NCBI GenBank assembly: GCA_964425305.1
Contig: CAYRMQ010000003.1
Coordinates: 2,162-66,161, forward strand
DNA from: an uncultured Anaerolineaceae bacterium
GTDB lineage: Bacteria > Chloroflexota > Limnocylindria > Limnocylindrales > CSP1-4
DNA: 64,000 nucleotides
Direction: 5' to 3'
A model generated the notes under the pieces. The model made no database searches and was not told the DNA's origin. It was given only the letters and a program-made list of their open reading frames with translations. Of this stretch, positions 1-64,000 are shown piece by piece. Each line of letters starts with the position of its first letter. Positions within the stretch are counted from its first letter, which is position 1. Position numbers and translations under genes: made by a program.

Positions 1-159
1 AGCTGCCGGACGGCGTGGCGCTGCGCAGCCTGGGCGAGCACCGCCTGCGCGGGTTGCCTCACGCCATCGAGTTGCTCCAGGTCCTGGCCACCGGGCTCGA
101 CCGTGACGGGCCGGCGCTTCGCCCGACGTGAGCTGCGCCTGACGTAAGAGGGAAGGAAT

Positions 160-236
160 TGGTCGGGGCGGCCGGATTTGAACCGGCGACCCCAGCGTCC
201 CGAACGCTGTGCGCTACCAGGCTGCGCCACGCCCCG
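160..236 (-). tRNA. tRNA-Pro (anticodon CGG)
   Basis: Reverse complement folds as a canonical cloverleaf: acceptor CGGGGCG/CGCCCCG, D-arm GCGC-AGCCTGGTA-GCGC, anticodon stem CAGCG/CGCTG with loop TTCGGGA (anticodon CGG), T-arm GCCGG-TTCAAAT-CCGGC, discriminator A and encoded CCA. The plus-strand ORF 159..428 ([11 protein letters not shown]...) is a translation artefact of the tRNA. Confidence 0.85.
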
Positions 237-286
237 ACCGAGGATGCCGCGCTGTACGCGGCGGCAAACAAGTATAACGTCGCGGC

Positions 287-1357
287 TCAGTCGACCCTCG
301 TAACGCGAGCCCGCTCGACCTCGTCGACGTGCCGGACACCGAGCAGCGCCATGTCGCCGCGCAGCTCGCCGGCTATGATCTCCAGCGCCCGCGACACGCC
401 CTGCTCGCCGGCGGCTGCCAGCGCGTAGCCGAAGGGACGGCCGATGAAGACGCCGCGCGCGCCGAGCGCCAGCGCGGTCAGCACGTCGACGCCGCGCCGC
501 ACCCCGCCGTCGACGTAGACCTCGGCCCGGCCGTCGACCGCGTCGACGGTCTCGGCCAGCACTTCGGCCGTCGCCGGCGTGCGGTCGAGCTGGCGCCCGC
601 CGTGGTTCGAGACCCATACGCCGGCCGCGCCGTGCTCGATGGCAAGCGCCGCGTCCTCCGGCGAGAGGACGCCCTTGACGACCAGCGGCAGGTCGCTCAG
701 CCGGCGCAGCCACTCGAGATCGCTCCACGACAGCGAGGCGTCGTTGAGCCCGCCGATGACGACGGTCAGCAGGCCGCGGTCGGCGGCTTGGGGCAGCTCG
801 AAGTTGCCGTAGGCCTGCGGGTACGGCAGCCGGTTGCGCACGTCCCGTTCGCGCCGGCCGGCGACCGGGAAGTCGACCGTCACGACGATGGCGCCGTAGC
901 CGGCCGCCGCCGCTCGCCGGACCAGCTCTTCCGAGCGTCGCCGTTGGCGATGGACGTACAGCTGGAACCAGCGCGGGCCGCGCCCCGCCTCGTCGGCCGC
1001 CTGAGCCACCTCCTCGAGGGCGCGGCTGGACATCGTCGAGAGGCAGAAGACGACGCCGGCGCGTGCCGCCGCCCGTGCGCTGGCCAGCTCGGCATCGGGG
1101 TGGGCCAGGTGCTGGAAGGCCATCGGCGCGACACCGACGGGCAGGCGCACGTCGCTGCCCAGCAAACGCGCCGCCGTATCGACCGCCGAGACGTCGACGA
1201 GCACCCGCGGCCGCAGGCGCCAGCGGCGCCAGCCGCGGTCGTTGTCGGCGAGCGTCTCCTCGTCGCCGGCGCCGCCGGCGACGTAGTCGAAGTGGGCCGG
1301 CTCAATGCGCGCGCGGGCGAGCGCCTCGAAGTCGGCCAGCTTGACGGCAGAGTCCAC
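287..1357 (-). CDS. FMN-dependent alpha-hydroxy-acid dehydrogenase/oxidase (L-lactate dehydrogenase / glycolate oxidase family)
   Basis: 356-aa ORF with family-typical TIM-barrel motifs (…SNHGGRQLD…, …[10 protein letters not shown]…, …[10 protein letters not shown]…); GTG start. Confidence 0.85.
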
Positions 1358-1742
1358 GCCGAGAGCCTAGCAGCGCCGGAACCGCGGGCCCGACACGCCG
1401 GCGCGCGACGGTCAGGCGAAGGCCGCTCTCGGGCGTGATCGTCTCGCCCGGCGCGCCGACTTCGACGCCGAGGATCGTGTATGCGTCTGGCTGGGTCCTC
1501 ACTTCTCCCCTCCAGTGGATCTGGCAGGGCCCTGCCGGAGCAGCCATGCAGGGCCACGGAGCGCGACGGAGCGGCGGTGGCGGAGCGGCGGTCGGCGAAG
1601 GCGGTGCGCCAGCATCCGGACGCGTCGGCTGCCCGGCACCCAGCCCCTCGCTGCGAGCCGGCGGCTTCCGCCGCCCGGGGTCTAGCGCGCCGACAGCCGG
1701 CGGTGGCGGCGCTGGCGCACGGTCGGTCGCCCGCACGCCGTC

Positions 1743-1803
1743 GGCGTCAGGCCGGCGTCAAGCCGGCGTCAGGCCGGCGTCAGGTCGGCGTCAGGTCGGC
1801 GTC
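1743..1803. repeat. 11-nt tandem repeat (GGCGTCAGGCC-like, about 5.5 units) spanning the stop codon of the MFS gene
   Basis: Directly visible: ggcgtcaggcc ggcgtcaagcc ggcgtcaggcc ggcgtcaggtc ggcgtcaggtc ggcgtc. The minus-strand stop tca at 1791..1793 sits inside unit 5. Confidence 0.55.
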
Positions 1804-3041
1804 GCTCGCGGCCGGATGGGCAGGACGACGAGCGCGGCGACGACGTAGGCGGCGGCCATCAGCGCGAAGGTCAGCGGCAGTCCGGCCGGCTCGCCCAGAG
1901 CGTCGATGACCGAGCCATACAGCGCGACCCACAGCGAGCCGACGCCGAAGGCGAGGGTGAAGTAGGCCGCGAAGGAGGTGTCGCGCAGCTCCGGGCGCGC
2001 GATGTCCGAGAGCAGCGCCTGCAGCTGCGGGCTCTCGACGAAGTTGAAGACGCTCAGCAGCACGATCGCCAGCCACAGCGCCGGCACGTTTGAGCCGGCC
2101 ATGACGAACGCGGCCAGCGCCGCCGCGCCGGCCAGGTAGGCGCCGACGATGACGGGCTTGCGACCGATGCGGTCGGAGACCCAGCCGGCGACGACGGGGC
2201 CGGGCACGCTGCCCACCACGAGGACGGTGTACATTAGTGCGACCGTGCCGACGTCGAGGCCGACGACCACGCTTAGGTAGAGCGGCACGAAGATGTTGAG
2301 GATGCCCAGCCCGCGCCCGCCGCCGCCGATCATCGCCGAGGCGTAGACCAGCAGCAGGTTCCGGTCGCGCAGGATCGCGGCGAAGGCCGAGCGGACGTTG
2401 CCGTAGGCGCGAGCGGCGGCGCGGTCGGCGCCGGTTTCGCGGACCAGCGCCCAGATGGCCAGCGCGATAAGGATCGCCGGCACGCCGAAGAGCACGACCG
2501 TCCAGCGCCAACCCACGCCGGCGATCAGCCACGCTCCGATGAGCGGCACCGCGACGGTGCCCAGGTTGCCGCCGGCGATGTGGGCCGAGATGGCGAAGCC
2601 GCGGCGATGGACCGGGAACTGCTCGGCCAGCAGCCCGTTGCCGACCGGGTGCTGCGGGGAGCCGCCGATGCGCGAGACGACGTTGGCCAGCGAGAAGGCG
2701 CCGAAGCCCCCGGCCAGCGCCTGGGCGGCCATGCCACCGCCGAAGACGATGCCGCCGACGGCGAGGATCGAGCGCCGGCTGAACCAGCGCGTCAGCACGC
2801 TGTAGGCCAGCTGGAACATGCCCGACAGGACGTTGCCGGCCGCAGCCAGGAAGGCGATCGCCGCCGCGCCGATGCCGAACTCGGTCATGATCGCCAGGTA
2901 GACCAGCGGCAGCACCGCCGCCTGGGCGTGGTTGACAGCGTGCGCGGCGCTGAGCAGGAAGAGCGTGCGCGTGGGCCGGACGACGACGTCTGCGGATGTC
3001 GCTGCGGACGAGCGTGATCTGAGCGGGATGGCGAGGCGCAT
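1791..3041 (-). CDS. MFS transporter
   Basis: Multi-TM, glycine-rich MFS-like sequence (…GGGMAAQALAGGFGAFSLANVVSRIGG…, …DRIGRKPVIVGAYL…). The ORF-track version 1791..3578 carries an implausible non-membrane N-terminal extension, so I use the in-frame ATG at 3041 that precedes the first TM. Divergent from the SDR gene at 3099. Confidence 0.75.
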   Translation of the reverse strand: MRLAIPLRSRSSAATSADVVVRPTRTLFLLSAAHAVNHAQAAVLPLVYLAIMTEFGIGAAAIAFLAAAGNVLSGMFQLAYSVLTRWFSRRSILAVGGIVFGGGMAAQALAGGFGAFSLANVVSRIGGSPQHPVGNGLLAEQFPVHRRGFAISAHIAGGNLGTVAVPLIGAWLIAGVGWRWTVVLFGVPAILIALAIWALVRETGADRAAARAYGNVRSAFAAILRDRNLLLVYASAMIGGGGRGLGILNIFVPLYLSVVVGLDVGTVALMYTVLVVGSVPGPVVAGWVSDRIGRKPVIVGAYLAGAAALAAFVMAGSNVPALWLAIVLLSVFNFVESPQLQALLSDIARPELRDTSFAAYFTLAFGVGSLWVALYGSVIDALGEPAGLPLTFALMAAAYVVAALVVLPIRPRATPT

Positions 3042-3098
3042 GGACTCGCGGCAGCGTAGCAGCGTCGGCCGCGCGGGCAGGCCGACGCCGGTAATACC

Positions 3099-3968
3099 AT
3101 GCCGCGCATGACGGAGGAAGGAAACGTGAACGAGACGACCACGGACAGCCGCGAGCGGTGGGCCCTCATCCTTGGCGCAAGCAGCGGCTTCGGCGCCGCC
3201 GCGGCCCGCGCGCTGGCCCGTGTCGGCTACCCCATCATCGGCGTCCATCTCGACCTGCGCGCGACGAGGGCGCAGGCCGAGGCCGTCCGCGACGAGATCG
3301 CGGCAACCGGCGTGCCGGTCGTCTTCCACAACGTCAACGCCGCCGACGAGGAGAAGCGGCGCCAGGTCGTCGAGGCGACGAAGGCGCTGTTCGAGGAGCG
3401 CCGCGCGGCCGGCGCCGAGCCGTTCGTCGCCGTCTTCCTGCACTCGCTCGCCTTCGGCACGACGCTCTCCTACATCACGACCGATCCGGAGGAGCGCGAG
3501 GTCAGCCAGAAGCAGCTCGAGATGACGGCCGACGTGATGGCCCACTCGATGGTCTACTGGGTGCACGACCTGTTTCACGCCGGGCTGCTGGCCAACGGCA
3601 GCCGGCTCTTCGCGATGACCAGCGAGGGCGCCGTGCGCGTGGTCCCGACCTATGGCCCGGTCAGCGCGGCGAAGGCGGCGCTCGAGTCACACTGCCGCCA
3701 GCTCGCCCTCGAGCTGATGCCCCACGGCATCACCGTCAACGCCATCCGTGCCGGCGTCACAGACACGCCAGCGCTGCGCCGCATCCCCGGCCACCAGGGC
3801 CTGATCGACGCGGCCACCTCGCGCAATCCCGCCGGTCGGATGACGCGGCCCGAGGACGTCGGCGAGGCGCTCGTCGCGCTCGCCTCGCCGCGGTTGTACT
3901 GGATGACCGGCAACACCATCGGCGTCGACGGCGGCGAGATGATGGGCGCGCGCCGGCCGGAGGACTAG
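3099..3968 (+). CDS. SDR-family NAD(P)-dependent oxidoreductase (enoyl-reductase-like)
   Basis: N-terminal Rossmann motif GASSGFGAAAA and catalytic YGPVSAAKAAL (YxxxK); 289 aa. Confidence 0.8.
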   Translation: MPRMTEEGNVNETTTDSRERWALILGASSGFGAAAARALARVGYPIIGVHLDLRATRAQAEAVRDEIAATGVPVVFHNVNAADEEKRRQVVEATKALFEERRAAGAEPFVAVFLHSLAFGTTLSYITTDPEEREVSQKQLEMTADVMAHSMVYWVHDLFHAGLLANGSRLFAMTSEGAVRVVPTYGPVSAAKAALESHCRQLALELMPHGITVNAIRAGVTDTPALRRIPGHQGLIDAATSRNPAGRMTRPEDVGEALVALASPRLYWMTGNTIGVDGGEMMGARRPED

Positions 3969-4032
3969 AGAGGCGCCTCCCCGCCCGCCGGAGAAGGTGC
4001 CGCGGGGGCCGCCATGTGCCGGGCGCTTCTGG

Positions 4033-4192
4033 TTGGCGGGTGCCGGGTGCCCCTTCGTTGGCGGGTGCCGGGTGCCCCTTCGTTGCTGGGTGTCGGGGCG
4101 CCTCTTCGTCCGGCGGGGTCGGGCCGCCTCTCGTCCGGCGGGTGTCGGGCCGCCTCTCGTTGCTGGGTGTCGGGGCGCCTCTCGTTGCTGTC
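4033..4192. repeat. Imperfect tandem array of six 25-26 bp units (consensus about TTGGCGGGTGCCGGGTGCCCCTTCG) in the SDR/hydrolase intergenic region
   Basis: Units at about 4033, 4058, 4083, 4109, 4134 and 4160 plus a partial seventh; the first two are identical and later ones diverge. ORFs 3997..4281 and 4014..4982 merely translate the repeats. Confidence 0.6.
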
Positions 4193-4367
4193 AAAAGCGC
4201 CGAGACGGGCACACGAGGACCGGAGATTGCCCGCTCAGACCGTGCCTTTGCCCTCGCATGTGCGCTCCGTTGCACATCTGAGGGTAGGGTGGCCCGGGTT
4301 GGCGGTCGTGATGTGCCCGTGGACGCACTTCTGGCGGGAATTGCCGGTGGCGCGAGCGAGGTCTGGG

Positions 4368-4967
4368 CTACTGCTCCAGCCGCCCGGCGAAGTCGCGCAG
4401 CACCTCGACGTAGCGGCGCAGCGCGTCGAGCGACCTCGAGGCGTCACCCGGATAGGCGAGCGAATGGTCGGCGCCGTCGATCTCGAGCACCTCGCCGTGC
4501 GCGACCGAGCGCGCCACGTCGCTGTCCCACGCCGGGTCCGCGCTGCCGCCGACGAGCAGCGCGGGCATCGCCGAACGGCGGATGGCCTCGACGACGGCTG
4601 CTGCGGCCGGCCAGCGCCGGACGTTGATCAGCGGCGTGAGCCAGATGGCGGGCAGGCCACGCTCGGCGGCCAGCGGCGCGGCGAGGCTGGAGATCGACTT
4701 GCCGACGATCAGCGGACGGGTGCCCTTGCCCAGGTAGTCGAGCGCGGCGAGCGCGCGCTGCTCGACCCACGTCCGCGGTTCGGCGCCGCCGCCAAACGAG
4801 TCGCGCACAGCGACTACCGAGCGGCCGCTCGCGTTGAGGACGTCGCGCGTGAACCACAGCAGCGGCCCCTCGACCGGATAGCCGGCGCCGGGCAGCAGGA
4901 CGGCCGTGGCGGCACCGCTGCCCTCGAAGAAGTAGGCCGGGCAGATGCCCAGGTCAACCTGCTCCAT
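4368..4967 (-). CDS. alpha/beta-hydrolase fold protein (dienelactone-hydrolase-like)
   Basis: 199 aa with nucleophile-elbow-like GKSIS and a C-terminal Asp/His region. Confidence 0.65.
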   Translation of the reverse strand: MEQVDLGICPAYFFEGSGAATAVLLPGAGYPVEGPLLWFTRDVLNASGRSVVAVRDSFGGGAEPRTWVEQRALAALDYLGKGTRPLIVGKSISSLAAPLAAERGLPAIWLTPLINVRRWPAAAAVVEAIRRSAMPALLVGGSADPAWDSDVARSVAHGEVLEIDGADHSLAYPGDASRSLDALRRYVEVLRDFAGRLEQ

Positions 4968-4982
4968 CGCCCACGACGGTAG

Positions 4983-7592
4983 CTATGGCGTCAAGCTCAG
5001 GCTGTACCAGCGCGCGGCCTCGACCGCCTCGCGCGTGAACGGCAGCGGCAGCGGCGCGTTGCCCAGCCAGCGCTCGATGAGGTCCTCGTAGTGAGCGTCG
5101 AAGGGCAGCCCGGACTGGCCGGTGGCATGCAGGATCGTCGCGCCGTCGAGGTCGCTCATCTCGATGACCAATCGGTAGGACGGGTGGCTGGTGGCGGCGA
5201 AGACCCGGCGCAGGTCTGCCGGGCCATCGTCGGCGGCGGGGTACTCGCGGGTGATCGGCCCGCAGATCTTGTTGACGATCGTGCACGAGCCGGGTGCCGC
5301 GAACGGGCCGCGGTTGAAGATTGCCTCCAGCGGACCGATACCCGAGCGACCGAAGGTCTCCTCGGTGAGCGTCACGGTGTGGATCCGCCCCCAGCTCCAG
5401 TTGGGCGGGTCGCCGAGCGTGTGGCGCAGGTCGGCGCCCGCCTCGTCGAGGGCGCGCGCGATGATCGCGTCACGGTCCTCGCGCACGGCCGTCGTCGTGT
5501 CGTCCCACCAGCCGTTGTCGGGTTGGGCGAGCAGGCGGACGACTGCCTCGTGCGACGGCTCGCTGCCGACGTACCATCGGATGAGAGTTCCCGGGCCATC
5601 CCGCTCGGCCAGCTCGTCGTCGAAAACGCCGCGCAGCAGCCGGTAGGTGAAGGACTCGTAGGCGGCACAGCCGATGGAGGCCACGCCGCAGCGCAGGTCG
5701 GTCCGCCAGTCGCGGATGCGGTCGCGGACGAGACGACCGTCGGCCGTCTCGGGCGACGCGCCGGCGACCGCCTCGATGACCGGGCGCGCGCGGGTCAGCG
5801 CGACGTCGGCCTGCATCGTCCGCAGTTCGTCGGCCGTCACCGGCGCAAGCTGCTCGAGCAGCTCGAGGGCACGCTCGGCGCGGTAACCCGGGTCCCAGTC
5901 GCGGCCGAGGTGATGCCCGTAGCCGGCGTCGGTGGGCGCGTTGTTGGCCGTCACGATGAGGCCGCTGGGCGGGTCGAGGACAGACGGCAGCTCGTCGAAG
6001 GCGACCCAGCCGGTCCAGTCATGGCTGCCGTCCTCACCGGGTGAGGGCACCGACCCGTCGCCCGCCGCGCGCAGCGGGATCCGGCCGGGGACCTGCAGGC
6101 CGATGTGGCCGTCGACGTCGGCGTAGAGGAACGCCTGCGAGGGCGCCACGAAGTCGCGCAGGGCGTTGCGGAACTCGGTCCAGTTGGCGGCTCGGTTGAC
6201 GCCAAGCACGGCGTCGAAGGTCCGGTCGGGCTCCATGATCGACGGCCAGGCGAGGGCGTAGGCGTGGCCGGCGCGGCCGAGTCCCTCGCCGCCGGCATCC
6301 CGCTCGCGCAGCTCGCCGGCGACGTCGCTGAGCAGCGGCCCGTGCACGCTGCGCCGGATGGTGACCGTCTCCTCCTCACCGCCGGCGATACGGATGGTTT
6401 CGTCGCGCACGTCGAACGGAACGCTGCGACCACGGTGGAGGTAGTGGCCGGCGCGCCGCGGGTCGAGCGTCTCCTCGAACAGGTCCTGAACGTCCGGGCC
6501 GAGGTTGGTCAGGCCCCAAGCGATGCGTGCGTTGTGCCCGAGGACGATGCCCGGCACGCCGGGGAAGCCGGCGCCGACCACGTCGTACGGACACTCGCGG
6601 CCGACCGGCTCGCAGTGCAGGCCGACGAGGTACCAGAGAGATGGGATCGACATGCCGAGATGCGGATCGTTGGCCAGCAGCGCAGCCCCCGTCGCCGACC
6701 GCGCCGGCGCCACCGCCCAGCCGTTCGACCCGAGCCCCGCCGCGTCGAGGCCTGCCCCGGCGGCGGGATCGAGCCGCGCCAGCAGCCGCTCGTTCAGCTC
6801 GAGCAGCGGAAGGAGCGCATCGCCGCCTGTGGCGGCCGGCGGCGACGCTCGCCGGCCGGGCGCCGGCCGCGCCAGCTCGCTCGTGCCCACGATGATCGGT
6901 CGCCCCGCATCGTAGTCGGGCAGCAGCTCGGCGATGGCCGCCTCGGACAGGCCGCGCTCGGCCAGCGCCGAGCGGAACACCTCCGCGCTCCACGTCCCGC
7001 CGAGCGACCAGGCCATGACCTTGACCCAGGTGAGGCTGTCGACGGCCGTCCACGGCTCGGGCCGGTAGCCGGCGAGGCCGCCGCCGGCGCCGAGCAGGCC
7101 GGCGACGACGAACTGCAGCGGCAGGTCGCCGTGCTGGTCCAGCCAGGCGTTGACCCCCTCGGCGTATGCCTCGAGGGCGAGGCGGGCAGGAGGTGACATG
7201 GCCGACACGTCGGCCTCGGCGGCAGGGCGCCAGCCGAGGGTGCGGATGAAGCGGTCCGTCTCGACCTCGCTGGCGCCGAAGATCTCGGCCAAACGGCCGG
7301 CCCCGACGCGGCGCCAGACCTCCATCTGCCACATCCGCTCGCTGGCGTGGACGTAGCCCTGGGCGGCGAACAGGTCACGCGCGGAGGCGGCGTAGACGTG
7401 CGCCACGCCGGCCGAGTCGCGCATCACCGTCACCTCGGCGGCGAGGCCTGGCAGGCGCACCGTGCCGTCGCGCTCCGGGAAGCTGCGCACGATGATCCAG
7501 CCGAGCAGCCCGCCGCCTACCAGTGCCGCGATCAAGAGCACGATCAGCGCGGTGCTGAGCAGGCTCTGTAGCGCACCGAACAGCCGGCTCAC
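4983..7592 (-). CDS. penicillin-acylase family Ntn-hydrolase (penicillin amidase / acyl-homoserine-lactone acylase-like), N-terminal TM/signal
   Basis: 869 aa. The autoproteolytic beta-subunit N-terminus GLGSNGWAV (Ser-Asn-x-Trp) and family-typical spacing are present; N-terminal hydrophobic segment. Confidence 0.85.
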   Translation of the reverse strand: MSRLFGALQSLLSTALIVLLIAALVGGGLLGWIIVRSFPERDGTVRLPGLAAEVTVMRDSAGVAHVYAASARDLFAAQGYVHASERMWQMEVWRRVGAGRLAEIFGASEVETDRFIRTLGWRPAAEADVSAMSPPARLALEAYAEGVNAWLDQHGDLPLQFVVAGLLGAGGGLAGYRPEPWTAVDSLTWVKVMAWSLGGTWSAEVFRSALAERGLSEAAIAELLPDYDAGRPIIVGTSELARPAPGRRASPPAATGGDALLPLLELNERLLARLDPAAGAGLDAAGLGSNGWAVAPARSATGAALLANDPHLGMSIPSLWYLVGLHCEPVGRECPYDVVGAGFPGVPGIVLGHNARIAWGLTNLGPDVQDLFEETLDPRRAGHYLHRGRSVPFDVRDETIRIAGGEEETVTIRRSVHGPLLSDVAGELRERDAGGEGLGRAGHAYALAWPSIMEPDRTFDAVLGVNRAANWTEFRNALRDFVAPSQAFLYADVDGHIGLQVPGRIPLRAAGDGSVPSPGEDGSHDWTGWVAFDELPSVLDPPSGLIVTANNAPTDAGYGHHLGRDWDPGYRAERALELLEQLAPVTADELRTMQADVALTRARPVIEAVAGASPETADGRLVRDRIRDWRTDLRCGVASIGCAAYESFTYRLLRGVFDDELAERDGPGTLIRWYVGSEPSHEAVVRLLAQPDNGWWDDTTTAVREDRDAIIARALDEAGADLRHTLGDPPNWSWGRIHTVTLTEETFGRSGIGPLEAIFNRGPFAAPGSCTIVNKICGPITREYPAADDGPADLRRVFAATSHPSYRLVIEMSDLDGATILHATGQSGLPFDAHYEDLIERWLGNAPLPLPFTREAVEAARWYSLSLTP

Positions 7593-8167
7593 GCGACCGC
7601 GTCCGGGTAGCGGAAGCAGCCGGGCAGGTGGTCGTCGACGAGCCCGACGGTCTGCATGAAGGCGTAGACGATCGTCGAGCCGACGAAGCTGAAGCCACGC
7701 CGGCGGAGGTCATGCGACAGCGCGTCCGAGACGGGCGTCCTTGCCGGCACATCGGCCAGCGTCGTGCCTGCCGGCAGCGGCGTCGCCGCCGGCACGCGGG
7801 CGGCCAAATAGCCGCTGAACGATCCGTCGGCCGCGATCAGCCCGAGGAGAGCGCGCGCGTTGCCGATCGTGGCGTCGATCTTGGCCCGGTTGCGGACGAT
7901 GCCGGCGTCGGCCAGCAGGCGCGCCCGGTCGGCGTCGTCGAAGGCGGCGACCGCGGCCGGGTCGAAGTCGCGGAAGGCGCGCCCGAAGTTGTCGCGCTTG
8001 CGCAGGATGGTCAGCCAGGCAAGGCCGGCCTGGAAGCCCTCCAGCGCCAGCATCTCGAAGAGCTGCCGGTCGTCGTCGACGGGGACGCCCCACTCGGCGT
8101 CGTGGTACGCCGCCAGCAACGGGTCACCGTTTGCCCACGAGCAGCGCGGCCGATCCGCCACGGTCAC
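7589..8167 (-). CDS. tag: DNA-3-methyladenine glycosylase I
   Basis: Tag domain motifs (…AYHDAEWGVP…, …LEGFQAGLAWLTIL…). The ORF-track N-terminal extension (7589..8452) would overlap glnA, so I use the in-frame GTG at 8167; overlaps the acylase start by 4 nt. Confidence 0.8.
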   Translation of the reverse strand: MTVADRPRCSWANGDPLLAAYHDAEWGVPVDDDRQLFEMLALEGFQAGLAWLTILRKRDNFGRAFRDFDPAAVAAFDDADRARLLADAGIVRNRAKIDATIGNARALLGLIAADGSFSGYLAARVPAATPLPAGTTLADVPARTPVSDALSHDLRRRGFSFVGSTIVYAFMQTVGLVDDHLPGCFRYPDAVA

Positions 8168-8243
8168 GGCGGTGAAGATACAGAAACGAAGGGCGGCCGG
8201 CGAGCCGGCCGCCCATTCGAGTTCCCTTCGTACCGCGTAGGGA

Positions 8244-9632
8244 TCAGAACGCCTCGAGGTAGCGCTCCACCTCCCACGTCGTGACCTGCGTGCGGTACTC
8301 GTCCCACTCCTGCCGCTTGGCCTCGATGAAGTGCGACAGGACGTGGTCGCCGAGCGCCTCGCCGATGACCTCGTCGCGCTCGAGCTCGTCGATCGCCTCG
8401 CCGAGCGTGCCGGGCAGCTCGCGGATGCCGCGCTCGCGGATGCGGTCGGCATCCATCGCGTAGAGGCTCTCCTCCACCGGCTCCTCCAGCGTCAGGCCCT
8501 TCTCGACGCCGTCGAGGCCGGCGGCGAGCATCGCCGCGAAGGCGAGGTAGGTGTTCGACGAGGGATCCGGGCAGCGCACCTCGATACGCGTCGCCTCGAT
8601 GCTGCGCCCGGGCGAGGCCTTCGGCACGCGGATCAACGCCGAGCGGTTGGTCCGGCCCCACGTCAGGTAGGTCGGGGCCTCGTAGCCCGGCACCAGCCGC
8701 TTGTAGCTGTTTACCAGCGGCGCCAGCACGGCGATCATGCCACGGGCGTGGGCGAGGATGCCGGCCATGTAGCTGCGCGCCAGGTCGGAGAGGCCGTACT
8801 GGTTCGTCTCGTCGGCGAAGGCGTTGCGCTCCTCGGCGATCGAGAAGAGGCTCTGGTGGGTATGCATGCCCGAGCCGTTGATGCCGAAAATCGGCTTGGG
8901 CATGAACGTGGCGTACAGCCCATGCAGCTGGGCGATCGCCTTCAGCGTGAACTTGAAGGTGATCGCGTTGTCGGCCGTGCGCAATCCGTCGGCGTACTGG
9001 AAGTCGATCTCGTGCTGGCCCGGCGCGACCTCGTGGTGGGCGGCCTCGACGCGGATGCCGAACGACTCGAGGGCGTTGACCATGTCCTGGCGCACTTCCT
9101 GCGCCAGGTCAGTCGAGAAGTCGAAGTAGCCGGCCTGGTCGTGGGGCAGCGGCTGGATTTCGCCGTCGGCCGTCCGCCGGAAGAGGAAGAACTCCAGCTC
9201 GGGGCCGGTGTTCCAGACGTAGCCCAGCTTGCGTGCGCGCTCCATCTGGCGCTTAAGCACGAAGCGCGGGTCGCCCGGGAAGGGCTCACCCTTCGGCGTG
9301 TAGACGTCGCAGATGACGCGGGCCGTGCCGCGGCTGCCCAGCGGGCCCCCGCCAAGGTTGCCGTGGCCGGGCTGCCACGGGATTTCGGCGAAGGTGTCCA
9401 TGTCCGGCTTCAGGTACTGGTCGCTCTCGGCGATGCGCGTGAAGCCCTCGACCGAGCTGCCGTCGAACCACGTGCCGTGCTCGACCGAATCGGCGAGCTG
9501 GTGAAGCGGGATGGTGACGCTCTTGACGGACCCGATGATGTCGGTGAACTGGAGCTGGACGAAGCGGATGTTGTGCTCCTTGGCCGCCTCGATCTTCTCC
9601 AGGGCGCTCTTCTCGCCGAGCTCCATGACCAT
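8244..9632 (-). CDS. glnA: glutamine synthetase type I
   Basis: Full-length GSI homology including …KPIFGINGSGMHTHQS… and …NSYKRLVPGYEAP…. The start is taken at the ATG preceded by GGAGGAAG (MVMELGEK…). Confidence 0.9.
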   Translation of the reverse strand: MVMELGEKSALEKIEAAKEHNIRFVQLQFTDIIGSVKSVTIPLHQLADSVEHGTWFDGSSVEGFTRIAESDQYLKPDMDTFAEIPWQPGHGNLGGGPLGSRGTARVICDVYTPKGEPFPGDPRFVLKRQMERARKLGYVWNTGPELEFFLFRRTADGEIQPLPHDQAGYFDFSTDLAQEVRQDMVNALESFGIRVEAAHHEVAPGQHEIDFQYADGLRTADNAITFKFTLKAIAQLHGLYATFMPKPIFGINGSGMHTHQSLFSIAEERNAFADETNQYGLSDLARSYMAGILAHARGMIAVLAPLVNSYKRLVPGYEAPTYLTWGRTNRSALIRVPKASPGRSIEATRIEVRCPDPSSNTYLAFAAMLAAGLDGVEKGLTLEEPVEESLYAMDADRIRERGIRELPGTLGEAIDELERDEVIGEALGDHVLSHFIEAKRQEWDEYRTQVTTWEVERYLEAF

Positions 9633-9699
9633 TGGCTGCTTCCTCCGTGCGTGCGCGCCGGGCTCCCTCATTTTGGGCCTGGCGCACGACGAATGGAGT

Positions 9700-11268
9700 C
9701 TAGCCGCTGCCGGCGGCTACGGGCCGGCCTGTATCAGCGGATTCTCGTGACGCATCCTGTGCGTTTTGCACCAATCTCACCGCCAGCGAGAGGCTGAAGC
9801 GGAGGCCTGGGTCGGCCAGCCGCCAGCCGGTCAGCTGCTCGATGCGTCCGACGCGATAGGTCAGCGTGTTGCGGTGGATGCCGAGCGCGGCGGCAGCCTC
9901 CGCCAGCCCGGGGTGGTCGAGCACGGCGCGCAGCGTGGCAAGCAGGCGCTCGTCGCGCCGGGCACGCCCGCTGAGCAGCGGCGCGAGCAGCGTGCGCGCG
10001 TGGCGCAGCCCCTCGGGCAGTGCCTGGACGCTGCCCATCAACCTGTACGCCGCGGCCAGCTCGGCACGCCCGACGATGACCCCGACGCCGGTGGCAAGCA
10101 GCTCGCGTTCGGCGGCCGGCAAGGCCTCGATGGCCTCGAGCGTGAGGCGCGCCTGCGCCTCCAGCGCCGCGCGCTCGGCCGCTTCGCCGAACGGGCGCGA
10201 GATGGCGACCGGCCGCTCGAGCCGGCGCGCCAGGCGAACCGCCATGGCGTACCCGTCGGGATCGTCGGCACCGGGCGCGATGACCATGCGCAGCTCGAGG
10301 CTCGACGCGTCCCCGCGCAACATCAGCCTGTTCGGCGCCTCGGAGCGCTGCAGCTCCTGGCGCAGCCGCGCGCGCTGCTCGAAGGTCGTCGGCCGCGCCT
10401 CGTCGAGCTGGCGCGCGACGACGAGGACCCACGGGGGGCCCGCCGCCGGCAGGCGCTCGGTCATGCCCGGCTGAGAGGTCACGGCGCCGCCGCGCGTCAG
10501 CTCCAGCGCAAGCAGGCCCGTCGCGCGGCGGCCGGCGAGGGTGTCGAGCTCGCTCGCCGGCGCGCTGCCCAGCAGCACCAATGCCGGCGGCGGCTGGGCG
10601 GCACGCGCCTGCGCGTCGGCACTCAGCGGCAGCGGCAGGCGCAGCACTGCGCCGCGGCGGCGCTGGAGGTACTCGGTCACGAGGTGCGCGTCGGCGGCGG
10701 CGTCGGGCGGGGCGTGGACGGCCAGGATCTCGCCGCCGGCGGCCTCGATCGCCACCGGCCGGCCGAGGAAGCGCCCGATCGTCGCCGCCAGGCCACCCAT
10801 GCCGACCCCGGCCAGCGCGCCGCGCTCGAGCTCACTCTCGAGCTCGGCGACCCGCCGCTCGAGCTCCGCCTGGCCGGTCACGATGTAGCCGATCGCCGAG
10901 CGCTCGAGCGCGACGACGTCGCCCTGCCCGAGCAGGAAGCCGGCCAGCCCGCGGGCGGCAGCGCGCTCCAGCATCTGGCGCGCCTCGGCCGAGCCGGCGG
11001 GTGCCTGGCCGACGAGCAGGACGCCGCAGCCGGCCGCCCCGGCGACGGCCTCGACGATGCTCACCGGCTCGACGCCCAGCGCGCGCAGCTGCTCTAGCGT
11101 CTGCTGCTGGACGATGGCCAGGTCCTCGGCCTCGAGCGCGTCGAACGCCGGCACACGCGCCTTCAAAACGCGCACCCACGCCACCGGTCGGTCGAGCGCC
11201 TGCCCCACACCGGCGAACGGGCGCGCCTGCGGGAAGACCGAGCGCCACAGCTCGCGCAGGCTGGGCAT
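9700..11268 (-). CDS. PucR-family transcriptional regulator
   Basis: C-terminal PucR HTH (…LGIHRNTLTYRVGRIEQLTGW…) with a long N-terminal sensor-like region. Confidence 0.8.
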   Translation of the reverse strand: MPSLRELWRSVFPQARPFAGVGQALDRPVAWVRVLKARVPAFDALEAEDLAIVQQQTLEQLRALGVEPVSIVEAVAGAAGCGVLLVGQAPAGSAEARQMLERAAARGLAGFLLGQGDVVALERSAIGYIVTGQAELERRVAELESELERGALAGVGMGGLAATIGRFLGRPVAIEAAGGEILAVHAPPDAAADAHLVTEYLQRRRGAVLRLPLPLSADAQARAAQPPPALVLLGSAPASELDTLAGRRATGLLALELTRGGAVTSQPGMTERLPAAGPPWVLVVARQLDEARPTTFEQRARLRQELQRSEAPNRLMLRGDASSLELRMVIAPGADDPDGYAMAVRLARRLERPVAISRPFGEAAERAALEAQARLTLEAIEALPAAERELLATGVGVIVGRAELAAAYRLMGSVQALPEGLRHARTLLAPLLSGRARRDERLLATLRAVLDHPGLAEAAAALGIHRNTLTYRVGRIEQLTGWRLADPGLRFSLSLAVRLVQNAQDASRESADTGRPVAAGSG

Positions 11269-11274
11269 CGTCGC

Positions 11275-12750
11275 TCAGGCCGCCGCCGGCCGGCGCTCGG
11301 GGCGCCGGCCAAGGCGCGCCGACAGCTCGTCGAGCAGCTGATCGAACTCGCGTTCGACGTTGACGTAGCGCTCGGCCGTCATGGCCAGCTCGAGCCGCTC
11401 GCCGGCGAGTCGCGCCCACACCCGCCGGCGCGGGAAGTAGAAGGTCAGGACGAGGCCGCTGATCAGGCTCAGGTAGGCCAGCCAGATGAGCCCCTGGCCG
11501 GGGTCACGCTTGATGACCATGCCGGTGTAGGCGCCGGCGCGCTGCCAGCTGATGGAGTAGCCGGCGGTCGCCGCCGGTTCGGTCGTCGCGCCCACCCCCA
11601 GTCCGTGGATGAAGACGATCGCCGCCTGCTCCGGGTCGTCGGTGGCGGCCAGGCCGGTCAGCGCCAGCAGCGGGATGCCCTCGGCGGTGCGGTCCATGAC
11701 GAGCAGCAGTCCGAGGCTGCTGCCCGGGATTGTCAGGAAGCCCTGTGGCAGGCCGCCCAGCTCACCGGCGAGCAGCACCGGGCCCTCCCACACCAGGCGA
11801 CCGGCCGGATCGTGGACGCGCAGCTCGGCGGCCGGCCCGAAGGTGTTCTGGTGGAAGACGAAGCCGTTGACCTCGAGCGGGTCGTTGACACGGATCGTCT
11901 TGCGTGCGATCTGCTCGCCGTTCTGGTAGACGGCGAGGTCGGTCCGGAAGTCGATGAAGGTGCCGTCGGGACGGGTGGGTGCCTCGAAGCTGATGTTCTT
12001 GACGAGCAGGTTGTCGGGCGTGCCGACGGCCTGCACCGGCGCCGTCTGGCCCTCGCCGACGAAGACGACCGTCTCGTAGCCCCAGCCGGCAGTGACGGCG
12101 CCGCCGGCCAGGAACAGGATCAGCCCGAGGTGGGTCAGCAGCGTCGCCATCTTGAAGTACTGGTTCTTGTCGCCGTAGACGTGACTGACCGCTGAGGACT
12201 CGGGCGTCCGGCGCAGGCGGAAGCGGCGACCGCCGAGCACTGCCGCCAGCTCGTCGGCAGCGCCCGCGTCGATGCCGGCGAAGCGTGCGCGCTCGGGCAG
12301 GCCGAGGTCGTAGAAGGCCGGCGCCTGGACCGCCTTGACGTGGTGCACCCCGCGCCACAGTCGCGGTGTGCGGTCGAGCGTGCAGACGACGATACTGACG
12401 ACGAGGAGCAGCAGCAGGAAGACGAACCACGGCGCCGAGAAGACGCGGAAGAAGCCGGCGCGCTCGAAGAGGTCGACCATCTGCGGCCCGACGTTGAGCC
12501 CCAGCAGCGTCACCGAGTCATAGATGCGGTGCATCTCGGCCATCTCGGTGGCGTACGTCTGCGGGTCGTTGAGCGCGACCGCCGGCAGCTGCCGGACGAC
12601 CGTGCCGATCAGGCCGGCGATCGCCAGCAGGCTGATCTGGAGGACGGCGAAGCGGACGCTGGTCAGCGTCCGCCAGGCCAGCCAGCCGAGACGGGCGAGC
12701 GGATTGAGCGGTGCCGCCGCGAGGCGGCGACCAAAGGTCAGAGTGGCTAT
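11275..12750 (-). CDS. resB: cytochrome c biogenesis protein ResB/Ccs1 (CcsB); start codon unresolved
   Basis: The ORF 11275..12543 matches ResB from the conserved …VFSAPWF… region onward. In-frame translation upstream of the ATG at 12543 continues with the ResB N-terminus (…RLGWLAWRTLTSVRFAVLQISLLAIAGLIGTVVRQLP…) with no intervening stop. There is no ATG/GTG/TTG in that stretch; candidates are ATA 12750 or CTG 12741. No ccsA/resC neighbour. Confidence 0.75.
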   Translation of the reverse strand: MATLTFGRRLAAAPLNPLARLGWLAWRTLTSVRFAVLQISLLAIAGLIGTVVRQLPAVALNDPQTYATEMAEMHRIYDSVTLLGLNVGPQMVDLFERAGFFRVFSAPWFVFLLLLLVVSIVVCTLDRTPRLWRGVHHVKAVQAPAFYDLGLPERARFAGIDAGAADELAAVLGGRRFRLRRTPESSAVSHVYGDKNQYFKMATLLTHLGLILFLAGGAVTAGWGYETVVFVGEGQTAPVQAVGTPDNLLVKNISFEAPTRPDGTFIDFRTDLAVYQNGEQIARKTIRVNDPLEVNGFVFHQNTFGPAAELRVHDPAGRLVWEGPVLLAGELGGLPQGFLTIPGSSLGLLLVMDRTAEGIPLLALTGLAATDDPEQAAIVFIHGLGVGATTEPAATAGYSISWQRAGAYTGMVIKRDPGQGLIWLAYLSLISGLVLTFYFPRRRVWARLAGERLELAMTAERYVNVEREFDQLLDELSARLGRRPERRPAAA

Positions 12751-12760
12751 GTCCGGATCC

Positions 12761-14008
12761 CTAGGCGCGCTGTCCGAGCTTCTGCGCCGGCGGCGGCGCC
12801 AGCGCTGCCTGCGCCGCGGTCAGCCCGACGTCGAAGTCGGCGATGAGGTCTTCCGTGTCCTCCAGCCCGACTGAGACGCGCACCAGGCCCGGCCGGATTC
12901 CGGCCTCGGCCAGCTGCTGGTCGTCGAGCTGGCGGTGCGTCGTCGAGGGCGGGTGGACGCAGATCGTGCGGATGCTGCCCAGCGACGCCGTCAGTTCGGG
13001 CACGCTGAGGCCATCGATGAACGCCGCCGCCGCGCGCCGGTCGCCGAGGTCGAAGGCGAGCATGCCGCCGCCGAGGCTCAGCTGGCGCTGGGCGACGGCG
13101 AACTGGGGGTGGCTGGCCAGCCCCGGGTAATAGACCGCGCGCACACCGGCCCCGGCTTCGAGGTGGCGCGCCAGCGCCAGCGCGCTGCGCGCGTGCTGCT
13201 CCATCCGGACGTGCAGCGTGGCCATGCCGCGCAGCACCAGGAAGGCCGGCAGCGGGCCGAGCGTGGCGCCGGTGTCGATCTGCGTGCGCCGGATGGCGGC
13301 GACCCGCTCGCGCTCGCCGACGACGGCGCCGGCCAGCGCATCCGAGTGTCCGCCCAGCCACTTGGTGCACGACTCGACGACGAGGTCGGCGCCGAGCTCG
13401 ATCGGGCGGCAGATGTAGGGCGAGGCGAAGGTGTTGTCGACGACGACGGTCACGCCGCGGCGATGGGCCAGCTCGGCGAGAGCCGCGATGTCGGCGACGA
13501 CGATCGTCGGGTTGGCAATCGTCTCGAGGTAGAGCACGCGCGTGCGCGGCCCGATGGCGCGCGCGACGGCGTCGAGGTCGGTGACGTCGACGAACGTCGT
13601 GCGGATGCCCAGCCGGCGCAGCACGCCGTCGAGCAACGCATGAGTCGAGCCGTAGACCGCGCGCGTGCCAACGACCTCGTCGCCGCTCGCGAGCAGCGTC
13701 ACGAGCGTTGCATGTATGGCGGCCATGCCCGAGGCGAAGGCGTAGCCCGCCTCGGCGCCCTCGAGCTCAGCCAGCGCGCCGGCCAGCGCCGACGCCGTCG
13801 GGTTGTCGAGTCGGCTGTAGCTGTAGCCCGGCTGGCGATCGGAGAGGATGTCACCCAGCTCGTCGGCAGAGCGCGAGTTGAAGGTGACCGCCTGGTAGAT
13901 CGGCACCGCGCCGGGCTCCTGCTCTACTCGCGGCGTGCGCCTGACGGCGCGCAGCGCTCGCGTGCCGAAGCCAAGCCCCGGCCGCCGCTCGTCAGTCATC
14001 GGGCGCAT
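12761..14008 (-). CDS. PLP-dependent Cys/Met-metabolism enzyme (cystathionine gamma-synthase / O-acylhomoserine sulfhydrylase family)
   Basis: PLP-lysine motif …VVESCTKWLGGHSD… and family-wide conservation; start taken at internal ATG (MRPMTDERRP…), alternative ATG at 13999. Confidence 0.85.
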   Translation of the reverse strand: MRPMTDERRPGLGFGTRALRAVRRTPRVEQEPGAVPIYQAVTFNSRSADELGDILSDRQPGYSYSRLDNPTASALAGALAELEGAEAGYAFASGMAAIHATLVTLLASGDEVVGTRAVYGSTHALLDGVLRRLGIRTTFVDVTDLDAVARAIGPRTRVLYLETIANPTIVVADIAALAELAHRRGVTVVVDNTFASPYICRPIELGADLVVESCTKWLGGHSDALAGAVVGERERVAAIRRTQIDTGATLGPLPAFLVLRGMATLHVRMEQHARSALALARHLEAGAGVRAVYYPGLASHPQFAVAQRQLSLGGGMLAFDLGDRRAAAAFIDGLSVPELTASLGSIRTICVHPPSTTHRQLDDQQLAEAGIRPGLVRVSVGLEDTEDLIADFDVGLTAAQAALAPPPAQKLGQRA

Positions 14009-14094
14009 GCTACACCGGGTGCCCGGCAACGGCCGGCGCGGCATTGTGCAGGATGCACGATCTATCCGGGCGGCCCGCAGGCGGCCTCTCTGTG

Positions 14095-15369
14095 TCAGTC
14101 GGGTGGCTGCTCCCACGGCGCCGGCGGCTGCTCATCCGGCCGCGGACCGCGCGCCTGGTCCTCCTGGCGCAGGAAGTGGACGAGCTGGTTCTTGCCGCGG
14201 CGCTTGGCCTCGAACATCGCCAGATCGACGCGGCGCATCAGCTCCGCGCTCGTCCGCCCGTCGTCGGGGAAGCTGACCAGGCCGATCGACACCGACGTCT
14301 GCAGCATGTCGCCGTTCTCGCGCAGGGCCAGCCGCGCGATGTCGTAGCGCAGCTTCTCGCCCACACGCTTGGCGCCCTGGAGGTCGGTGTCGGGCAGCAC
14401 GACGACGAACTCGTCGCCGCCGAAGCGGGCGGCGAAGTCGCTCGCCCGGACGCCGCCACGGATGGCGTCGGCCGCCGCCCGCAGCAGGCGGTCGCCGGCC
14501 TCGTGGCCGTAGCGGTCGTTGGCCGCCTTCAGCCCGTCGATGTCGAGCATGAGCAGGCTGAACGGCCGGCCGGTGCGCTGGGCGCGGACGATCTCACGCT
14601 CGATCGCGGCGTCGAAGTAGCCGCGCGTATGGAGCCCGGTCAGGGCGTCGAAGCGCGACAGGCGCAGCGCCGATTCGCGCGCCCGGCGCTGCTCGCGGCC
14701 GATGACCGCGGCCACGTACGAGACGAGCGCGAGAGCGATCAGGTTGAAGCCGACGACACCCAGCTCCGGCTGGCCGATGGGCGGCACCCCCGGCGCGATC
14801 GCAACTGCCACCAGGTAGGCCGCGCTCGACAGCAGCGCGAGGGAGAACGGGACGATGCCCTCGGCCCACAGCGAAGCACCGGCAAGCAGCAGCAGGTAAC
14901 CGAAGAAGAACGGGCTCTGATAACCGCCGCTGAGCACGATCAGCAGCGACACGAAGACGATCGCGGCGACGGCCTCCACCGGATAGCGCAGGCGGCCCAG
15001 CACCGACAAGGGCAGGATGTCCTGGCCGATGACGATCAGGAACGCGCCCATCGCCAGCACGACGTAGGTCAGCGGCTGCTCGGCGAGCCCCGTGATCGTG
15101 ACGACGAAGAGCGCGGACCCGATGAACGAGTAGCTGACGACCCGCACGACGCGCTCGTAGAACCACGGCGACAGCACCGTGCCCTCGTACAGCTCGGACA
15201 GGCGCAGCGGGCCGTTGGCGCCGGTCGGCGGCTGGCCGGTGCCGGCGCCGTTGGGCAGCAGCAGGCCGTTGCGCCGTGCCGCCAGGCGCGGTAGGGCCAG
15301 CGCCGCGAACAGCAGCAGGTTGGCCCCCACGACTAGCGCCAGGAGAACTGCAAGGTGATCGATACGCAC
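14095..15369 (-). CDS. membrane-bound GGDEF-domain diguanylate cyclase
   Basis: About 6 TM helices followed by a canonical GGDEF domain (…RFGGDEFVVVL…, …SVSIGLVSF…). GTG start at 15369 chosen just before TM1; the ORF-track start 15492 would overlap the divergent Lrp gene. Confidence 0.8.
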   Translation of the reverse strand: MRIDHLAVLLALVVGANLLLFAALALPRLAARRNGLLLPNGAGTGQPPTGANGPLRLSELYEGTVLSPWFYERVVRVVSYSFIGSALFVVTITGLAEQPLTYVVLAMGAFLIVIGQDILPLSVLGRLRYPVEAVAAIVFVSLLIVLSGGYQSPFFFGYLLLLAGASLWAEGIVPFSLALLSSAAYLVAVAIAPGVPPIGQPELGVVGFNLIALALVSYVAAVIGREQRRARESALRLSRFDALTGLHTRGYFDAAIEREIVRAQRTGRPFSLLMLDIDGLKAANDRYGHEAGDRLLRAAADAIRGGVRASDFAARFGGDEFVVVLPDTDLQGAKRVGEKLRYDIARLALRENGDMLQTSVSIGLVSFPDDGRTSAELMRRVDLAMFEAKRRGKNQLVHFLRQEDQARGPRPDEQPPAPWEQPPD

Positions 15370-15472
15370 TTTCGGTGGAAGGGGCCGCCCGAAATGGGCG
15401 GCGGATGAGTGACATAGACCCCACCAGTGAACCGATGGTACTAGCCCGATCCGGGATCGGTACCACCTCCAG

Positions 15473-16012
15473 ATGGTTAGTGTCGACCGCATGCAACGGC
15501 CCCCCAGACGCCAGGCCGCCCGCGCCGACGAGCGCCTTTCCGAGCTCGACCGGCAGATAGTCCTGCGCCTGCAGGCCGACGGACGGCGGCCCTACACGCA
15601 GATCGCCACCGAGCTCGGCCTGAGCGAGGCCGCCGTGCGTGCACGCGCAAACAGGCTGATGAGCGAGGGAGTCCTCCAGATCGTGGCCATCCCCGACCCG
15701 CAACGGATGGGCTACGGTCTGATGGCCGTCATCGGCATCAACTGCGACGCCGCCCGCCTGCTCGACGTGGCAGAGGCTGTCTCAGCTCTGCCGGAGGCCG
15801 TCAGAGTTGTGGTGACTGCGGGCACCTTCGACCTGCTCGTCGAGGCCGCCTGCGAGGATCACGACGCGCTGCTCGAGCTGATGACGCGGCGGCTGGGCTC
15901 GATCGAGGGCGTTCAGGGCATGCACACCTTCGTCTACCTGCGCGTCGTCAAGCAGGCCCACCAGTGGGCCGCGCCGGGCGACCTCAGGCGCGCGGGCGGG
16001 CGGCGCGGATGA
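15473..16012 (+). CDS. Lrp/AsnC-family transcriptional regulator
   Basis: HTH (…RPYTQIATELGLSEAAVRARANRL…) plus a RAM/ACT-like C-terminal domain; alternative in-frame ATG at 15491. Divergent from the GGDEF gene. Confidence 0.8.
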   Translation: MVSVDRMQRPPRRQAARADERLSELDRQIVLRLQADGRRPYTQIATELGLSEAAVRARANRLMSEGVLQIVAIPDPQRMGYGLMAVIGINCDAARLLDVAEAVSALPEAVRVVVTAGTFDLLVEAACEDHDALLELMTRRLGSIEGVQGMHTFVYLRVVKQAHQWAAPGDLRRAGGRRG

Positions 16013-16799
16013 TGACGCTGTGCATGCCCGGCACGACCTCGTGCGTCGGCGTCAGGAGCACGCCGGTCAGGCCGGCGGCGGTAAGGCCCGCCTCGTACTC
16101 GGCGAACGAGAGCGCGCCGGCGATGCAGCCGGCGTAGGAGCCGCGGCGGGTACGTTCGGCGGCGCTGAGCGCATCGTCGGCGACGATGTCGGTGATGCCG
16201 ATCCGGCCGCCGGGACGGAGCACGCGCGCGATCTCGCCGAAGACGGCCTGCTTGTCGGCGGCCCGGTGGATGACGCAGTTGCTGATGACGACGTCGACCG
16301 ACTCCGCCGGCAGCGGGATCGATTCGATCTGCCCCTTGACGAAGTCGACGTTGGTGAGCCCGGCCTCGACGGCATTCGCGCGCGCGAGGGCGAGCATCTC
16401 GTCGGTCATGTCGAGGCCGATGGCGCGACCGCTGGGCCCGACGCGCCGCGCCGACAGCAATACGTCGATGCCGCCGCCCGAGCCGAGGTCGAGTACGACT
16501 TCGCCGGCATTCAGCTCGGCGACGGCGGTCGGGTTGCCGCAGCCGAGGGAGGCCATCACGGCGGCATCGGGCAGCTCGGCGCGCTGGACGGCATCGTACA
16601 GCCCGGCGCCGATGGCGGCCGAGCCGCAGCAGCTCGTGCTCTCGCTCGCAGGGAGCTGTGCGCCGGCATTGGTGGCGGGCGCGCAGCAGGCGGTCGCCTC
16701 GGTGGTGCAGCAAGCTGCGCTGTCGGTGCTGCCATCGAGGACGCGCAAGGCGGCGTCGGCGTAGTGACGCCGAACGGTTTCGTGGACGGACGAGGCCAT
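15984..16799 (-). CDS. arsM: arsenite S-adenosylmethionine methyltransferase (ArsM/Cyt19-like)
   Basis: SAM-MTase core (…VLDLGSGGGIDV…) preceded by a Cys-rich segment (…SAACCTTEATACCAP…) typical of ArsM. Start at ATG 16799 with AAAGGAAG Shine-Dalgarno; the ORF-track N-terminal extension is rejected. Confidence 0.8.
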   Translation of the reverse strand: MASSVHETVRRHYADAALRVLDGSTDSAACCTTEATACCAPATNAGAQLPASESTSCCGSAAIGAGLYDAVQRAELPDAAVMASLGCGNPTAVAELNAGEVVLDLGSGGGIDVLLSARRVGPSGRAIGLDMTDEMLALARANAVEAGLTNVDFVKGQIESIPLPAESVDVVISNCVIHRAADKQAVFGEIARVLRPGGRIGITDIVADDALSAAERTRRGSYAGCIAGALSFAEYEAGLTAAGLTGVLLTPTHEVVPGMHSVIIRAARPRA

Positions 16800-16843
16800 A
16801 GTGCTTCCTTTCATTCCGAGCCAGATCCACTGTATTGGCGGTG

Positions 16844-16861
16844 TATTGACCATTGTCAATA
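16844..16861. promoter_or_regulatory. candidate ArsR operator: perfect inverted repeat TATTGAC-catt-GTCAATA in the arsM/arsR divergent intergenic region
   Basis: Seen directly; it lies in the only AT-rich stretch between the arsM start (16799) and the arsR start (16871/16889). ArsR/SmtB repressors bind dyad-symmetric operators overlapping their promoters. Confidence 0.4.
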
Positions 16862-16870
16862 TAGACGGCG

Positions 16871-17221
16871 GTGAATATACTCGGTTCCATGACTCGCGGC
16901 AAGGACCCCGACGCACGCCTGCTGCAGGCCGCCGCCGACCCTATCCGGCTGCGCATCCTGCGCCAGCTGGCCGACCTCGGGTCAGTCTGCGCCTGCGACA
17001 TCGCCGCCGGACAGGCCGTCACCCAGCCGACGGTCTCGCACCACCTGCGCGTGCTGCGCGAGGCGGGCTGGATCAGCGGCGAGCGTCGTGGAACGTGGAT
17101 CTGGTACTCGCTGCGGCCGGAGGCCGCCGAGCGGCTGCGCGACATCGCCGATGCGCTGAGCCCGGCCGGTGGCCCCCAGCCGCGGCTGCCGCGGCTGCGC
17201 GTCGTCCAGCCGAGCGCCTAG
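16871..17221 (+). CDS. arsR: ArsR/SmtB-family metalloregulatory repressor
   Basis: wHTH with the metal-site-like ELCVCDL variant …SVCACDIAAG… and …TVSHHLRVLREAGWI…; alternative start ATG 16889. Confidence 0.8.
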   Translation: MNILGSMTRGKDPDARLLQAAADPIRLRILRQLADLGSVCACDIAAGQAVTQPTVSHHLRVLREAGWISGERRGTWIWYSLRPEAAERLRDIADALSPAGGPQPRLPRLRVVQPSA

Positions 17222-17225
17222 CGGA

Positions 17226-18524
17226 TTACTTCGCCGGGAAGATCGACGGGAAGCGGTCCTCGTGCCCGCCGGCCAGCTCGGCCGCAGCGGCCGCGTCGAG
17301 CGCCTCGAGCAGCTGCCGGGTGCCGCCCATGCCGAACTTGTACTGCTCGTAGTAGGCGCGCATGCCGTTCCAGAAGGCAGTCGCGCCGACGCGCTTGCGG
17401 TAGTCGTCCAGGTAGTTGCCGCCCTGCACGTAGATGACCTCGAAGTAGCACTTCGCGCCGTAGTCGTAGAGGCTGCCGTCGAGGCGGTCCTGCGCGCACT
17501 TGGATCCGCGCCTGGCCGACAGCAGGTTGCGCGCCAGGAAGTCGGCCGGCGCCTCGTCGGCGTATGGCTCCGCCGCCTGGTCGCTGCCGATGATCGCGTA
17601 GAACCACATGTGTGCCGTCTCATGGGCGACCAGGTAGGGAATGTTGCCCTTCTTCGTCGAGCCCGGGATCCAGATCAGACCGGGGGATTCCATGCCCGTC
17701 CCGCCCTCGGTCTGTGAGATCGAGAAGTGCGGGTACGGGTACGGGCCAACCTTGTTGCTGAAGCGCTTGAGCGAGCGCTTGGCCCACTTCATCGTCCGAG
17801 TCACCGGCAGCGTCGTGTAGTAGAGGCGAATCCTGATGCCGTTCTGCGTGCCCTTGGCGATCTTGTAGCGCGGGCTGGCGGAGAAGTTGAAGTCGCGGAC
17901 GTCGCGCGCCAGGAACGTCTGGGTCAGTCCGTCGACGCCGGTCCGCTTGCCGGTCGTCGCATAGGTCAGCTTTCTGTCGCTGGTGACGGCGACGCGCACC
18001 TCGGAGCTAACGCCGGTGACGAAGGGATCGCCGAAGTTCGGTCGCTTGAACTTCACGCCTCGACTCAGCCAGGGGATCCAGCGGTAGGCGGTGACCACCT
18101 TGTTGAGCTTGGCGAACATCCAGTTCTTGTCCTTGCTGTTGGTGCGGAATGTCGCCGCGTAGGCGATCGTCACGGCCGCCTCGCTTTCCGGCTCGAGCGG
18201 GACGGGCAGCGCCAGGATCAGCGTCTGCCCCGACTTCGCGGTCTCGGCCGGCACGTCGTCGACGAGCACCTGCTCCAGCACGAAGCTGCCGATCTTGACG
18301 GGCAGCGCGTTGAAGATGAGCGCGTCGACCGCCTCGGCGGTGCCGTTGCGCACGAAGGCGGTGCTGCGCACGCGGAGCGTGCCCGGCTTGAAGCCGAGCT
18401 CGGCGGTCACGTCATAGCGTGCCGACAGGCCGATGCTGCTCGCCGCCGCCGCGGGCCGTGGAAAGGCGCCGCCGGTCAGCACGACAGCCGCGGCGAGGAG
18501 GGGAGCGACGAGGCGCAGCCTCAT
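17226..18524 (-). CDS. secreted zinc metallopeptidase (M1-like; HExxH …LVAHETAHMWFY…)
   Basis: Signal-peptide-like N-terminus MRLRLVAPLLAAAVVLTGGAFPRPAAAA, HEXXH plus a downstream Glu region. Lys/Asn/Tyr-rich with visibly lower GC than neighbours. Confidence 0.75.
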   Translation of the reverse strand: MRLRLVAPLLAAAVVLTGGAFPRPAAAASSIGLSARYDVTAELGFKPGTLRVRSTAFVRNGTAEAVDALIFNALPVKIGSFVLEQVLVDDVPAETAKSGQTLILALPVPLEPESEAAVTIAYAATFRTNSKDKNWMFAKLNKVVTAYRWIPWLSRGVKFKRPNFGDPFVTGVSSEVRVAVTSDRKLTYATTGKRTGVDGLTQTFLARDVRDFNFSASPRYKIAKGTQNGIRIRLYYTTLPVTRTMKWAKRSLKRFSNKVGPYPYPHFSISQTEGGTGMESPGLIWIPGSTKKGNIPYLVAHETAHMWFYAIIGSDQAAEPYADEAPADFLARNLLSARRGSKCAQDRLDGSLYDYGAKCYFEVIYVQGGNYLDDYRKRVGATAFWNGMRAYYEQYKFGMGGTRQLLEALDAAAAAELAGGHEDRFPSIFPAK

Positions 18525-18662
18525 GGGCACGCGGTCGAGTTCGGCGAGCAGTGGGCGACCCTCTAGCCTGTGTCTGCCGGGAACCCCCTGAGCAAAGCGC
18601 ATCGAGCAGGCCGCTGCCAAGGCGCGGTCGAGTACCGCGGGCAGGCGTACCTTCTTCCCACG

Positions 18663-20963
18663 TCAGCCGGATCTGCCGTACGCCCTGGCCGTCCCATCGG
18701 CCGACGGCGAGCGCCGGCCGCGCGTGTCGGCCGCCTCCTCGGTGAAGTGCGGCAAGGCGAAGCCGAACTCGGCGCCGCCCTCCGCTCGCTGCCGCGCCCA
18801 GACGCGTCCGCTCATCGCGCCGACCAGACCCTTGCACACGAACAGTCCGATGCCGGCGCCCTGTGGCGTGCGCGTGCCTGGCGATCGGTAGTAGAGCGTG
18901 AACAGCTTGTCGGCCTCGTCGGGCCGGATGCCGGGGCCGTCGTCGACGACCCGGAACTGGACCTCGTCGCGGCCACTGCGGACCTCGACGTCGACCGTCG
19001 CCTTCGCGCCTGCGTACTTGGCCGCGTTGGAGAGCAGGTTGCGCACGATCAGCGTCAGGTACTCCTCGTCGGCGGCGACGAGCGGCAGGCCGTCGGCAAT
19101 CGACAGGTTGATCGTCATCTCCGGCCACAGCGGGCGCTCGCGGGCGACGACGTCGGTGAGCAGCGGCTTGACGGTCACCGGCCGCGGCTCGAAGAACTTG
19201 GCGCCGCGTTCGACGCGCGCCAGCACGAGCAGGTTCTCGATGATTTGCTGCAGCCGTTCCGACTCGGCGGCGATACCGCCGAGCAGCTCGAGGCGATCCT
19301 CGGCGGCCATCCGCCCGTCGCGTTTGAGCAGCAGCTGCGTGCCGCCGTAGATGGCCGTGATGGGTGTGCGCAGCTCGTGCGAGAGGATGCCCAGGAAGTG
19401 ATCGCGCAGCAGGCTCGCCTCGTGGCGCCAGGAGGCATCGGAGACGACGGCCAGCTCGTACGGCCGGCCCTCCAGCTGGAACGGCGTCAGCGCCACGTCC
19501 GCCGGGAAGGCCGCGCCGTCGAGCCGGTAGCCCGTCGCCTCGAGCCGGCGCGTCCCGTCCTCGCTGGACCCTTCGCCGGCCAGCGGTGCGTCGAGCTGGA
19601 TCAGCTCGTTGAGCGCCATGCCGTGCAGGCGGCCGGCGGTGCCGCCGAACAGCTCGGCCGTCGGGACCGTCGCCCACACCACCGTGCCCTCGGCGTCGGC
19701 GGCCAGTACCGCGTTGGGATGAGCCTGCAGCAGCGCGCGGAAACGGGTCTCGCTGGCGCGCACGGCGGCTGCCGCCTCGAGCTCCCGCCGCGCGTCGGCG
19801 AGCTGAACGATCGCCTCCTCGCGCTCCACCGCGCGGTAGGTCATCAGCCCCAGAAGCCCGAGCACCTCGAGGTCGTCCTCGACGAACAGCGGCCTGCCCT
19901 CCAGCTGCGTGGCCAGCGTCGCACGCAGCCTGCCGCCGGTGGCGATCGGTACGCGCGCGTTCGTCAACCGCCGCCGGCTCGGGGCCGCCCGGGTCGGCTC
20001 GTCGGTCGGCGCCTGCTCGGTCGGCGCCTGCTCGGTCGGCGCCTGCTCGGCCGCCGCCTGCTCGGCCGACGCCTGCTCGGCCTCCGCCAGCATGCCGCCC
20101 GAGGCATCGGTGATCGTCACCTTGCGCACGCCAAGGAGCCCCCGCGCGGTCTCGGCGAGGTTGCGCCACAGCAGCTCTGGCTCCGCGCCGGCGCTCGCGG
20201 TCACGAGATCACGCGCCAGGTCAAACGCCACCGCCCGATGGCCGGCCGTGCGCAGCCAGCCGGGTGGCACGAACGCGCCGAGGTAGCCAATCCCGGCGAG
20301 CAGGGCGGTGGTGCGCGCGATGAACAGGACCGACGGGTCCTGCTCGCCGCCCAGTGTTGCCGCGGCGCCGACTGCGGCGACCAGGATCGCGGCACCGAAC
20401 AGCCCGGTCGAAACGCCGGCCAGCGCCAGCCGGATACGCGCGATCCCGTAGCGGCGCTGGCTCTCACCGAGGAGGAGCATGGCGGCGGCGCCCTCGGCGA
20501 CGATGAAGTAGCCGCCGACGTAGAGGAGCGCCGGCACCGTCCGCTCAGGCGGCAGCAGGATGGCTGCCGCGGCGCTGACGAAGCCGATGGCCGCGAGCAT
20601 GAGCACCCAGCGGGCGATGGGCATGATCAGGCTGATGAGGACGAAGATCAGCACCGGCTGCGACAGCAGCAGCAGGATGGCCAGCGGCTGCAGGGCGTCG
20701 GCGATTCCGGGCGCAAAGCCGTCGACGACCGAGATCGCGAAGATCGCGGCGGTCGTGGCGAAGACGCCGACGACGGCCAGCTCGACGGTGCCCGGCCGGC
20801 GCACGTAGCGCCAGATCGCCGCCGCGAAGACCGCGAAGAAGGCAAGCTGAAGGAGAGAGTTGACGACGTTCACGCGCCCCCTGCCGTGTGGCCGGTCTGC
20901 ATCGGCGCTGCACAGATTGCCGCCGGCCGGACAGCCAGCGGCTTTGCCGGCCATTATGGCCAC
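18663..20963 (-). CDS. membrane sensor histidine kinase (multi-TM N-terminus, low-complexity linker, PAS, HisKA, HATPase_c)
   Basis: H-box …[15 protein letters not shown]… and N/G boxes (…LLSNAAKYA…, …DDGPGI…, …GAGIGLFV…). Possible alternative GTG start at 20873 just before TM1. No cognate response regulator adjacent. Confidence 0.8.
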
Positions 20964-21005
20964 GCTCCGCGGCGGCTCAGGCCGGCGGGAGGTTACAGAC
21001 CTCTT

Positions 21006-22199
21006 TCATTCTGGCGATCGGGCGCCGAGGGCACCGCCTCGTGCGCGTGCCAGGCCGGCCGGCACGAAGTACCAGCACGCCGCGGCGAGGCAAGCCGCGA
21101 CGGCGACGAGCAGCCACAGGCTCAGATCGAAAGTGCCTGTCGCGTCGCGCACGAGCCCGAGCAGCCACGGCCCGACCGAGGCCATCACGTACCCGCCGAA
21201 GAGCATGATCGCCGCCAGTCCGCCGGCGTCGCGGGCGCGGCCGGCGAAGTGAACGGGCAGCGTCAGCGCCAGCGGGAAGACGGCGCCAAGGCCGATGCCG
21301 AGCAGGATGACCCACGCGACGGCCAGCTCGGGCGCGACGGCGATGCCGAACAGACCGACGAGGGACGCGACTGCCGAGGCCAGCAACTGCTCGCGGCGCG
21401 ATCCGCGCCGCTCGGCCAGCGCCGGCGTGCCGAACGTGGCCACCAGGCTGACGCCGTTCATGAGCGCCAGCAGCAGGCCGGCGTCGACCGCGTTCCAGCC
21501 GCGCTCGACGTAGGCGGTCGGCAGCCATGAGTTGGCAGCGTAGAACAGGATCGACTGAGCCCCGAAGAGCAGCGCCAGGGCCCACGCCCGGCGCCGCCCC
21601 CAGGGCAGGCGCGGCGGCACTTCGGCATCCGCGTTCGTCGCGCCGGGCAGCCCGGTCGGCCGCGCCGGCCGCGCCGGCCGCTCGAGGAGGATCCAAGCGA
21701 CGAGCGAGCCAGCGGCGGCCGCGGCGAACACGGCCAACGGCCAGCGCCAGTCCTGACCCGGGCCGGCGAGCGGGACGGCCAGCGCGGCGGCGACCGTCGC
21801 GCCGAGGACGATGCCGCCCGCATGCGCGCCGGTTACCAGTGCCGCCCGGCCCGGCTGGCGGTGGCGCACGAGTATCGGCACGAGCGGGCCGGTGACGGCG
21901 ATGCCGACGCCCACACCGAGGGTCAGCACGAGGATCGTCGACGCGTCCGGCGCCGCGGCGCGCAGCAGGCCGAAGACGACGATGGCGGCGACGCCGGCAG
22001 CTATCCCGCGCTCTGCTCCGATCAGGCGGGAAAGCCACGGGCCGGCGAGCGCGAAGATGCCCATGCACAGCACAGGAATCGTCGCCAGCAGGCCGGCGAC
22101 GGCGTGGCTGATCGCGAGTTCGACCTGGATCTGCGGTATCAGCGGACCGATGGCGACGAGCTGCGGACGCAGCGCAAGCGAGACGACGAACAGCGCCAC
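21006..22199 (-). CDS. MFS transporter (CynX/NimT-like)
   Basis: 12-TM pattern with N-terminus …[15 protein letters not shown]…. The overlapping 455-aa ORF 20977..22344 in another frame is Arg-rich noise. Confidence 0.75.
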
Positions 22200-22390
22200 C
22201 GCCGTGCGGGCGAGGCTTGGCGTCGTCGCTGGGTCTCGGCTGACGGCGCACCTCCACGCTCGGTCTTGGGGTCACGGGCCGGCGGCCCGGCGGCTGGGGC
22301 GGGAGCGCATCGTACCCGCCCTCAAGGGCTGAGGCTGATCCCACGGAGTGACGCGCCGCCCGCCTATCGCGGCCGGCCTATCTTTGAGCG

Positions 22391-23194
22391 GTGGACGAGG
22401 ACCTGCGGCGCCGGCTGGCCGCCTCTGGCTACGACATGGCCGGCTTCGCCGCGCGTTACGACGCCGCCCGACCACGGCCGCCGGCGCTGTTGCGGGACAT
22501 GTTGCCGGCGCTGGCCGGAGTCGCCAGCCCGCGACTCGTCGTGGACCTCGGCAGCGGCACCGGCCTCTCGACGCGCTACTGGTCGGACGCCGCCGACGAG
22601 GTGGTCGGAGTCGAGCCCAATCACGCCATGTGCACCTGGGCGGAGGCGGCAACCGAGGCTGCGAACGTCCGCTACATTCAAGCGCCGGCCGAGAAGACCG
22701 GGCTTCCCGCCAGCTGCGCCGACATCGTCACCGCCGCCCAGTCGCTGCAGTGGCTGGACCCGGAGCGGGCCTTCCCGGAGATCGGGCGCATCCTGCGTCC
22801 GGGCGGCGTCTTCTGTGCCTACGAGTACTTCACCCTCCAGACGCCGCTGTGGGAGCCCGAGGCAGCCTGGCGAAAGGTGCGCGACGCCGTCGGCCGCCGG
22901 CGCGCCGAGCTGGGCCTCGACGCCGAGTTGCGGCTGTGGCCGACCGGCATCGCACCGCTGAAGGCGAGCAGCGTGTTCCGCGACGTGCGTGAGCTGGCGC
23001 TGCACAGCCTCGAGCAGGGCGACGGCGAGCGGCTGCTCGGCTGGGCACTCAGCGAGGGCAGCCTGCAGACATTGCTGGCGGCAGGGATCAGCGAGAAGGA
23101 GGTCGGGCTCGAGGAGCTGCGCCGGGCCGTCGCAGGGCTGCGCGAGCCGGTCGACTGGTGGATCGGCTACAGCGCCTGGATCGGGCGGCGCTGA
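22391..23194 (+). CDS. class I SAM-dependent methyltransferase
   Basis: Motif I …LVVDLGSGTGLST…, motif post-I and …ILRPGGVF…; GTG start. Confidence 0.75.
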   Translation: MDEDLRRRLAASGYDMAGFAARYDAARPRPPALLRDMLPALAGVASPRLVVDLGSGTGLSTRYWSDAADEVVGVEPNHAMCTWAEAATEAANVRYIQAPAEKTGLPASCADIVTAAQSLQWLDPERAFPEIGRILRPGGVFCAYEYFTLQTPLWEPEAAWRKVRDAVGRRRAELGLDAELRLWPTGIAPLKASSVFRDVRELALHSLEQGDGERLLGWALSEGSLQTLLAAGISEKEVGLEELRRAVAGLREPVDWWIGYSAWIGRR

Positions 23195-23213
23195 TGGTCG
23201 GGGCGGCGGGATT
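23195..23213. repeat. 19-nt direct repeat of the tRNA-Pro(TGG) 3' end (TGGTCGGGGCGGCGGGATT), immediately after the methyltransferase stop
   Basis: Identical to 23699..23717 (acceptor/T-stem/CCA end of the tRNA); the two copies bracket 485 bp. Confidence 0.6.
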
Positions 23214-23435
23214 AACTCGGTAGGAAGAGGATCCTCCATCCGCCTACGTCGCGAGCGCCGTCAGCCGGCCGCGCTGCCGGCTTGGTGTGGGCCATTCCCA
23301 CCAGAGCGACGTGAACTGACCGATCGATTCGACCGAGTCAGCGTTCCGGCGCGAGATGTGGCCATAGCCCACAACCAAATCTCATTTGGGTGCCGACGAG
23401 CCGCGGTTGGCAGTCACTCGCCGCCGTCGGCGGTG

Positions 23436-23545
23436 ATTTGCGGCCGGCTGGTGGGCAGTTTCCACACCCGGCCACCAGCGCCGCCACCCGATCGGTAGCG
23501 CGGGTCATCTGCGGCCGGTTGGTGGGTAGTTTCCACACCCGGCCA
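23436..23545. repeat. two 39-bp direct repeats (ATTTGCGGCCGGCTGGTGGGCAGTTTCCACACCCGGCCA and ATCTGCGGCCGGTTGGTGGGTAGTTTCCACACCCGGCCA), each with an internal GGCCGG…CCGGCC hairpin, separated by 32 nt
   Basis: Seen directly at 23436..23474 and 23507..23545 (4 mismatches); ORFs 22989..23498 and 23390..23593 just translate them. Confidence 0.6.
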
Positions 23546-23698
23546 GCGCGGAAGAGTAGGACGGGTCGTCGAGCTCGAGGTCCGGCGGAATAAAGGGCCA
23601 CAGCTGCCCTGCCGGGCCACAGCCTGCCGCCCGCCGAACCAGGGCCAACCCGCATCGGTCCAACTAGGCGAACGACTCCCACCGAGATAAAGCAGGGG

Positions 23699-23774
23699 TG
23701 GTCGGGGCGGCGGGATTTGAACCCGCGACCTCGTGCTCCCAAAGCACGTGCGCTAGCCACTGCGCCACGCCCCG
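23699..23774 (-). tRNA. tRNA-Pro (anticodon TGG)
   Basis: Cloverleaf on the reverse complement: acceptor CGGGGCG/CGCCCCG, D-arm GCGC-AGTGGCTA-GCGC, anticodon stem CGTGC/GCACG with loop TTTGGGA (anticodon UGG), T-arm GCGGG-TTCAAAT-CCCGC, discriminator A, CCA encoded. The plus ORF 23698..23907 is an artefact. Confidence 0.85.
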
Positions 23775-23994
23775 TACGACCATCATACCCGGCGCCAGCG
23801 GCCCCACGCGACGAGGCCGAGAATCCCGACGAAAGTGTGGCGCCGACTGGTGCGATCAGGGCATGACCGGACCTTGGCCGCGGCCTAGGATGGGCTTCAC
23901 GTCGTAGCCGGCCTGTCACCCGGCGCGACGGTGGTGCAGGTACCGCCCAAGGGCCGGCACCGCGTCCGGGATCGGCAACCGAGGGAGGGGGCCC

Positions 23995-24984
23995 ATGCCC
24001 ACGGCAGGCGCCAGCGTGCGCCGCTACCGTCCGCGCCTGCCCGCGCGTCCGCGCTCACCGGTACGGCTGCGCGCGATCGCAGGCGTTGTCCTGTTGCCGG
24101 CGGTGATCTATGCGTCGGGAGCAACGTCGCCGGTCATCGACCAACCGGTCTGGATCGGCCAGGCCGAGGCAGCGGTGGAGGTCCTCGAGGATGCCGGCGA
24201 AGTCTTCGTCGGCGCCGGCGACATCGCCTACTGCAACCACGACGGCCAGGACAGGACGGCCGCCCTGCTCGACGAGATCGAGGGCACGGTCTTCACCATC
24301 GGCGACAACTCGCAGAACGAGGGCACGCACCAGCAGTTCCGCGACTGCTACGACCCGAGCTGGGGCCGCCACAAGTGGCGCACGCGGCCGGCGATCGGCA
24401 ACCACGACCGGCTGACGCCCGACGGCGCCGGCTACTTCGACTACTTCGGCGAGGCGGCCGGGCCGTGGGGTCGGGGCTACTACTCCTACGACCTGGGCGA
24501 GTGGCACATCGTCGTGCTCGACAGCAACTGCGAGATCGTCAGCTGTGAGGCGGGCTCGGAGCAGGAGCGCTGGCTGCGCCGCGACCTCGCCGAGAACGCG
24601 ACCCGCTGCACGCTGGCGATCTGGCACCACCCCCTCTTCAACTCGGGCGAGGTGGGCAACCACCCGCAGGTGCGCCACCTGTGGATCGAGCTCGCCGAAG
24701 CGGGCGCCGACGTCGTGCTGACCGGCCATGATCACCACTACGAGCGCTTCGCGCGGCAGGACGTCGACGGTCGGCCCGACCCGACGGGCATGCGCCAGTT
24801 CATCGTCGGCACGGGCGGCGCCTTCTTCCACCGACCAGCCGCGCGCCAGCCGAACAGCGAGGTCTACCGAGTCGGCACGCTGGGCGTGCTGAAGATGGAG
24901 CTGTGGCCGACGAGCTACACGTGGGAGTTCATCGCCGTCCCGGGCGATCCCTTCACCGACCGCGGGCGCGAGGACTGCGTCTAG
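23995..24984 (+). CDS. secreted calcineurin-like metallophosphoesterase (purple-acid-phosphatase-like)
   Basis: Signal-like N-terminus; metal-ligand motifs …GAGDIAYC…, …GDNSQNEG…, …AIGNHD…, …GHDHHYER…; strong GAGGGAGGGGG Shine-Dalgarno. Confidence 0.8.
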   Translation: MPTAGASVRRYRPRLPARPRSPVRLRAIAGVVLLPAVIYASGATSPVIDQPVWIGQAEAAVEVLEDAGEVFVGAGDIAYCNHDGQDRTAALLDEIEGTVFTIGDNSQNEGTHQQFRDCYDPSWGRHKWRTRPAIGNHDRLTPDGAGYFDYFGEAAGPWGRGYYSYDLGEWHIVVLDSNCEIVSCEAGSEQERWLRRDLAENATRCTLAIWHHPLFNSGEVGNHPQVRHLWIELAEAGADVVLTGHDHHYERFARQDVDGRPDPTGMRQFIVGTGGAFFHRPAARQPNSEVYRVGTLGVLKMELWPTSYTWEFIAVPGDPFTDRGREDCV

Positions 24985-24996
24985 GCTGGCCGGCCG

Positions 24997-25932
24997 TTGC
25001 GCGGCTATGCTGCCGGCGTGCGCATCGGCATCACCATCCCCGTCGCCGAGGATGAGGACTACCGGGCAAAGCCGTTCAGTGACCTGCGCCAGCTGGCGCT
25101 GACGGCCGAGGCCGCCGGCCTGGATTCGATCTGGGCCGCCGATCACCTGCTCTACCAGCCGGGGTTCGACCGCCCGCGCGGCTTCTGGGAGTCGTGGACG
25201 CTGCTGTCGGCGCTGGCCGAGGCGACCCAGCGCGTCGAGCTGGGCCATCTCGTCGCCTGCGTGCCCTTCCGTAACGCGGGCCTGACCGCGTACATGGCCA
25301 ACACGATCGACGAGATCAGCGACGGACGGTTCGTGCTGGGCCTGGGCTCGGGCTGGCACGAGCCGGAGTTCCGCGCCTTTGGCTTCGAGTTCGACCGCCG
25401 CGTCAGCTACTACGCGGAGTCGCTGGCGGTCATCGTGGCGCTGCTGCGCGGCGAGGCGGTCGCCTTCTCGGGCGAGCTCGTCGAGGGGCACGCGACGCTG
25501 AGTCCGCGCGGGCCGCGGCCCGACGGCCCACCGATCCTGACCGCTTCCAGGGGGCCGCGGATGCACCTGCTGTCGGCGCAGTACGCCAATCGCTGGAACA
25601 CGGCCTGGTACGGCCTGCCGGCGCAGCCCTTCTGGGAGCGACGCGATGGCCTTCACGCTGCCTGTGCGGAGGCCGGCCGCGACCCGGCCGAGATCGAGGT
25701 CAACATCGGACTGAGCGTCGTCGACGCAGCGGAGATTGACGACATGGACGCCAGCCGCGTGCTGGTCGCCGAACCGACAGCCATCTCCGACGGCCTCGCC
25801 GCGTGGCGCGAGCAGGGCGTCGCCGAGGTGATGTGCAATCTCCGCCCGGCCACTCCGGAGATGGTCGAGCGCGTCGCCCGCGCGGCCGAGACACTGCGCG
25901 CGGGAGCCCCGGCTGCGGCGACCGACTTTTAG
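24997..25932 (+). CDS. LLM-class (luciferase-like) flavin/F420-dependent oxidoreductase
   Basis: …IWAADHLL…, …GRFVLGLGSGWHEPEF… typical of the LLM family; TTG start in the track, alternative GTG at 25018 (VRIGITIP…). Confidence 0.75.
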   Translation: MRGYAAGVRIGITIPVAEDEDYRAKPFSDLRQLALTAEAAGLDSIWAADHLLYQPGFDRPRGFWESWTLLSALAEATQRVELGHLVACVPFRNAGLTAYMANTIDEISDGRFVLGLGSGWHEPEFRAFGFEFDRRVSYYAESLAVIVALLRGEAVAFSGELVEGHATLSPRGPRPDGPPILTASRGPRMHLLSAQYANRWNTAWYGLPAQPFWERRDGLHAACAEAGRDPAEIEVNIGLSVVDAAEIDDMDASRVLVAEPTAISDGLAAWREQGVAEVMCNLRPATPEMVERVARAAETLRAGAPAAATDF

Positions 25933-25976
25933 AGAGTCTTGAGAATCGTTGAAGCCAGCCGGCCTAGCCTGCCGGC

Positions 25977-28900
25977 ATGTTCCTCGACAGCGTCCGCGGG
26001 CCAAGGCCAGGGCTCCAGGCGGTTGAACCACCGGCGTATGCTCGCGGGGTGCAGATCGGCGTGTTGGGGACGCTCGAAGCGCACACCGACGGCGTCTCTG
26101 TTCGGTTAGGGGGGCCGAAACAGCGGACGGTCCTGGCAATCCTGGTTGCCGAGGGGGGACGGTCGGTTCCGATCGACCGTCTCGTCGATCTCGTTTGGGG
26201 CGAGGAGCCGCCGACGGGCGCCAGGAGCACGCTTCACACCTACATCTCGAATCTGCGTGCCGCGCTTGGCGACGTCGTCGTGCGCGACGGCGGTGGCTAT
26301 CGCCTCGACCTGCCGCGGGAGGCAGTCGACGCGTTTCGCTTCGAGGACGACGTTGCGCGCGCCAGGGAGACAAGAGATTCGCAGCCACTGGAGGCGGCTC
26401 AGCGGTTGCGGGAGGCGCTGAAGTTGTGGCGGGGTCGGCCGTATGCCGACGTGTCCGACTCGCCTTTCCTGGAGCAGGAGGCCCGGCGCCTGGAGGAGCT
26501 GCGCTTGACGGCCATCGAGAACCGCGTCGACGCCGAGCTGGCGCTGGGCAACCACGCCGAGCTGGTCGGTGAGCTCGAGGTGCTCACGGCCGAGAATCCT
26601 CTGCGCGAGCACCTGCGCGCGGCGCACATGCTGGCGCTGTACCGTGCGGGTCGCCAGGCGGAGGCGCTTCGCGCCTACCATAAGACGCGCACGCTGCTGG
26701 CCGAGGAGCTGGGCATCGATCCCTCGCCCGCCCTGCAGGAGCTCGAGGGCAAGATCCTGCGCCAGGACCACTCGCTCGACCTGGAGAGCGAGCCTCGCGT
26801 CGAGACGCTCGTCTTCCTGCTGTCCGACATCGAGGACTCAACCGTCCTGTGGGAACTGCACCAGCGCGAGATGGGTCCTGCCGTGGCGCTGTACGACGCG
26901 ATCGTCAGCGAGGCGGTCGAGGGAGCTGGCGGACGAGTGGTCAAGCGCGTGGGCGACGGCCTCGACGCCGTGTTCTCTGACGCGGGCGGCGCGGTGGTCG
27001 CCGCGCGTGAGGCGCAGCGGGCGCTGCAACGGGGGACCTGGGGCGAAACGGGTCCGCTCAAGGCTCGCATGGCGATCGATGTCGGCGAAGTAGAGGCGCG
27101 AGGAGGTGGATACTTCGGCCCTGTCCTCAATCGCTGCGGTCGGATCCTGGCCTCCGGTCACGGCGGGCAGATCCTTCTCTCGGCCGAGGCGCATGCCGCG
27201 CTGTCGGGCGCGCAGGCGGGCTGGCAGGTCCGCGCACTGGGCGAGTTCCGCTTCAAGGGCCTGGGCCGTCCGCAACGCGTCTTCCAGCTACTGGTTGACG
27301 ACCTGCCGACGGAGTTTCCCGAGCTGCGCATCGACCGACTGCCGGCGACGGCCAGGATCAGCGTCGAGCGAGCCGTGCGGGGCTACGAGCTGCGCGAGCA
27401 GGTGGGAGGGGGAGACTTCGGCGTCGTTTACCGCGCCTACCAGCCGGCGGTCGGCCGCGAGGTGGCGGTCAAGGTCATTCGGCCCGAGTTCGTCAATCAG
27501 CCCTCCTTCGTGCGCCGCTTCGAGAGCGAAGCGCAGATGGTGGCCCAGCTCGAGCACCCCCACATCGTGGCGCTCTACGACTACTGGCGGGATCCCGATG
27601 GCGCTTACCTTGTCATGCGCTGGCTGCGCGGGGGCGCGCTGAGTGACGCGCTCGATCGCGGACCCTGGCACCTCGAGCCGGCTTCACGGCTGCTGGCGCA
27701 GGTCGGCTCGGCTCTCGCCTACGCCCATCGCCAGGGGATCGTGCATCGCGACCTCAAGCCGGGCAACGTGCTGCTCGACGAGGAGGGCAACGCCTACCTG
27801 TCGGACTTCGGCGTGGCGGCGCGCCTGGTCGACGCATCCGAGTCGGGTCGGCCGGTCTCCTCGTCGCCCGCCTATGTGACACCCGAGGAGCTGCGGGGCG
27901 AGCCGCTGCGCGCGCCGTCGGACATCTTCGCGCTGGGGCTGCTTACGTTCGAGTTGCTCTCTGGTCGCCGCCCACCGATGGACCGCTCCCTCCCCTCGCT
28001 CAGGCGGCTGCGACCAGAGCTGCCCGAAGGAATCGACGAGATCATCGCTCGCGCGACGGCCGATCAACCGGCGGCCCGCTACTCAACGGTGGACGGGTTC
28101 CTGGCAGCGTTCCTCGACGTGCTGGGCCAGGCTCCGGTGGCCGAGGAAGCCGGCTTCACGCCAACACGCAACCCGTACAAGGGGCTGCAGGCCTTCAGCG
28201 AGTTCGACGAGCAGGACTTCCATGGTCGGCAGGGGTTGATCGAGGAGCTGACCGAAGCGCTCAAGAAGCACCGTTTCCTGGCCGTCGTGGGGCCCTCGGG
28301 CATCGGCAAGTCATCTGTCGTGCGCGCTGGGCTGGTGCCGGCGCTACGCGCCGGCGCGTTGCCCGGATCCCGTGATTGGCTGGTAACCGACATGTTCCCC
28401 GGCTCCTATCCCTTCGAGGAGCTGGAGGCCGCGTTGCTGCGCATAGCCGTCGAGCGCCCGGTGGGCATGACCGAGGATCTGGCTCGGGACGAACGCGGCA
28501 TCCTGCGCGTCAGCAAGCGCATCCTGCCGACCAGCGCGCAGGCGATGCTCGTCATCGACCAGTTCGAGGAGCTGTTCACGCTGACCTCCGACGAGGAGAC
28601 GCGCCGGCTTTTCCTCGATGCGCTCGCCACACTGGTCACCGACCCGCGTTCCAGGATGCGCGTGGTCATCACCCTGCGCGCTGACTTCTTCGACCGTCCC
28701 CTGCGCTACCGAGCCTTCGGGGACCTGCTGCGTGACAGGATGGTAGCCGTCACCGCGCCCGGCGAAGGAGAGCTGACTGCCGCCATCGTCAGGCCGGCGG
28801 AGGCCGTTGGCGTGCGCTTCGAGGCCGGTCTCGTCGACCGCATCATCACTGACGTCAGTAGTCAGCCGGGCGCACTGCCGCTGCTGCAGTATGCGCTGAC

Positions 28901-31900
28901 CGAGCTCTTTGCCTCGCGCACCTCCGACCTGCTGACCGTTCACGGCTACCAGGCTTCGGGGCGCGTGCTGGGCGCGCTTGGACGACGGGCTGAGGAGCTC
29001 TACGAGTCGCTCGATGAGGATGGCCGAGAGGCCGCTCGGCAGGTGTTCCTGCGCCTGGTGGCAGTCAGCGAGGTGGGCGAGGACACGCGCCGGCGCGTCC
29101 GCCACCAGGAGCTCGACGCGCTGGGAGTGGATGCGCTGACTCTCGACGAGGTGCTGCGCCGATACGGCGAGTACCGGCTGCTGACCTTCGATCGCGACCC
29201 GCTGACCCGCGGGCCCACGGTGGAAGTGGCCCACGAGGCGCTGCTGACCGAGTGGCATCGGCTGCGCGACTGGATCGCCGAGCGGCGTGAGGACCTGCTG
29301 CTCCAGAGACGCCTGGCCGATGCCCTTGGCGAGTGGGAGCAGGCCGGCCGGGATGCCTCATACCTGCTGAGCGGCGGGCGGCTGCAGCAGTTCGCCGCCT
29401 GGGCGGACGGCACCGACCTTGCCTTGACCACCCAAGAGCGCGAGTACCTGCACGACAGCGAGGCTGCCGAGGCAGAGCGCAGGCGCCTCCAGCGGCGCCG
29501 GCGGCGAGCCATCATGGCCGGCTTCGGCGCAGCCGCAGCCCTGTCGCTGGTCCTCGCTGCGGTCGCATATCTCAACGAACGCCAAGCGCTGCACAACGAG
29601 CAGCTGGCGCACGCTCGAGAGCTGGCCGCAGCGGCGATCAGCGTCCGCGACACCGATCCTGAACTGAGCATCCTCCTGTCGATCGCGGCGCACGAGGCGG
29701 CGCCCGACGGCGAGGCGCCGCCGCGCGAAGTCGTGTCAGTCCTCCACCAGACGGTCCGCTCCAGCCGGATGCTTGTCAGCCGGCCGTGGGAGGCTGACTT
29801 CGGGCTCAGCTGGTCGCCACTGGGCGGCTCGTTGAGTCCTGACGGGACGCTGGTCGCCGCCAGCGGCTGGTCCGACACTCTGCAGGTGTGGGACGCAGCC
29901 ACCGGCGAGGTGCGCTGGGAGCTGCGGGACGATGAGAGCGGCGGCTGGTTCTGGTGGCCCCAGTTCAGCCCGGACGGCTCAAGGCTGGTGGTGGCCTTCA
30001 GCCGCTACTGGGAAGAAGGCCGCCGAGTCGACGGCGGCCTGGCCGCCGGCATCTACTTCTTCCACTCGCGCAACGGGGAGTTGTTGGACATGCTGCCGCC
30101 GCCGACGGAATGCGACTGGGTTGGAATGGCGGGACCTAATGCACTCAGCCTCGACGGCAACCACCTGATCCGCCTGGTCGATCGAGGCGGCGAAGACCCC
30201 GAGACGGGGTGTTACTCCTACGAAGGGCCTGAGAACAACCCCCTGGCGACGCGGGAACTCGAGGTAGTCGATATCCGTACGCTCGAAGTCGTCTATCGCA
30301 CCGACGTGACCTACCCGTACGGCGAGAACCGCGGCCATGGGCAGGCGGGCGTGGACATCGCCGGCAACCGGCTGATCGTGGGAGACCTGTCCGGTGATCA
30401 TGGAACGACGCGCATGATCGACCTCGTCGACGGCAGCGTGCTCTGGGAAAGGGCGGCTGTCGGCGGCTTTCTCAGTCCCGATGGCTCGGTGGCGGCGCTG
30501 GCCGGCGGCGGCGCAGCCCAGCGGCGTATCGAGCTCGTCGATCCTGCGACGGGCGACCTACTGGGCGAGCTGGTTGGCCACAGAGCGCATACCGACGCCG
30601 TGGTCTTCAGCCGCGACGGCCGGCTCGCCTACTCGGCAGGCATGGACGGGACGGCTCGGGTGTGGGACGTGGCCACTGGCGAGAACCTGCTGACCCTCGG
30701 TGGTGACAAGCAAGGCTTGATATCTCTGTCGCCGGACGAAAGTGGCGCGAGATTGGCCACATTCGGGTTCGACGGCAACACCCGGATGTGGGACCTGACC
30801 GCGCAGCCCCTGACCGAGGTGGGGACCGCGATCGATCTGCGCCCCGCGCAGGTCGCCCTAAGGGGCATCATGGCAAGCGGTGGTCTGGCGACTGTCGCCG
30901 GTTTCCTTGGAGAATGCCCCGACCAGGAAGGGTTCTCCATCGTCTTCAATGCCGAGACCGGCACGACCATGCGACGCTTCACCGACTCGGCCGGCCAGAT
31001 GGAGGCGTTGCTACCCGACGGTACGGGCGTCCTCCACCAGCTGCTTGTGCTGTACGGGCCGGAGATCAGCTGCGCCGACGAGATCCTTGGCCCGCTCGTC
31101 ATCCGCGATCTGACGAGCGGCGAGACACGCATCGAGCTGGAGGGCTGGTGCGAGTGGGCGGATCCCGGCGACTGCGCCTCCCCGCCTGAAGTGCCGTACG
31201 CCGACTTCGTAAACGCACTGGCCGTGTCCGATGACGGGAGAATTGCCGTCGCCGGTGGCCCCAGCGGTGCGGCGTCGATCTGGGACGTGCACGAAGGCTC
31301 CCTGCACGGGACGATAGGACCATTCCAGGGTGAGGGGTGGATCCAGGGCGTCGCCGTCCACCCGGACGGGAGAACCGCGGTCGTAACCAGCTCTGAGGCC
31401 CTTTACATCGTGGACCTCGACAGTGCGCTGAACATACGGCAGGAGCTGCGGAGTCACCACGGCTTCGTCGCCTTCAATCCCGGTGGATCACTGCTCGCCG
31501 TTGGCGAACCCCGCCTGACGATGTACCGAACCGAGGATTGGGAGGTCATGTGGGAGGTGGATGCTCACGATGGCGGGGTTCCCCACCTCGGCTTCAGCCC
31601 GGACGGGACTGCCCTCGTGACCACCGGCCCGGACGGCTTCGTGCGCCTGTGGAGCGCGACTGACGGCAACCTGCTGCAGGTCGTTCCACTGGGCGACGAT
31701 TGGGCCAAGGCGGTGGCCTTCGTCAACGAGCGGCACGTGCTCATAGGTACGTCCAATGGCCTGGTGGTCGGCCTCACCTTCGACGTCGACGAGCTCGTCG
31801 AGATCGGCCGCTCCCGGGTGACTCGTTCGCTGACCGATCAGGAGTGCCGGACGTACCTGCGCATCGACGAGTGCCCGTCAGACATGGAGACGACCGCGTC

Positions 31901-31907
31901 TCAGTAG
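25977..31907 (+). CDS. 1976-aa multidomain signalling protein: SARP wHTH+BTAD / class III nucleotide cyclase / Ser-Thr protein kinase / STAND P-loop NTPase / single TM helix / WD40 beta-propeller
   Basis: Single uninterrupted ORF. Approximate domain coordinates: SARP 26049..26771 (…YRLDLPREAVDAFRFEDDV…, BTAD …ELRLTAIENRVDAELALGNHAELVGELE…); cyclase 26799..27311 (FLLSDIEDST, KRVGDG, GPVLNRCGRI); kinase 27378..28136 (GGGDFGVVY, VAVK, HRDLKPGNVLL, DFG); NTPase 28164..28976 (NPYKGLQAFSEFDEQDFHGRQ, Walker A GPSGIGKSS, Walker B MLVIDQFEE); TM 29508..29573 (AIMAGFGAAAALSLVLAAVAYL); WD40-like repeats 29769..31904. Confidence 0.85.
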   Translation: MFLDSVRGPRPGLQAVEPPAYARGVQIGVLGTLEAHTDGVSVRLGGPKQRTVLAILVAEGGRSVPIDRLVDLVWGEEPPTGARSTLHTYISNLRAALGDVVVRDGGGYRLDLPREAVDAFRFEDDVARARETRDSQPLEAAQRLREALKLWRGRPYADVSDSPFLEQEARRLEELRLTAIENRVDAELALGNHAELVGELEVLTAENPLREHLRAAHMLALYRAGRQAEALRAYHKTRTLLAEELGIDPSPALQELEGKILRQDHSLDLESEPRVETLVFLLSDIEDSTVLWELHQREMGPAVALYDAIVSEAVEGAGGRVVKRVGDGLDAVFSDAGGAVVAAREAQRALQRGTWGETGPLKARMAIDVGEVEARGGGYFGPVLNRCGRILASGHGGQILLSAEAHAALSGAQAGWQVRALGEFRFKGLGRPQRVFQLLVDDLPTEFPELRIDRLPATARISVERAVRGYELREQVGGGDFGVVYRAYQPAVGREVAVKVIRPEFVNQPSFVRRFESEAQMVAQLEHPHIVALYDYWRDPDGAYLVMRWLRGGALSDALDRGPWHLEPASRLLAQVGSALAYAHRQGIVHRDLKPGNVLLDEEGNAYLSDFGVAARLVDASESGRPVSSSPAYVTPEELRGEPLRAPSDIFALGLLTFELLSGRRPPMDRSLPSLRRLRPELPEGIDEIIARATADQPAARYSTVDGFLAAFLDVLGQAPVAEEAGFTPTRNPYKGLQAFSEFDEQDFHGRQGLIEELTEALKKHRFLAVVGPSGIGKSSVVRAGLVPALRAGALPGSRDWLVTDMFPGSYPFEELEAALLRIAVERPVGMTEDLARDERGILRVSKRILPTSAQAMLVIDQFEELFTLTSDEETRRLFLDALATLVTDPRSRMRVVITLRADFFDRPLRYRAFGDLLRDRMVAVTAPGEGELTAAIVRPAEAVGVRFEAGLVDRIITDVSSQPGALPLLQYALTELFASRTSDLLTVHGYQASGRVLGALGRRAEELYESLDEDGREAARQVFLRLVAVSEVGEDTRRRVRHQELDALGVDALTLDEVLRRYGEYRLLTFDRDPLTRGPTVEVAHEALLTEWHRLRDWIAERREDLLLQRRLADALGEWEQAGRDASYLLSGGRLQQFAAWADGTDLALTTQEREYLHDSEAAEAERRRLQRRRRRAIMAGFGAAAALSLVLAAVAYLNERQALHNEQLAHARELAAAAISVRDTDPELSILLSIAAHEAAPDGEAPPREVVSVLHQTVRSSRMLVSRPWEADFGLSWSPLGGSLSPDGTLVAASGWSDTLQVWDAATGEVRWELRDDESGGWFWWPQFSPDGSRLVVAFSRYWEEGRRVDGGLAAGIYFFHSRNGELLDMLPPPTECDWVGMAGPNALSLDGNHLIRLVDRGGEDPETGCYSYEGPENNPLATRELEVVDIRTLEVVYRTDVTYPYGENRGHGQAGVDIAGNRLIVGDLSGDHGTTRMIDLVDGSVLWERAAVGGFLSPDGSVAALAGGGAAQRRIELVDPATGDLLGELVGHRAHTDAVVFSRDGRLAYSAGMDGTARVWDVATGENLLTLGGDKQGLISLSPDESGARLATFGFDGNTRMWDLTAQPLTEVGTAIDLRPAQVALRGIMASGGLATVAGFLGECPDQEGFSIVFNAETGTTMRRFTDSAGQMEALLPDGTGVLHQLLVLYGPEISCADEILGPLVIRDLTSGETRIELEGWCEWADPGDCASPPEVPYADFVNALAVSDDGRIAVAGGPSGAASIWDVHEGSLHGTIGPFQGEGWIQGVAVHPDGRTAVVTSSEALYIVDLDSALNIRQELRSHHGFVAFNPGGSLLAVGEPRLTMYRTEDWEVMWEVDAHDGGVPHLGFSPDGTALVTTGPDGFVRLWSATDGNLLQVVPLGDDWAKAVAFVNERHVLIGTSNGLVVGLTFDVDELVEIGRSRVTRSLTDQECRTYLRIDECPSDMETTASQ

Positions 31908-32524
31908 CCGCGTTCTCGTAGCCGGTCACCCATCACCCGGGCGGCTTGCGCGCGGTGCGAGATGGCGTTCTTCTCGGCGGCACTCAGCTGACCCACCGTT
32001 CGGCCGCCCATCGGCTCGTCGGCCGGCTCGAAGACGGGGTCATAGCCGAAGCCGCCGGTGCCCCGCGGCTCTAGCGCGATGCGCCCCTCGAAGACACCGT
32101 TGGTCTGGGTCAGCCGCGGCTCTTCATCCTCGCCCGGCTCGGCGAGGACCAGCACGCAGCGGTAACGCGCCGTCCGCTCGGCCGGCGGCACTCCGTCCAT
32201 CTCGCGCAGCAGCAGGGCATTGTTCTCCGCATCGGTCGCCGTCGCGCTGGCGTAGCGGCGGGTGTGCACGCCGGGCCGGCCGTCGAGCGCGTCGACCTCC
32301 AGGCCCGAGTCGTCGGCCAGCGTCGGCAGGCCGGATTGTCGGGCGTAATGAAGTGCCTTGGCCGTGGCGTTCTGCTCGAATGTCTCGCCGTCCTCGGTCG
32401 CGTCGTCGGCCAGCCCGGCGTCGGCCAGCGAGACGACCTCCGTCCGCGGCAGGTCGAGCAGCGCGCGCAGCTCATCCAGCTTGTGCTGTGAACCGGTGGC
32501 GATCAGCAGACGACGGCCGCTCAC
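31901..32524 (-). CDS. rdgB: non-canonical purine NTP pyrophosphatase (dITP/XTP pyrophosphatase, Ham1/RdgB)
   Basis: …[14 protein letters not shown]…, …FGYDPVF…, …[14 protein letters not shown]…; GTG start overlaps the rph stop (GTGA). The 403-aa ORF 31901..33112 is a mis-extended version. Confidence 0.85.
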
Positions 32525-33246
32525 TCGTTGCCGAGTACCGTCCGCTGCATCGAGAACAGCTGCTGCAGCCCGCCGTCCGCCAGCTCGAGCAGGCTGTCCA
32601 TCGACGCCCGGTCGAAGGGCTTGCCCTCGGCCGTCCCCTGGACCTCGACATACGTCCCGCGGTCCGTGCCGACGACGTTGAAGTCGACCTCCGCCCGCGA
32701 GTCCTCGGAGTAGTCGAGGTCGAGCAGCGGCACGCCGTCGACGACGCCGACGCTGACGGCCGCGATCTGGCCGTCGAGGGCGCCCTCGGCGCCGATCTTG
32801 CGCAGCGCCAGCGCCAGCGCGATGTAGCCGCCGGTGATCGAGGCCGTGCGCGTGCCGCCGTCCGCCTGCAGGACATCGCAGTCGACGGTCACCGTCCGCT
32901 CGCCGAGCTTGGCGGTGTCGACCACGCCGCGCAGCGCCCGCCCGATGAGCCGCTGGATCTCCATCGTTCGCCCGCCCTGGCGGCCCTTGACGACCTCGCG
33001 CTGGGTTCTCTCCGAGGTGGCGCGGGGCAGCATGTTGTACTCGGCCGTCACCCAGCCGACGCCCTTGCCGCGCAGGTGCGGCGGGATGCGGTCCTCGATC
33101 GTCGCCGCGCACAGCACGCGTGTGTCACCCATCTCGATCGTGCACGAGCCCTCGGCCCACTTCTGGACGTCGAGCGCGAAACGAACCGGCCGCAGCTGGC
33201 GCGGTGAGCGCCCGTCGGTGCGGAAGCGGCCGCCCGCGATGCTCAC
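32521..33246 (-). CDS. rph: ribonuclease PH
   Basis: …[13 protein letters not shown]…, …[12 protein letters not shown]…, …[19 protein letters not shown]…; 241 aa from an in-frame GTG. The ORF-track version 32521..33993 carries a non-homologous Arg-rich extension. Confidence 0.85.
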
Positions 33247-34394
33247 CGCCGGCTTCCCGCCTTGGCTTCCTGCCACAGCTCGTCGAGCTCGTCGGCGCTC
33301 ATCGCGCTGAGGCTGCGATCGCGCTCGGCGGCGACTCGCTCGACGTGCGCGAAGCGGGCGGCGAACTTGGCGCTGGCCGAGCGCAGGGCGCCCTCGGCAT
33401 CGATGCCCAGCTTGCGGGCGAGGTTGACGACGACCAGCAGCAGGTCGCCGAATTCCTCGCGGCGGGTCGACTCGTCGCGGGCGCCGACGACCTCGCGCGC
33501 CTCCTCGGCGATCTTGTCGAGCACGCCCTCGACCGACGGCCAGTCGTAGCCGAGCGACGCCGCGCGCTGCTGGATCTCCTGCGCGTAGGCCAGCGCAGGC
33601 AGCGAGCGCGACAGCCCGGCGAACGCCTCGGCAACCTGTTCGCCTTCTGCGCCGGCTCGCTGGGGCATACCTCCGGCGGCAGCCCGCTCGCCGGCCTTGA
33701 TGTGCTCCCAGTTGCGGATGACGTCGGCCGCCGACTCGGCGACGACGTCGCCGAAGACGTGCGGGTGGCGCCGCACGATCTTGGTCATCACGTTGCGCTG
33801 GACGTCGGCGAGGTCGAAGACACCCGCCTCGGCGCCGTACTGCGCATGGAGCACGACCTGCAGCAGCAGGTCGCCCAGCTCCTCGGCAAGCTCGGGAGTC
33901 GAGCCATTCTCGAGCGCGTCGTAGACCTCGTACGCCTCCTCCAGTAGGAACGGCCGCAGCGACAGGTGGTCCTGCTCGCGGTCCCACGGGCAACCGTCAG
34001 CCGCGCGCAGGCGGGCGACGAGCCAGGGCAGGCCGTGCGGGCTGGCGACGTTCAACTCGCCGGTCAGCGCGGGCACGTAGCGCGGCCCTTCCTCGAGCGT
34101 CACCGCGTTCGCCTCGCCGACGGTCGTGTCCGGCGTGCCGCCCAGGCCGTGCAGCGGATGGGCGGCCGGGTACAGCGCGCGCAACATCGCTGCCGGATCG
34201 CCCCCACGAGCGTGGCGGCCGGGCAGCACCGGCGGGCCGCCGTCGCTCGCCGGCGGCTCCTCGGCCGGCAGCAGCAGCAGCGGCATACCCGGGTCGAACG
34301 GCCGGCGCGGCAGGGCCGCCGGCGACACGATCTGGAGGCCGTCGGCCGCGCGCACGCGGTGGCGTTGGTAAAGCTCGTCGAGCAGCGCCTGCAT
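33243..34394 (-). CDS. mazG: MazG-family nucleoside triphosphate pyrophosphohydrolase with about 150-aa N-terminal extra domain
   Basis: Tandem MazG EExxE motifs (…LLEEAYEV…, …[10 protein letters not shown]…, …[11 protein letters not shown]…); 4-nt overlap with rph. Confidence 0.8.
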
Positions 34395-34441
34395 GCGCTC
34401 AGCCTACACGCGCGCCGCGATCGCGAGGGTCGCGGCTGCGT

Positions 34442-36337
34442 TCATGGCTGCTCGTCGGTCGAGAAGTCCTCCTCGGCGCCCGGGTCGAACTCGACACCCG
34501 GATCGCCCTCGACGTCGGGCTCGAACTCTTCGTCGAACTCGTCGCCGAAGTCGCCGAAGTCGTCGAACGGGTCGAGGCCCGGGTCGTCGCCCTCGATGTC
34601 GTCCGTCCGCGTGATCACGCGGTTGCGCTCGGCCTCATCCTTGCGCGGGGCGTACCAGCGCTCGAAGGCGTTCTGGCGGACGTCGGTCACCTGGTCGGCA
34701 TCGAGGGGACGCTCGGCCCGCTCGAGGGCCTTGAAGAAGTAGTGCCCGTCGCCCAGCTCGATCGCCTCGCTGACCTCGCCGGCACGCAGGTCGAAGATCT
34801 GGCCGACGATGACCGGGTTGAGCATCTCGCGCGTGAACCAGCCGAGCTCGCCGCCCTCCTCGCTGGCCTCGCCGTCGGAGTACACGCGAGCCAGCTCGGC
34901 GAAGTCGGCGCCCGGCTCCTCGAGCGCCTGCTGCACGCGCTCGAGGCGCTGCCGCGCCGATTCGCGCCGCTCGTGGAAGAGCAACACGTAGTAGGCGGCG
35001 TCGGCGCGCACCGGCCCGATCAGCGTGGCGGGCGCGTGGTCACCCTCGAACAGAGCCTCGCCGACGGCCTCGGGCAGCAGGTCGCGCGACGTGAAGTCGA
35101 CCTCGCCGCCGTCCTCGCCCGAAACAGGCGAATCGCTCTCCTCGAGAGCGATCTCGGAGAAGCGCTCGAGCAGCTCGTCGGTGTCGGTTATGGCGCGCAG
35201 CTCGGCCATCGTCGCCTCGGCCTCGGTACGGGCCGTCTCCCACGCCGGGTCGTCCTCGGGCAGCTCCGGCGCCTCGGTGACGTCGTCGTTGGGGGCGTAG
35301 ACGATCTCGCTGTAGCGGATCTCGCCCTCTTCCTGCCCGTCGCCGGTATCGCCGCTGCCCTCGATGAAGATGTGGGCCAGCCGGACCTGGTCGACGCTCG
35401 CGCCCATCGCGTCGGCGAGGACCTGGTCACGCAGCCTGTCGGCGGCGATCTCGTAGCGCGCGAACTCGCGGTAGCGCTCGTCGGACACGTCGCGCAGCAG
35501 CGTGCTGCGCAGGCCCGGCTCCTCCTGCCGTGGCCGGATCTCGATGACGCGACCGATGCGGTAGGTTCCGTCACTGCCCGCCATCACGCGTGTGGTGCCG
35601 CCCTCGGGCAGGCTGAACAGCTCGTCGATCCAGACGTCGTCCTCCGGCGCGAGGCGGCTGATGACGCCCAGGTCGCCGCCCTGCTCGGCGCTGTCGTCGG
35701 TGCTGTACTCGCGCGCCACCGCGGCGAAGTCGCGGCCCGCCTCGAGCTCGGCGAGGGCCTGCTCGGCGCGCTCGCGCGCGGCCCGCCGCTCGAGCAGCGT
35801 CGGACCCTCGACCTCGTTCGCCGCCTCCGGCTCGACGAGGATCGCGGCAATGTGGCGCCGCTCGAGCGTGGAAACCTCGTCGGCCAGCCTGGCCTCTACT
35901 TCCTCGTCGCTGACGGCGATGCCCATCTCGGCGGCAAGCTGCGACTGGAAGATGATGTCGATCAGGCCTTCGATGCTGGCGATGCCGATCTCGTTGCGCT
36001 GGTTCTGGAGCTCGGTCCGGCGCTGCTCGGCGCGGATGGGATCGAGCTCGCCGTCGATGACGGCCGGCGTCAGGCGGCTGAACTCGATCTCGATGCGATT
36101 GCGCAGCAACGCCGCTCGCTCGCGGACCATCTGCGGCCCGATCTCGACGTCGCCGACGCGGGCGAGCGAGCGGACGTTCTCGTTGTAGTAGGCGAGCCCG
36201 ACGGCCGCCAACAGGAACAGGACGAGCAGCGCGATCAGCCCGACGAAGAGGGCCGTCACGATGAACTGCTGGCGGTCCTCACTGTGCACGAAAGTCCTGC
36301 GGCGCGGGCGCGCCATCCGGCGCTGGCGAAGTGTCAT
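34442..36337 (-). CDS. membrane-anchored parvulin/SurA-type peptidyl-prolyl isomerase (PpiC-domain protein) with acidic C-terminal tail
   Basis: N-terminal TM (…FIVTALFVGLIALLVLFLLAAVGLAYY…), PpiC-like segments (…GGDLGVISR…, …GGELGWFTREMLNPVIVGQIF…), and a C-terminal 60 aa rich in Asp/Glu/Phe. Confidence 0.7.
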   Translation of the reverse strand: MTLRQRRMARPRRRTFVHSEDRQQFIVTALFVGLIALLVLFLLAAVGLAYYNENVRSLARVGDVEIGPQMVRERAALLRNRIEIEFSRLTPAVIDGELDPIRAEQRRTELQNQRNEIGIASIEGLIDIIFQSQLAAEMGIAVSDEEVEARLADEVSTLERRHIAAILVEPEAANEVEGPTLLERRAARERAEQALAELEAGRDFAAVAREYSTDDSAEQGGDLGVISRLAPEDDVWIDELFSLPEGGTTRVMAGSDGTYRIGRVIEIRPRQEEPGLRSTLLRDVSDERYREFARYEIAADRLRDQVLADAMGASVDQVRLAHIFIEGSGDTGDGQEEGEIRYSEIVYAPNDDVTEAPELPEDDPAWETARTEAEATMAELRAITDTDELLERFSEIALEESDSPVSGEDGGEVDFTSRDLLPEAVGEALFEGDHAPATLIGPVRADAAYYVLLFHERRESARQRLERVQQALEEPGADFAELARVYSDGEASEEGGELGWFTREMLNPVIVGQIFDLRAGEVSEAIELGDGHYFFKALERAERPLDADQVTDVRQNAFERWYAPRKDEAERNRVITRTDDIEGDDPGLDPFDDFGDFGDEFDEEFEPDVEGDPGVEFDPGAEEDFSTDEQP

Positions 36338-36475
36338 GCGTTAGAGGGTTGCTCGCTGTGGGAGATGCTCACCGTGCGCTACGGCTGACCGCGCGCGGCG
36401 AATCACCGAGAGGTGACGGAGAGCCACATCCTAGCGCAAACCGGCCGACCAGCCCGCCGGGCGCCGGCGCCGGCG

Positions 36476-36889
36476 CTAGCGGCGCCGCAGGCGCGGACGG
36501 AGCAGCGACAGAACGACGCCGGCTGCCGCACCGAGGGCAGCCGCGGCGCGCCAGTCGACGACCGGCCGCACGTCGCCCGTCGACGAGCGCGCGATGAGCA
36601 TGAAGACGCTCGCTCCGGGCTCGACGATGGCGCGCCTGGCGACGACGGCGAAGGCGCTGGCGCCGTCCTCGAGGCGCAGGTCATCGGTGCGCGCGAGAGC
36701 CACGCCGCCCTGCGCGACGCTGAGCTCCTTGGTCCTGACGCGACCGGCCCCACCCTGCTGGATGGAGACTCTGGTCGCCTCGATCGAGCCCGCGCCGCCC
36801 TGGCTGATCTCGACTCGCTCGGCCCTGACGTGGTCGGGGGTCTGATCGGTGACGCCGTTGCCGGCGGCGGTCGTTTCGGGTGTGCTCAT
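36476..36889 (-). CDS. small (137 aa) beta-repeat protein (bactofilin-like repeats xRVxIxQGGAG) with C-terminal TM anchor
   Basis: ATG preceded by AGGAGG; three to four about 15-aa repeats (ERVEISQGGAGSIEAT / RVSIQQGGAGRVRTK / ELSVAQGGVALARTD …) then a hydrophobic C-terminus …AAAALGAAAGVVLSLLRPRLRRR. The 465-aa ORF 36476..37873 is a mis-extension. Confidence 0.55.
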   Translation of the reverse strand: MSTPETTAAGNGVTDQTPDHVRAERVEISQGGAGSIEATRVSIQQGGAGRVRTKELSVAQGGVALARTDDLRLEDGASAFAVVARRAIVEPGASVFMLIARSSTGDVRPVVDWRAAAALGAAAGVVLSLLRPRLRRR

Positions 36890-36975
36890 GGGGCGCGCCT
36901 CCTGGCGGTCGATGCGTGCGGATCGTGTCGGCCGATCGGCTCGATCTTCGGATCCTCTGGCTGGGCGCGCCCAGC

Positions 36976-38313
36976 CTAGCGTTCTGCCGGCGAACGTGCT
37001 TCGGAGGCTGCGGCGGCATAGACCTCGCGCGTCTCGCGGGCGACGTCGCGCCACGTCCGCGCCGGGCGCTCCGCCCGCTGGCGCGCATGGCGGCGCAGCT
37101 GCTCGGCAAGCGACCCGCCGCCCCACAGCGTGGCGATGGCCGCCGCCAGCCGCGCCGGGTCGCGCGGCTCGACGACGATGCCGGCACTGCCCACGATCTC
37201 GGGCAGGGCCCCCGCTCGCGACGCGATGACGGGCACGCCGAGGGCGAGCGCCTCGAGCGCGGGCAGGCCGGTCGCCTCGGAAAGGCTGGGATAGACCATG
37301 CCCAGCGCACCGCCGACCAGCGCCGCTCGGTCGGCACGGACAAGGCTCGGCGTGACGCGCAGCAGCTCGCCGGCGGCGCTGCGCGCGACGGCACGCTGGA
37401 GGGCCGGCTGCTCCTCGGGCGTGTCGTCGTGGGCGGCCAGGACGACCAGCGGCGGCGACTCCTCCTCGGCCCGGCGCCGGGTGGAGCTGCGCCGGCCGCG
37501 GCTCCGAGCCGGCGCCTGCTCCGAGACGCGGGCAGCCTCGTCGCGCAACCGCCGCAGGGCAGCGAACAGTGTCGCCATGTCGCGCCGCGCGTCGTACCGT
37601 CCCGAGAAAACGAGATAGCGCTCCGGCAGGACCAGCCGGCGGCGGACGGCTGCCAGCCGCTTCTCGTCGCGGCCCGCCGCCACGAACTCGTCGTCGACGG
37701 CAAGCCCCACGACCGCGATCCGCTCGCGTGGCAGGTGCAGCCGTCGGCGGGCGCTCTCGGCGGTGGCGCGCGAGCAGACGATGACCCGCGCCGCGTCGTG
37801 CAGCACACGCGCGCGCAGCCGGTGGCCGAAGCGTGCCGCGGCGCTGGCGGCGTAGATGTGCGGCAGCTCCCACGGCGCCAGGTCGAGCAGCGTAGCGACG
37901 ACGGGATGCTGCGAGGCGAGCGGGACCGCGCCGCCGGCCGTGTGATAGACGGTCCCGGCAGCGCCGGCGTCGTGCGCGCCGCGGCTGGCGCCCAACTCGG
38001 CGCCGCGCAGGATGAACGAATCGAGCGTCAGGCCGGCCGAGCGGAAGAGGCGGCTGGTCGGCGGCAGGACGCGCCGCCCGGCGATGGGCAGCCCGCGCTC
38101 CTCCAGCTGGCGGGTGGGGTCGTCGCGCAGCGCGCGCGTCAGGACGATGAACGACTCGCCGGCCAGCGGCTCATCGGCGTAGGCGGCCAGCAGGTGGCCG
38201 AGGTACTCACCGGTGATCGGCGTGCGCTCAGGCTCCTGCAGCGGCCGCACATCGATGACGACGCGAGTGCCGGGGACCTTGCGCCGCCGCCGGCTGGCGA
38301 CCAGGCGGGCCAT
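36976..38313 (-). CDS. glycosyltransferase family 4 (GT-B, retaining)
   Basis: 445 aa from the ATG at 38313, with the GT4 C-terminal signature …EATGLPALEALALGVPVIASRAGALPEIVG…. The 693-aa ORF 36976..39057 is an out-of-register extension. Confidence 0.8.
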   Translation of the reverse strand: MARLVASRRRRKVPGTRVVIDVRPLQEPERTPITGEYLGHLLAAYADEPLAGESFIVLTRALRDDPTRQLEERGLPIAGRRVLPPTSRLFRSAGLTLDSFILRGAELGASRGAHDAGAAGTVYHTAGGAVPLASQHPVVATLLDLAPWELPHIYAASAAARFGHRLRARVLHDAARVIVCSRATAESARRRLHLPRERIAVVGLAVDDEFVAAGRDEKRLAAVRRRLVLPERYLVFSGRYDARRDMATLFAALRRLRDEAARVSEQAPARSRGRRSSTRRRAEEESPPLVVLAAHDDTPEEQPALQRAVARSAAGELLRVTPSLVRADRAALVGGALGMVYPSLSEATGLPALEALALGVPVIASRAGALPEIVGSAGIVVEPRDPARLAAAIATLWGGGSLAEQLRRHARQRAERPARTWRDVARETREVYAAAASEARSPAER

Positions 38314-39119
38314 CAGGCCGACCGCGGATGGCGCCCGCGGAACTGCTCCCAGCGCAGGCGAAGGACGACGAGGAGGGCCTCGGCGATGATCCGCCGCGAC
38401 ATCTTGCTGACCCCCACGCGGCGGTCCTCGAAGACGATCGGCACCTCCACGATGCGCGCCCCGCGACGGCTGGCGAGATACGTCGTCTCGATCTGGAAGA
38501 CGTAGCCGCCGGAGTGCAGCTGCGACCAGGGCAGGCCCTCGAGCGCGCTGCGCCGCCAGGCCTTGAAGCCACCGGTCAGGTCGTGCGCCGGCAGGCCGAG
38601 CACCAGACGTGCAAAGAGCGATCCGCCGCGCGATACCACTCGCCTGAGCAGGCCCCAGTTGCGCGTGCCGCCGCCGGCGACGTAGCGCGAGCCGATGACC
38701 ATGTCGGCGCCCTCCGCGCGCGGCTGCCCCGGCCCGCCCTCGAGGGCGCCCAGCAACGCGGGCAGGCGGGCCGGTTCGTGCGACCAGTCGGCGTCCATCT
38801 GCACGACGCGTTCGGCGCCGCCGTCGAGCGCGTGGCGGAGGCCGGCGACGTAGGCACGACCGAGACCCTGCTTGCCGGGGCGGTGCAAAACGCGCACGTC
38901 CGGGTTGGCGGAGGCCAGCTCGTCGGCGAGGCGGCCGGTTCCGTCGGGCGAGGCGTCGTCGACGACGAGCAGCGTCGCGCCGGGCAGCTGGCTGAGGATC
39001 GCTGGCGCGATCTGGGGCAGGTTGTCGGCTTCGTTGTAGGTCGGCAGTACGACCCACGTCTCAGCGTACGCTCGGGCGGCGCTGCGCCTGGGACGCCGGC
39101 GCGTCGGCTTGCTGGTCAC
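38313..39119 (-). CDS. GT2 polyprenol-phosphate mannosyltransferase (Ppm1/dolichol-phosphate-mannose-synthase-like)
   Basis: …VVLPTYNEADNL…, …LLVVDDASPDGT…, …VVQMDADWSH…, …GGFKAWRR…; stop/start overlap TGATG with the GT4 gene. Confidence 0.8.
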   Translation of the reverse strand: MTSKPTRRRPRRSAARAYAETWVVLPTYNEADNLPQIAPAILSQLPGATLLVVDDASPDGTGRLADELASANPDVRVLHRPGKQGLGRAYVAGLRHALDGGAERVVQMDADWSHEPARLPALLGALEGGPGQPRAEGADMVIGSRYVAGGGTRNWGLLRRVVSRGGSLFARLVLGLPAHDLTGGFKAWRRSALEGLPWSQLHSGGYVFQIETTYLASRRGARIVEVPIVFEDRRVGVSKMSRRIIAEALLVVLRLRWEQFRGRHPRSA

Positions 39120-39167
39120 GATCAGTCAGTCTAGCGACCGGCGAGCGGGCCCAGAGCGCGCAACAGG

Positions 39168-39198
39168 GAAGCGCCCGGCGTGTCCTGCCGGGCGCTTC
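39168..39198. terminator. GC-rich hairpin (12-bp perfect stem GAAGCGCCCGGC / GCCGGGCGCTTC, 7-nt loop) 27 nt downstream of the peptidase stop
   Basis: Seen directly; no U-tract, which is common for high-GC genomes. Confidence 0.4.
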
Positions 39199-39224
39199 GC
39201 GTAGTCGGTCACTCTGTCAATCGA

Positions 39225-40796
39225 TCACAGGGCGCCCTTGATGGCATGGCCCTTGACGATCTCGCTGAACGTGCTCTTGTTGCCGGCCCCGTCGACGGCG
39301 CGGACCTTGTACTTGTACGTGCCCGCCTTCGGCCGATCGACGAACCTGGTCACGTCGGTGACGGCCGCGACGCGCTTTCCGTTGCGGAAGATGACGTACT
39401 TGATCTGGCCCGCCCGGTCGTCGGTGCTGGCGTCCCACGTCAGCCTGACGCGGCGGTAGCCGAGCGACTCGGTGGCGAGGCCGGTCGGGGTCGAGGGTGC
39501 CCAGGTGTCGGGGTTGAACGAGGCGCTGACCGTGCCCTTGACGGCGTGGCCCTTGACGATGGCGCTGAACGGGCTCTTGTTGCCGGCCGCGTCGACGGCG
39601 CGGACCTTGTAGTTGTAGGTGCCCGCCTTCGGCCGGTCGACGTACCTGGTCACGTCGGTCACCGTCGCGATGCGCTTGCCGTTGCGGAAGATGCGGTAGC
39701 GGATCGAGCCGGCGCGGTCGTCGGTGCTCGCCGTCCAGGTCAGCCTGACGCGGCGGTAGCCGAGCGCCCCGGTCGTCACGTCGGTCGGCACCGACGGCGC
39801 GATCGTGTCGGCTGCGGAGCTGTCGCCGCTGGGCGGCGAGCTCGTCGGCTCGCCGTTGCGGAAGTCGGCCGCGCTCATCGCCAGCGTGCCGCTGACGGCG
39901 CGCTCGAAGCCGCTCTTGGCCGACGGGTCGAGGTAGTTCCTGGTGCCCGGCGTCCGGTCGGAGTTGAGGATACGCGCGTCCCAGCCGACGAAGCCTGCGC
40001 CCTCGAAGATCTGGCGCATCGTCTGGTCGGTCGTCATCAGCTGCTCGAGCACGCTGCCGACCGACTGCGAGGTGTAGGCGAAGACGGCACCGGCGCCGAC
40101 GAACAGGAAACCAGCGGCGAAGTTGTCGACGCGCTGGTGGGCAACATCCCACGTCGGGATCTCCATGAAGCTCTCGCCGTTGCCCGCCGCGTAGCACAGG
40201 TGGTTGAGCAGGACGACGGCATTCGAGGCGAGGACGATGTTGTTGCGGATCTTGTTGGCGCCGTAGTACTCGACGTTGTTCTTACCCGCGCCCTCGTACG
40301 GGTTCAGGCCGAAGCCGTTCTTGGTCTTCTCCTGGAAGGGGCCATATGGGCTCGGCCAGCCGTTGCCGTGGCCGTAGTAGGCGACGAGGTTGGCGCCCTG
40401 GATGTTGGCCAGCACGTTCTGCCACGTCGCCTTCGGGTGGAAGACGCGGCGGACGTCCATGCCGTACGACTCGGCAAGCTGCGCGAGCGCCTCCCCGCGC
40501 TGGAGATGACCGGCGGTCAGGTCGTGCGTCGGCCCGACGATGATCACCGCCTTGAGCGCCGCCAGGGCGTCACTGCCCGGTTCCTGATCGGACGTGGCGA
40601 CGAGCGCGGCGCGCGTCGAGGGAGCGAATTCGGCCAGCCCAGTGAAGAGAAAGACGAGGATGAGTCCGAGAACGACTGCGGCGGCGCCACGTGAGGCGCG
40701 CGGAAGCGCGCGGGCGGCGGCTGACACGACTGGCACTGGCCCTCCCTTCCGGTAGTTGCTGGGGCACGCCGGAAGACGTACCAACTGGGTTTCCAA
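39225..40796 (-). CDS. secreted caspase-like (Cys-His dyad) cysteine peptidase with two C-terminal FN3 domains
   Basis: Signal/TM segment; putative dyad …YYGHGNGW… and …LNHLCYAAGNG…; two about 99-aa repeats (…YRRVRLTW[T/D]ASTDDRAG…NGKR[I/V]A[T/A]VTDVTR[Y/F]VDRPKAGTY[N/K]YKVRAVD…). TTG start in the track; start uncertain. Confidence 0.7.
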   Translation of the reverse strand: METQLVRLPACPSNYRKGGPVPVVSAAARALPRASRGAAAVVLGLILVFLFTGLAEFAPSTRAALVATSDQEPGSDALAALKAVIIVGPTHDLTAGHLQRGEALAQLAESYGMDVRRVFHPKATWQNVLANIQGANLVAYYGHGNGWPSPYGPFQEKTKNGFGLNPYEGAGKNNVEYYGANKIRNNIVLASNAVVLLNHLCYAAGNGESFMEIPTWDVAHQRVDNFAAGFLFVGAGAVFAYTSQSVGSVLEQLMTTDQTMRQIFEGAGFVGWDARILNSDRTPGTRNYLDPSAKSGFERAVSGTLAMSAADFRNGEPTSSPPSGDSSAADTIAPSVPTDVTTGALGYRRVRLTWTASTDDRAGSIRYRIFRNGKRIATVTDVTRYVDRPKAGTYNYKVRAVDAAGNKSPFSAIVKGHAVKGTVSASFNPDTWAPSTPTGLATESLGYRRVRLTWDASTDDRAGQIKYVIFRNGKRVAAVTDVTRFVDRPKAGTYKYKVRAVDGAGNKSTFSEIVKGHAIKGAL

Positions 40797-41006
40797 GGCT
40801 CGGCCAGCCGGCGCTCATGGCCAATACCGAGATGGTCCCGCGCGGTACTGGGTCATTGGTCGCTCGCGCTCGGCGCCGGCATGTTGGTTGGCGGGCGGCT
40901 GTGGGCAGTCGGGTGCGCTGGACGGTACTGCGGCCGGCGGTACTGGCCGCCGCTGGTAGGCGAGTACCGGGTGCGCGGTGGCACCGCTGAAGTTACCCTG
41001 CGCCCG

Positions 41007-41477
41007 ATGACGCACGATCGCTTCGACGGACGCGTTGACGGCGGACCCGACGACAGCCCCGGGCCCTCCCTCGAGGGCAGCCTGCGCTGGCTGGCGATCG
41101 GCGCGGGCGTGCTCGTCGTGGCCGTCCTTGCCGGCCTCGCCACCGCCTACATCGTGGCCACGCTGCGCGCCGCCCCGCCGCCGCAGTCGGTGCTGGTCAC
41201 GCCATCGCCCATCCCCAGCCCGACGGCGCAGCCCACCCCGCCCGCGGCGCAGTCGCCGAGCCCGCCGGCCAGCCCGTCGGCCAGTCCATCGATCGAGCTC
41301 TCGCCGTCACCTGACGCAACCCCGCTCGTCCACATCGTCCAGCGCGGGGAGTCGATCAGCCTGATCGCCGCCGAGTACGGCACGACGGCACAGGCGATCA
41401 TCGAGCTCAACCAGCTGCGGAACCCGAACGTGATCTATGTCGGGCAGCGGCTGCTCATACCGCCGCCCTCGCCCTGA
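41007..41477 (+). CDS. LysM-domain membrane protein with Pro/Ser-rich linker
   Basis: TM …LAIGAGVLVVAVLAGLATAYIV…, linker …SPIPSPTAQPTPPAAQSPSPPASPSASPS…, C-terminal LysM …HIVQRGESISLIAAEYGTTAQAIIELNQLRNPNVIYVGQRLLIP…. Start taken at the internal ATG. Confidence 0.7.
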   Translation: MTHDRFDGRVDGGPDDSPGPSLEGSLRWLAIGAGVLVVAVLAGLATAYIVATLRAAPPPQSVLVTPSPIPSPTAQPTPPAAQSPSPPASPSASPSIELSPSPDATPLVHIVQRGESISLIAAEYGTTAQAIIELNQLRNPNVIYVGQRLLIPPPSP

Positions 41478-41487
41478 GACAGGCGAC

Positions 41488-41509
41488 GGCCCCGCCAATC
41501 GGCGGGGCC
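41488..41509. terminator. hairpin GGCCCCGCC-aatc-GGCGGGGCC between convergent LysM and GlsB genes (candidate bidirectional terminator)
   Basis: 9-bp perfect stem with 4-nt loop, followed by GATTTG on the plus strand. Confidence 0.45.
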
Positions 41510-41532
41510 GCTCGGATTTGAGGCGCCCGGCT

Positions 41533-41814
41533 TCAGACCGCCGATCGGCGCCCCATCAGCAGGCCGGCGATCCAGACGACGACCACCGCGCCGATGACGG
41601 CGACGATGATCGACAGCAGGTTGATCTCGCCCGCTTCGGCGCCGCCGGTGGGGATGCCCAGGGCGCTGACGATGAAGCCGCCGACGAGTGCGCCGACGAT
41701 ACCCAGGACGATCGTGCCGATGACGCCCAGCCCATGGCCACCGACGATCAGGCCGGCGAGCCAGCCCGCGATCGCCCCGAGGACGATCCAGGCGATGAGA
41801 TCGATAATCGACAT
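41533..41814 (-). CDS. GlsB/YeaQ/YmgE-family stress-response membrane protein
   Basis: 93 aa from the ATG with GGGAGAG Shine-Dalgarno; glycine-zipper TM pattern …WIVLGAIAGWLAGLIVGGHGLGVIGTIVLGIVGALVGGFI…. Confidence 0.75.
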   Translation of the reverse strand: MSIIDLIAWIVLGAIAGWLAGLIVGGHGLGVIGTIVLGIVGALVGGFIVSALGIPTGGAEAGEINLLSIIVAVIGAVVVVWIAGLLMGRRSAV

Positions 41815-42002
41815 GTTCGTACTCTCCCGCTCTCGCTGTCTCCGCGCATGGGTCGCATGCGCGGCCAAGTGTGGGTAGCCGAGCCGGCAGCCGTCGCCAG
41901 CGCCGGGCCGGTGGTGCTTACAGATGCGTCTAAGCGGGCCTGGCCCACGAGCCGCGCGACTCGCGTCCAACCATGCGCCGCATGGCTTCGGCGGCCGGAT
42001 GG

Positions 42003-42881
42003 TTAAGGCGCCGGTATGGGGGTCACCTCCGGCTCGATCGGCATGCCACCCTCGTAGTCGGTGATCACGAGCACGTACTCGAGGCGGTCGAGGCCGGCCG
42101 CCGGCTGGAGCAGGGCCACCTGCAGCACCTGGTTGGGCGGGCGCTGGACGTCGACGATCGTGCCGATCAGGAGGCCCCTGGGGAAGGGCGAGCGAATGCC
42201 CTCGCCGAGATCGATGCCGGCGGTGACGACGCTCTCGCCCAGCTCGATCTCGTCGGTGGCGAGAATGCGCTCCATCAGCAGCGGCCGCTCGAGCTGGCCG
42301 CGCACCTCGCCCGTGGCGCGGCTGCCCTCGGTCAGGCCGACGACGGTCATGCGCGTGTCGCTGATCAGCAGGACGCGGCTGAACGACGGCCCGATCTCGA
42401 CGACCTGGCCGACGAGCGCGCCGCCGCCGGCGATCACCGGCGCGCCCTCGATGATGCCGTGGTCTGAGCCACGATCGATCGTGATGCCGCGCTCGCCGAG
42501 CGACGACACACGGCTGATCACCTCCGCCGCCACCGTCTTGTGCTCGAGCGCCGAGCGCACCTCGAGCAGCGCCGTCAACTGCTCGTTCTGGATGCGCAGC
42601 GTCTCGAGGTGACGGTTCGTCGCCTCCAGCTCCTGCAGGCGCAGCTCCAGCTGGGCGTTCAGCTCGCGCAGGCGCTGGATCTCGGCGATCGTGGCGAAGA
42701 ACGAGTTGACCTGCTGGGCGGCGCCGCGCATGCCGTCCTGGATCGGGGCCAGCGCGAAGCCGACGCCGCGGCGCAGCTCGAGCAGCGGCGCCGAGCTGCT
42801 GAAGGCCAGCAGCAGCAGGCTGACGGTGACGAGCGCGACGTAGGCGATGCCCAACCGGCGCGCCCTGGTCGTCGTCAACAT
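42003..42881 (-). CDS. mreC: rod-shape-determining protein MreC
   Basis: N-terminal TM, coiled-coil (…LRELNAQLELRLQELEATNRHLETLRIQNEQL…) and a C-terminal MreC beta-domain; directly downstream of mreB. Confidence 0.85.
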   Translation of the reverse strand: MLTTTRARRLGIAYVALVTVSLLLLAFSSSAPLLELRRGVGFALAPIQDGMRGAAQQVNSFFATIAEIQRLRELNAQLELRLQELEATNRHLETLRIQNEQLTALLEVRSALEHKTVAAEVISRVSSLGERGITIDRGSDHGIIEGAPVIAGGGALVGQVVEIGPSFSRVLLISDTRMTVVGLTEGSRATGEVRGQLERPLLMERILATDEIELGESVVTAGIDLGEGIRSPFPRGLLIGTIVDVQRPPNQVLQVALLQPAAGLDRLEYVLVITDYEGGMPIEPEVTPIPAP

Positions 42882-42937
42882 GCTCTACCCCTCTGGCCCC
42901 AGGCCTCCCGCGGCCGCGCTCATGCTCGATGCCGACT

Positions 42938-43990
42938 CTAGCGCGGAGTGCGCTGGTAGGTCTCCGCGACCAGGGTGCGCTCCATCGCGTCGAGCTCCTC
43001 GAGCGCCTTGCCCGTGCCGCGCGCGACGCACGTCAGCGGATCGTCGGCGACGTGAACGGGCATCTGCGTCGCCTCCGATACGCGCCGGTCGAGGCCCTGC
43101 AGCAATGCCCCGCCGCCGGCCAGCACGATGCCCTGGTCCATGATGTCGGCGACCAGCTCGGGGGGCGTCTCCTCGATCGTGTCCTTGATCGTGTCGACGA
43201 TCTGCTGGACCGAGCCCTCGATCGACTCGCGCACCTGCTCGGCGGTGATCTCGACGGTCCGCGGCAGGCCGGTCAGCAGGTCACGCCCGCGCAGCATCAC
43301 GCGCTGCTCGTCCCACTCGCCGGGGTAGGCCGACCCGACGGCGATCTTGATGTCCTCGGCCGTCCGCTCACCGATGAGCAGGTTGTACTCGCGCCGGCCG
43401 AAGGCAATGATGTCCTGGTCCATCTCGTCGCCGCCGATGCGGATGCTGCGCGAAACGACGATGCCGCCGAGGCTGATGACGGCGACCTCCGTCGTGCCGC
43501 CGCCGATGTCGACGATCAGGCTGCCCGTCGGCTCGGCGACAGGCAGGCCGGCTCCGATCGCCGCCGCCATGGGCTCTTCGATCAGCCGCGCCCAGCGGGC
43601 GCCGGCGTTGAGCGCGGCGTCGCGGACGGCGCGCTTCTCGACCTCGGTCACGCCCGAGGGGATGCCGAGCAGCATCCGTGGCCGGGGGATCAGGCCGACG
43701 CGGTCGTGAACGCGGTGAACGAAGTACTTGATCATCTGCTCGGTCACGTCGAAGTCGCTGATCACGCCGTCGCGCAGCGGGCGGACGGCGATGATGCTCG
43801 CCGGCGTGCGCCCGAGCATCCGCTTTGCCTCGGCGCCGATGGCCAGCACGCGCTTGCTGCGCGCCTCGATGGCGACGACGCTGGGCTCGCTGATGACGAT
43901 GCCTCGGTCGCGGACGTGGACGAGCGTGTTGGCCGTGCCGAGATCGATGCCGATGTCGCGGGAGAAGAGGCCTAGGAACGCGTCGAGCAT
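42938..43990 (-). CDS. mreB: rod-shape-determining actin homolog MreB
   Basis: …DIGIDLGTANTLV…, …LIVDIGGGTTEVAVISLGG…, …GIVLAGGGALLQGLD…; start at the internal ATG (MLDAFLGLFSRD…). Confidence 0.9.
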   Translation of the reverse strand: MLDAFLGLFSRDIGIDLGTANTLVHVRDRGIVISEPSVVAIEARSKRVLAIGAEAKRMLGRTPASIIAVRPLRDGVISDFDVTEQMIKYFVHRVHDRVGLIPRPRMLLGIPSGVTEVEKRAVRDAALNAGARWARLIEEPMAAAIGAGLPVAEPTGSLIVDIGGGTTEVAVISLGGIVVSRSIRIGGDEMDQDIIAFGRREYNLLIGERTAEDIKIAVGSAYPGEWDEQRVMLRGRDLLTGLPRTVEITAEQVRESIEGSVQQIVDTIKDTIEETPPELVADIMDQGIVLAGGGALLQGLDRRVSEATQMPVHVADDPLTCVARGTGKALEELDAMERTLVAETYQRTPR

Positions 43991-44109
43991 CGGCGGGGAT
44001 GTTCCTCCAGAGACGGCGGCCACGGACGATCTGGGCAACGCGGGCGGAGCGGCCCGCGGAGGCGGTCCGCAGTATACCCGCGGGCCGGGCCAAGCCGCGG
44101 CCGGAGGCG

Positions 44110-44838
44110 TCAGCGGCGAGTAGCGTGCCGGTCGAAGACGACGCCGCGGTCGCGCAGGCTGACGTGGGCGTCGCCGGCGAGGACGACGTGATCGAGCAGC
44201 GCGATGTCGAGCAGGCGCCCGGCGGCGACTGCCTCGGCCGTCAGGTGCAGGTCGTCCGGGCTCGGCTCGGGATCGCCGCTCGGATGGTTGTGCACGACGA
44301 TGATGCCGCTGGCGTGGGCGCGGACGGCGTCGCGGAAGAGCTCGGCGACGCGGACGAGCGCCGTCGAGACGTTGCCGACGTAGACCGTCGACTGGCGCAG
44401 CACGACGTTGCGCGTGTTGAGCAGCAGGACGCGCAGCTCCTCGCGCTCGAGATGGGCCATTTGCGGCGCGAGGCGGTCGGCGACGTCGCGCGGCGAGCGG
44501 ACCGTCCAGCGGCCGGCCGGGCTCTCGGCAATCGAGCGGCGGCCGAGCTCGAAGGCGGCCAGCAGCTGCGCGGCGCGCGCCGTGCCGACCCCCGGCGTGC
44601 GCGCCAGCTCGCGCAGGTCAGCATGCGACAGTTGCGCCACGCCACCGTGGCGGGCGAGGACCTCGCTCGCCACCTCCAGCGCCGAGGCACCCGGGCGGCC
44701 CGTGTCCCACAGCACCGACAGCAGCTCGGGCGCGCTGAGCGGCGCTGCACCGAACGCGGCGAGCCGCTCACGCGGGCGCTCGGCGACGGGCAGCTCGCGC
44801 ACGCCGCGCTCAGCAGGAGGTCGATCGGAGTCGCTCAT
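44110..44838 (-). CDS. radC: RadC-family JAB-domain protein
   Basis: JAMM motif …ASGIIVVHNHPSGDPEPSPDD… plus an N-terminal HhH region; start at the internal ATG (MSDSDRPP…). Confidence 0.8.
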   Translation of the reverse strand: MSDSDRPPAERGVRELPVAERPRERLAAFGAAPLSAPELLSVLWDTGRPGASALEVASEVLARHGGVAQLSHADLRELARTPGVGTARAAQLLAAFELGRRSIAESPAGRWTVRSPRDVADRLAPQMAHLEREELRVLLLNTRNVVLRQSTVYVGNVSTALVRVAELFRDAVRAHASGIIVVHNHPSGDPEPSPDDLHLTAEAVAAGRLLDIALLDHVVLAGDAHVSLRDRGVVFDRHATRR

Positions 44839-44993
44839 TGGCGCGTCCCGTGGGTCAGATGCGGTGTGGGGTGCCCCCGAGAGCCGGACCACGGAGCCCG
44901 CCGATTTCCCCGCGGTCCGGATCCGGGAGCGGGCGCATCCTAGCCGGCGCCGCTTCACCGCCGCTTTGCTGCGGCTCGCCGGCCGCTCATCGG

Positions 44994-45881
44994 TCAGTTG
45001 ATCTGGCTGACCGGGCCGATCGGTTGGGCCAGCACGAGCAGCACGACGAGGATGCCGTTGTACGTGATGTGGCCGGCGGTGGCGGCGATCAGGCCACGCT
45101 GCAGGTAGAGCCAGCCGAGAACGAAGCCGAGCGGCAGGATGACGACCAGCGTGACGGCCGCCTGGCGCAGGCCCTCGCCGAAGGTAGTCGCCTCGATGTT
45201 GACGATATGGATGACGGCGAAGAAGACCGAGCTGCGAATGAGCGCCGCCCGCGCTCCCAGATCGCGCAGCCAGGCGGTCAGCGCGAAGCCACGGAAGAAG
45301 AGCTCCTCGCCGATCGGCACGAGGACCGCCATCGCCAGCATCACCGCCAGCAGCTCAAAGGTCGTCTCGGGCAGGGGCACGACGTCCGGCGGCCTGACGT
45401 CGAGGAGCGCCCCCACCAACGTGCCGCCGATGAGCGCGGCGAAGGTGACCGGCACCATGGCCCCGACGCTGAAGGCGCTGTCGCTCAGGACGCGCCCGAT
45501 GCCGACGCTCGGCAGTCCCATGTCGGGCAGGCTCAGGGCACCCGCCCGGACTACGAAGATCCAGATCACGATCAGGTAGCCAAGGGTCTGGACGCCGATG
45601 CCGGCCAGGAACGTGACGGGGTCGTCGATGCCCTCGACGCCGAATGCCAGCAAGCCGACGGTGGCGAGGTTGATCAGCGCGAACCACAAGCCGAAGACGA
45701 TCAGCGGTGCAGGTCCGCGGTATGCCTGCGCCGGCCGCGTCCGGCGCGCCAGCAGCTGGTAACCGGCCGCCGCCGCCAGACCGACGGTCAGCAGCCCGAG
45801 CCCGATGACGAGGAGAAGGCCGCGTGCGCCGGTCTCGGCCAGGCTGGCCACGAACAGGAGCGCAATCGCGATGCCGCTCAC
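44994..45881 (-). CDS. CPBP-family intramembrane glutamic endopeptidase (CAAX protease)
   Basis: …PIGEELFFRGF… and …FAVIHIV… motifs in a multi-TM protein. Start uncertain: the track ORF reaches 46292 but would overlap the upstream gene, so an in-frame GTG at 45881 is used. Confidence 0.65.
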   Translation of the reverse strand: MSGIAIALLFVASLAETGARGLLLVIGLGLLTVGLAAAAGYQLLARRTRPAQAYRGPAPLIVFGLWFALINLATVGLLAFGVEGIDDPVTFLAGIGVQTLGYLIVIWIFVVRAGALSLPDMGLPSVGIGRVLSDSAFSVGAMVPVTFAALIGGTLVGALLDVRPPDVVPLPETTFELLAVMLAMAVLVPIGEELFFRGFALTAWLRDLGARAALIRSSVFFAVIHIVNIEATTFGEGLRQAAVTLVVILPLGFVLGWLYLQRGLIAATAGHITYNGILVVLLVLAQPIGPVSQIN

Positions 45882-46036
45882 CAGCCACGCCGCCAGGTAC
45901 AGACCGGGCCCGGGCCGGTTGTCGAGCGAGAAGACGGAGGTGCCGGGCGGGCCTACACCGTGATCTGCCTCGGCGGGCGCCGGCGGCTCGCTGCCGTGTG
46001 AGCCGACGGGCCCGTCAGCCGGGGGTCGGTCGCCGC

Positions 46037-46699
46037 TCAGCGGTCGCCCGTGGCAGGCTGAGTACGCGGCTCCGCGCGCGGCTCCGTGGCGCGGCTGTCG
46101 AGCGAGCCGGGCGAGATCGCGGCCGAGCTGGGTGTCTCCGCCGGAAGGGCGCCACCCTCGGGCGCGCGCAGCGGCCTGCCGGCCGGCGGCGGGACGGCCA
46201 CCTCCTGCAGCAGCTCGGGACGCTCGAAGTCTTTGCCGCACCACGCGCACAGGCTCCAGTCGAGCTCGACCAGCCGGCTGCAGTTGGGGCACACCCGGCG
46301 CAGGCGGTTGCGGCAGGTGGGGCAGATGATCCAGTCCTCGTGAACCTGCCGCGAACAGTTCGCGCAGTGTGGCTGGGACTCGATCTCGACCATCATCGCC
46401 TCTTCGGCGAGTGCCCGCTCGTTGGCCTCGGCGACGGTCTCGGGCGGGCGGACGATGCGGTAGACGATGATGCCGAACGGGAACAGCAGCGGCGTGAACA
46501 GGATGATCAGGGCCGCCGCCAGGTAGGGCGCGACCGGATTGGTGGTGCGCGCCTGCAGGTCACGGTAGGCCCAGTAGGCGCTCGCCGCCCACAGCAGCAC
46601 TGCGTAGATCGCGATCGCCTGGATGGCCAGCCGGACGATGGGGGTGTCGAAGAAGCGGCCCACCTCGGTGGCGAGCGTCTGGAGCAGCTGGTCAAACAT
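46037..46699 (-). CDS. membrane protein with two C-terminal zinc-ribbons
   Basis: Two TM helices then CANCSRQVHEDWIICPTCRN and CPNCSRLVELDWSLCAWCGKDF (CxxC…CxxC pairs). Confidence 0.55.
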   Translation of the reverse strand: MFDQLLQTLATEVGRFFDTPIVRLAIQAIAIYAVLLWAASAYWAYRDLQARTTNPVAPYLAAALIILFTPLLFPFGIIVYRIVRPPETVAEANERALAEEAMMVEIESQPHCANCSRQVHEDWIICPTCRNRLRRVCPNCSRLVELDWSLCAWCGKDFERPELLQEVAVPPPAGRPLRAPEGGALPAETPSSAAISPGSLDSRATEPRAEPRTQPATGDR

Positions 46700-46803
46700 T
46701 CACGGTGAGCCTCAGGTGAGGGCCGTCCCGAGCGCTGTCCCGGCCGAGCACGACCCCAGCGGCAAGGAGGCCGAGTCTAGCAGCCCGATCCGGCTCGGGC
46801 TGC

Positions 46804-47838
46804 TCAGCGCAACCCGTCCGTGCTCCACATCGCGGCCCGCAGGGCAGACACGAAGCCGCTCACTAGCATTGCCATCGTCCACATCGCGGCGAGCGCCAGC
46901 GTCACGATCGCCAGCTCGGCCATCGCATCGGCATCACTGGTTCCAGCGGCCGGTCCGAGGAATACGCCGCGCACCGACTGCCACACTGCCGACAGGCCCC
47001 ACGCGAGCGGCGCCAGGACGGCGACCGACGACAGCCAGACGGCGACCAGCGTGGCCAGCGTGCTGCCCGGCCGGCGCAGGGGACGCATGATCGCGGCGCC
47101 GATCGCCAGGGGGACCGCCGCCATAGTGCCGAGGATGCCGCGCGGCGGCGGCGCCGTCGCCAGCCCGTAGGCACGCACCAGCAACCGCCGGCCGGCCAGC
47201 GACGAGAGCATTTCGACGAGGACCAGCGCGGCGATGAGCAGGAAGAGAGGCTCGCGCACACCGCCCAGCACGCGGGTGTAGATCGTGCCGCCGAGGCTGG
47301 GCCGGACGATCTCCTGGTACGCCACCGCGATCACGGCATTGGCCAGCGGGATGGCGGCGACGATCAGAACGGCGAGCGCAAGGAGTTGGACGGCGAACAG
47401 GCCCCCGACCACCAGCCGCCGCTCGCCTGGGGCAAGCCGCCGCGGAAGCCGGCCACGGCGCTGCTCGTCGGTATCGGGGTGAGTCACAACTCGTTCGAAG
47501 GACGCCAGCTCGAGGGACGCCAGAACGGCGAGGATGGTGAGCAGCGCGATCACGCCGATGACGGCCGCCACGCCGAGCAGTGCCACGAATCCGGGCGCCA
47601 GGCCGGTCGAGCCGAGGTTCGTCCCGAGCAGCATGCGTATCTCGACCGGCGTCGGCAGGACGACGATCGAGGCGAGCAGCAGGACGACTCCGCCACGCAG
47701 CGCGAAGGCAAGCGCGCCGAGGACCCACAGCGACGGCTGGCTGACCACTACCGACAGGGCGCCGGCCACGCCCGCGCGCCAGCCGGCACCTGCGGCAGTG
47801 CGCAGACCGGGAGCAACCAGAATGCGTGATGGGCCCAC
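46804..47838 (-). CDS. integral membrane protein, function unknown
   Basis: The coherent hydrophobic reading frame occupies only the C-terminal two-thirds of track ORF 46804..48270 (the remainder is Arg-rich); start guessed at the GTG at 47838 preceded by TACAAT. Confidence 0.45.
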   Translation of the reverse strand: MGPSRILVAPGLRTAAGAGWRAGVAGALSVVVSQPSLWVLGALAFALRGGVVLLLASIVVLPTPVEIRMLLGTNLGSTGLAPGFVALLGVAAVIGVIALLTILAVLASLELASFERVVTHPDTDEQRRGRLPRRLAPGERRLVVGGLFAVQLLALAVLIVAAIPLANAVIAVAYQEIVRPSLGGTIYTRVLGGVREPLFLLIAALVLVEMLSSLAGRRLLVRAYGLATAPPPRGILGTMAAVPLAIGAAIMRPLRRPGSTLATLVAVWLSSVAVLAPLAWGLSAVWQSVRGVFLGPAAGTSDADAMAELAIVTLALAAMWTMAMLVSGFVSALRAAMWSTDGLR

Positions 47839-47927
47839 TGACCATCGATTGTAACGTCGTTGTAATGACGGCGCCGCCGGGCGCTTCGTACCTGCAGCGG
47901 CGTCCGATTCGGATGGCCGCGGCAACG

Positions 47928-48401
47928 TCAGCCGGGACGGCTCACCGCCTCGACCGCCGCGGCGAAGCCGCGCAGCAGCTCGCGCGCCAGCTCGTTGTCG
48001 CGCAGGACCGACGCGCGCACGGGATCCCACTTGACGGCGACCATGCACAGCAGCGGGCGCTGCCACGGGCGTGCCTCGTCCTCGGCCGGTGGCATGCGCA
48101 GTCGGATCAGCTGTCGACCGGCCTCTTCGGCGATCAGCCCCGACAGGGCTCCGGCCAGGCGCGGACCGATGGCCTGCAGCGGCTGGCCCGGCGGCGGGCC
48201 GGCGGCCGGCGCAACCTCGATCGCCTCGACGACGCCCTCGTCGTCGGCCAGCCAGAGGTGCGTCAGCCACCAGCCGTCGTCGGTCACGCTCGGCTTCGAC
48301 AGCCCGGCGCGCAGGCTTCGATTGTCGCGCGTCGTGCCGTGGCGGAGGACCCCCTCCTCACGCACGAACGAGGGTCCCGGCGCGGGCAGGCGGGAGGTCA
48401 C
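47928..48401 (-). CDS. hypothetical protein (157 aa) translationally coupled to guaA
   Basis: Protein-like frame (…[29 protein letters not shown]…[33 protein letters not shown]…) hidden in the tail of spurious ORF 47928..49559; GTG start overlaps the guaA TGA (GTGA). Confidence 0.4.
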
Positions 48402-49933
48402 TCCCACTCGATGGTGGCGGGCGGCTTGCTGCTGATGTCGTAGACGACGCGGTTGACGCCGGGCACCTCGTTGACGATGCGGCTGCTGATCGTGGCCAGC
48501 ACCTCGTAGGGCAGCTTGGCCCAGTCGGCGGTCATGCCGTCCTCGCTGGTCACCGCCCGGATGGCGACGACGTTGGCATAGGTGCGCCCGTCGCCCATCA
48601 CCCCGACCGAGCGGACCGGCGTCAGGATGGCGAACGACTGCCACAGGCTGCGATAAAGGCCGGCCGCCTTGATCTCGTCGATGACGATCCAGTCGGCCTC
48701 GCGCAGCGTCTCGAGGCGCTCGGTGGTGACCTCGCCGATGATGCGGATGGCCAGCCCGGGGCCCGGGAAGGGCTGGCGCAGGACCATGCTTTCGGGCAGG
48801 CCCAGCTCCATGCCCACCGCGCGGACCTCGTCCTTGAACAGGTGGCGCAGCGGCTCGATCAGCTGGAAGCGCAGGTCGGCCGGCAGGCCGCCGACGTTGT
48901 GGTGGGTCTTGATCTTCTGGGCGGCCTTCGTCTCGGGCGTCGTCGATTCGATGACGTCGGGATAGAGAGTGCCCTGCGTCAGGAAGTCGATGGGCCCGAT
49001 CTTGCTCGCCTCCTCCTCGAAGACGCGGATGAACTCGTCGCCGATGATGCGCCGCTTCTCCTCCGGGTCCTCCACGCCGGCCAGCCGGGCCAGGAAACGC
49101 TCGCGCGCGTCGACCATCACCAGCCTCATGCCCAGGTTCTGCTCGAAGGTCTGGCGCAGCAGCTCCGATTCGCGCTTGCGCATCAGGCCGTGGTCGACGT
49201 AGATGCACGTCAGCTGGTCGCCGACGGCACGGTGGACGAGGGTCGCCGCCACGGCCGAGTCGACACCGCCCGACAGCGCGCAGATGACGTGGCCGTCGTC
49301 GACCCGTTGCCGGATCTCGGCGACGGTCGACTCGATGAAACCGGCCGGCGTCCACGTCGGGCGCGCGCCACAGATCTCGATGACGAAGTTGCGCAGGATG
49401 TCGCGCCCGGCGGGCGTGTGGATCACCTCGGGGTGGAACTGGATGCCGTAGAGGCGGCGCTCGCCGTCGGCCAGACCGGCGTAGGGCGTCGAGTCGGTCT
49501 GGGCCAGCGGCTGGAAGCCGGGCGGCGGCGTGACGATCGAGTCGCCGTGGCTCATCCACACCGGCTGGTCCGTGGCCAGCCCGCGGAAGAGGCCGTTGTC
49601 GGTCGTTATCGTGACCGTCGCCGGGCCGTACTCGCGCTTGCTCGCCGGAACGACGTCGCCGCCCAGCTGGTGGGCCATCAGCTGCAGCCCGTAACAGATG
49701 CCGAGGATGGGGATGCCGGAGTGCCAGATCCGCGGATCGGGCTTGGGCGCGCCCTCCTCATAGACGCTCGCCGGCCCGCCCGAGAGGATGACCGCCTTCG
49801 GCGCGCGGCGGATGAGCTCATCCCACGGCGTGTCGAAGGGCAGCAGCTCGGAGTAGACGTTGAGCTCGCGCACGCGGCGCGCGATCAGCTGGGCGGTCTG
49901 GCTGCCGAAGTCGAGGACGACGACGGTGTCCGG
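48398..49933 (-). CDS. guaA: GMP synthase (glutamine-hydrolysing); start codon unresolved
   Basis: Full GATase and ATP-PPase homology (…GICYGLQLM…, …[12 protein letters not shown]…, C-terminal …KPPATIEWE). The track ORF starts at GTG 49873 (MRELNVY), but the conserved N-terminal strand …[21 protein letters not shown]… is encoded in-frame upstream (to about 49933) with no ATG/GTG/TTG. Confidence 0.85.
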
Positions 49934-50145
49934 CGCTGCCGCAGCCTCTCTCGGCGGGCGCTCGGGGGCGGGCGCGTCGAGCGCGACCTCGAGGTAGGCC
50001 TCGACCTCGGCGTCGTCCGGCGCGAGGACGCGATGGCCGGCGTTGGCCGGCTCGCCATGGACGGTCTTGCCGCGCTCGCCTTGCCTGCCGCGCTTCGCTT
50101 GTCGGTCGATCGATGCTCTCCCCTGTGCCAGGCGCTGGCCCGAGT

Positions 50146-51297
50146 CTAGCCGAGCGGGCGCTCGCGGGAGATCTCGCGCAGCGCGTCGTGGGGCAGGGCG
50201 TGGGCGGTGATGCCGTCACGCCCGACCATCGTCTCGGCGGCGACCAGCGCGTTGACGATCGCCTCCTCTGTCGATTCGATGGCCGCCCAGAAGAGCTCGC
50301 TCAGGACGGCATCGCCGACGGTCCGCACGTCCTTCAGCGGCGCGGGGTCCTCGGCTCGTAGCCCGTTACCCGTGGCGAAGGCGAGAAAGATGTCGCCGCT
50401 GCTGCGCTCGCCGGCGCCGCCGGCGCGCGCGATGCCCAGCCCGGCGCGCTCCGCCAGCGCCCGGCACTGGTGCGGGAGCAGCGGCGCGTCCGTGGCGAGG
50501 ACGACGATGATCGAGCCGCTACCCGGATCGAGAGGCGGGGCCTGGCTGCCCGGCAGCGCAGTCGCCTGGTCGTACGGCGAGGCGATCGTCTGGCGCGACA
50601 GCAGCCGGCCCACCGGCACGCCGGCGATCGTCAGCCGCTCTCGGCGCCCGTAGTTTGCCTGCACGAGGGCACCCACGATGTAGCCGCCGGCGGCGGCCGA
50701 CGCGACACGCGAGGCGCTGCCGATGCCGCCCTTGAACTCGTGGCAGGCCATGCCCGTGCCGCCGCCGACGTTGCCCTCCTCGACCGTCCCGTCACGGGCC
50801 CCGTCGAGCGCGGCGAAGACGTGCTCGGCACGGACGTGCTGGCCGTTGATGTCGTTGAGCAGCCCGTCCCACGTCTCGCCGACGACGGGCAGCGACCAGT
50901 AGTCCTCGCCGGCCTTCCGTCGCCGCGTCTCGTACGCCACGACGGCGTCACGCACCACACCGACGCTGTGCGTGTTGGTGATCGCCACCGGCGTCGTCAG
51001 CAGGCCCGACTCGCGCACCCACTCGAGGCCGGTCATCTCGCCGTTGCCGTTGAGCGTGTGCGTGCCGGCAAAGCAGGCGTCACCGGGCTCGCCGGGCGGC
51101 ATCACGACGGTCACGCCGGTGCGCACCGGGCCGTGGCCGACACGCAGCGGCCCCTCACCCTCGATCAGCGTCGTGTGCCCGACGCGCACGCCGGCGACAT
51201 CGGTGATCGCGTTGTGCGGACCGGCCGGCAACTGGCCGATGACGATGCCCAGGTCGCGGGCGCGCGGGCGCCGGTCGTTCGACATCGGCGCGAGCAT
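50146..51297 (-). CDS. DmpA/OAT-family peptidase (S58, L-aminopeptidase / D-Ala-esterase-like)
   Basis: …GVRVGHTT…, …[10 protein letters not shown]…, …[21 protein letters not shown]… typical of the P1/S58 family. Confidence 0.8.
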
Positions 51298-51313
51298 ACG
51301 ACGCCCGGCCGGG

Positions 51314-52519
51314 CTATTCCTCGGTCGCCGCGGCGACGATGTGATGCAGGTACAGCGTCAGCTCCCACAGGTCGGGCACGTCGGCGAGGCCCAGGCCATC
51401 CTGCCCCGGCTGGGCGTGGCCGAAGCGCCCGAAGCGCGTGAAGCGTCCGACCTGCTGCGGGTCGAGCGCGTCGTTGAGCGCGACCGCATGCGAGATCGGG
51501 ATCGCGTCGTCGCCCACGCCGTGCATCGTGAACACGACCGCCTGGATGCCCTCGACGAAGGCCAGCGGCGAGATCGCGGCCAGCTGCCTGCGCAGGTTCG
51601 GCGAGGCGCCGGCCAGTGCTGCCTCGGCCACAGCGCGTGAGGGGGCCGTGAACAGCCGGTAGACGGCCAGCGCGTCGCCGTTGAACATCTGCTCGATCGC
51701 CGGATCCGGACCGGCCGGCGGATCGGGCTCGCGGAGCACGGGCTCCAGCTGCTCGCGCAGGGCGTGGCGCGCGGCCGGGGACTGGATGCGCTCGAGCAGC
51801 AGGTCAAGCACGCGCTGGCGGATGATCGGCTCGGGTTGCCAGGGCAGTACTTCGCCCTCCAGCTCCATCGTGCGCGTGGCGATGTCGACGAGCAGCATTT
51901 CGGCGGCGGCGTAGCCGCCGAAGTTGCTGACGTAGCGCAGGTCGGCGGCGATGCGCGGGTCGGCGGCGGCGATGAGGGCGACGCTGGCGCCGGCGGAGAA
52001 ACCGATCAGGCCGATGCGCGTGCGGTCGACCTCCGGCCGCTGGGCGAGCACCAGGAAGGCATCGGCCAGGTGCGCCGGCTCGTCGGGCTCGATCCGGTCG
52101 GCACGCAGCGTCGACGAGTCCTGCACGCCGACGACGACGCCGAGGCGGCTGATGCCCTCGGCGACGCGGATGACGTCGGGGTGGTCTATCGGCTGCGGCG
52201 CGACTCCGAGCACGAGCACCGCGCCGGGCAGCAAACCATCGGGTCGCGCGCCGGCCGGCACGTAGACGTCCATGCGGTCGGGCGGCGAGCCGTAGCTCGT
52301 CGTGTGGCGCTGTGGCCGGTCGGTGATCGCGGCCAGCGGCCGCAGCGGCAGCTCGACCAGCTCGGGCAGCAGCAGGGCGGCGCGGGTCGCGGTCTGGACG
52401 GGCGGCACGAACAGCAGGCCCAGGACGTAGGCGAGCACGATGACACCGACGACCAGCAGCAGCCGGCCGACGCAGCCGCGGCCCCTGGGCTTCGGTGCGG
52501 GGGCAGTCACGCCCGTCAT
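51314..52519 (-). CDS. membrane-anchored alpha/beta hydrolase
   Basis: N-terminal TM; nucleophile elbow …LIGFSAGASVALIAA…; C-terminal His region. Confidence 0.7.
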   Translation of the reverse strand: MTGVTAPAPKPRGRGCVGRLLLVVGVIVLAYVLGLLFVPPVQTATRAALLLPELVELPLRPLAAITDRPQRHTTSYGSPPDRMDVYVPAGARPDGLLPGAVLVLGVAPQPIDHPDVIRVAEGISRLGVVVGVQDSSTLRADRIEPDEPAHLADAFLVLAQRPEVDRTRIGLIGFSAGASVALIAAADPRIAADLRYVSNFGGYAAAEMLLVDIATRTMELEGEVLPWQPEPIIRQRVLDLLLERIQSPAARHALREQLEPVLREPDPPAGPDPAIEQMFNGDALAVYRLFTAPSRAVAEAALAGASPNLRRQLAAISPLAFVEGIQAVVFTMHGVGDDAIPISHAVALNDALDPQQVGRFTRFGRFGHAQPGQDGLGLADVPDLWELTLYLHHIVAAATEE

Positions 52520-52568
52520 TGTCGCCGGGCGGTCGCGGGCCGCTCAGCCGGCACTGGGCAGCGGCCGT

Positions 52569-53054
52569 TCAGCCGGGCTCGAAGGAGCAGATGCGCCAGC
52601 CCTCGTCCTCGCGCTCGAGGATCGCCTGTGCCTGCCGCCCGTGCTGATCGAGGCGGTAGTAGATCGCCACGCGTCCGCCCGGACGCGGGTAGGGAAACGG
52701 GTCGATCTCACGGCCGAATCCGGGCCGACCGCCGCCCAACGGCTCGGCCGGGTCGGGCAGCCGACCCTCGCGCATGCCTGTGCACAGGAACCGGCGCGCT
52801 CGCTCAGTGTCGTTCCTCTCGTGGGCATCGAGGTACTCCTGAACGACCTCGTCCGGCTGGCGCAGGAAGCGGTCGTAGATCGGCTCGAGCGCGCCGGCGA
52901 CGGCCATGCCCGCTGCTGCCACGCCGGCGAGCAGCAGGATCAACAACGCGCAGCCGAGGAGCCCGCAACCGCGCGGCGCGCGGCCATCGTCGGCGGTCGC
53001 GTCGTCGACGTACTCGTCCTCGACGTCCCGCTCGTCTAGACGGGGGTCAGCCAT
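52569..53054 (-). CDS. hypothetical membrane-anchored protein (acidic N-terminus, one TM)
   Basis: ATG ORF with TM …LLGCALLILLLAGVAAAGMAVAGAL…; no recognisable domain. Confidence 0.5.
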   Translation of the reverse strand: MADPRLDERDVEDEYVDDATADDGRAPRGCGLLGCALLILLLAGVAAAGMAVAGALEPIYDRFLRQPDEVVQEYLDAHERNDTERARRFLCTGMREGRLPDPAEPLGGGRPGFGREIDPFPYPRPGGRVAIYYRLDQHGRQAQAILEREDEGWRICSFEPG

Positions 53055-53445
53055 CTGTTGGCAGGCCAGCCGATGGATCGGGCCGCAGGCGGAAGACGGG
53101 CCCGCGTCCCAGGCGTTCGGCGGGGGTGCCGTACTTGAGGATCAGTGCGGTCAGGCCGCGACCGCGCTCGGCGTCGTCGACCGGTTCGGCGACGTGGGCG
53201 GCCGAGCGCTCGCCGATCGTGACCCTGCATCGCGCGTCCGCCCGCAGGTTGAGCGCCCAGTCGGCCTGCTCGCTGCCGGCCGCCACGACGAGCGTTCCGT
53301 CGGGCTCCTCGACGAAGCCGACCGCCGCGGTCACCAGCCGCCCGCTGATCCGCCCGCGCGTCTCGAGCAGCGCGACCTTGCCCCACTCGGCGAGCTGCTC
53401 GCCGATCGAGCGCTCGTCGGTCAGCGCGAGCCGCCTCGCTGCCAC
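53047..53445 (-). CDS. F420H2-dependent reductase, nitroreductase-family deazaflavin-dependent oxidoreductase (DDN/DUF385-like)
   Basis: Coherent frame in the tail of spurious ORF 53047..54384: …KVALLETRGRISGRLVTAAVGFVEEPDGTLVVAAGSEQADWALNLRADARCRVTIG… matches the DDN-family core. GTG start at 53445 overlaps the end of the guaB3-like gene (alternative CTG at 53424). Confidence 0.6.
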   Translation of the reverse strand: MAARRLALTDERSIGEQLAEWGKVALLETRGRISGRLVTAAVGFVEEPDGTLVVAAGSEQADWALNLRADARCRVTIGERSAAHVAEPVDDAERGRGLTALILKYGTPAERLGRGPVFRLRPDPSAGLPTDG

Positions 53446-54620
53446 GACTTGCCCTCGACGGCGACCGCCGGCGCGTAGACCATCTCGACCTGCTGCATGG
53501 CGCGGATGTCGCGCGCGCCGAGCGCCGCCATCGACTGGCGCAGCGCGCCGACCAGGTTCTGCGTGCCGTCGGTGACGTCGGCCGGGCCGAGCAAAATCTT
53601 CTCGAGCGAGCCAACCGTCCCGACGCGGATACGCGTTCCGCGCGGCAGCGTCGGCGAGGGCGCGGCCATGCCCCAGTTGGTGCCTCTGCCCGGCGCTTCC
53701 GCCGCGCGCGCCAGCGGCGAGCCGAGCATCAGCACGTCGGCGCCGGCGGCAATCGCCTTGGCCAGCTCGCCGCCGCGGCGCATGCCGCCGTCGGCGACGA
53801 CCGGCACGTAGTGGCCGGTCCGGTCGTAATACTCGTCGCGCGCCGCCGCCACGTCGGAGACGGCCGTCACCTGCGGCACGCCGACGCCGAGGACGTCGCG
53901 CGTGGTGCACGCCGCGCCCGGCCCGACGCCGACGAAGACGGCCGCCGCGCCCTGCTCCATCAGACCCAGCGCGGCGTCGTACGAGGTGGTGTTGCCGACG
54001 GCGACGGGGATCGGCATGAAGCGCGTGAACTCGGCCAGCGACAGCGGCTCGTAGCCGGCGGCGAGATGGCGCGCGCTCGAAACCTGCGACTGGACGAGGA
54101 ACGCGTCGGCCCCATGCTCGGCGCAGAACGGACCGAGGCGGCGGGCACTCGCCGGCGTCGCGGCGACGACCGCCGGCGAGCCACAGACATGGATCTCGTC
54201 GATGCGGCGGGCGATCAGCTCCTCGGAGATGGGCGCCGAGTAGGCGTCGGCCAGCGCGTCGTGGACGGTGCCGTCGTCGACGCTGGCGATGCGCTCCAGA
54301 ACGGCCGCCGGATCGTCGTAGCGCGTCTGCAGGCCCTCCAGGTTGAGGACGCCCAACCCGCCGAGGCCGGCGAGCGACCCGCACAAGGCAGGATCGACGA
54401 CGGCGTCCATCGCCGCCGCCAGGATCGGGATGCCCAGGCGCAGGCCACAGAACTCGACGCTGACGTCGACGTCGGCCGGCTCGATCGTCTCGACGCCGGG
54501 CGCCAGGGAAACGTCGTCGAAGCCGTAGGTCTGGCGCAGGGAGTCGGCCTTGGCGGGCCGCCGGCGCGCACGATCCCGGCCGTACGTCTCCGCGGCGGGT
54601 GTGGCGCTACCGGACGGCAC
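53421..54620 (-). CDS. IMP-dehydrogenase-family protein lacking CBS pair (GuaB3-like)
   Basis: …YGFDDVSLAPG…, …VGVGPGAACTTR…, …VVADGGMRRGGELAKAIAAGADVLMLGS… (IMPDH/GMPR TIM-barrel); GTG start. Confidence 0.85.
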   Translation of the reverse strand: MPSGSATPAAETYGRDRARRRPAKADSLRQTYGFDDVSLAPGVETIEPADVDVSVEFCGLRLGIPILAAAMDAVVDPALCGSLAGLGGLGVLNLEGLQTRYDDPAAVLERIASVDDGTVHDALADAYSAPISEELIARRIDEIHVCGSPAVVAATPASARRLGPFCAEHGADAFLVQSQVSSARHLAAGYEPLSLAEFTRFMPIPVAVGNTTSYDAALGLMEQGAAAVFVGVGPGAACTTRDVLGVGVPQVTAVSDVAAARDEYYDRTGHYVPVVADGGMRRGGELAKAIAAGADVLMLGSPLARAAEAPGRGTNWGMAAPSPTLPRGTRIRVGTVGSLEKILLGPADVTDGTQNLVGALRQSMAALGARDIRAMQQVEMVYAPAVAVEGKSWQRGGSR

Positions 54621-54676
54621 GTTCGATCAGATCCTCCGATCCAGCGGCTGAACTGCCAGAGGGGCAGTATAGCCAC

Positions 54677-55681
54677 GTGCCAGGGCGAGTCGCCGAGACC
54701 CTCGTCGGCATCGCCGACATCCGCGCCGCCGCCGAACGCCTGCGCGGGGTCGCCGTCCGCACGCCGCTGCTGCGGCTGCCGGTACAGGGCGAGCTGCACG
54801 TCTATGTCAAGCCCGAGAACCTCCAGCCGACGGGCGCCTTCAAGCTGCGTGGCGCATACAACGCCATCGCGCAGCTGACGCCCGAGCAGCGGCGCCGCGG
54901 CGTGGTGACCCACTCCAGCGGTAACCACGGCCAGGCCGTCGCGTACGTCGCCCGGCTGTTCGGCATACGCGCCGCCATCGTCATGCCCGAGAACGCTCCG
55001 AACATCAAGGTCGAGCGCGTGCGCAGCTTCGGCGGCGAGGTCGTCTTTGTCGAGCCGTCGGGCGAGGCGCGCCGGCAGCGCGCCGAGCAGCTCACCGCCG
55101 ACGAGGGCCTGGAGCTGATCCCGGCGGCCAACGACCCGCGGGTGATCGCCGGGCAGGGCACAGTCGGGCTCGAGATCGTCGAGCAGCTCGACGAGCTGGG
55201 CGATCACGGTCCGGCGAGGCTCACCGTGGTCGTGCCCATCGGCCAGGGCGGGCTGGCCGGCGGCGTCGGGGCGGCGGTCAAGGCGCTGCGCCCGGACGCG
55301 CGGGTCGTCGGCGTCGAGCCGGCACTGGCCGCCGACGCGCGGGACTCGCTCGCTCGGGGCGAGATCGTCGCCTGGCCGACGGCGCAGACCTACCGCACGC
55401 TGGCCGACGGCCTGCGCATGGAATCGGTGACCCCCATCCCCTTCGCCCACCTGGCGCGCTTCGTCGACGAGGTCGTGACCGTCGAGGAGGACGAGATAGG
55501 GCAGGCCGTCGCACGCGCCGCGCGCGACCTGCGGCTCGTCGCCGAGCCGTCCGGCGCGGTGACGCTCGCGGCGCTGGCACGCCTCGCCGACGGTGACGGG
55601 ACCGTCGTGACCGTGCTGAGCGGCGGCAACGTGGACGGTGAGCTCTACGTTGACTTGATGCGCCGGTATCATCGGCCGTGA
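54677..55681 (+). CDS. PLP-dependent threonine/serine dehydratase (fold-type II)
   Basis: PLP-lysine motif …QPTGAFKLRGAYN… and …HSSGNHGQAVA…; track start GTG 54599 overlaps the divergent guaB3-like start, so the in-frame GTG at 54677 (VPGRVAETLVGIADIRAAAERL…) is preferred. Confidence 0.8.
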   Translation: MPGRVAETLVGIADIRAAAERLRGVAVRTPLLRLPVQGELHVYVKPENLQPTGAFKLRGAYNAIAQLTPEQRRRGVVTHSSGNHGQAVAYVARLFGIRAAIVMPENAPNIKVERVRSFGGEVVFVEPSGEARRQRAEQLTADEGLELIPAANDPRVIAGQGTVGLEIVEQLDELGDHGPARLTVVVPIGQGGLAGGVGAAVKALRPDARVVGVEPALAADARDSLARGEIVAWPTAQTYRTLADGLRMESVTPIPFAHLARFVDEVVTVEEDEIGQAVARAARDLRLVAEPSGAVTLAALARLADGDGTVVTVLSGGNVDGELYVDLMRRYHRP

Positions 55682-56703
55682 TGGAACGCCGCGCCGGCCA
55701 CGTCACGCTCCTCGAGGCGGCGCGTACCGTTGCCCGCGGCGGCGAGCTCGACGCCAAGCTGGATGCCCTCGCCGAGCACGTTCGCTCAGCCGGCGGCGCC
55801 TCGGCGGCGCTGATCTACCTGCTCGACCCCGTCGCCGGCGTGCTGCTGCCCGCCGCCCAGGCCGGCCTCGACGCGAGCGCGCTCCTCGCGAGCGAAGCGA
55901 TCAAGGTCGACGATGCCGACGACCTCGCCGCGCGCGCCGTACGCGAGCGCCGGTCCGCCGCCTCGAGCGAGGGCGGGTCGTCGAAGGTGATCGAGCGCTT
56001 CGGTCTCGGCGGGCAGAGCCTTCTCGCGCTGCCGCTGGTGGCCGCCGACGAAACGGGCGGCGAGGACGTCGAAGGCGCGCTGCTGACCGCCCACGCGGAA
56101 GGTCCGCCCGACGGAACGGGCACGGAGGACACACTCACCGCGCTGGCCGACCTGTGCGCCGTCGCCATCCGCAACGCCCGCCTGCAGAACGCGCTGGTCG
56201 AGCGCGCCGAGTGGATGGATCGCCTGGCCAGCACAGACAACCTGACGGGCCTGGCCAACCGCACCACGCTGCTGCGCATGCTCGAGCTCGAGATCGCCCG
56301 CGCGCGGCGGCAGGCGAGCGAGCTCAGCCTGGTCGTCTTCGACATCGACGGCTTCGCCGCGCTCAACGAGCGTGCCGGCGCAGCGGTCGGTGACGACGTC
56401 CTGCGCCTGGTGGCGGCCACGCTGGCCGATCACGTGCGGCTGGTCGATACCGTCGGCCGGCTCGGGCCCGACGAGTTCGGGCTGATCGCACCTGGCGGCG
56501 GCGGCGCCATCGTCGCCCGCCGTGTGCAGGACGCGGCGGCACGCATCGAGGCCGGCGGGGAGCCGGTCAGCCTGAGCGCCGGGGCAGTGCTCCTCGGCGA
56601 CGGCGAGCAGGGCGCGGACGAGCTGCTGTCGGCGGCCCAGGCGGCGCTCGCCGACGCCAAGCGCCGCGGCCGCGGCGAGCTCGTGGGAGTCCCCGGCGCC
56701 TAG
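55681..56703 (+). CDS. GAF-domain protein with degenerate GGDEF domain (GPDEF)
   Basis: N-terminal GAF-like region, then GGDEF-fold motifs …TDNLTGLANR…, …LVVFDIDGF… but the A-site reads RLGPDEFG. ATG overlaps the upstream stop (ATGA). Confidence 0.75.
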   Translation: MERRAGHVTLLEAARTVARGGELDAKLDALAEHVRSAGGASAALIYLLDPVAGVLLPAAQAGLDASALLASEAIKVDDADDLAARAVRERRSAASSEGGSSKVIERFGLGGQSLLALPLVAADETGGEDVEGALLTAHAEGPPDGTGTEDTLTALADLCAVAIRNARLQNALVERAEWMDRLASTDNLTGLANRTTLLRMLELEIARARRQASELSLVVFDIDGFAALNERAGAAVGDDVLRLVAATLADHVRLVDTVGRLGPDEFGLIAPGGGGAIVARRVQDAAARIEAGGEPVSLSAGAVLLGDGEQGADELLSAAQAALADAKRRGRGELVGVPGA

Positions 56704-57347
56704 CGACGAGCCGGCACAAGCAGGTCGGTGACTGCTTCCCACGCAGCGGCCGCGACCGCCGACGGCTCACTCGACGCCTCGATCACCCGCCAGCGGGCGG
56801 GCTCTGCCGCGGCGAGTGCAAGGTAGCCCTCGCGGACGCGACGGTGGAACTCGACGTCGTGACGTTCGTGTTGCTCAAAGCGGGTCAGGCCGGCAGCCGG
56901 ACCACCGACGCGGCGCGCCAGGCCGGTCTCGACGGGCACGTCGAAGAGCAGCGTCCGATCGGGCGATAGGCCGCCGGTCGCGACCTCGGCCAGCCGGCGC
57001 AGGTGCTCGAGCGGCGCCCCGCTGCCGTAGCCCTGGTAGGCGAGCGTCGAGTCGGCGTAGCGATCGCAGATGACCCATGCGCCGCGCTCGAGAGCCGGAG
57101 CGATGAGCTCGACCACCAGCTGGCGGCGAGCGGCGTTGAATAGGGCTGCCTCGGACAGCGGATCGCGATCCGCGCCTGTTCCGTGGAGCAGCAGCTGACG
57201 GATCTGCTCGCCGAGCTGGGTCCCGCCCGGCTCACGCGTCAGGACGACCTCCACGCCGGCGCCCCGTAGCCGCTCGGCGAGCGCCTCGGCCTGGCTGCTC
57301 TTGCCCGCGCCGTCCGGTCCTTCGAGCGTGATGAGGCGGCCTCTCAA
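56700..57347 (-). CDS. tmk: thymidylate kinase
   Basis: P-loop …ITLEGPDGAGKSSQ…, …LTREPGGT…, DRY-like …CDRYADSTLAYQG…. Confidence 0.85.
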   Translation of the reverse strand: MRGRLITLEGPDGAGKSSQAEALAERLRGAGVEVVLTREPGGTQLGEQIRQLLLHGTGADRDPLSEAALFNAARRQLVVELIAPALERGAWVICDRYADSTLAYQGYGSGAPLEHLRRLAEVATGGLSPDRTLLFDVPVETGLARRVGGPAAGLTRFEQHERHDVEFHRRVREGYLALAAAEPARWRVIEASSEPSAVAAAAWEAVTDLLVPARR

Positions 57348-57354
57348 CGGAGCC

Positions 57355-59454
57355 TCAGTGCCACGCCTTAGCGCTGTCGGGATAGAGCCGGACGCGCCGG
57401 TGGGGCTCGCGCCCGCGCGAGCGCGAGACGAGATTGGCGCGCTCAGCCATCTGGTGCTGCAGCCGGCGGATATAGGCGTTCTGCGGCGACAGCTCGACGG
57501 GCTTCGCCTCCTGCTGGACCAGCCCGATCGCCTCCTCGACCTCGCGCAGCGCTGCGTCGCGCGGGTCGACCTCGAGCGCGAACATCGAGGTCAGGCTCGC
57601 CTCGACCTGCATCAGCGTGTTGGATTTGAGGACGAAGATGGGCAGGCCGCGTTCCTCTGCTTCGCGCAGGGCGGGTGCCTTCTGCTTGAAGTAGTTGCGC
57701 AACGTGATGATCGCGTCGGCTTCCTCCACGTCGCGCACGATGGTCACCGGCAGCTGCAATTCGCGGACGGCCTGCTCGAGGCGCTTGCGGCTGACGCCGA
57801 AGCCGAGCACGTGCAGCGGCTGGAGGATGGTGCCGCCCTCGGCCGGCAACGGGGCCGGGCTGTGCTCGCCGGCAAGCTCCTCATCGTCTGGGCCGACCTC
57901 GAACTCGAGCAGGCGCGCCGCCTCCTGGCGCGTCCGCTCGTCGGGCGACTCACCGGCGGGTACGTTGACCGGCGCCAGGCCCTCGTCGGCGCGCATCGCG
58001 TCGAGCGCACGAGTCGCCGATTCGCGCCACTCGCGCTGGCGCTCGAACTCGCGCACGTCGCGTGCGCGGGGCTCGGGCGGCGGAGCGCTGCCGCGCTCGA
58101 GCGGCCCACGGTCGGCAATCTCACCCGCCTGGAAGATTGGCTGGACGCCCGGCTGCCACTCACCGCTCGGGCCTAATTCACCCTCCCATGAGGGCGAGCC
58201 GCCGCCCGATGCCGAGCGCGTGCCGCCGCGGCCACGCCGCCAGCCGCCGCTGGCTCCCGGTCGGTAGCCCGGCCGGTAGCCGCGCTCGCCTTCCGGTCCG
58301 CCCGCGCCGCGCCGGCCGTCCGGCCGCCAGCCCGGCTCGACGCGCCAGCCACTCCCCGGCGTGCCGGCAACCAGCCCGCCGAAGCGCTCGCCGGGCATCT
58401 GCGTCTGCGGACCGGGCCGGGGGCGCGCCTGGGTGCGGTGGACGCCGGCCTCATCGCGCCAGCGCATCTCGGGCGCGATGGGGTCGCCGCGCAGCAGCGC
58501 GTCGACGGTTTCGGCGACGTCGGCGTGGACCATCACCCGGTCGCGCGACTGGATCTCGACCACGACGTCGAACGTCGGCGGTGCCTTGCGCTCGAGGACG
58601 CTCTTCTGGGTCCGTCGCCGGCGCGCCTCCTCGTCGCCGAGGGTCACGCTCTGGATGCCGCCGATCAGGTCCGCCAGCGTCGGGTTGACCATCAGATTGT
58701 CGAGGTTGTTGCCGTGGGCCGTCCCGATCAACTGCACGCCGCGCTCGGCGATCGTGCGCGCGGCGGCCGCCTCCAGCTCGGTCCCGATCTCGTCGATGAC
58801 GATGACCTCCGGCATGTGATTCTCGACGGCCTCGATCATCACCGCGTGCTGGAGCTCGGGCGTGCGCACCTGCATCCGCCGGGCGCGGCCGATGCCGGGG
58901 TGCGGGATGTCGCCGTCGCCGGCGATCTCGTTCGACGTGTCGACGACGACGACGCGCTTGTCGAGCTCGTCGGCCAGCACGCGCGCCGCCTCGCGCAGCA
59001 TCGTCGTCTTGCCGATGCCGGGCCGGCCCATGATCAGCACGGACCTGCCCGACTCGACCAGGTCCTCGACGATCTCGATCGTGCCGAAGACGGCCCGCCC
59101 GATACGCGCCGTCAGCCCGACGATCTTGCCGCTGCGGTTGCGGATGGCGCTGATGCGGTGCAACGTGCGCTCGATGCCGGCGCGGTTGTCCTCGCCGAAC
59201 GAGCCGATGTGGTCGATGACGTACTGGATGTCCTCCGCGCTGACCTCGCGCTCGAGCAGGACCTGCTCGCCGCCGCCGCCGAAGCGGGCCTCCGGCCGCC
59301 GGCCGAGGTCCATGATGACCTCGATCAGCTCGCGCTCGGGCGGCAGCTGATGCAGGCGTTCGACGATCTCCGGCGGCAGCGCCACGAGCAGCGCGTCGAT
59401 GTCGTCCGGGCCGTCGATGAGGTGGGCGGTATGGGTGCGGTTGTGGTCGTTCAT
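57355..59454 (-). CDS. AAA ATPase (SpoIIIAA/Ycf45-like) with Gly/Arg-rich low-complexity linker and C-terminal R3H-like nucleic-acid-binding domain
   Basis: Walker A …[13 protein letters not shown]…, Walker B …[10 protein letters not shown]…; linker …[37 protein letters not shown]…; C-terminal …[46 protein letters not shown]…. Confidence 0.75.
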
Positions 59455-60551
59455 CGGCTGGCGGCAGGCACGAGCGCCGGCTCGGCGACGCGCACCTGTG
59501 TCTCCTTCATCAGCAGGGATACGCTGGCGACCGTCTCGAAGCCCTGCTCCTCGAGACGGCGGTCGAGAGGCGATTCGTACGTCCTGACGGCGCTGACGAC
59601 GCCGCGCTCGGGGCGCTGGGCGCGCGCGCCGCGGTCCGCCCGTCGGGCGCCGCTGCGTTCGGCAATGATGCCCATCCCGTAACGAATGAGCTGGCTCGGG
59701 TCATGCTCTGGACGGGTCAGGACGCGGATGTAGTGCGGCTGGTCCTCCTTCGACACGCCGACCTGGACGAAGGCGAGGACGTGCGGGTCCTGCTCCGGCC
59801 CGACGTACTGCAGGTAGGCCTCGATGTCGGCGAAGCGCAGGATCGGCGTCAGCGCCGAGCGCGGGATGCGCCAGTGGCTGCCCTGCCGCTCCCAATCATG
59901 CAGCCGGTACGCCTCGAGGCGGCTGACCGGCGCCGGTGTCGCGGCCCGGTACAGCCGGTGCAGCGGCAGCGCGTCGAGTGGCACCGCCGGGCGGATGCCC
60001 GCGGCGTTCGCCTCGCCGCGTTCCATCGGGCGAGGCAGTTCCCGGTCGGGCGGGCGGTACAGAATGCGCTCCTCGCCGTAACGCGCGAAGCCGGCCTGCA
60101 TGAACAGCTCGACGTTGCCGCCGCGGTCGGCGCAGGCGACATGGAAGCGGACGGCGCCGCGCCGGCTGCCGTCGCGCAGCAGGTGCTGGACGAGGCGGAA
60201 GCGGATGTCGCCGGCCTCGCCGTTGTCGACCGCGTCGAGTTCGACGATCGTCCACTCGTCGCGCGGGCTCTCGCGCTCGACGCGGGCCAGCCCGGCCAGC
60301 CGCCCGCGGTCCTCGTAGACGTACAGCTGGTCGTGCGGCTGGAAGGCGCCGAGGGGCAGCCGGAAGAGGCTGAAGAAGCTGATCTGGCTGCTGCTGACGG
60401 GCAAGCCCAGCGAGCGCACGCGGGCGTCGGAGTTACCGTTCTCGTTGGCGTGCGAGAGCCGCGACAGCTCGCCCACCGCCGCCAGGTCGGTCAGGCGGGC
60501 CGATCGGACGCGGCCCGCGCGCTGGCTCGGTGGGCGGACGGCTGCCTTCAC
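59451..60551 (-). CDS. GNAT-family N-acetyltransferase (two-lobed)
   Basis: Coherent 366-aa frame from a GTG overlapping the pdxT stop (GTGA); GNAT-like …[37 protein letters not shown]…. The Arg-rich first 156 aa of track ORF 59451..61019 are rejected. Confidence 0.65.
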
Positions 60552-61228
60552 TGCCTCTCCGCCGTCTGCCGTCTGACCGGGTGGCGCCGGCGGCCCGAGC
60601 CCTCGGCCGGCTCGGCGTACTCGGCGGCCATCGTCGCCACCAGCCGGTGGAAGCGCGTCTCGCCGGCGAGCTCGGGATGGAAGGCCGTGGCGATGACCGC
60701 GCCGCGCCTGACCGCGACCACCCGGCCGTCCTCGAGCTGGGCCAGGACGTCGACGTCGGGGCTGACGCGCTCGACGACCGGCGCCCGGATGAAGACGCCG
60801 TGGACCGGCGTGTCGCCGAGGAGCGGCACGTCGAGATCGGCCTCGAAGCTGTCCAGCTGGCGGCCGAAGGCGTTGCGCCTGACCGCAATGTCGAGCAGCG
60901 GCAGCACCGGTGGGTCGCCGTCGGTGATCTCGCGCGCCAGGACGATCATGCCGGCGCAGGTGCCGAAGAGTGGCGCGCCGGCAGCGGCCATGTCGAGAAT
61001 CGGTTGGCGCAGGCCCCAACGCTCGATCAGCTTGCGCATGGTCGTGCTCTCACCGCCGGGAATGACCAGGCCGGCAACGCCCTCGAGGTCCTGCGGCAGG
61101 CGCACCGGGACGGCCTCCACGCCGAGGCCGCGCAGCACGTCGAGGTGCTCCTGGTAGGCGCCCTGCAGCGCGAGCACGCCGATGCGCACCGGTCGCGAGG
61201 TAGTGGTGGCGGTAGTCGTCACGGCCAA
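60548..61228 (-). CDS. pdxT: pyridoxal 5'-phosphate synthase glutaminase subunit
   Basis: …VRIGVLALQGAYQEHL…, …LVIPGGESTTM…, catalytic …GTCAGMIVLA…, …HPEL…; about 30-aa C-terminal extension. Confidence 0.85.
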   Translation of the reverse strand: MAVTTTATTTSRPVRIGVLALQGAYQEHLDVLRGLGVEAVPVRLPQDLEGVAGLVIPGGESTTMRKLIERWGLRQPILDMAAAGAPLFGTCAGMIVLAREITDGDPPVLPLLDIAVRRNAFGRQLDSFEADLDVPLLGDTPVHGVFIRAPVVERVSPDVDVLAQLEDGRVVAVRRGAVIATAFHPELAGETRFHRLVATMAAEYAEPAEGSGRRRHPVRRQTAERQ

Positions 61229-61244
61229 TCTCCCTGGCCCCTGC

Positions 61245-62132
<888 letters not shown>

Positions 62133-62292
62133 GCTGCCTCTTGGAACCTCAACTTGCGAGTGGGCTCACGCACCCGCCGGCCGGCCCCGGGATCCTCGCC
62201 CGTTCGAGCCAGCGGGCGCGCGCCTCGGCCACGATTATCGCACGCATCGGTCCGGTCCCAGCCGGGGGAGAGCCTTCAGCGACGGGCGAGCG

Positions 62293-62523
62293 TCAGCCGG
62301 CGAACCAGCCGACCTCGATGCCGTCCAGCTCGAGCCGGTCGATCCGCCAGCGTTCGAGCGCCGCCTCGTCGCCGACCTCGCACTCGACGTCCTCGAGCAG
62401 CAGGCTCGCCTGCCCGATGGGCATGAACGGCTCGCCCTCGGCCGCCGGCTCGACGCCGATCTCGACGTGGCCCGCGCGGGCGCTCAGCTCGTGCTCGAGG
62501 AGCTGCCGGTCGGGCATCAGCAC
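62293..62523 (-). CDS. hypothetical small protein (76 aa)
   Basis: GTG ORF in a locally lower-GC patch; acidic and compositionally protein-like, but no recognisable motif. Confidence 0.3.
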   Translation of the reverse strand: MLMPDRQLLEHELSARAGHVEIGVEPAAEGEPFMPIGQASLLLEDVECEVGDEAALERWRIDRLELDGIEVGWFAG

Positions 62524-62953
62524 GTCCGTGCAGAAGCCGTCGGAGAGGTGCTCGCCGAACTGCAGCCGGATGGTGACTCACTCGTCGGGCAGGTCGGCCG
62601 ACGCGCGGAGGCCACCGTCCGCCTGCGCCCGGCTGGCGGCCTCCGGCCAGCAGATACGACGGCGACGTTGTTGCCGGCGCTCGCCGCGTACAGAAGGGCG
62701 TCGCCGCAGCCGCCGGCGCGCGGCAAGTCGGCCCGGCCGAGCACGTACTCGGCGGTCGCCGGCTGGCACGCCGGCAGAAGCGGCAGGACAGCCAGCACGA
62801 GTGCCGCGCGCAGTTAGGACATCTCCTTGCTGACACGGAGCGATTGTTCCGCGCGCAGGCTGTCCGGGCGTCCGCTTGGCAGCACCGCCAAGATTGAGCA
62901 ACTCGCGGCGCGACGGGCTCATACACCATGGAAGCGCCGCGAAGGAGGTCCTC

Positions 62954-63508
62954 ATGGACCCCAACCTCATCGATCGCACCAGGCAGGGCGACAAGGAAGC
63001 GTTCACCGCGCTCGTCCTCAGGCTGGGCGATCGGCTCTACTCGGTCGCATATCGGATCCTGCGCGACGCGGGTCGGGCGGAGGATGCGGTCCAGCACACC
63101 TTCCTGACCGCGTGGCGGGAGCTGCCCAGGCTGCGCGACGATAGTCGAGTGGAAGCGTGGCTCTACAAGCTCCTCGTGCACGCGTGCTATGCCGACATCC
63201 GGCAGACCCGGCGCTGGCAACCCGGCCTGCGGCTCGTCTCGGACGAAGATCCGGACCCCACGAGCGTTGACACGCAGCTGAGCGTCGAGCGGCGTGACGA
63301 GCTCGAGCGAGCGTTCCGGAGGCTGTCGGGCGAGCAGCGCGCAGTCCTCGTGCTGTACCACTACCTCGGCCTCTCCGGAGCGGAGATCGCCGACGTGCTG
63401 GGCCTGTCGCCCGGCACGGTCCGGTCACGCCTCCACTACGCCCGCCAGTCGATGCGGGCCGCCATCGAGGCCGACTCACGACCCGTCGCGACCGGAGGCA
63501 TGGCATGA
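62954..63508 (+). CDS. ECF (sigma-70 group 4) RNA polymerase sigma factor
   Basis: Region 2 …VQHTFLTAWRELPRL… and region 4 HTH …RAVLVLYHYLGLSGAEIADVLGLSPGTVRSRLHYAR…; start at the internal ATG (MDPNLIDRTRQGDKEAF…). Confidence 0.8.
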   Translation: MDPNLIDRTRQGDKEAFTALVLRLGDRLYSVAYRILRDAGRAEDAVQHTFLTAWRELPRLRDDSRVEAWLYKLLVHACYADIRQTRRWQPGLRLVSDEDPDPTSVDTQLSVERRDELERAFRRLSGEQRAVLVLYHYLGLSGAEIADVLGLSPGTVRSRLHYARQSMRAAIEADSRPVATGGMA

Positions 63509-64000
63509 CCCGTCGGCTCGACCTCGACCGAACCCTCGAGGACTGGCTCAACCAAGGCCCCAGCCAACTGCCCGACCGCGCCATCGACGGCATCGTCCGT
63601 CAACTCGACGAAGCCAAGCAGCGGAGGCGGCTCTGGCCTCCGAGGAGAGACTTCATGAATCGCATGTTCCTGTCCCTCGGCGGGGTCGGCGCAGCGGTGT
63701 TCGCGGCTGCCATCGCCTTCGCCTTCCTATTCGGCAGCCCCACCCCGCCCCCGGCGGAATCGCCGGCGTCTCCGGCGGGCACGCCGGCCCCACCGGCGAG
63801 CGTCAGTCCCGGCAGCTCGAGCCCAACGGCAAGTCCCGAGCCGGCCGCCTGGATCGTCGGCTCTGGCGGCGCCGAAGGCGACCGCTGGGTGGCCACGGCA
63901 GAGCGGCGTCCCGATGAGCTCTGCATCGCGGTGGAGTTCAACGACAGGAGCGAAGAAGGCGTCTGCATGACCATGGACGAGGTCGAGCACCAGATCGGCG
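63505..64000 (+). CDS. putative anti-sigma factor / membrane protein cotranscribed with the ECF sigma (partial, runs off the window end)
   Basis: ATG overlaps the sigma stop (ATGA). Short cytoplasmic N-terminus (MTRRLDLDRTLEDWLNQGP…), one TM (…MFLSLGGVGAAVFAAAIAFAFLF…), then a Pro/Ser-rich extracytoplasmic region; no stop before position 64000. Confidence 0.55.
   Translation, partial: MTRRLDLDRTLEDWLNQGPSQLPDRAIDGIVRQLDEAKQRRRLWPPRRDFMNRMFLSLGGVGAAVFAAAIAFAFLFGSPTPPPAESPASPAGTPAPPASVSPGSSSPTASPEPAAWIVGSGGAEGDRWVATAERRPDELCIAVEFNDRSEEGVCMTMDEVEHQIG

What the first reader, a model, noticed from the sequence alone, without database searches (positions are those of the whole stretch)
29508..29573. 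Single predicted TM helix splits the giant protein: cytoplasmic enzymatic modules versus an apparently extracytoplasmic WD40 propeller
An Arg-rich stop-transfer-like stretch (RRRLQRRRRRA) is followed by a 22-residue hydrophobic segment (IMAGFGAAAALSLVLAAVAYL). This lies between the STAND/helical region and about 700 aa of WD40-like repeats. With only one TM helix the propeller would lie on the opposite side of the membrane from the kinase/cyclase/DNA-binding modules. That would be unusual for a SARP-type DNA binder and suggests either a membrane-tethered transcription factor or a mis-predicted buried helix
Basis: inference. Interest (0 to 1): 0.55.

Follow-up and report, generated by a model that had tools for sequence, protein, structure and literature searches.

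The report
Membrane-spanning helix in giant STAND receptor
The hydrophobic stretch is most likely a real single membrane-spanning helix, shared by most relatives, that puts the protein's double-propeller sensor outside the cell and its enzymes and DNA-binding head inside; the layout is already listed in published tables but has never been tested.

Summary
Residues 1178-1199 (nt 29508-29573) of a 1976-aa ORF (25977..31907, +) form the protein's only strongly hydrophobic segment, directly after RRRLQRRRRR.

On this sequence alone the segment is not statistically exceptional: 17% of shuffles reach the same hydropathy. Across the family it is decisive. A segment of this kind sits at the same place in 194 of 202 nSTAND1 homologues. 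It is an uncharged run of median 23 residues, with 5.7 K/R upstream against 3.0 downstream. None of 1305 control windows in the same proteins reaches hydropathy 2.0.

AlphaFold2 puts it in the middle of one 71-residue helix linking the STAND NTPase to two seven-bladed WD40 propellers. All DNA-binding, kinase and cyclase modules lie N-terminal of it. Only propellers or periplasmic-binding-protein domains lie C-terminal. The post-helix part carries 8 cysteines in four pairs that co-vary among close homologues; the 1177 residues before it carry one.

Best reading: a single-pass receptor with N-terminus in and C-terminus out, that is, a membrane-tethered SARP/kinase/STAND protein.

Novelty is limited. 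Source data of Kaur et al. 2021 already list "nSTAND1+TM+BetaPropeller" and "wHTH+TPRs+Pkinase+nSTAND1+TM+BetaPropeller". Topology and function remain experimentally untested.

The parts
25977..31907 (+). Whole gene: 1976-aa multidomain protein (SARP, cyclase-like, Ser/Thr kinase, nSTAND1 NTPase, TM helix, double WD40 propeller)
   Evidence: Single uninterrupted ORF; domain hits
26112..26759 (+). SARP DNA-binding module: OmpR-type winged helix (res 46-110) plus BTAD (res 117-261)
   Evidence: Pfam Trans_reg_C 33.4 bits (cut-off 26.2) and BTAD E 2e-45; partial match to the NCBIfam AfsR model
26796..27269 (+). Divergent class III nucleotidyl cyclase-like domain (res 274-431)
   Evidence: PF00211 20.3 bits, just under the 21.9 cut-off; weak match to the NCBIfam LipJ cyclase model; candidate metal Asp and Asn/Arg motifs read by eye
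27384..27980 (+). Hanks-type Ser/Thr protein kinase domain (res 470-668) with VAVK, HRDLKPGN and DFG motifs
   Evidence: Pkinase E 4e-46; motif positions
28173..29357 (+). nSTAND1 STAND NTPase module (res 733-1127); Walker A GPSGIGKSS (772-780), Walker B LVIDQFEE (858-865)
   Evidence: PF20703 E 3e-119, 399 bits; motifs; fold nearest Apaf-1, ORC/Cdc6, NB-ARC and Avs3
29430..29642 (+). Single continuous 71-residue alpha helix (res 1152-1222) joining the NTPase module to the propeller module and containing the TM segment
   Evidence: Same helix in two independent AlphaFold2 models: H25-95 of the 1128-1976 model and H420-490 of the 733-1330 model, block pLDDT 81-98
29478..29507 (+). Arg-rich cytoplasmic flank RRRLQRRRRR (res 1168-1177), the positive-inside determinant
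   Evidence: 8 K/R in the 15 upstream residues; family mean 5.7 K/R upstream against 3.0 downstream, upstream greater in 183 of 194; position 1177 is R in 89% of aligned sequences
29508..29573 (+). Predicted transmembrane helix AIMAGFGAAAALSLVLAAVAYL (res 1178-1199): the finding itself
   Evidence: KD19 2.20, hydrophobic moment 0.08; 21 consecutive alignment columns with no charged residue in 54-55 sequences; present in 194 of 202 homologues
29658..29762 (+). Conserved helical cap (res 1228-1262, includes the D-P-E-L-S-I-L-L motif) that precedes the first propeller
   Evidence: Helices 101-114 and 123-135 of model 1; conserved columns D1227, P1228, E1229
29769..31778 (+). Two tandem seven-bladed WD40 beta-propellers (res about 1265-1934; 56 strands, 14 blades), predicted extracytoplasmic
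   Evidence: AlphaFold2 pLDDT 86, pTM 0.78; Foldseek top hits are 2ymu (a 'highly repetitive propeller structure'), Pwp2, Aip1 and Apaf-1; WD40 Pfam hits
30111..31874 (+). Eight cysteines in four sequential pairs (1379/1412, 1647/1699, 1725/1733, 1957/1966), candidate disulfides
   Evidence: 8 Cys in 777 aa after the TM against 1 in the 1177 aa before it; the pairs are present or absent together in the close homologues P0121-P0124
31815..31877 (+). Family-conserved C-terminal motif RVTRSLTDQECRTYLRIDECP (C-x8-C)
   Evidence: C-x8-C spacing in 65 of 71 homologues that have exactly two post-TM Cys; both Cys present in 72 of 75 aligned sequences

Best explanation
Residues 1178-1199 form a genuine single transmembrane helix, oriented N-terminus in and C-terminus out. 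This makes the protein a bitopic membrane receptor. The first 1177 residues are cytoplasmic: SARP DNA-binding head, cyclase-like domain, Ser/Thr kinase and nSTAND1 NTPase. The last 777 residues sit outside the membrane: a helical cap and two seven-bladed WD40 propellers stapled by up to four disulfides. The two halves are joined by one rigid 71-residue helix whose middle third crosses the bilayer.

Shown by computation:
- the segment exists;
- it is conserved family-wide as a hydrophobic block of bilayer-spanning length with positive-inside asymmetry;
- it is a lone connector helix in the models;
- domain types segregate strictly on either side of it.

Inferred:
- topology, from the need of the N-terminal modules for ATP and DNA, the charge bias and the cysteine pattern;
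- mechanism. Binding of an external ligand by the propellers changes clustering or helix packing. This allows ATP-dependent oligomerisation of the nSTAND1 modules under the membrane. Oligomerisation brings together outputs that work as dimers or oligomers: SARP side-by-side dimers on DNA, kinase trans-phosphorylation and class III cyclase dimers.

The SARP head would then act either while tethered, as in ToxR and CadC, or after proteolytic release. The evidence does not distinguish these two.
For: Sequence: KD19 of 2.20, the only segment above 1.6, hydrophobic moment 0.08, additive insertion energy near 0 kcal/mol against at least +4 for any other segment.

Family: 194 of 202 homologues have the segment about 31 residues after the NTPase module. 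The uncharged run has a median of 23 residues (5-95%: 21-30). K/R is greater upstream than downstream in 183 of 194. Control windows: 0 of 1305 reach 2.0. Twenty-one alignment columns have no charged residue and are bounded by R in 89% of sequences.

Taxonomic spread: most of 30 genomic loci examined carry it, from Acidimicrobiia, Chloroflexota, Cyanobacteria, Streptomyces, Mycobacterium and Planctomycetes.

Structure: two AlphaFold2 models give the same 71-residue helix, 1152-1222, with no partner helices.

Domain segregation: every significant SARP, XRE, GerE, kinase or cyclase hit lies N-terminal of the helix. C-terminal parts are propellers or, in P0088, P0096 and P0113, a Peripla_BP_4 domain.

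Cysteines: 1 before the helix against 8 after it. The four pairs co-vary in close homologues. Post-TM Cys counts are even in 87 of 106 homologues, against 73 of 154 for the pre-TM parts.

TM-less relatives carry a charged helix (EREAQRQRELEAAQ...) in its place, so the position is an exposed connector.

Published tables independently annotate 'TM' at this position.
Against: No dedicated topology predictor and no experiment was available.

I could check neither contacts of the helix nor distances between paired cysteines.

On the single sequence the hydropathy peak is reached by 17% of shuffles. The helix is Ala/Gly-rich and only borderline by the additive insertion scale, whose values I recalled from memory.

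The TM-less relative P0182 keeps the terminal C-x8-C pair, so that pair alone does not prove an oxidising compartment.

Overall Cys density differs little between the two halves across the family: 0.32 against 0.42 per 100 aa.

In the published tables about as many nSTAND1 proteins are listed with a propeller and no TM as with a TM. Homologous WD40 sensors therefore also work in the cytoplasm.

Canonical WD40 repeats outside the cytoplasm are uncommon.

The signalling mechanism is entirely inferred.
Confidence: 0.8

Rival explanations
1. The hydrophobic helix is not in a membrane. It is buried in a soluble assembly, for example as the core of a helical bundle formed when the STAND protein oligomerises, and the whole protein is cytoplasmic like classical NLR and Apaf-1 proteins.
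For: The closest solved folds, Apaf-1 and Avs3, are cytosolic STAND proteins with WD40 or repeat sensors. TM-less relatives with the same propellers exist. The helix is Ala-rich and only borderline by additive insertion energy. The literature on these proteins discusses recognition inside cells.
Against: A 21-30-residue block with no charged residue on any face. A narrow, bilayer-like length distribution. A one-sided K/R excess in 183 of 194 homologues. Hydrophobic moment 0.08. No partner helices in either model. TM-less relatives place a fully charged helix at the same position, which a conserved buried core would not tolerate. Paired, co-varying cysteines lie only on the C-terminal side.
Confidence: 0.07
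2. The helix is a real TM helix, but the outside propellers are not a ligand sensor. They serve as an anchor or scaffold, for example binding cell wall or positioning the protein, while the cytoplasmic modules are regulated by other inputs such as ATP level or phosphorylation.
For: No ligand is known. WD40 propellers are generic scaffolds. The neighbouring genes are housekeeping and give no hint of a signal. AfsR-type SARP-NOD proteins are regulated by ATP binding.
Against: In three homologue clusters the propellers are replaced by a sugar-type periplasmic binding protein domain, a typical ligand sensor. In STAND proteins the C-terminal repeat region is generally the sensor; this is established knowledge of the family and is also described in the paper read.
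Confidence: 0.1
3. The stretch is a compositional accident of a long Ala/Leu/Val-rich, high-GC protein and has no specific role.
For: 345 of 2000 shuffles of the protein reach the same hydropathy maximum, and 249 of 2000 reach the same uncharged run length.
Against: Positional conservation in 96% of 202 homologues and across at least six phyla, against 0 of 1305 control windows.
Confidence: 0.01

Closest known systems
nSTAND1 proteins with the architecture 'nSTAND1+TM+BetaPropeller', including 'wHTH-4stranded+TPRs+Pkinase+nSTAND1+TM+BetaPropeller' (HBY06929.1, Chloroflexi), listed in Kaur, Iyer, Burroughs and Aravind 2021, eLife 10:e70394, Figure 2 source data 1
   Same: Same NTPase family (PF20703, E 3e-119). 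Same order of SARP-type wHTH+BTAD, kinase, nSTAND1, TM and propeller.
   Different: The window protein has an extra, sub-threshold cyclase-like domain between SARP and kinase. It sits among housekeeping genes rather than next to a TIR+DrHyd effector gene. In my term searches the paper's main text names the clade but says nothing about the TM helix or its topological consequence.
Apaf-1 (STAND NTPase with two WD40 propellers; PDB 3sfz, 3shf)
   Same: Best structural match for both the NTPase half and the double-propeller half. Same overall logic: effector, then NOD, then tandem propellers.
   Different: Apaf-1 is soluble, and its propellers contact the NOD directly to hold it inactive. Here a membrane would separate them, so that kind of autoinhibition cannot operate. 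Blade count is 7+7 here, against 7+8 in Apaf-1 (the latter from my own knowledge). The NTPase belongs to a different clade (nSTAND1, not AP-ATPase).
Streptomyces AfsR ('large' SARP: SARP + NOD + TPR) and its kinase AfsK
   Same: An N-terminal SARP head fused to a STAND-type NTPase and a repeat sensor. In AfsR, the NOD and TPR inhibit SARP until ATP binds, and SARP works as a side-by-side dimer. The window protein carries the kinase in the same chain.
   Different: AfsR is soluble, with an NB-ARC-type NOD and TPR repeats. The NCBIfam AfsR equivalog scores 209.6 bits against a cut-off of 1430 and covers only the SARP part.
ToxR/CadC-type membrane-tethered transcription activators
   Same: An OmpR-type winged-helix DNA-binding domain at the cytoplasmic N-terminus, a single TM helix and an extracytoplasmic C-terminal sensor (established knowledge of the family; wHTH hit).
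   Different: About 1050 residues of enzymes and a STAND NTPase lie between the DNA-binding head and the membrane. There is no homology in the sensor domains. The resemblance is functional, not membership.
Mycobacterial receptor kinase PknD (kinase, TM, extracellular NHL beta-propeller)
   Same: A Hanks kinase inside, one TM helix and a beta-propeller outside (my own knowledge; weak NCBIfam PknD hit).
   Different: The PknD equivalog scores 93.5 bits against a cut-off of 839. The propeller type differs (NHL against WD40), PknD has no STAND NTPase and no DNA-binding domain, and here the TM helix is about 500 residues from the kinase.

Membership tests
nSTAND1 STAND NTPases (Pfam PF20703; Kaur et al. 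2021) | Match to the family profile above the curated threshold | tested here: met
   399.4 bits against a cut-off of 27.1; E 3.2e-119; residues 733-1127 cover profile positions 1-378 of 379
nSTAND1 STAND NTPases (Pfam PF20703; Kaur et al. 2021) | Intact P-loop (Walker A) and Walker B acidic motif | tested here: met
   GPSGIGKSS at 772-780 and LVIDQFEE at 858-865; both are conserved columns in alignment A2
nSTAND1 STAND NTPases (Pfam PF20703; Kaur et al. 2021) | STAND/AAA+-like fold followed by superstructure-forming repeats | tested here: met
   Foldseek hits to Apaf-1, ORC/Cdc6, NRC1 NB-ARC and Avs3; a 14-blade WD40 region follows
nSTAND1 STAND NTPases (Pfam PF20703; Kaur et al. 2021) | Nucleotide-dependent oligomerisation switch | not testable with these tools
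   Needs biochemistry
Published architecture class 'nSTAND1+TM+BetaPropeller' | A predicted TM helix between the NTPase module and the beta-propeller | tested here: met
   Residues 1178-1199; the class is listed in published source data
Single-pass (bitopic) membrane proteins, N-in/C-out | One hydrophobic segment of bilayer-spanning length and no other | tested here: met
   KD19 2.20 over 22 residues; next best 1.51, in beta strands; family median uncharged run 23 residues
Single-pass (bitopic) membrane proteins, N-in/C-out | Positive-inside charge asymmetry | tested here: met
   8 against 2 K/R in the 15-residue flanks here; upstream greater than downstream in 183 of 194 homologues
Single-pass (bitopic) membrane proteins, N-in/C-out | Experimentally determined membrane integration and topology | not testable with these tools
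   Would need reporter fusions, fractionation or protease accessibility
Single-pass (bitopic) membrane proteins, N-in/C-out | Call by a dedicated TM/topology predictor (DeepTMHMM, TOPCONS, Phobius) | not tested
   No such tool was available. Hydropathy, charge-bias and conservation analyses were used instead.
ToxR/CadC-like membrane-tethered transcription activators | Cytoplasmic N-terminal OmpR-type wHTH, single TM, extracytoplasmic C-terminal domain | tested here: inconclusive
   wHTH (Trans_reg_C, 33.4 bits against 26.2) and a single TM are present. DNA binding while tethered was not tested. About 1050 residues intervene. I treat this as 'works like', not as membership.
AfsR-type large SARPs (NCBIfam NF053617) | Full-length equivalog match (SARP + NB-ARC NOD + TPR) | tested here: not met
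   209.6 bits against a cut-off of 1430; only residues 12-271 align
PknD / PknB-type receptor Ser/Thr kinases (NCBIfam NF009651, NF033483) | Equivalog-level match including the extracellular sensor | tested here: not met
   PknD 93.5 bits against 839; PknB-PASTA 213.5 against 450; only the kinase domain aligns
Twin-arginine (Tat) signal / signal anchor | A conserved RR-x-hydrophobic-hydrophobic motif directly before a moderately hydrophobic segment | tested here: inconclusive
   Present here (RR-A-I-M). RR lies within 8 residues upstream in 153 of 194 homologues, but the RRx## pattern occurs in only 87 of 194. Low-GC cyanobacterial members use mixed K/R, sometimes without RR. The pattern is best explained by positive-inside bias plus GC content.
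Known anti-phage defence systems (PADLOC-DB 2.0) | Match of the NTPase or sensor to a defence-system model | tested here: not met
   All 25 listed hits (of 33) centre on the kinase domain, roughly residues 463-801: PD-T4-6, mad6, MkoA, PglW

The most novel reading that the evidence does not exclude
This family would be a 'transmembrane NLR': a STAND/NOD switch whose WD40 sensor sits outside the cytoplasm. An external ligand, such as cell-wall material, a neighbouring cell or a phage at the surface, would be read across the membrane through one rigid helix. It would be converted into ATP-dependent oligomerisation that fires a kinase, a cyclase-like domain and a SARP transcription activator at once. 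A further possibility is release of the 1177-residue cytoplasmic part by intramembrane proteolysis of the Ala/Gly-rich helix. This would be a STAND activation route that cannot rely on direct contact between sensor and NOD.
Probability: 0.3. Interest if true: 0.7.

Novelty: new member of a known kind. Interest (0 to 1): 0.42.

Why it matters
In the papers I read, STAND/NLR-type NTPases are treated as intracellular receptors whose sensor repeats touch and restrain the nucleotide-binding module. A large, phylogenetically broad subfamily with a membrane between sensor and NTPase implies two things. These switches can also read the cell exterior. And they must be activated by something other than direct release of the NOD by the sensor, most simply by ligand-driven clustering.

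For this particular protein it means that a SARP-type activator, a kinase and a cyclase-like domain are probably all controlled from outside the cell by a single polypeptide. That is a compact surface-to-gene signalling route in an uncultured, Acidimicrobiia-like actinobacterium.

The point is catalogued in published tables but was not discussed in the texts I searched. It has not been tested, and simple topology experiments would settle it.

Tried and rejected
- **Exact-sequence look-up of the giant protein.** It is not on record, so no source organism or synteny could be obtained that way.
- **Tat-type internal signal anchor.** Considered because of RR-A-I-M. Set aside because the twin arginine is not conserved in low-GC cyanobacterial members and R outnumbers K by 1019 to 85, which tracks GC content.
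- **Terminal C-x8-C pair as proof of an oxidising compartment.** Weakened because TM-less P0182 keeps the pair.
- **Testing whether TM-less relatives lose the cysteine pairs.** A third database search seeded with a TM-less relative returned only fragments of 575 aa or less, without C-termini. The test failed. It did show that 35 of 37 relatives covering the linker have the TM-like segment.
- **Motif-anchored classification of TM presence.** Noisier than the phmmer-anchored one (141 of 164 against 194 of 202). I rely on the latter.
- **Apparent cyclase, GerE, kinase or SARP hits C-terminal of the TM helix.** All were insignificant secondary envelopes with i-Evalue above 1.
- **PADLOC.** The listed matches were to kinase-domain models only.
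- **Contact analysis of the helix and Cys-Cys distances.** Not possible because model coordinates are not exposed.
- **Literature searches for an explicit discussion of a TM helix between a STAND NTPase and a WD40 sensor.** Nothing found in the main texts searched. It appears only in source-data tables.
Full report
**1. What is there**

The window carries one uninterrupted ORF at 25977..31907 on the + strand, encoding 1976 aa. Pfam and NCBIfam give the following order:

| Module | Residues | Evidence |
|---|---|---|
| OmpR-type winged helix (SARP head) | 46-110 | Trans_reg_C, 33.4 bits against a cut-off of 26.2 |
| BTAD (SARP head) | 117-261 | E 2e-45 |
| Cyclase-like domain | about 274-431 | PF00211 20.3 bits, just under the 21.9 cut-off |
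| Hanks Ser/Thr kinase | 470-668 | E 4e-46 |
| nSTAND1 STAND NTPase | 733-1127 | 399 bits, E 3e-119 |
| WD40-type repeats | to the C-terminus | several WD40 and beta-propeller families |

The kinase motifs (VAVK, HRDLKPGN, DFG) and the Walker A and B motifs of the NTPase are intact.

**2. The observation**

RRRLQRRRRR directly precedes it, at 1168-1177.

- Its best 19-residue Kyte-Doolittle mean is 2.20. It is the only stretch of the protein above 1.6.
- The runner-up scores 1.51, at 1626-1644. It contains an Arg and lies in beta strands of the model.
- The upstream 15 residues hold 8 K/R (net +6). The downstream 15 have net charge 0.
- The hydrophobic moment is 0.08, so the helix is uniformly apolar rather than amphipathic.
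- A rough additive insertion energy, using Hessa-scale values that I recalled from memory, is about 0 kcal/mol. Every other segment scores at least +4.

**3. Is it more than chance?**

Judged from this sequence alone, no. The protein is long and rich in Ala, Leu and Val, and 345 of 2000 shuffles reach a 19-mer of at least 2.2.

The comparative evidence settles it. I anchored 240 database homologues on the NTPase module. Of these, 202 extend at least 60 residues past it.

- 194 of the 202 carry a segment of at least 1.6 in the next roughly 120 residues, and 191 reach 2.0. The median position is 31 residues after the aligned end of the NTPase module.
- In 1305 other 130-residue windows of the same proteins, 9 reach 1.6 and none reaches 2.0.
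- The uncharged run has a median of 23 residues, with a 5-95% range of 21-30.
- K/R count in the flanks averages 5.7 upstream and 3.0 downstream. Upstream exceeds downstream in 183 of 194.
- In alignment A2, 21 consecutive columns (1178-1198) hold no charged residue in 54-55 sequences. Position 1177 is R in 89%, and polar residues follow.
- Most of 30 genomic loci examined also carry the feature. They come from Acidimicrobiia, Chloroflexota, Cyanobacteria, Streptomyces, Mycobacterium and Planctomycetes.

Conserved position, length, apolarity and one-sided positive charge, with only loose sequence conservation, are the signature of a membrane-spanning helix.

**4. Buried helix or membrane helix?**

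Two AlphaFold2 runs were made on different fragments with different alignments.

| Fragment | pLDDT | pTM | Helix in model numbering |
|---|---|---|---|
| 1128-1976 | 86 | 0.78 | H25-95 |
| 733-1330 | 89 | 0.65 | H420-490 |

Both give the same picture: one continuous 71-residue helix, 1152-1222, with the hydrophobic block in its middle. It links the NTPase module to a short helical cap (1228-1262) and then to beta-structure. No neighbouring helices could bury it within a monomer. I could not inspect contacts, because coordinates are not exposed.

A natural experiment supports the same conclusion. The rare TM-less relatives P0182, P0223, P0112, P0270 and P0286 carry a highly charged helix at this position (for example EREAQRQRELEAAQELAETQKARLEEQA). 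The position is therefore an exposed connector, whose surroundings are lipid in one case and water in the other.

**5. Which side is which?**

- *Domain requirements.* The N-terminal modules need DNA and ATP, so they must be cytoplasmic. The charge bias agrees.
- *Domain segregation.* Across the homologues, every significant hit to SARP, XRE-HTH, GerE-HTH, kinase or cyclase lies N-terminal of the helix. The few apparent hits after it have i-Evalues above 1.
- *C-terminal domains.* These are propellers. In three separate clusters (P0088, P0096, P0113) the C-terminal part is instead a Peripla_BP_4 sugar-binding-protein domain behind a GerE-nSTAND1-TM unit.
- *Cysteines in the window protein.* There is 1 Cys in the 1177 residues before the helix and 8 in the 777 after it. 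They form four sequential pairs: 1379/1412, 1647/1699, 1725/1733 and 1957/1966.
- *Co-variation of the pairs.* Among the four closest homologues, 1647 and 1699 are present together in one and absent together in three. The other pairs are always present together.
- *Family-wide counts.* The post-helix part has an even Cys count in 87 of 106 proteins, and exactly two in 71. The pre-helix parts show no such bias (73 of 154 even).
- *The usual pair.* It is a conserved C-terminal motif, R-V/L-T-R-S-L-T-x-E-E-C-x2-Y-L-H-x3-C-P.

This pattern fits disulfides in an oxidising, extracytoplasmic compartment. There are caveats. One TM-less relative keeps the terminal pair. Overall Cys density differs little between the halves, 0.32 against 0.42 per 100 aa.

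**6. The rest of the anatomy**

The C-terminal model has 56 strands, which is 14 blades, or two seven-bladed propellers. Its best structural matches are:

- PDB 2ymu, a 'highly repetitive propeller structure' (which I take to be the Nostoc punctiforme Npun_R6612 WRAP domain described);
- other tandem WD40 propellers such as Pwp2 and Aip1;
- Apaf-1.

The NTPase half is closest to Apaf-1, ORC/Cdc6, a plant NB-ARC domain and Avs3.

The flanking genes are ordinary:

- upstream on the same strand, a metallophosphoesterase and a luciferase-like oxidoreductase;
- convergent downstream, Ham1/RdgB, MazG and a SurA-like PPIase;
- further out, glnA, guaA, pdxS, mreC and ResB.

There is no defence island, no TIR/DrHyd partner gene and no PADLOC match beyond the kinase domain.

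**7. How it most likely works**

*Shown:* the features in sections 1-6.

*Inferred:* the protein is a single-pass receptor with its N-terminus in and its C-terminus out. The disulfide-stapled double propeller is the external sensor. The 71-residue helix is the only physical link across the membrane.

A membrane now lies between sensor and NOD, so Apaf-1-style autoinhibition by direct contact between propeller and NOD cannot apply. The simplest alternative runs as follows.

1. A ligand changes the clustering or packing of the propellers or the helix.
2. This permits ATP-dependent oligomerisation of the nSTAND1 modules under the membrane.
3. Oligomerisation juxtaposes outputs that work in pairs or groups.

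Those outputs are:

- SARP heads, which bind DNA as side-by-side dimers and are restrained by the NOD and repeat region until ATP binds in AfsR;
- Hanks kinases, which trans-phosphorylate (established knowledge);
- class III cyclases, whose active sites form at a dimer interface (established knowledge).

I cannot tell whether the SARP head acts while tethered, as in ToxR and CadC, or after proteolytic release.

**8. Comparison with what is known**

The nSTAND1 clade was named by Kaur et al. 2021. In my term searches their main text does not mention the helix. Their Figure 2 source data do annotate it.

- The string 'nSTAND1+TM' occurs 412 times.
- 'nSTAND1+BetaPropeller' occurs 427 times.
- 'wHTH-4stranded+TPRs+Pkinase+nSTAND1+TM+BetaPropeller' is listed for a Chloroflexi protein. 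That is the window protein's architecture minus the cyclase-like domain.

The other papers I searched mention no membrane between NTPase and sensor. These cover prokaryotic WD40 proteins, the Nostoc WRAP propeller and a 2026 survey of bacterial STAND receptors.

The protein works like three known systems:

- ToxR/CadC, a tethered wHTH activator;
- PknD, with a kinase inside and a propeller outside;
- AfsR/AfsK, a SARP-NOD regulator with its kinase.

It fails their equivalog models and is not a member of any of them.

**9. Verdict**

The 'buried helix' alternative is unlikely.

The case is a new member of an already catalogued but uncharacterised architecture, so novelty is modest. The conceptual point, a STAND switch with its sensor across the membrane, is worth a simple topology experiment.

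Noticed in passing
window 25977-31907 compared with flanking genes: The giant gene has lower third-position GC (0.83) and lower overall GC (68.5%) than its neighbours (GC3 0.89-0.96; window mean 71.7%). The propeller part is lowest, at 66.9%. Possible horizontal origin or weak codon selection.
   Followed up: partly
window 26796-27269 (res 274-431): The 'cyclase' module is only a sub-threshold match to PF00211 (20.3 bits against 21.9; E 4.6e-4). Candidate metal-binding Asp residues and an Asn/Arg pair are visible by eye. Whether it is catalytically active is open.
   Followed up: partly
window 31815-31877; homologues P0125-P0240: A strongly conserved C-terminal tail motif, R-V/L-T-R-S-L-T-x-E-E-C-x2-Y-L-H-x3-C-P (C-x8-C), ends most nSTAND1-TM-WD40 proteins. 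Cyanobacterial members end in a different two-Cys motif (G-C-D-R-V-x-x-Y-L...C). No Pfam family covers it.
   Followed up: partly
homologues P0182, P0223, P0112, P0270, P0286: Rare TM-less relatives replace the hydrophobic helix with a long, highly charged helix (EREAQRQRELEAAQ...) and keep the cap and propellers. This looks like sporadic conversion between membrane-bound and soluble forms.
   Followed up: partly
homologues P0088, P0096, P0113: Variants with GerE (LuxR-type) HTH, nSTAND1, TM and a Peripla_BP_4 sugar-binding-protein domain in place of the propellers. The same chassis apparently reads a small-molecule ligand.
   Followed up: partly
loci L013-L029 (cyanobacteria): In cyanobacterial members the equivalent segment is weaker (KD 1.65-2.3) and rich in Gly, Thr and Ala. 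The upstream flank uses mixed K/R. Standard predictors may miss these, which could explain the many 'nSTAND1+BetaPropeller' entries without TM in published tables.
   Followed up: no
window 31901-31907: The stop codon of the giant gene (31905-31907) overlaps the 3' end of the convergent Ham1/RdgB-type ORF (31901..33112, minus strand). This leaves no intergenic space for a terminator. That ORF's first roughly 200 residues have no Pfam match, so its true start is probably further downstream within the ORF.
   Followed up: no
window 14098-21005, minus strand: Other signalling genes lie nearby: a GGDEF diguanylate cyclase (14098-15591) and a 780-aa histidine kinase (18666-21005). A PucR-type regulator lies at 9703-11274. 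No link to the giant gene was examined.
   Followed up: no
window 57358-59700, minus strand: A 781-aa protein combines a Spore_III_AA-like/NTPase P-loop region with a phosphotyrosine phosphatase domain (PF25516) and an R3H domain. This is an unusual combination and was not pursued.
   Followed up: no
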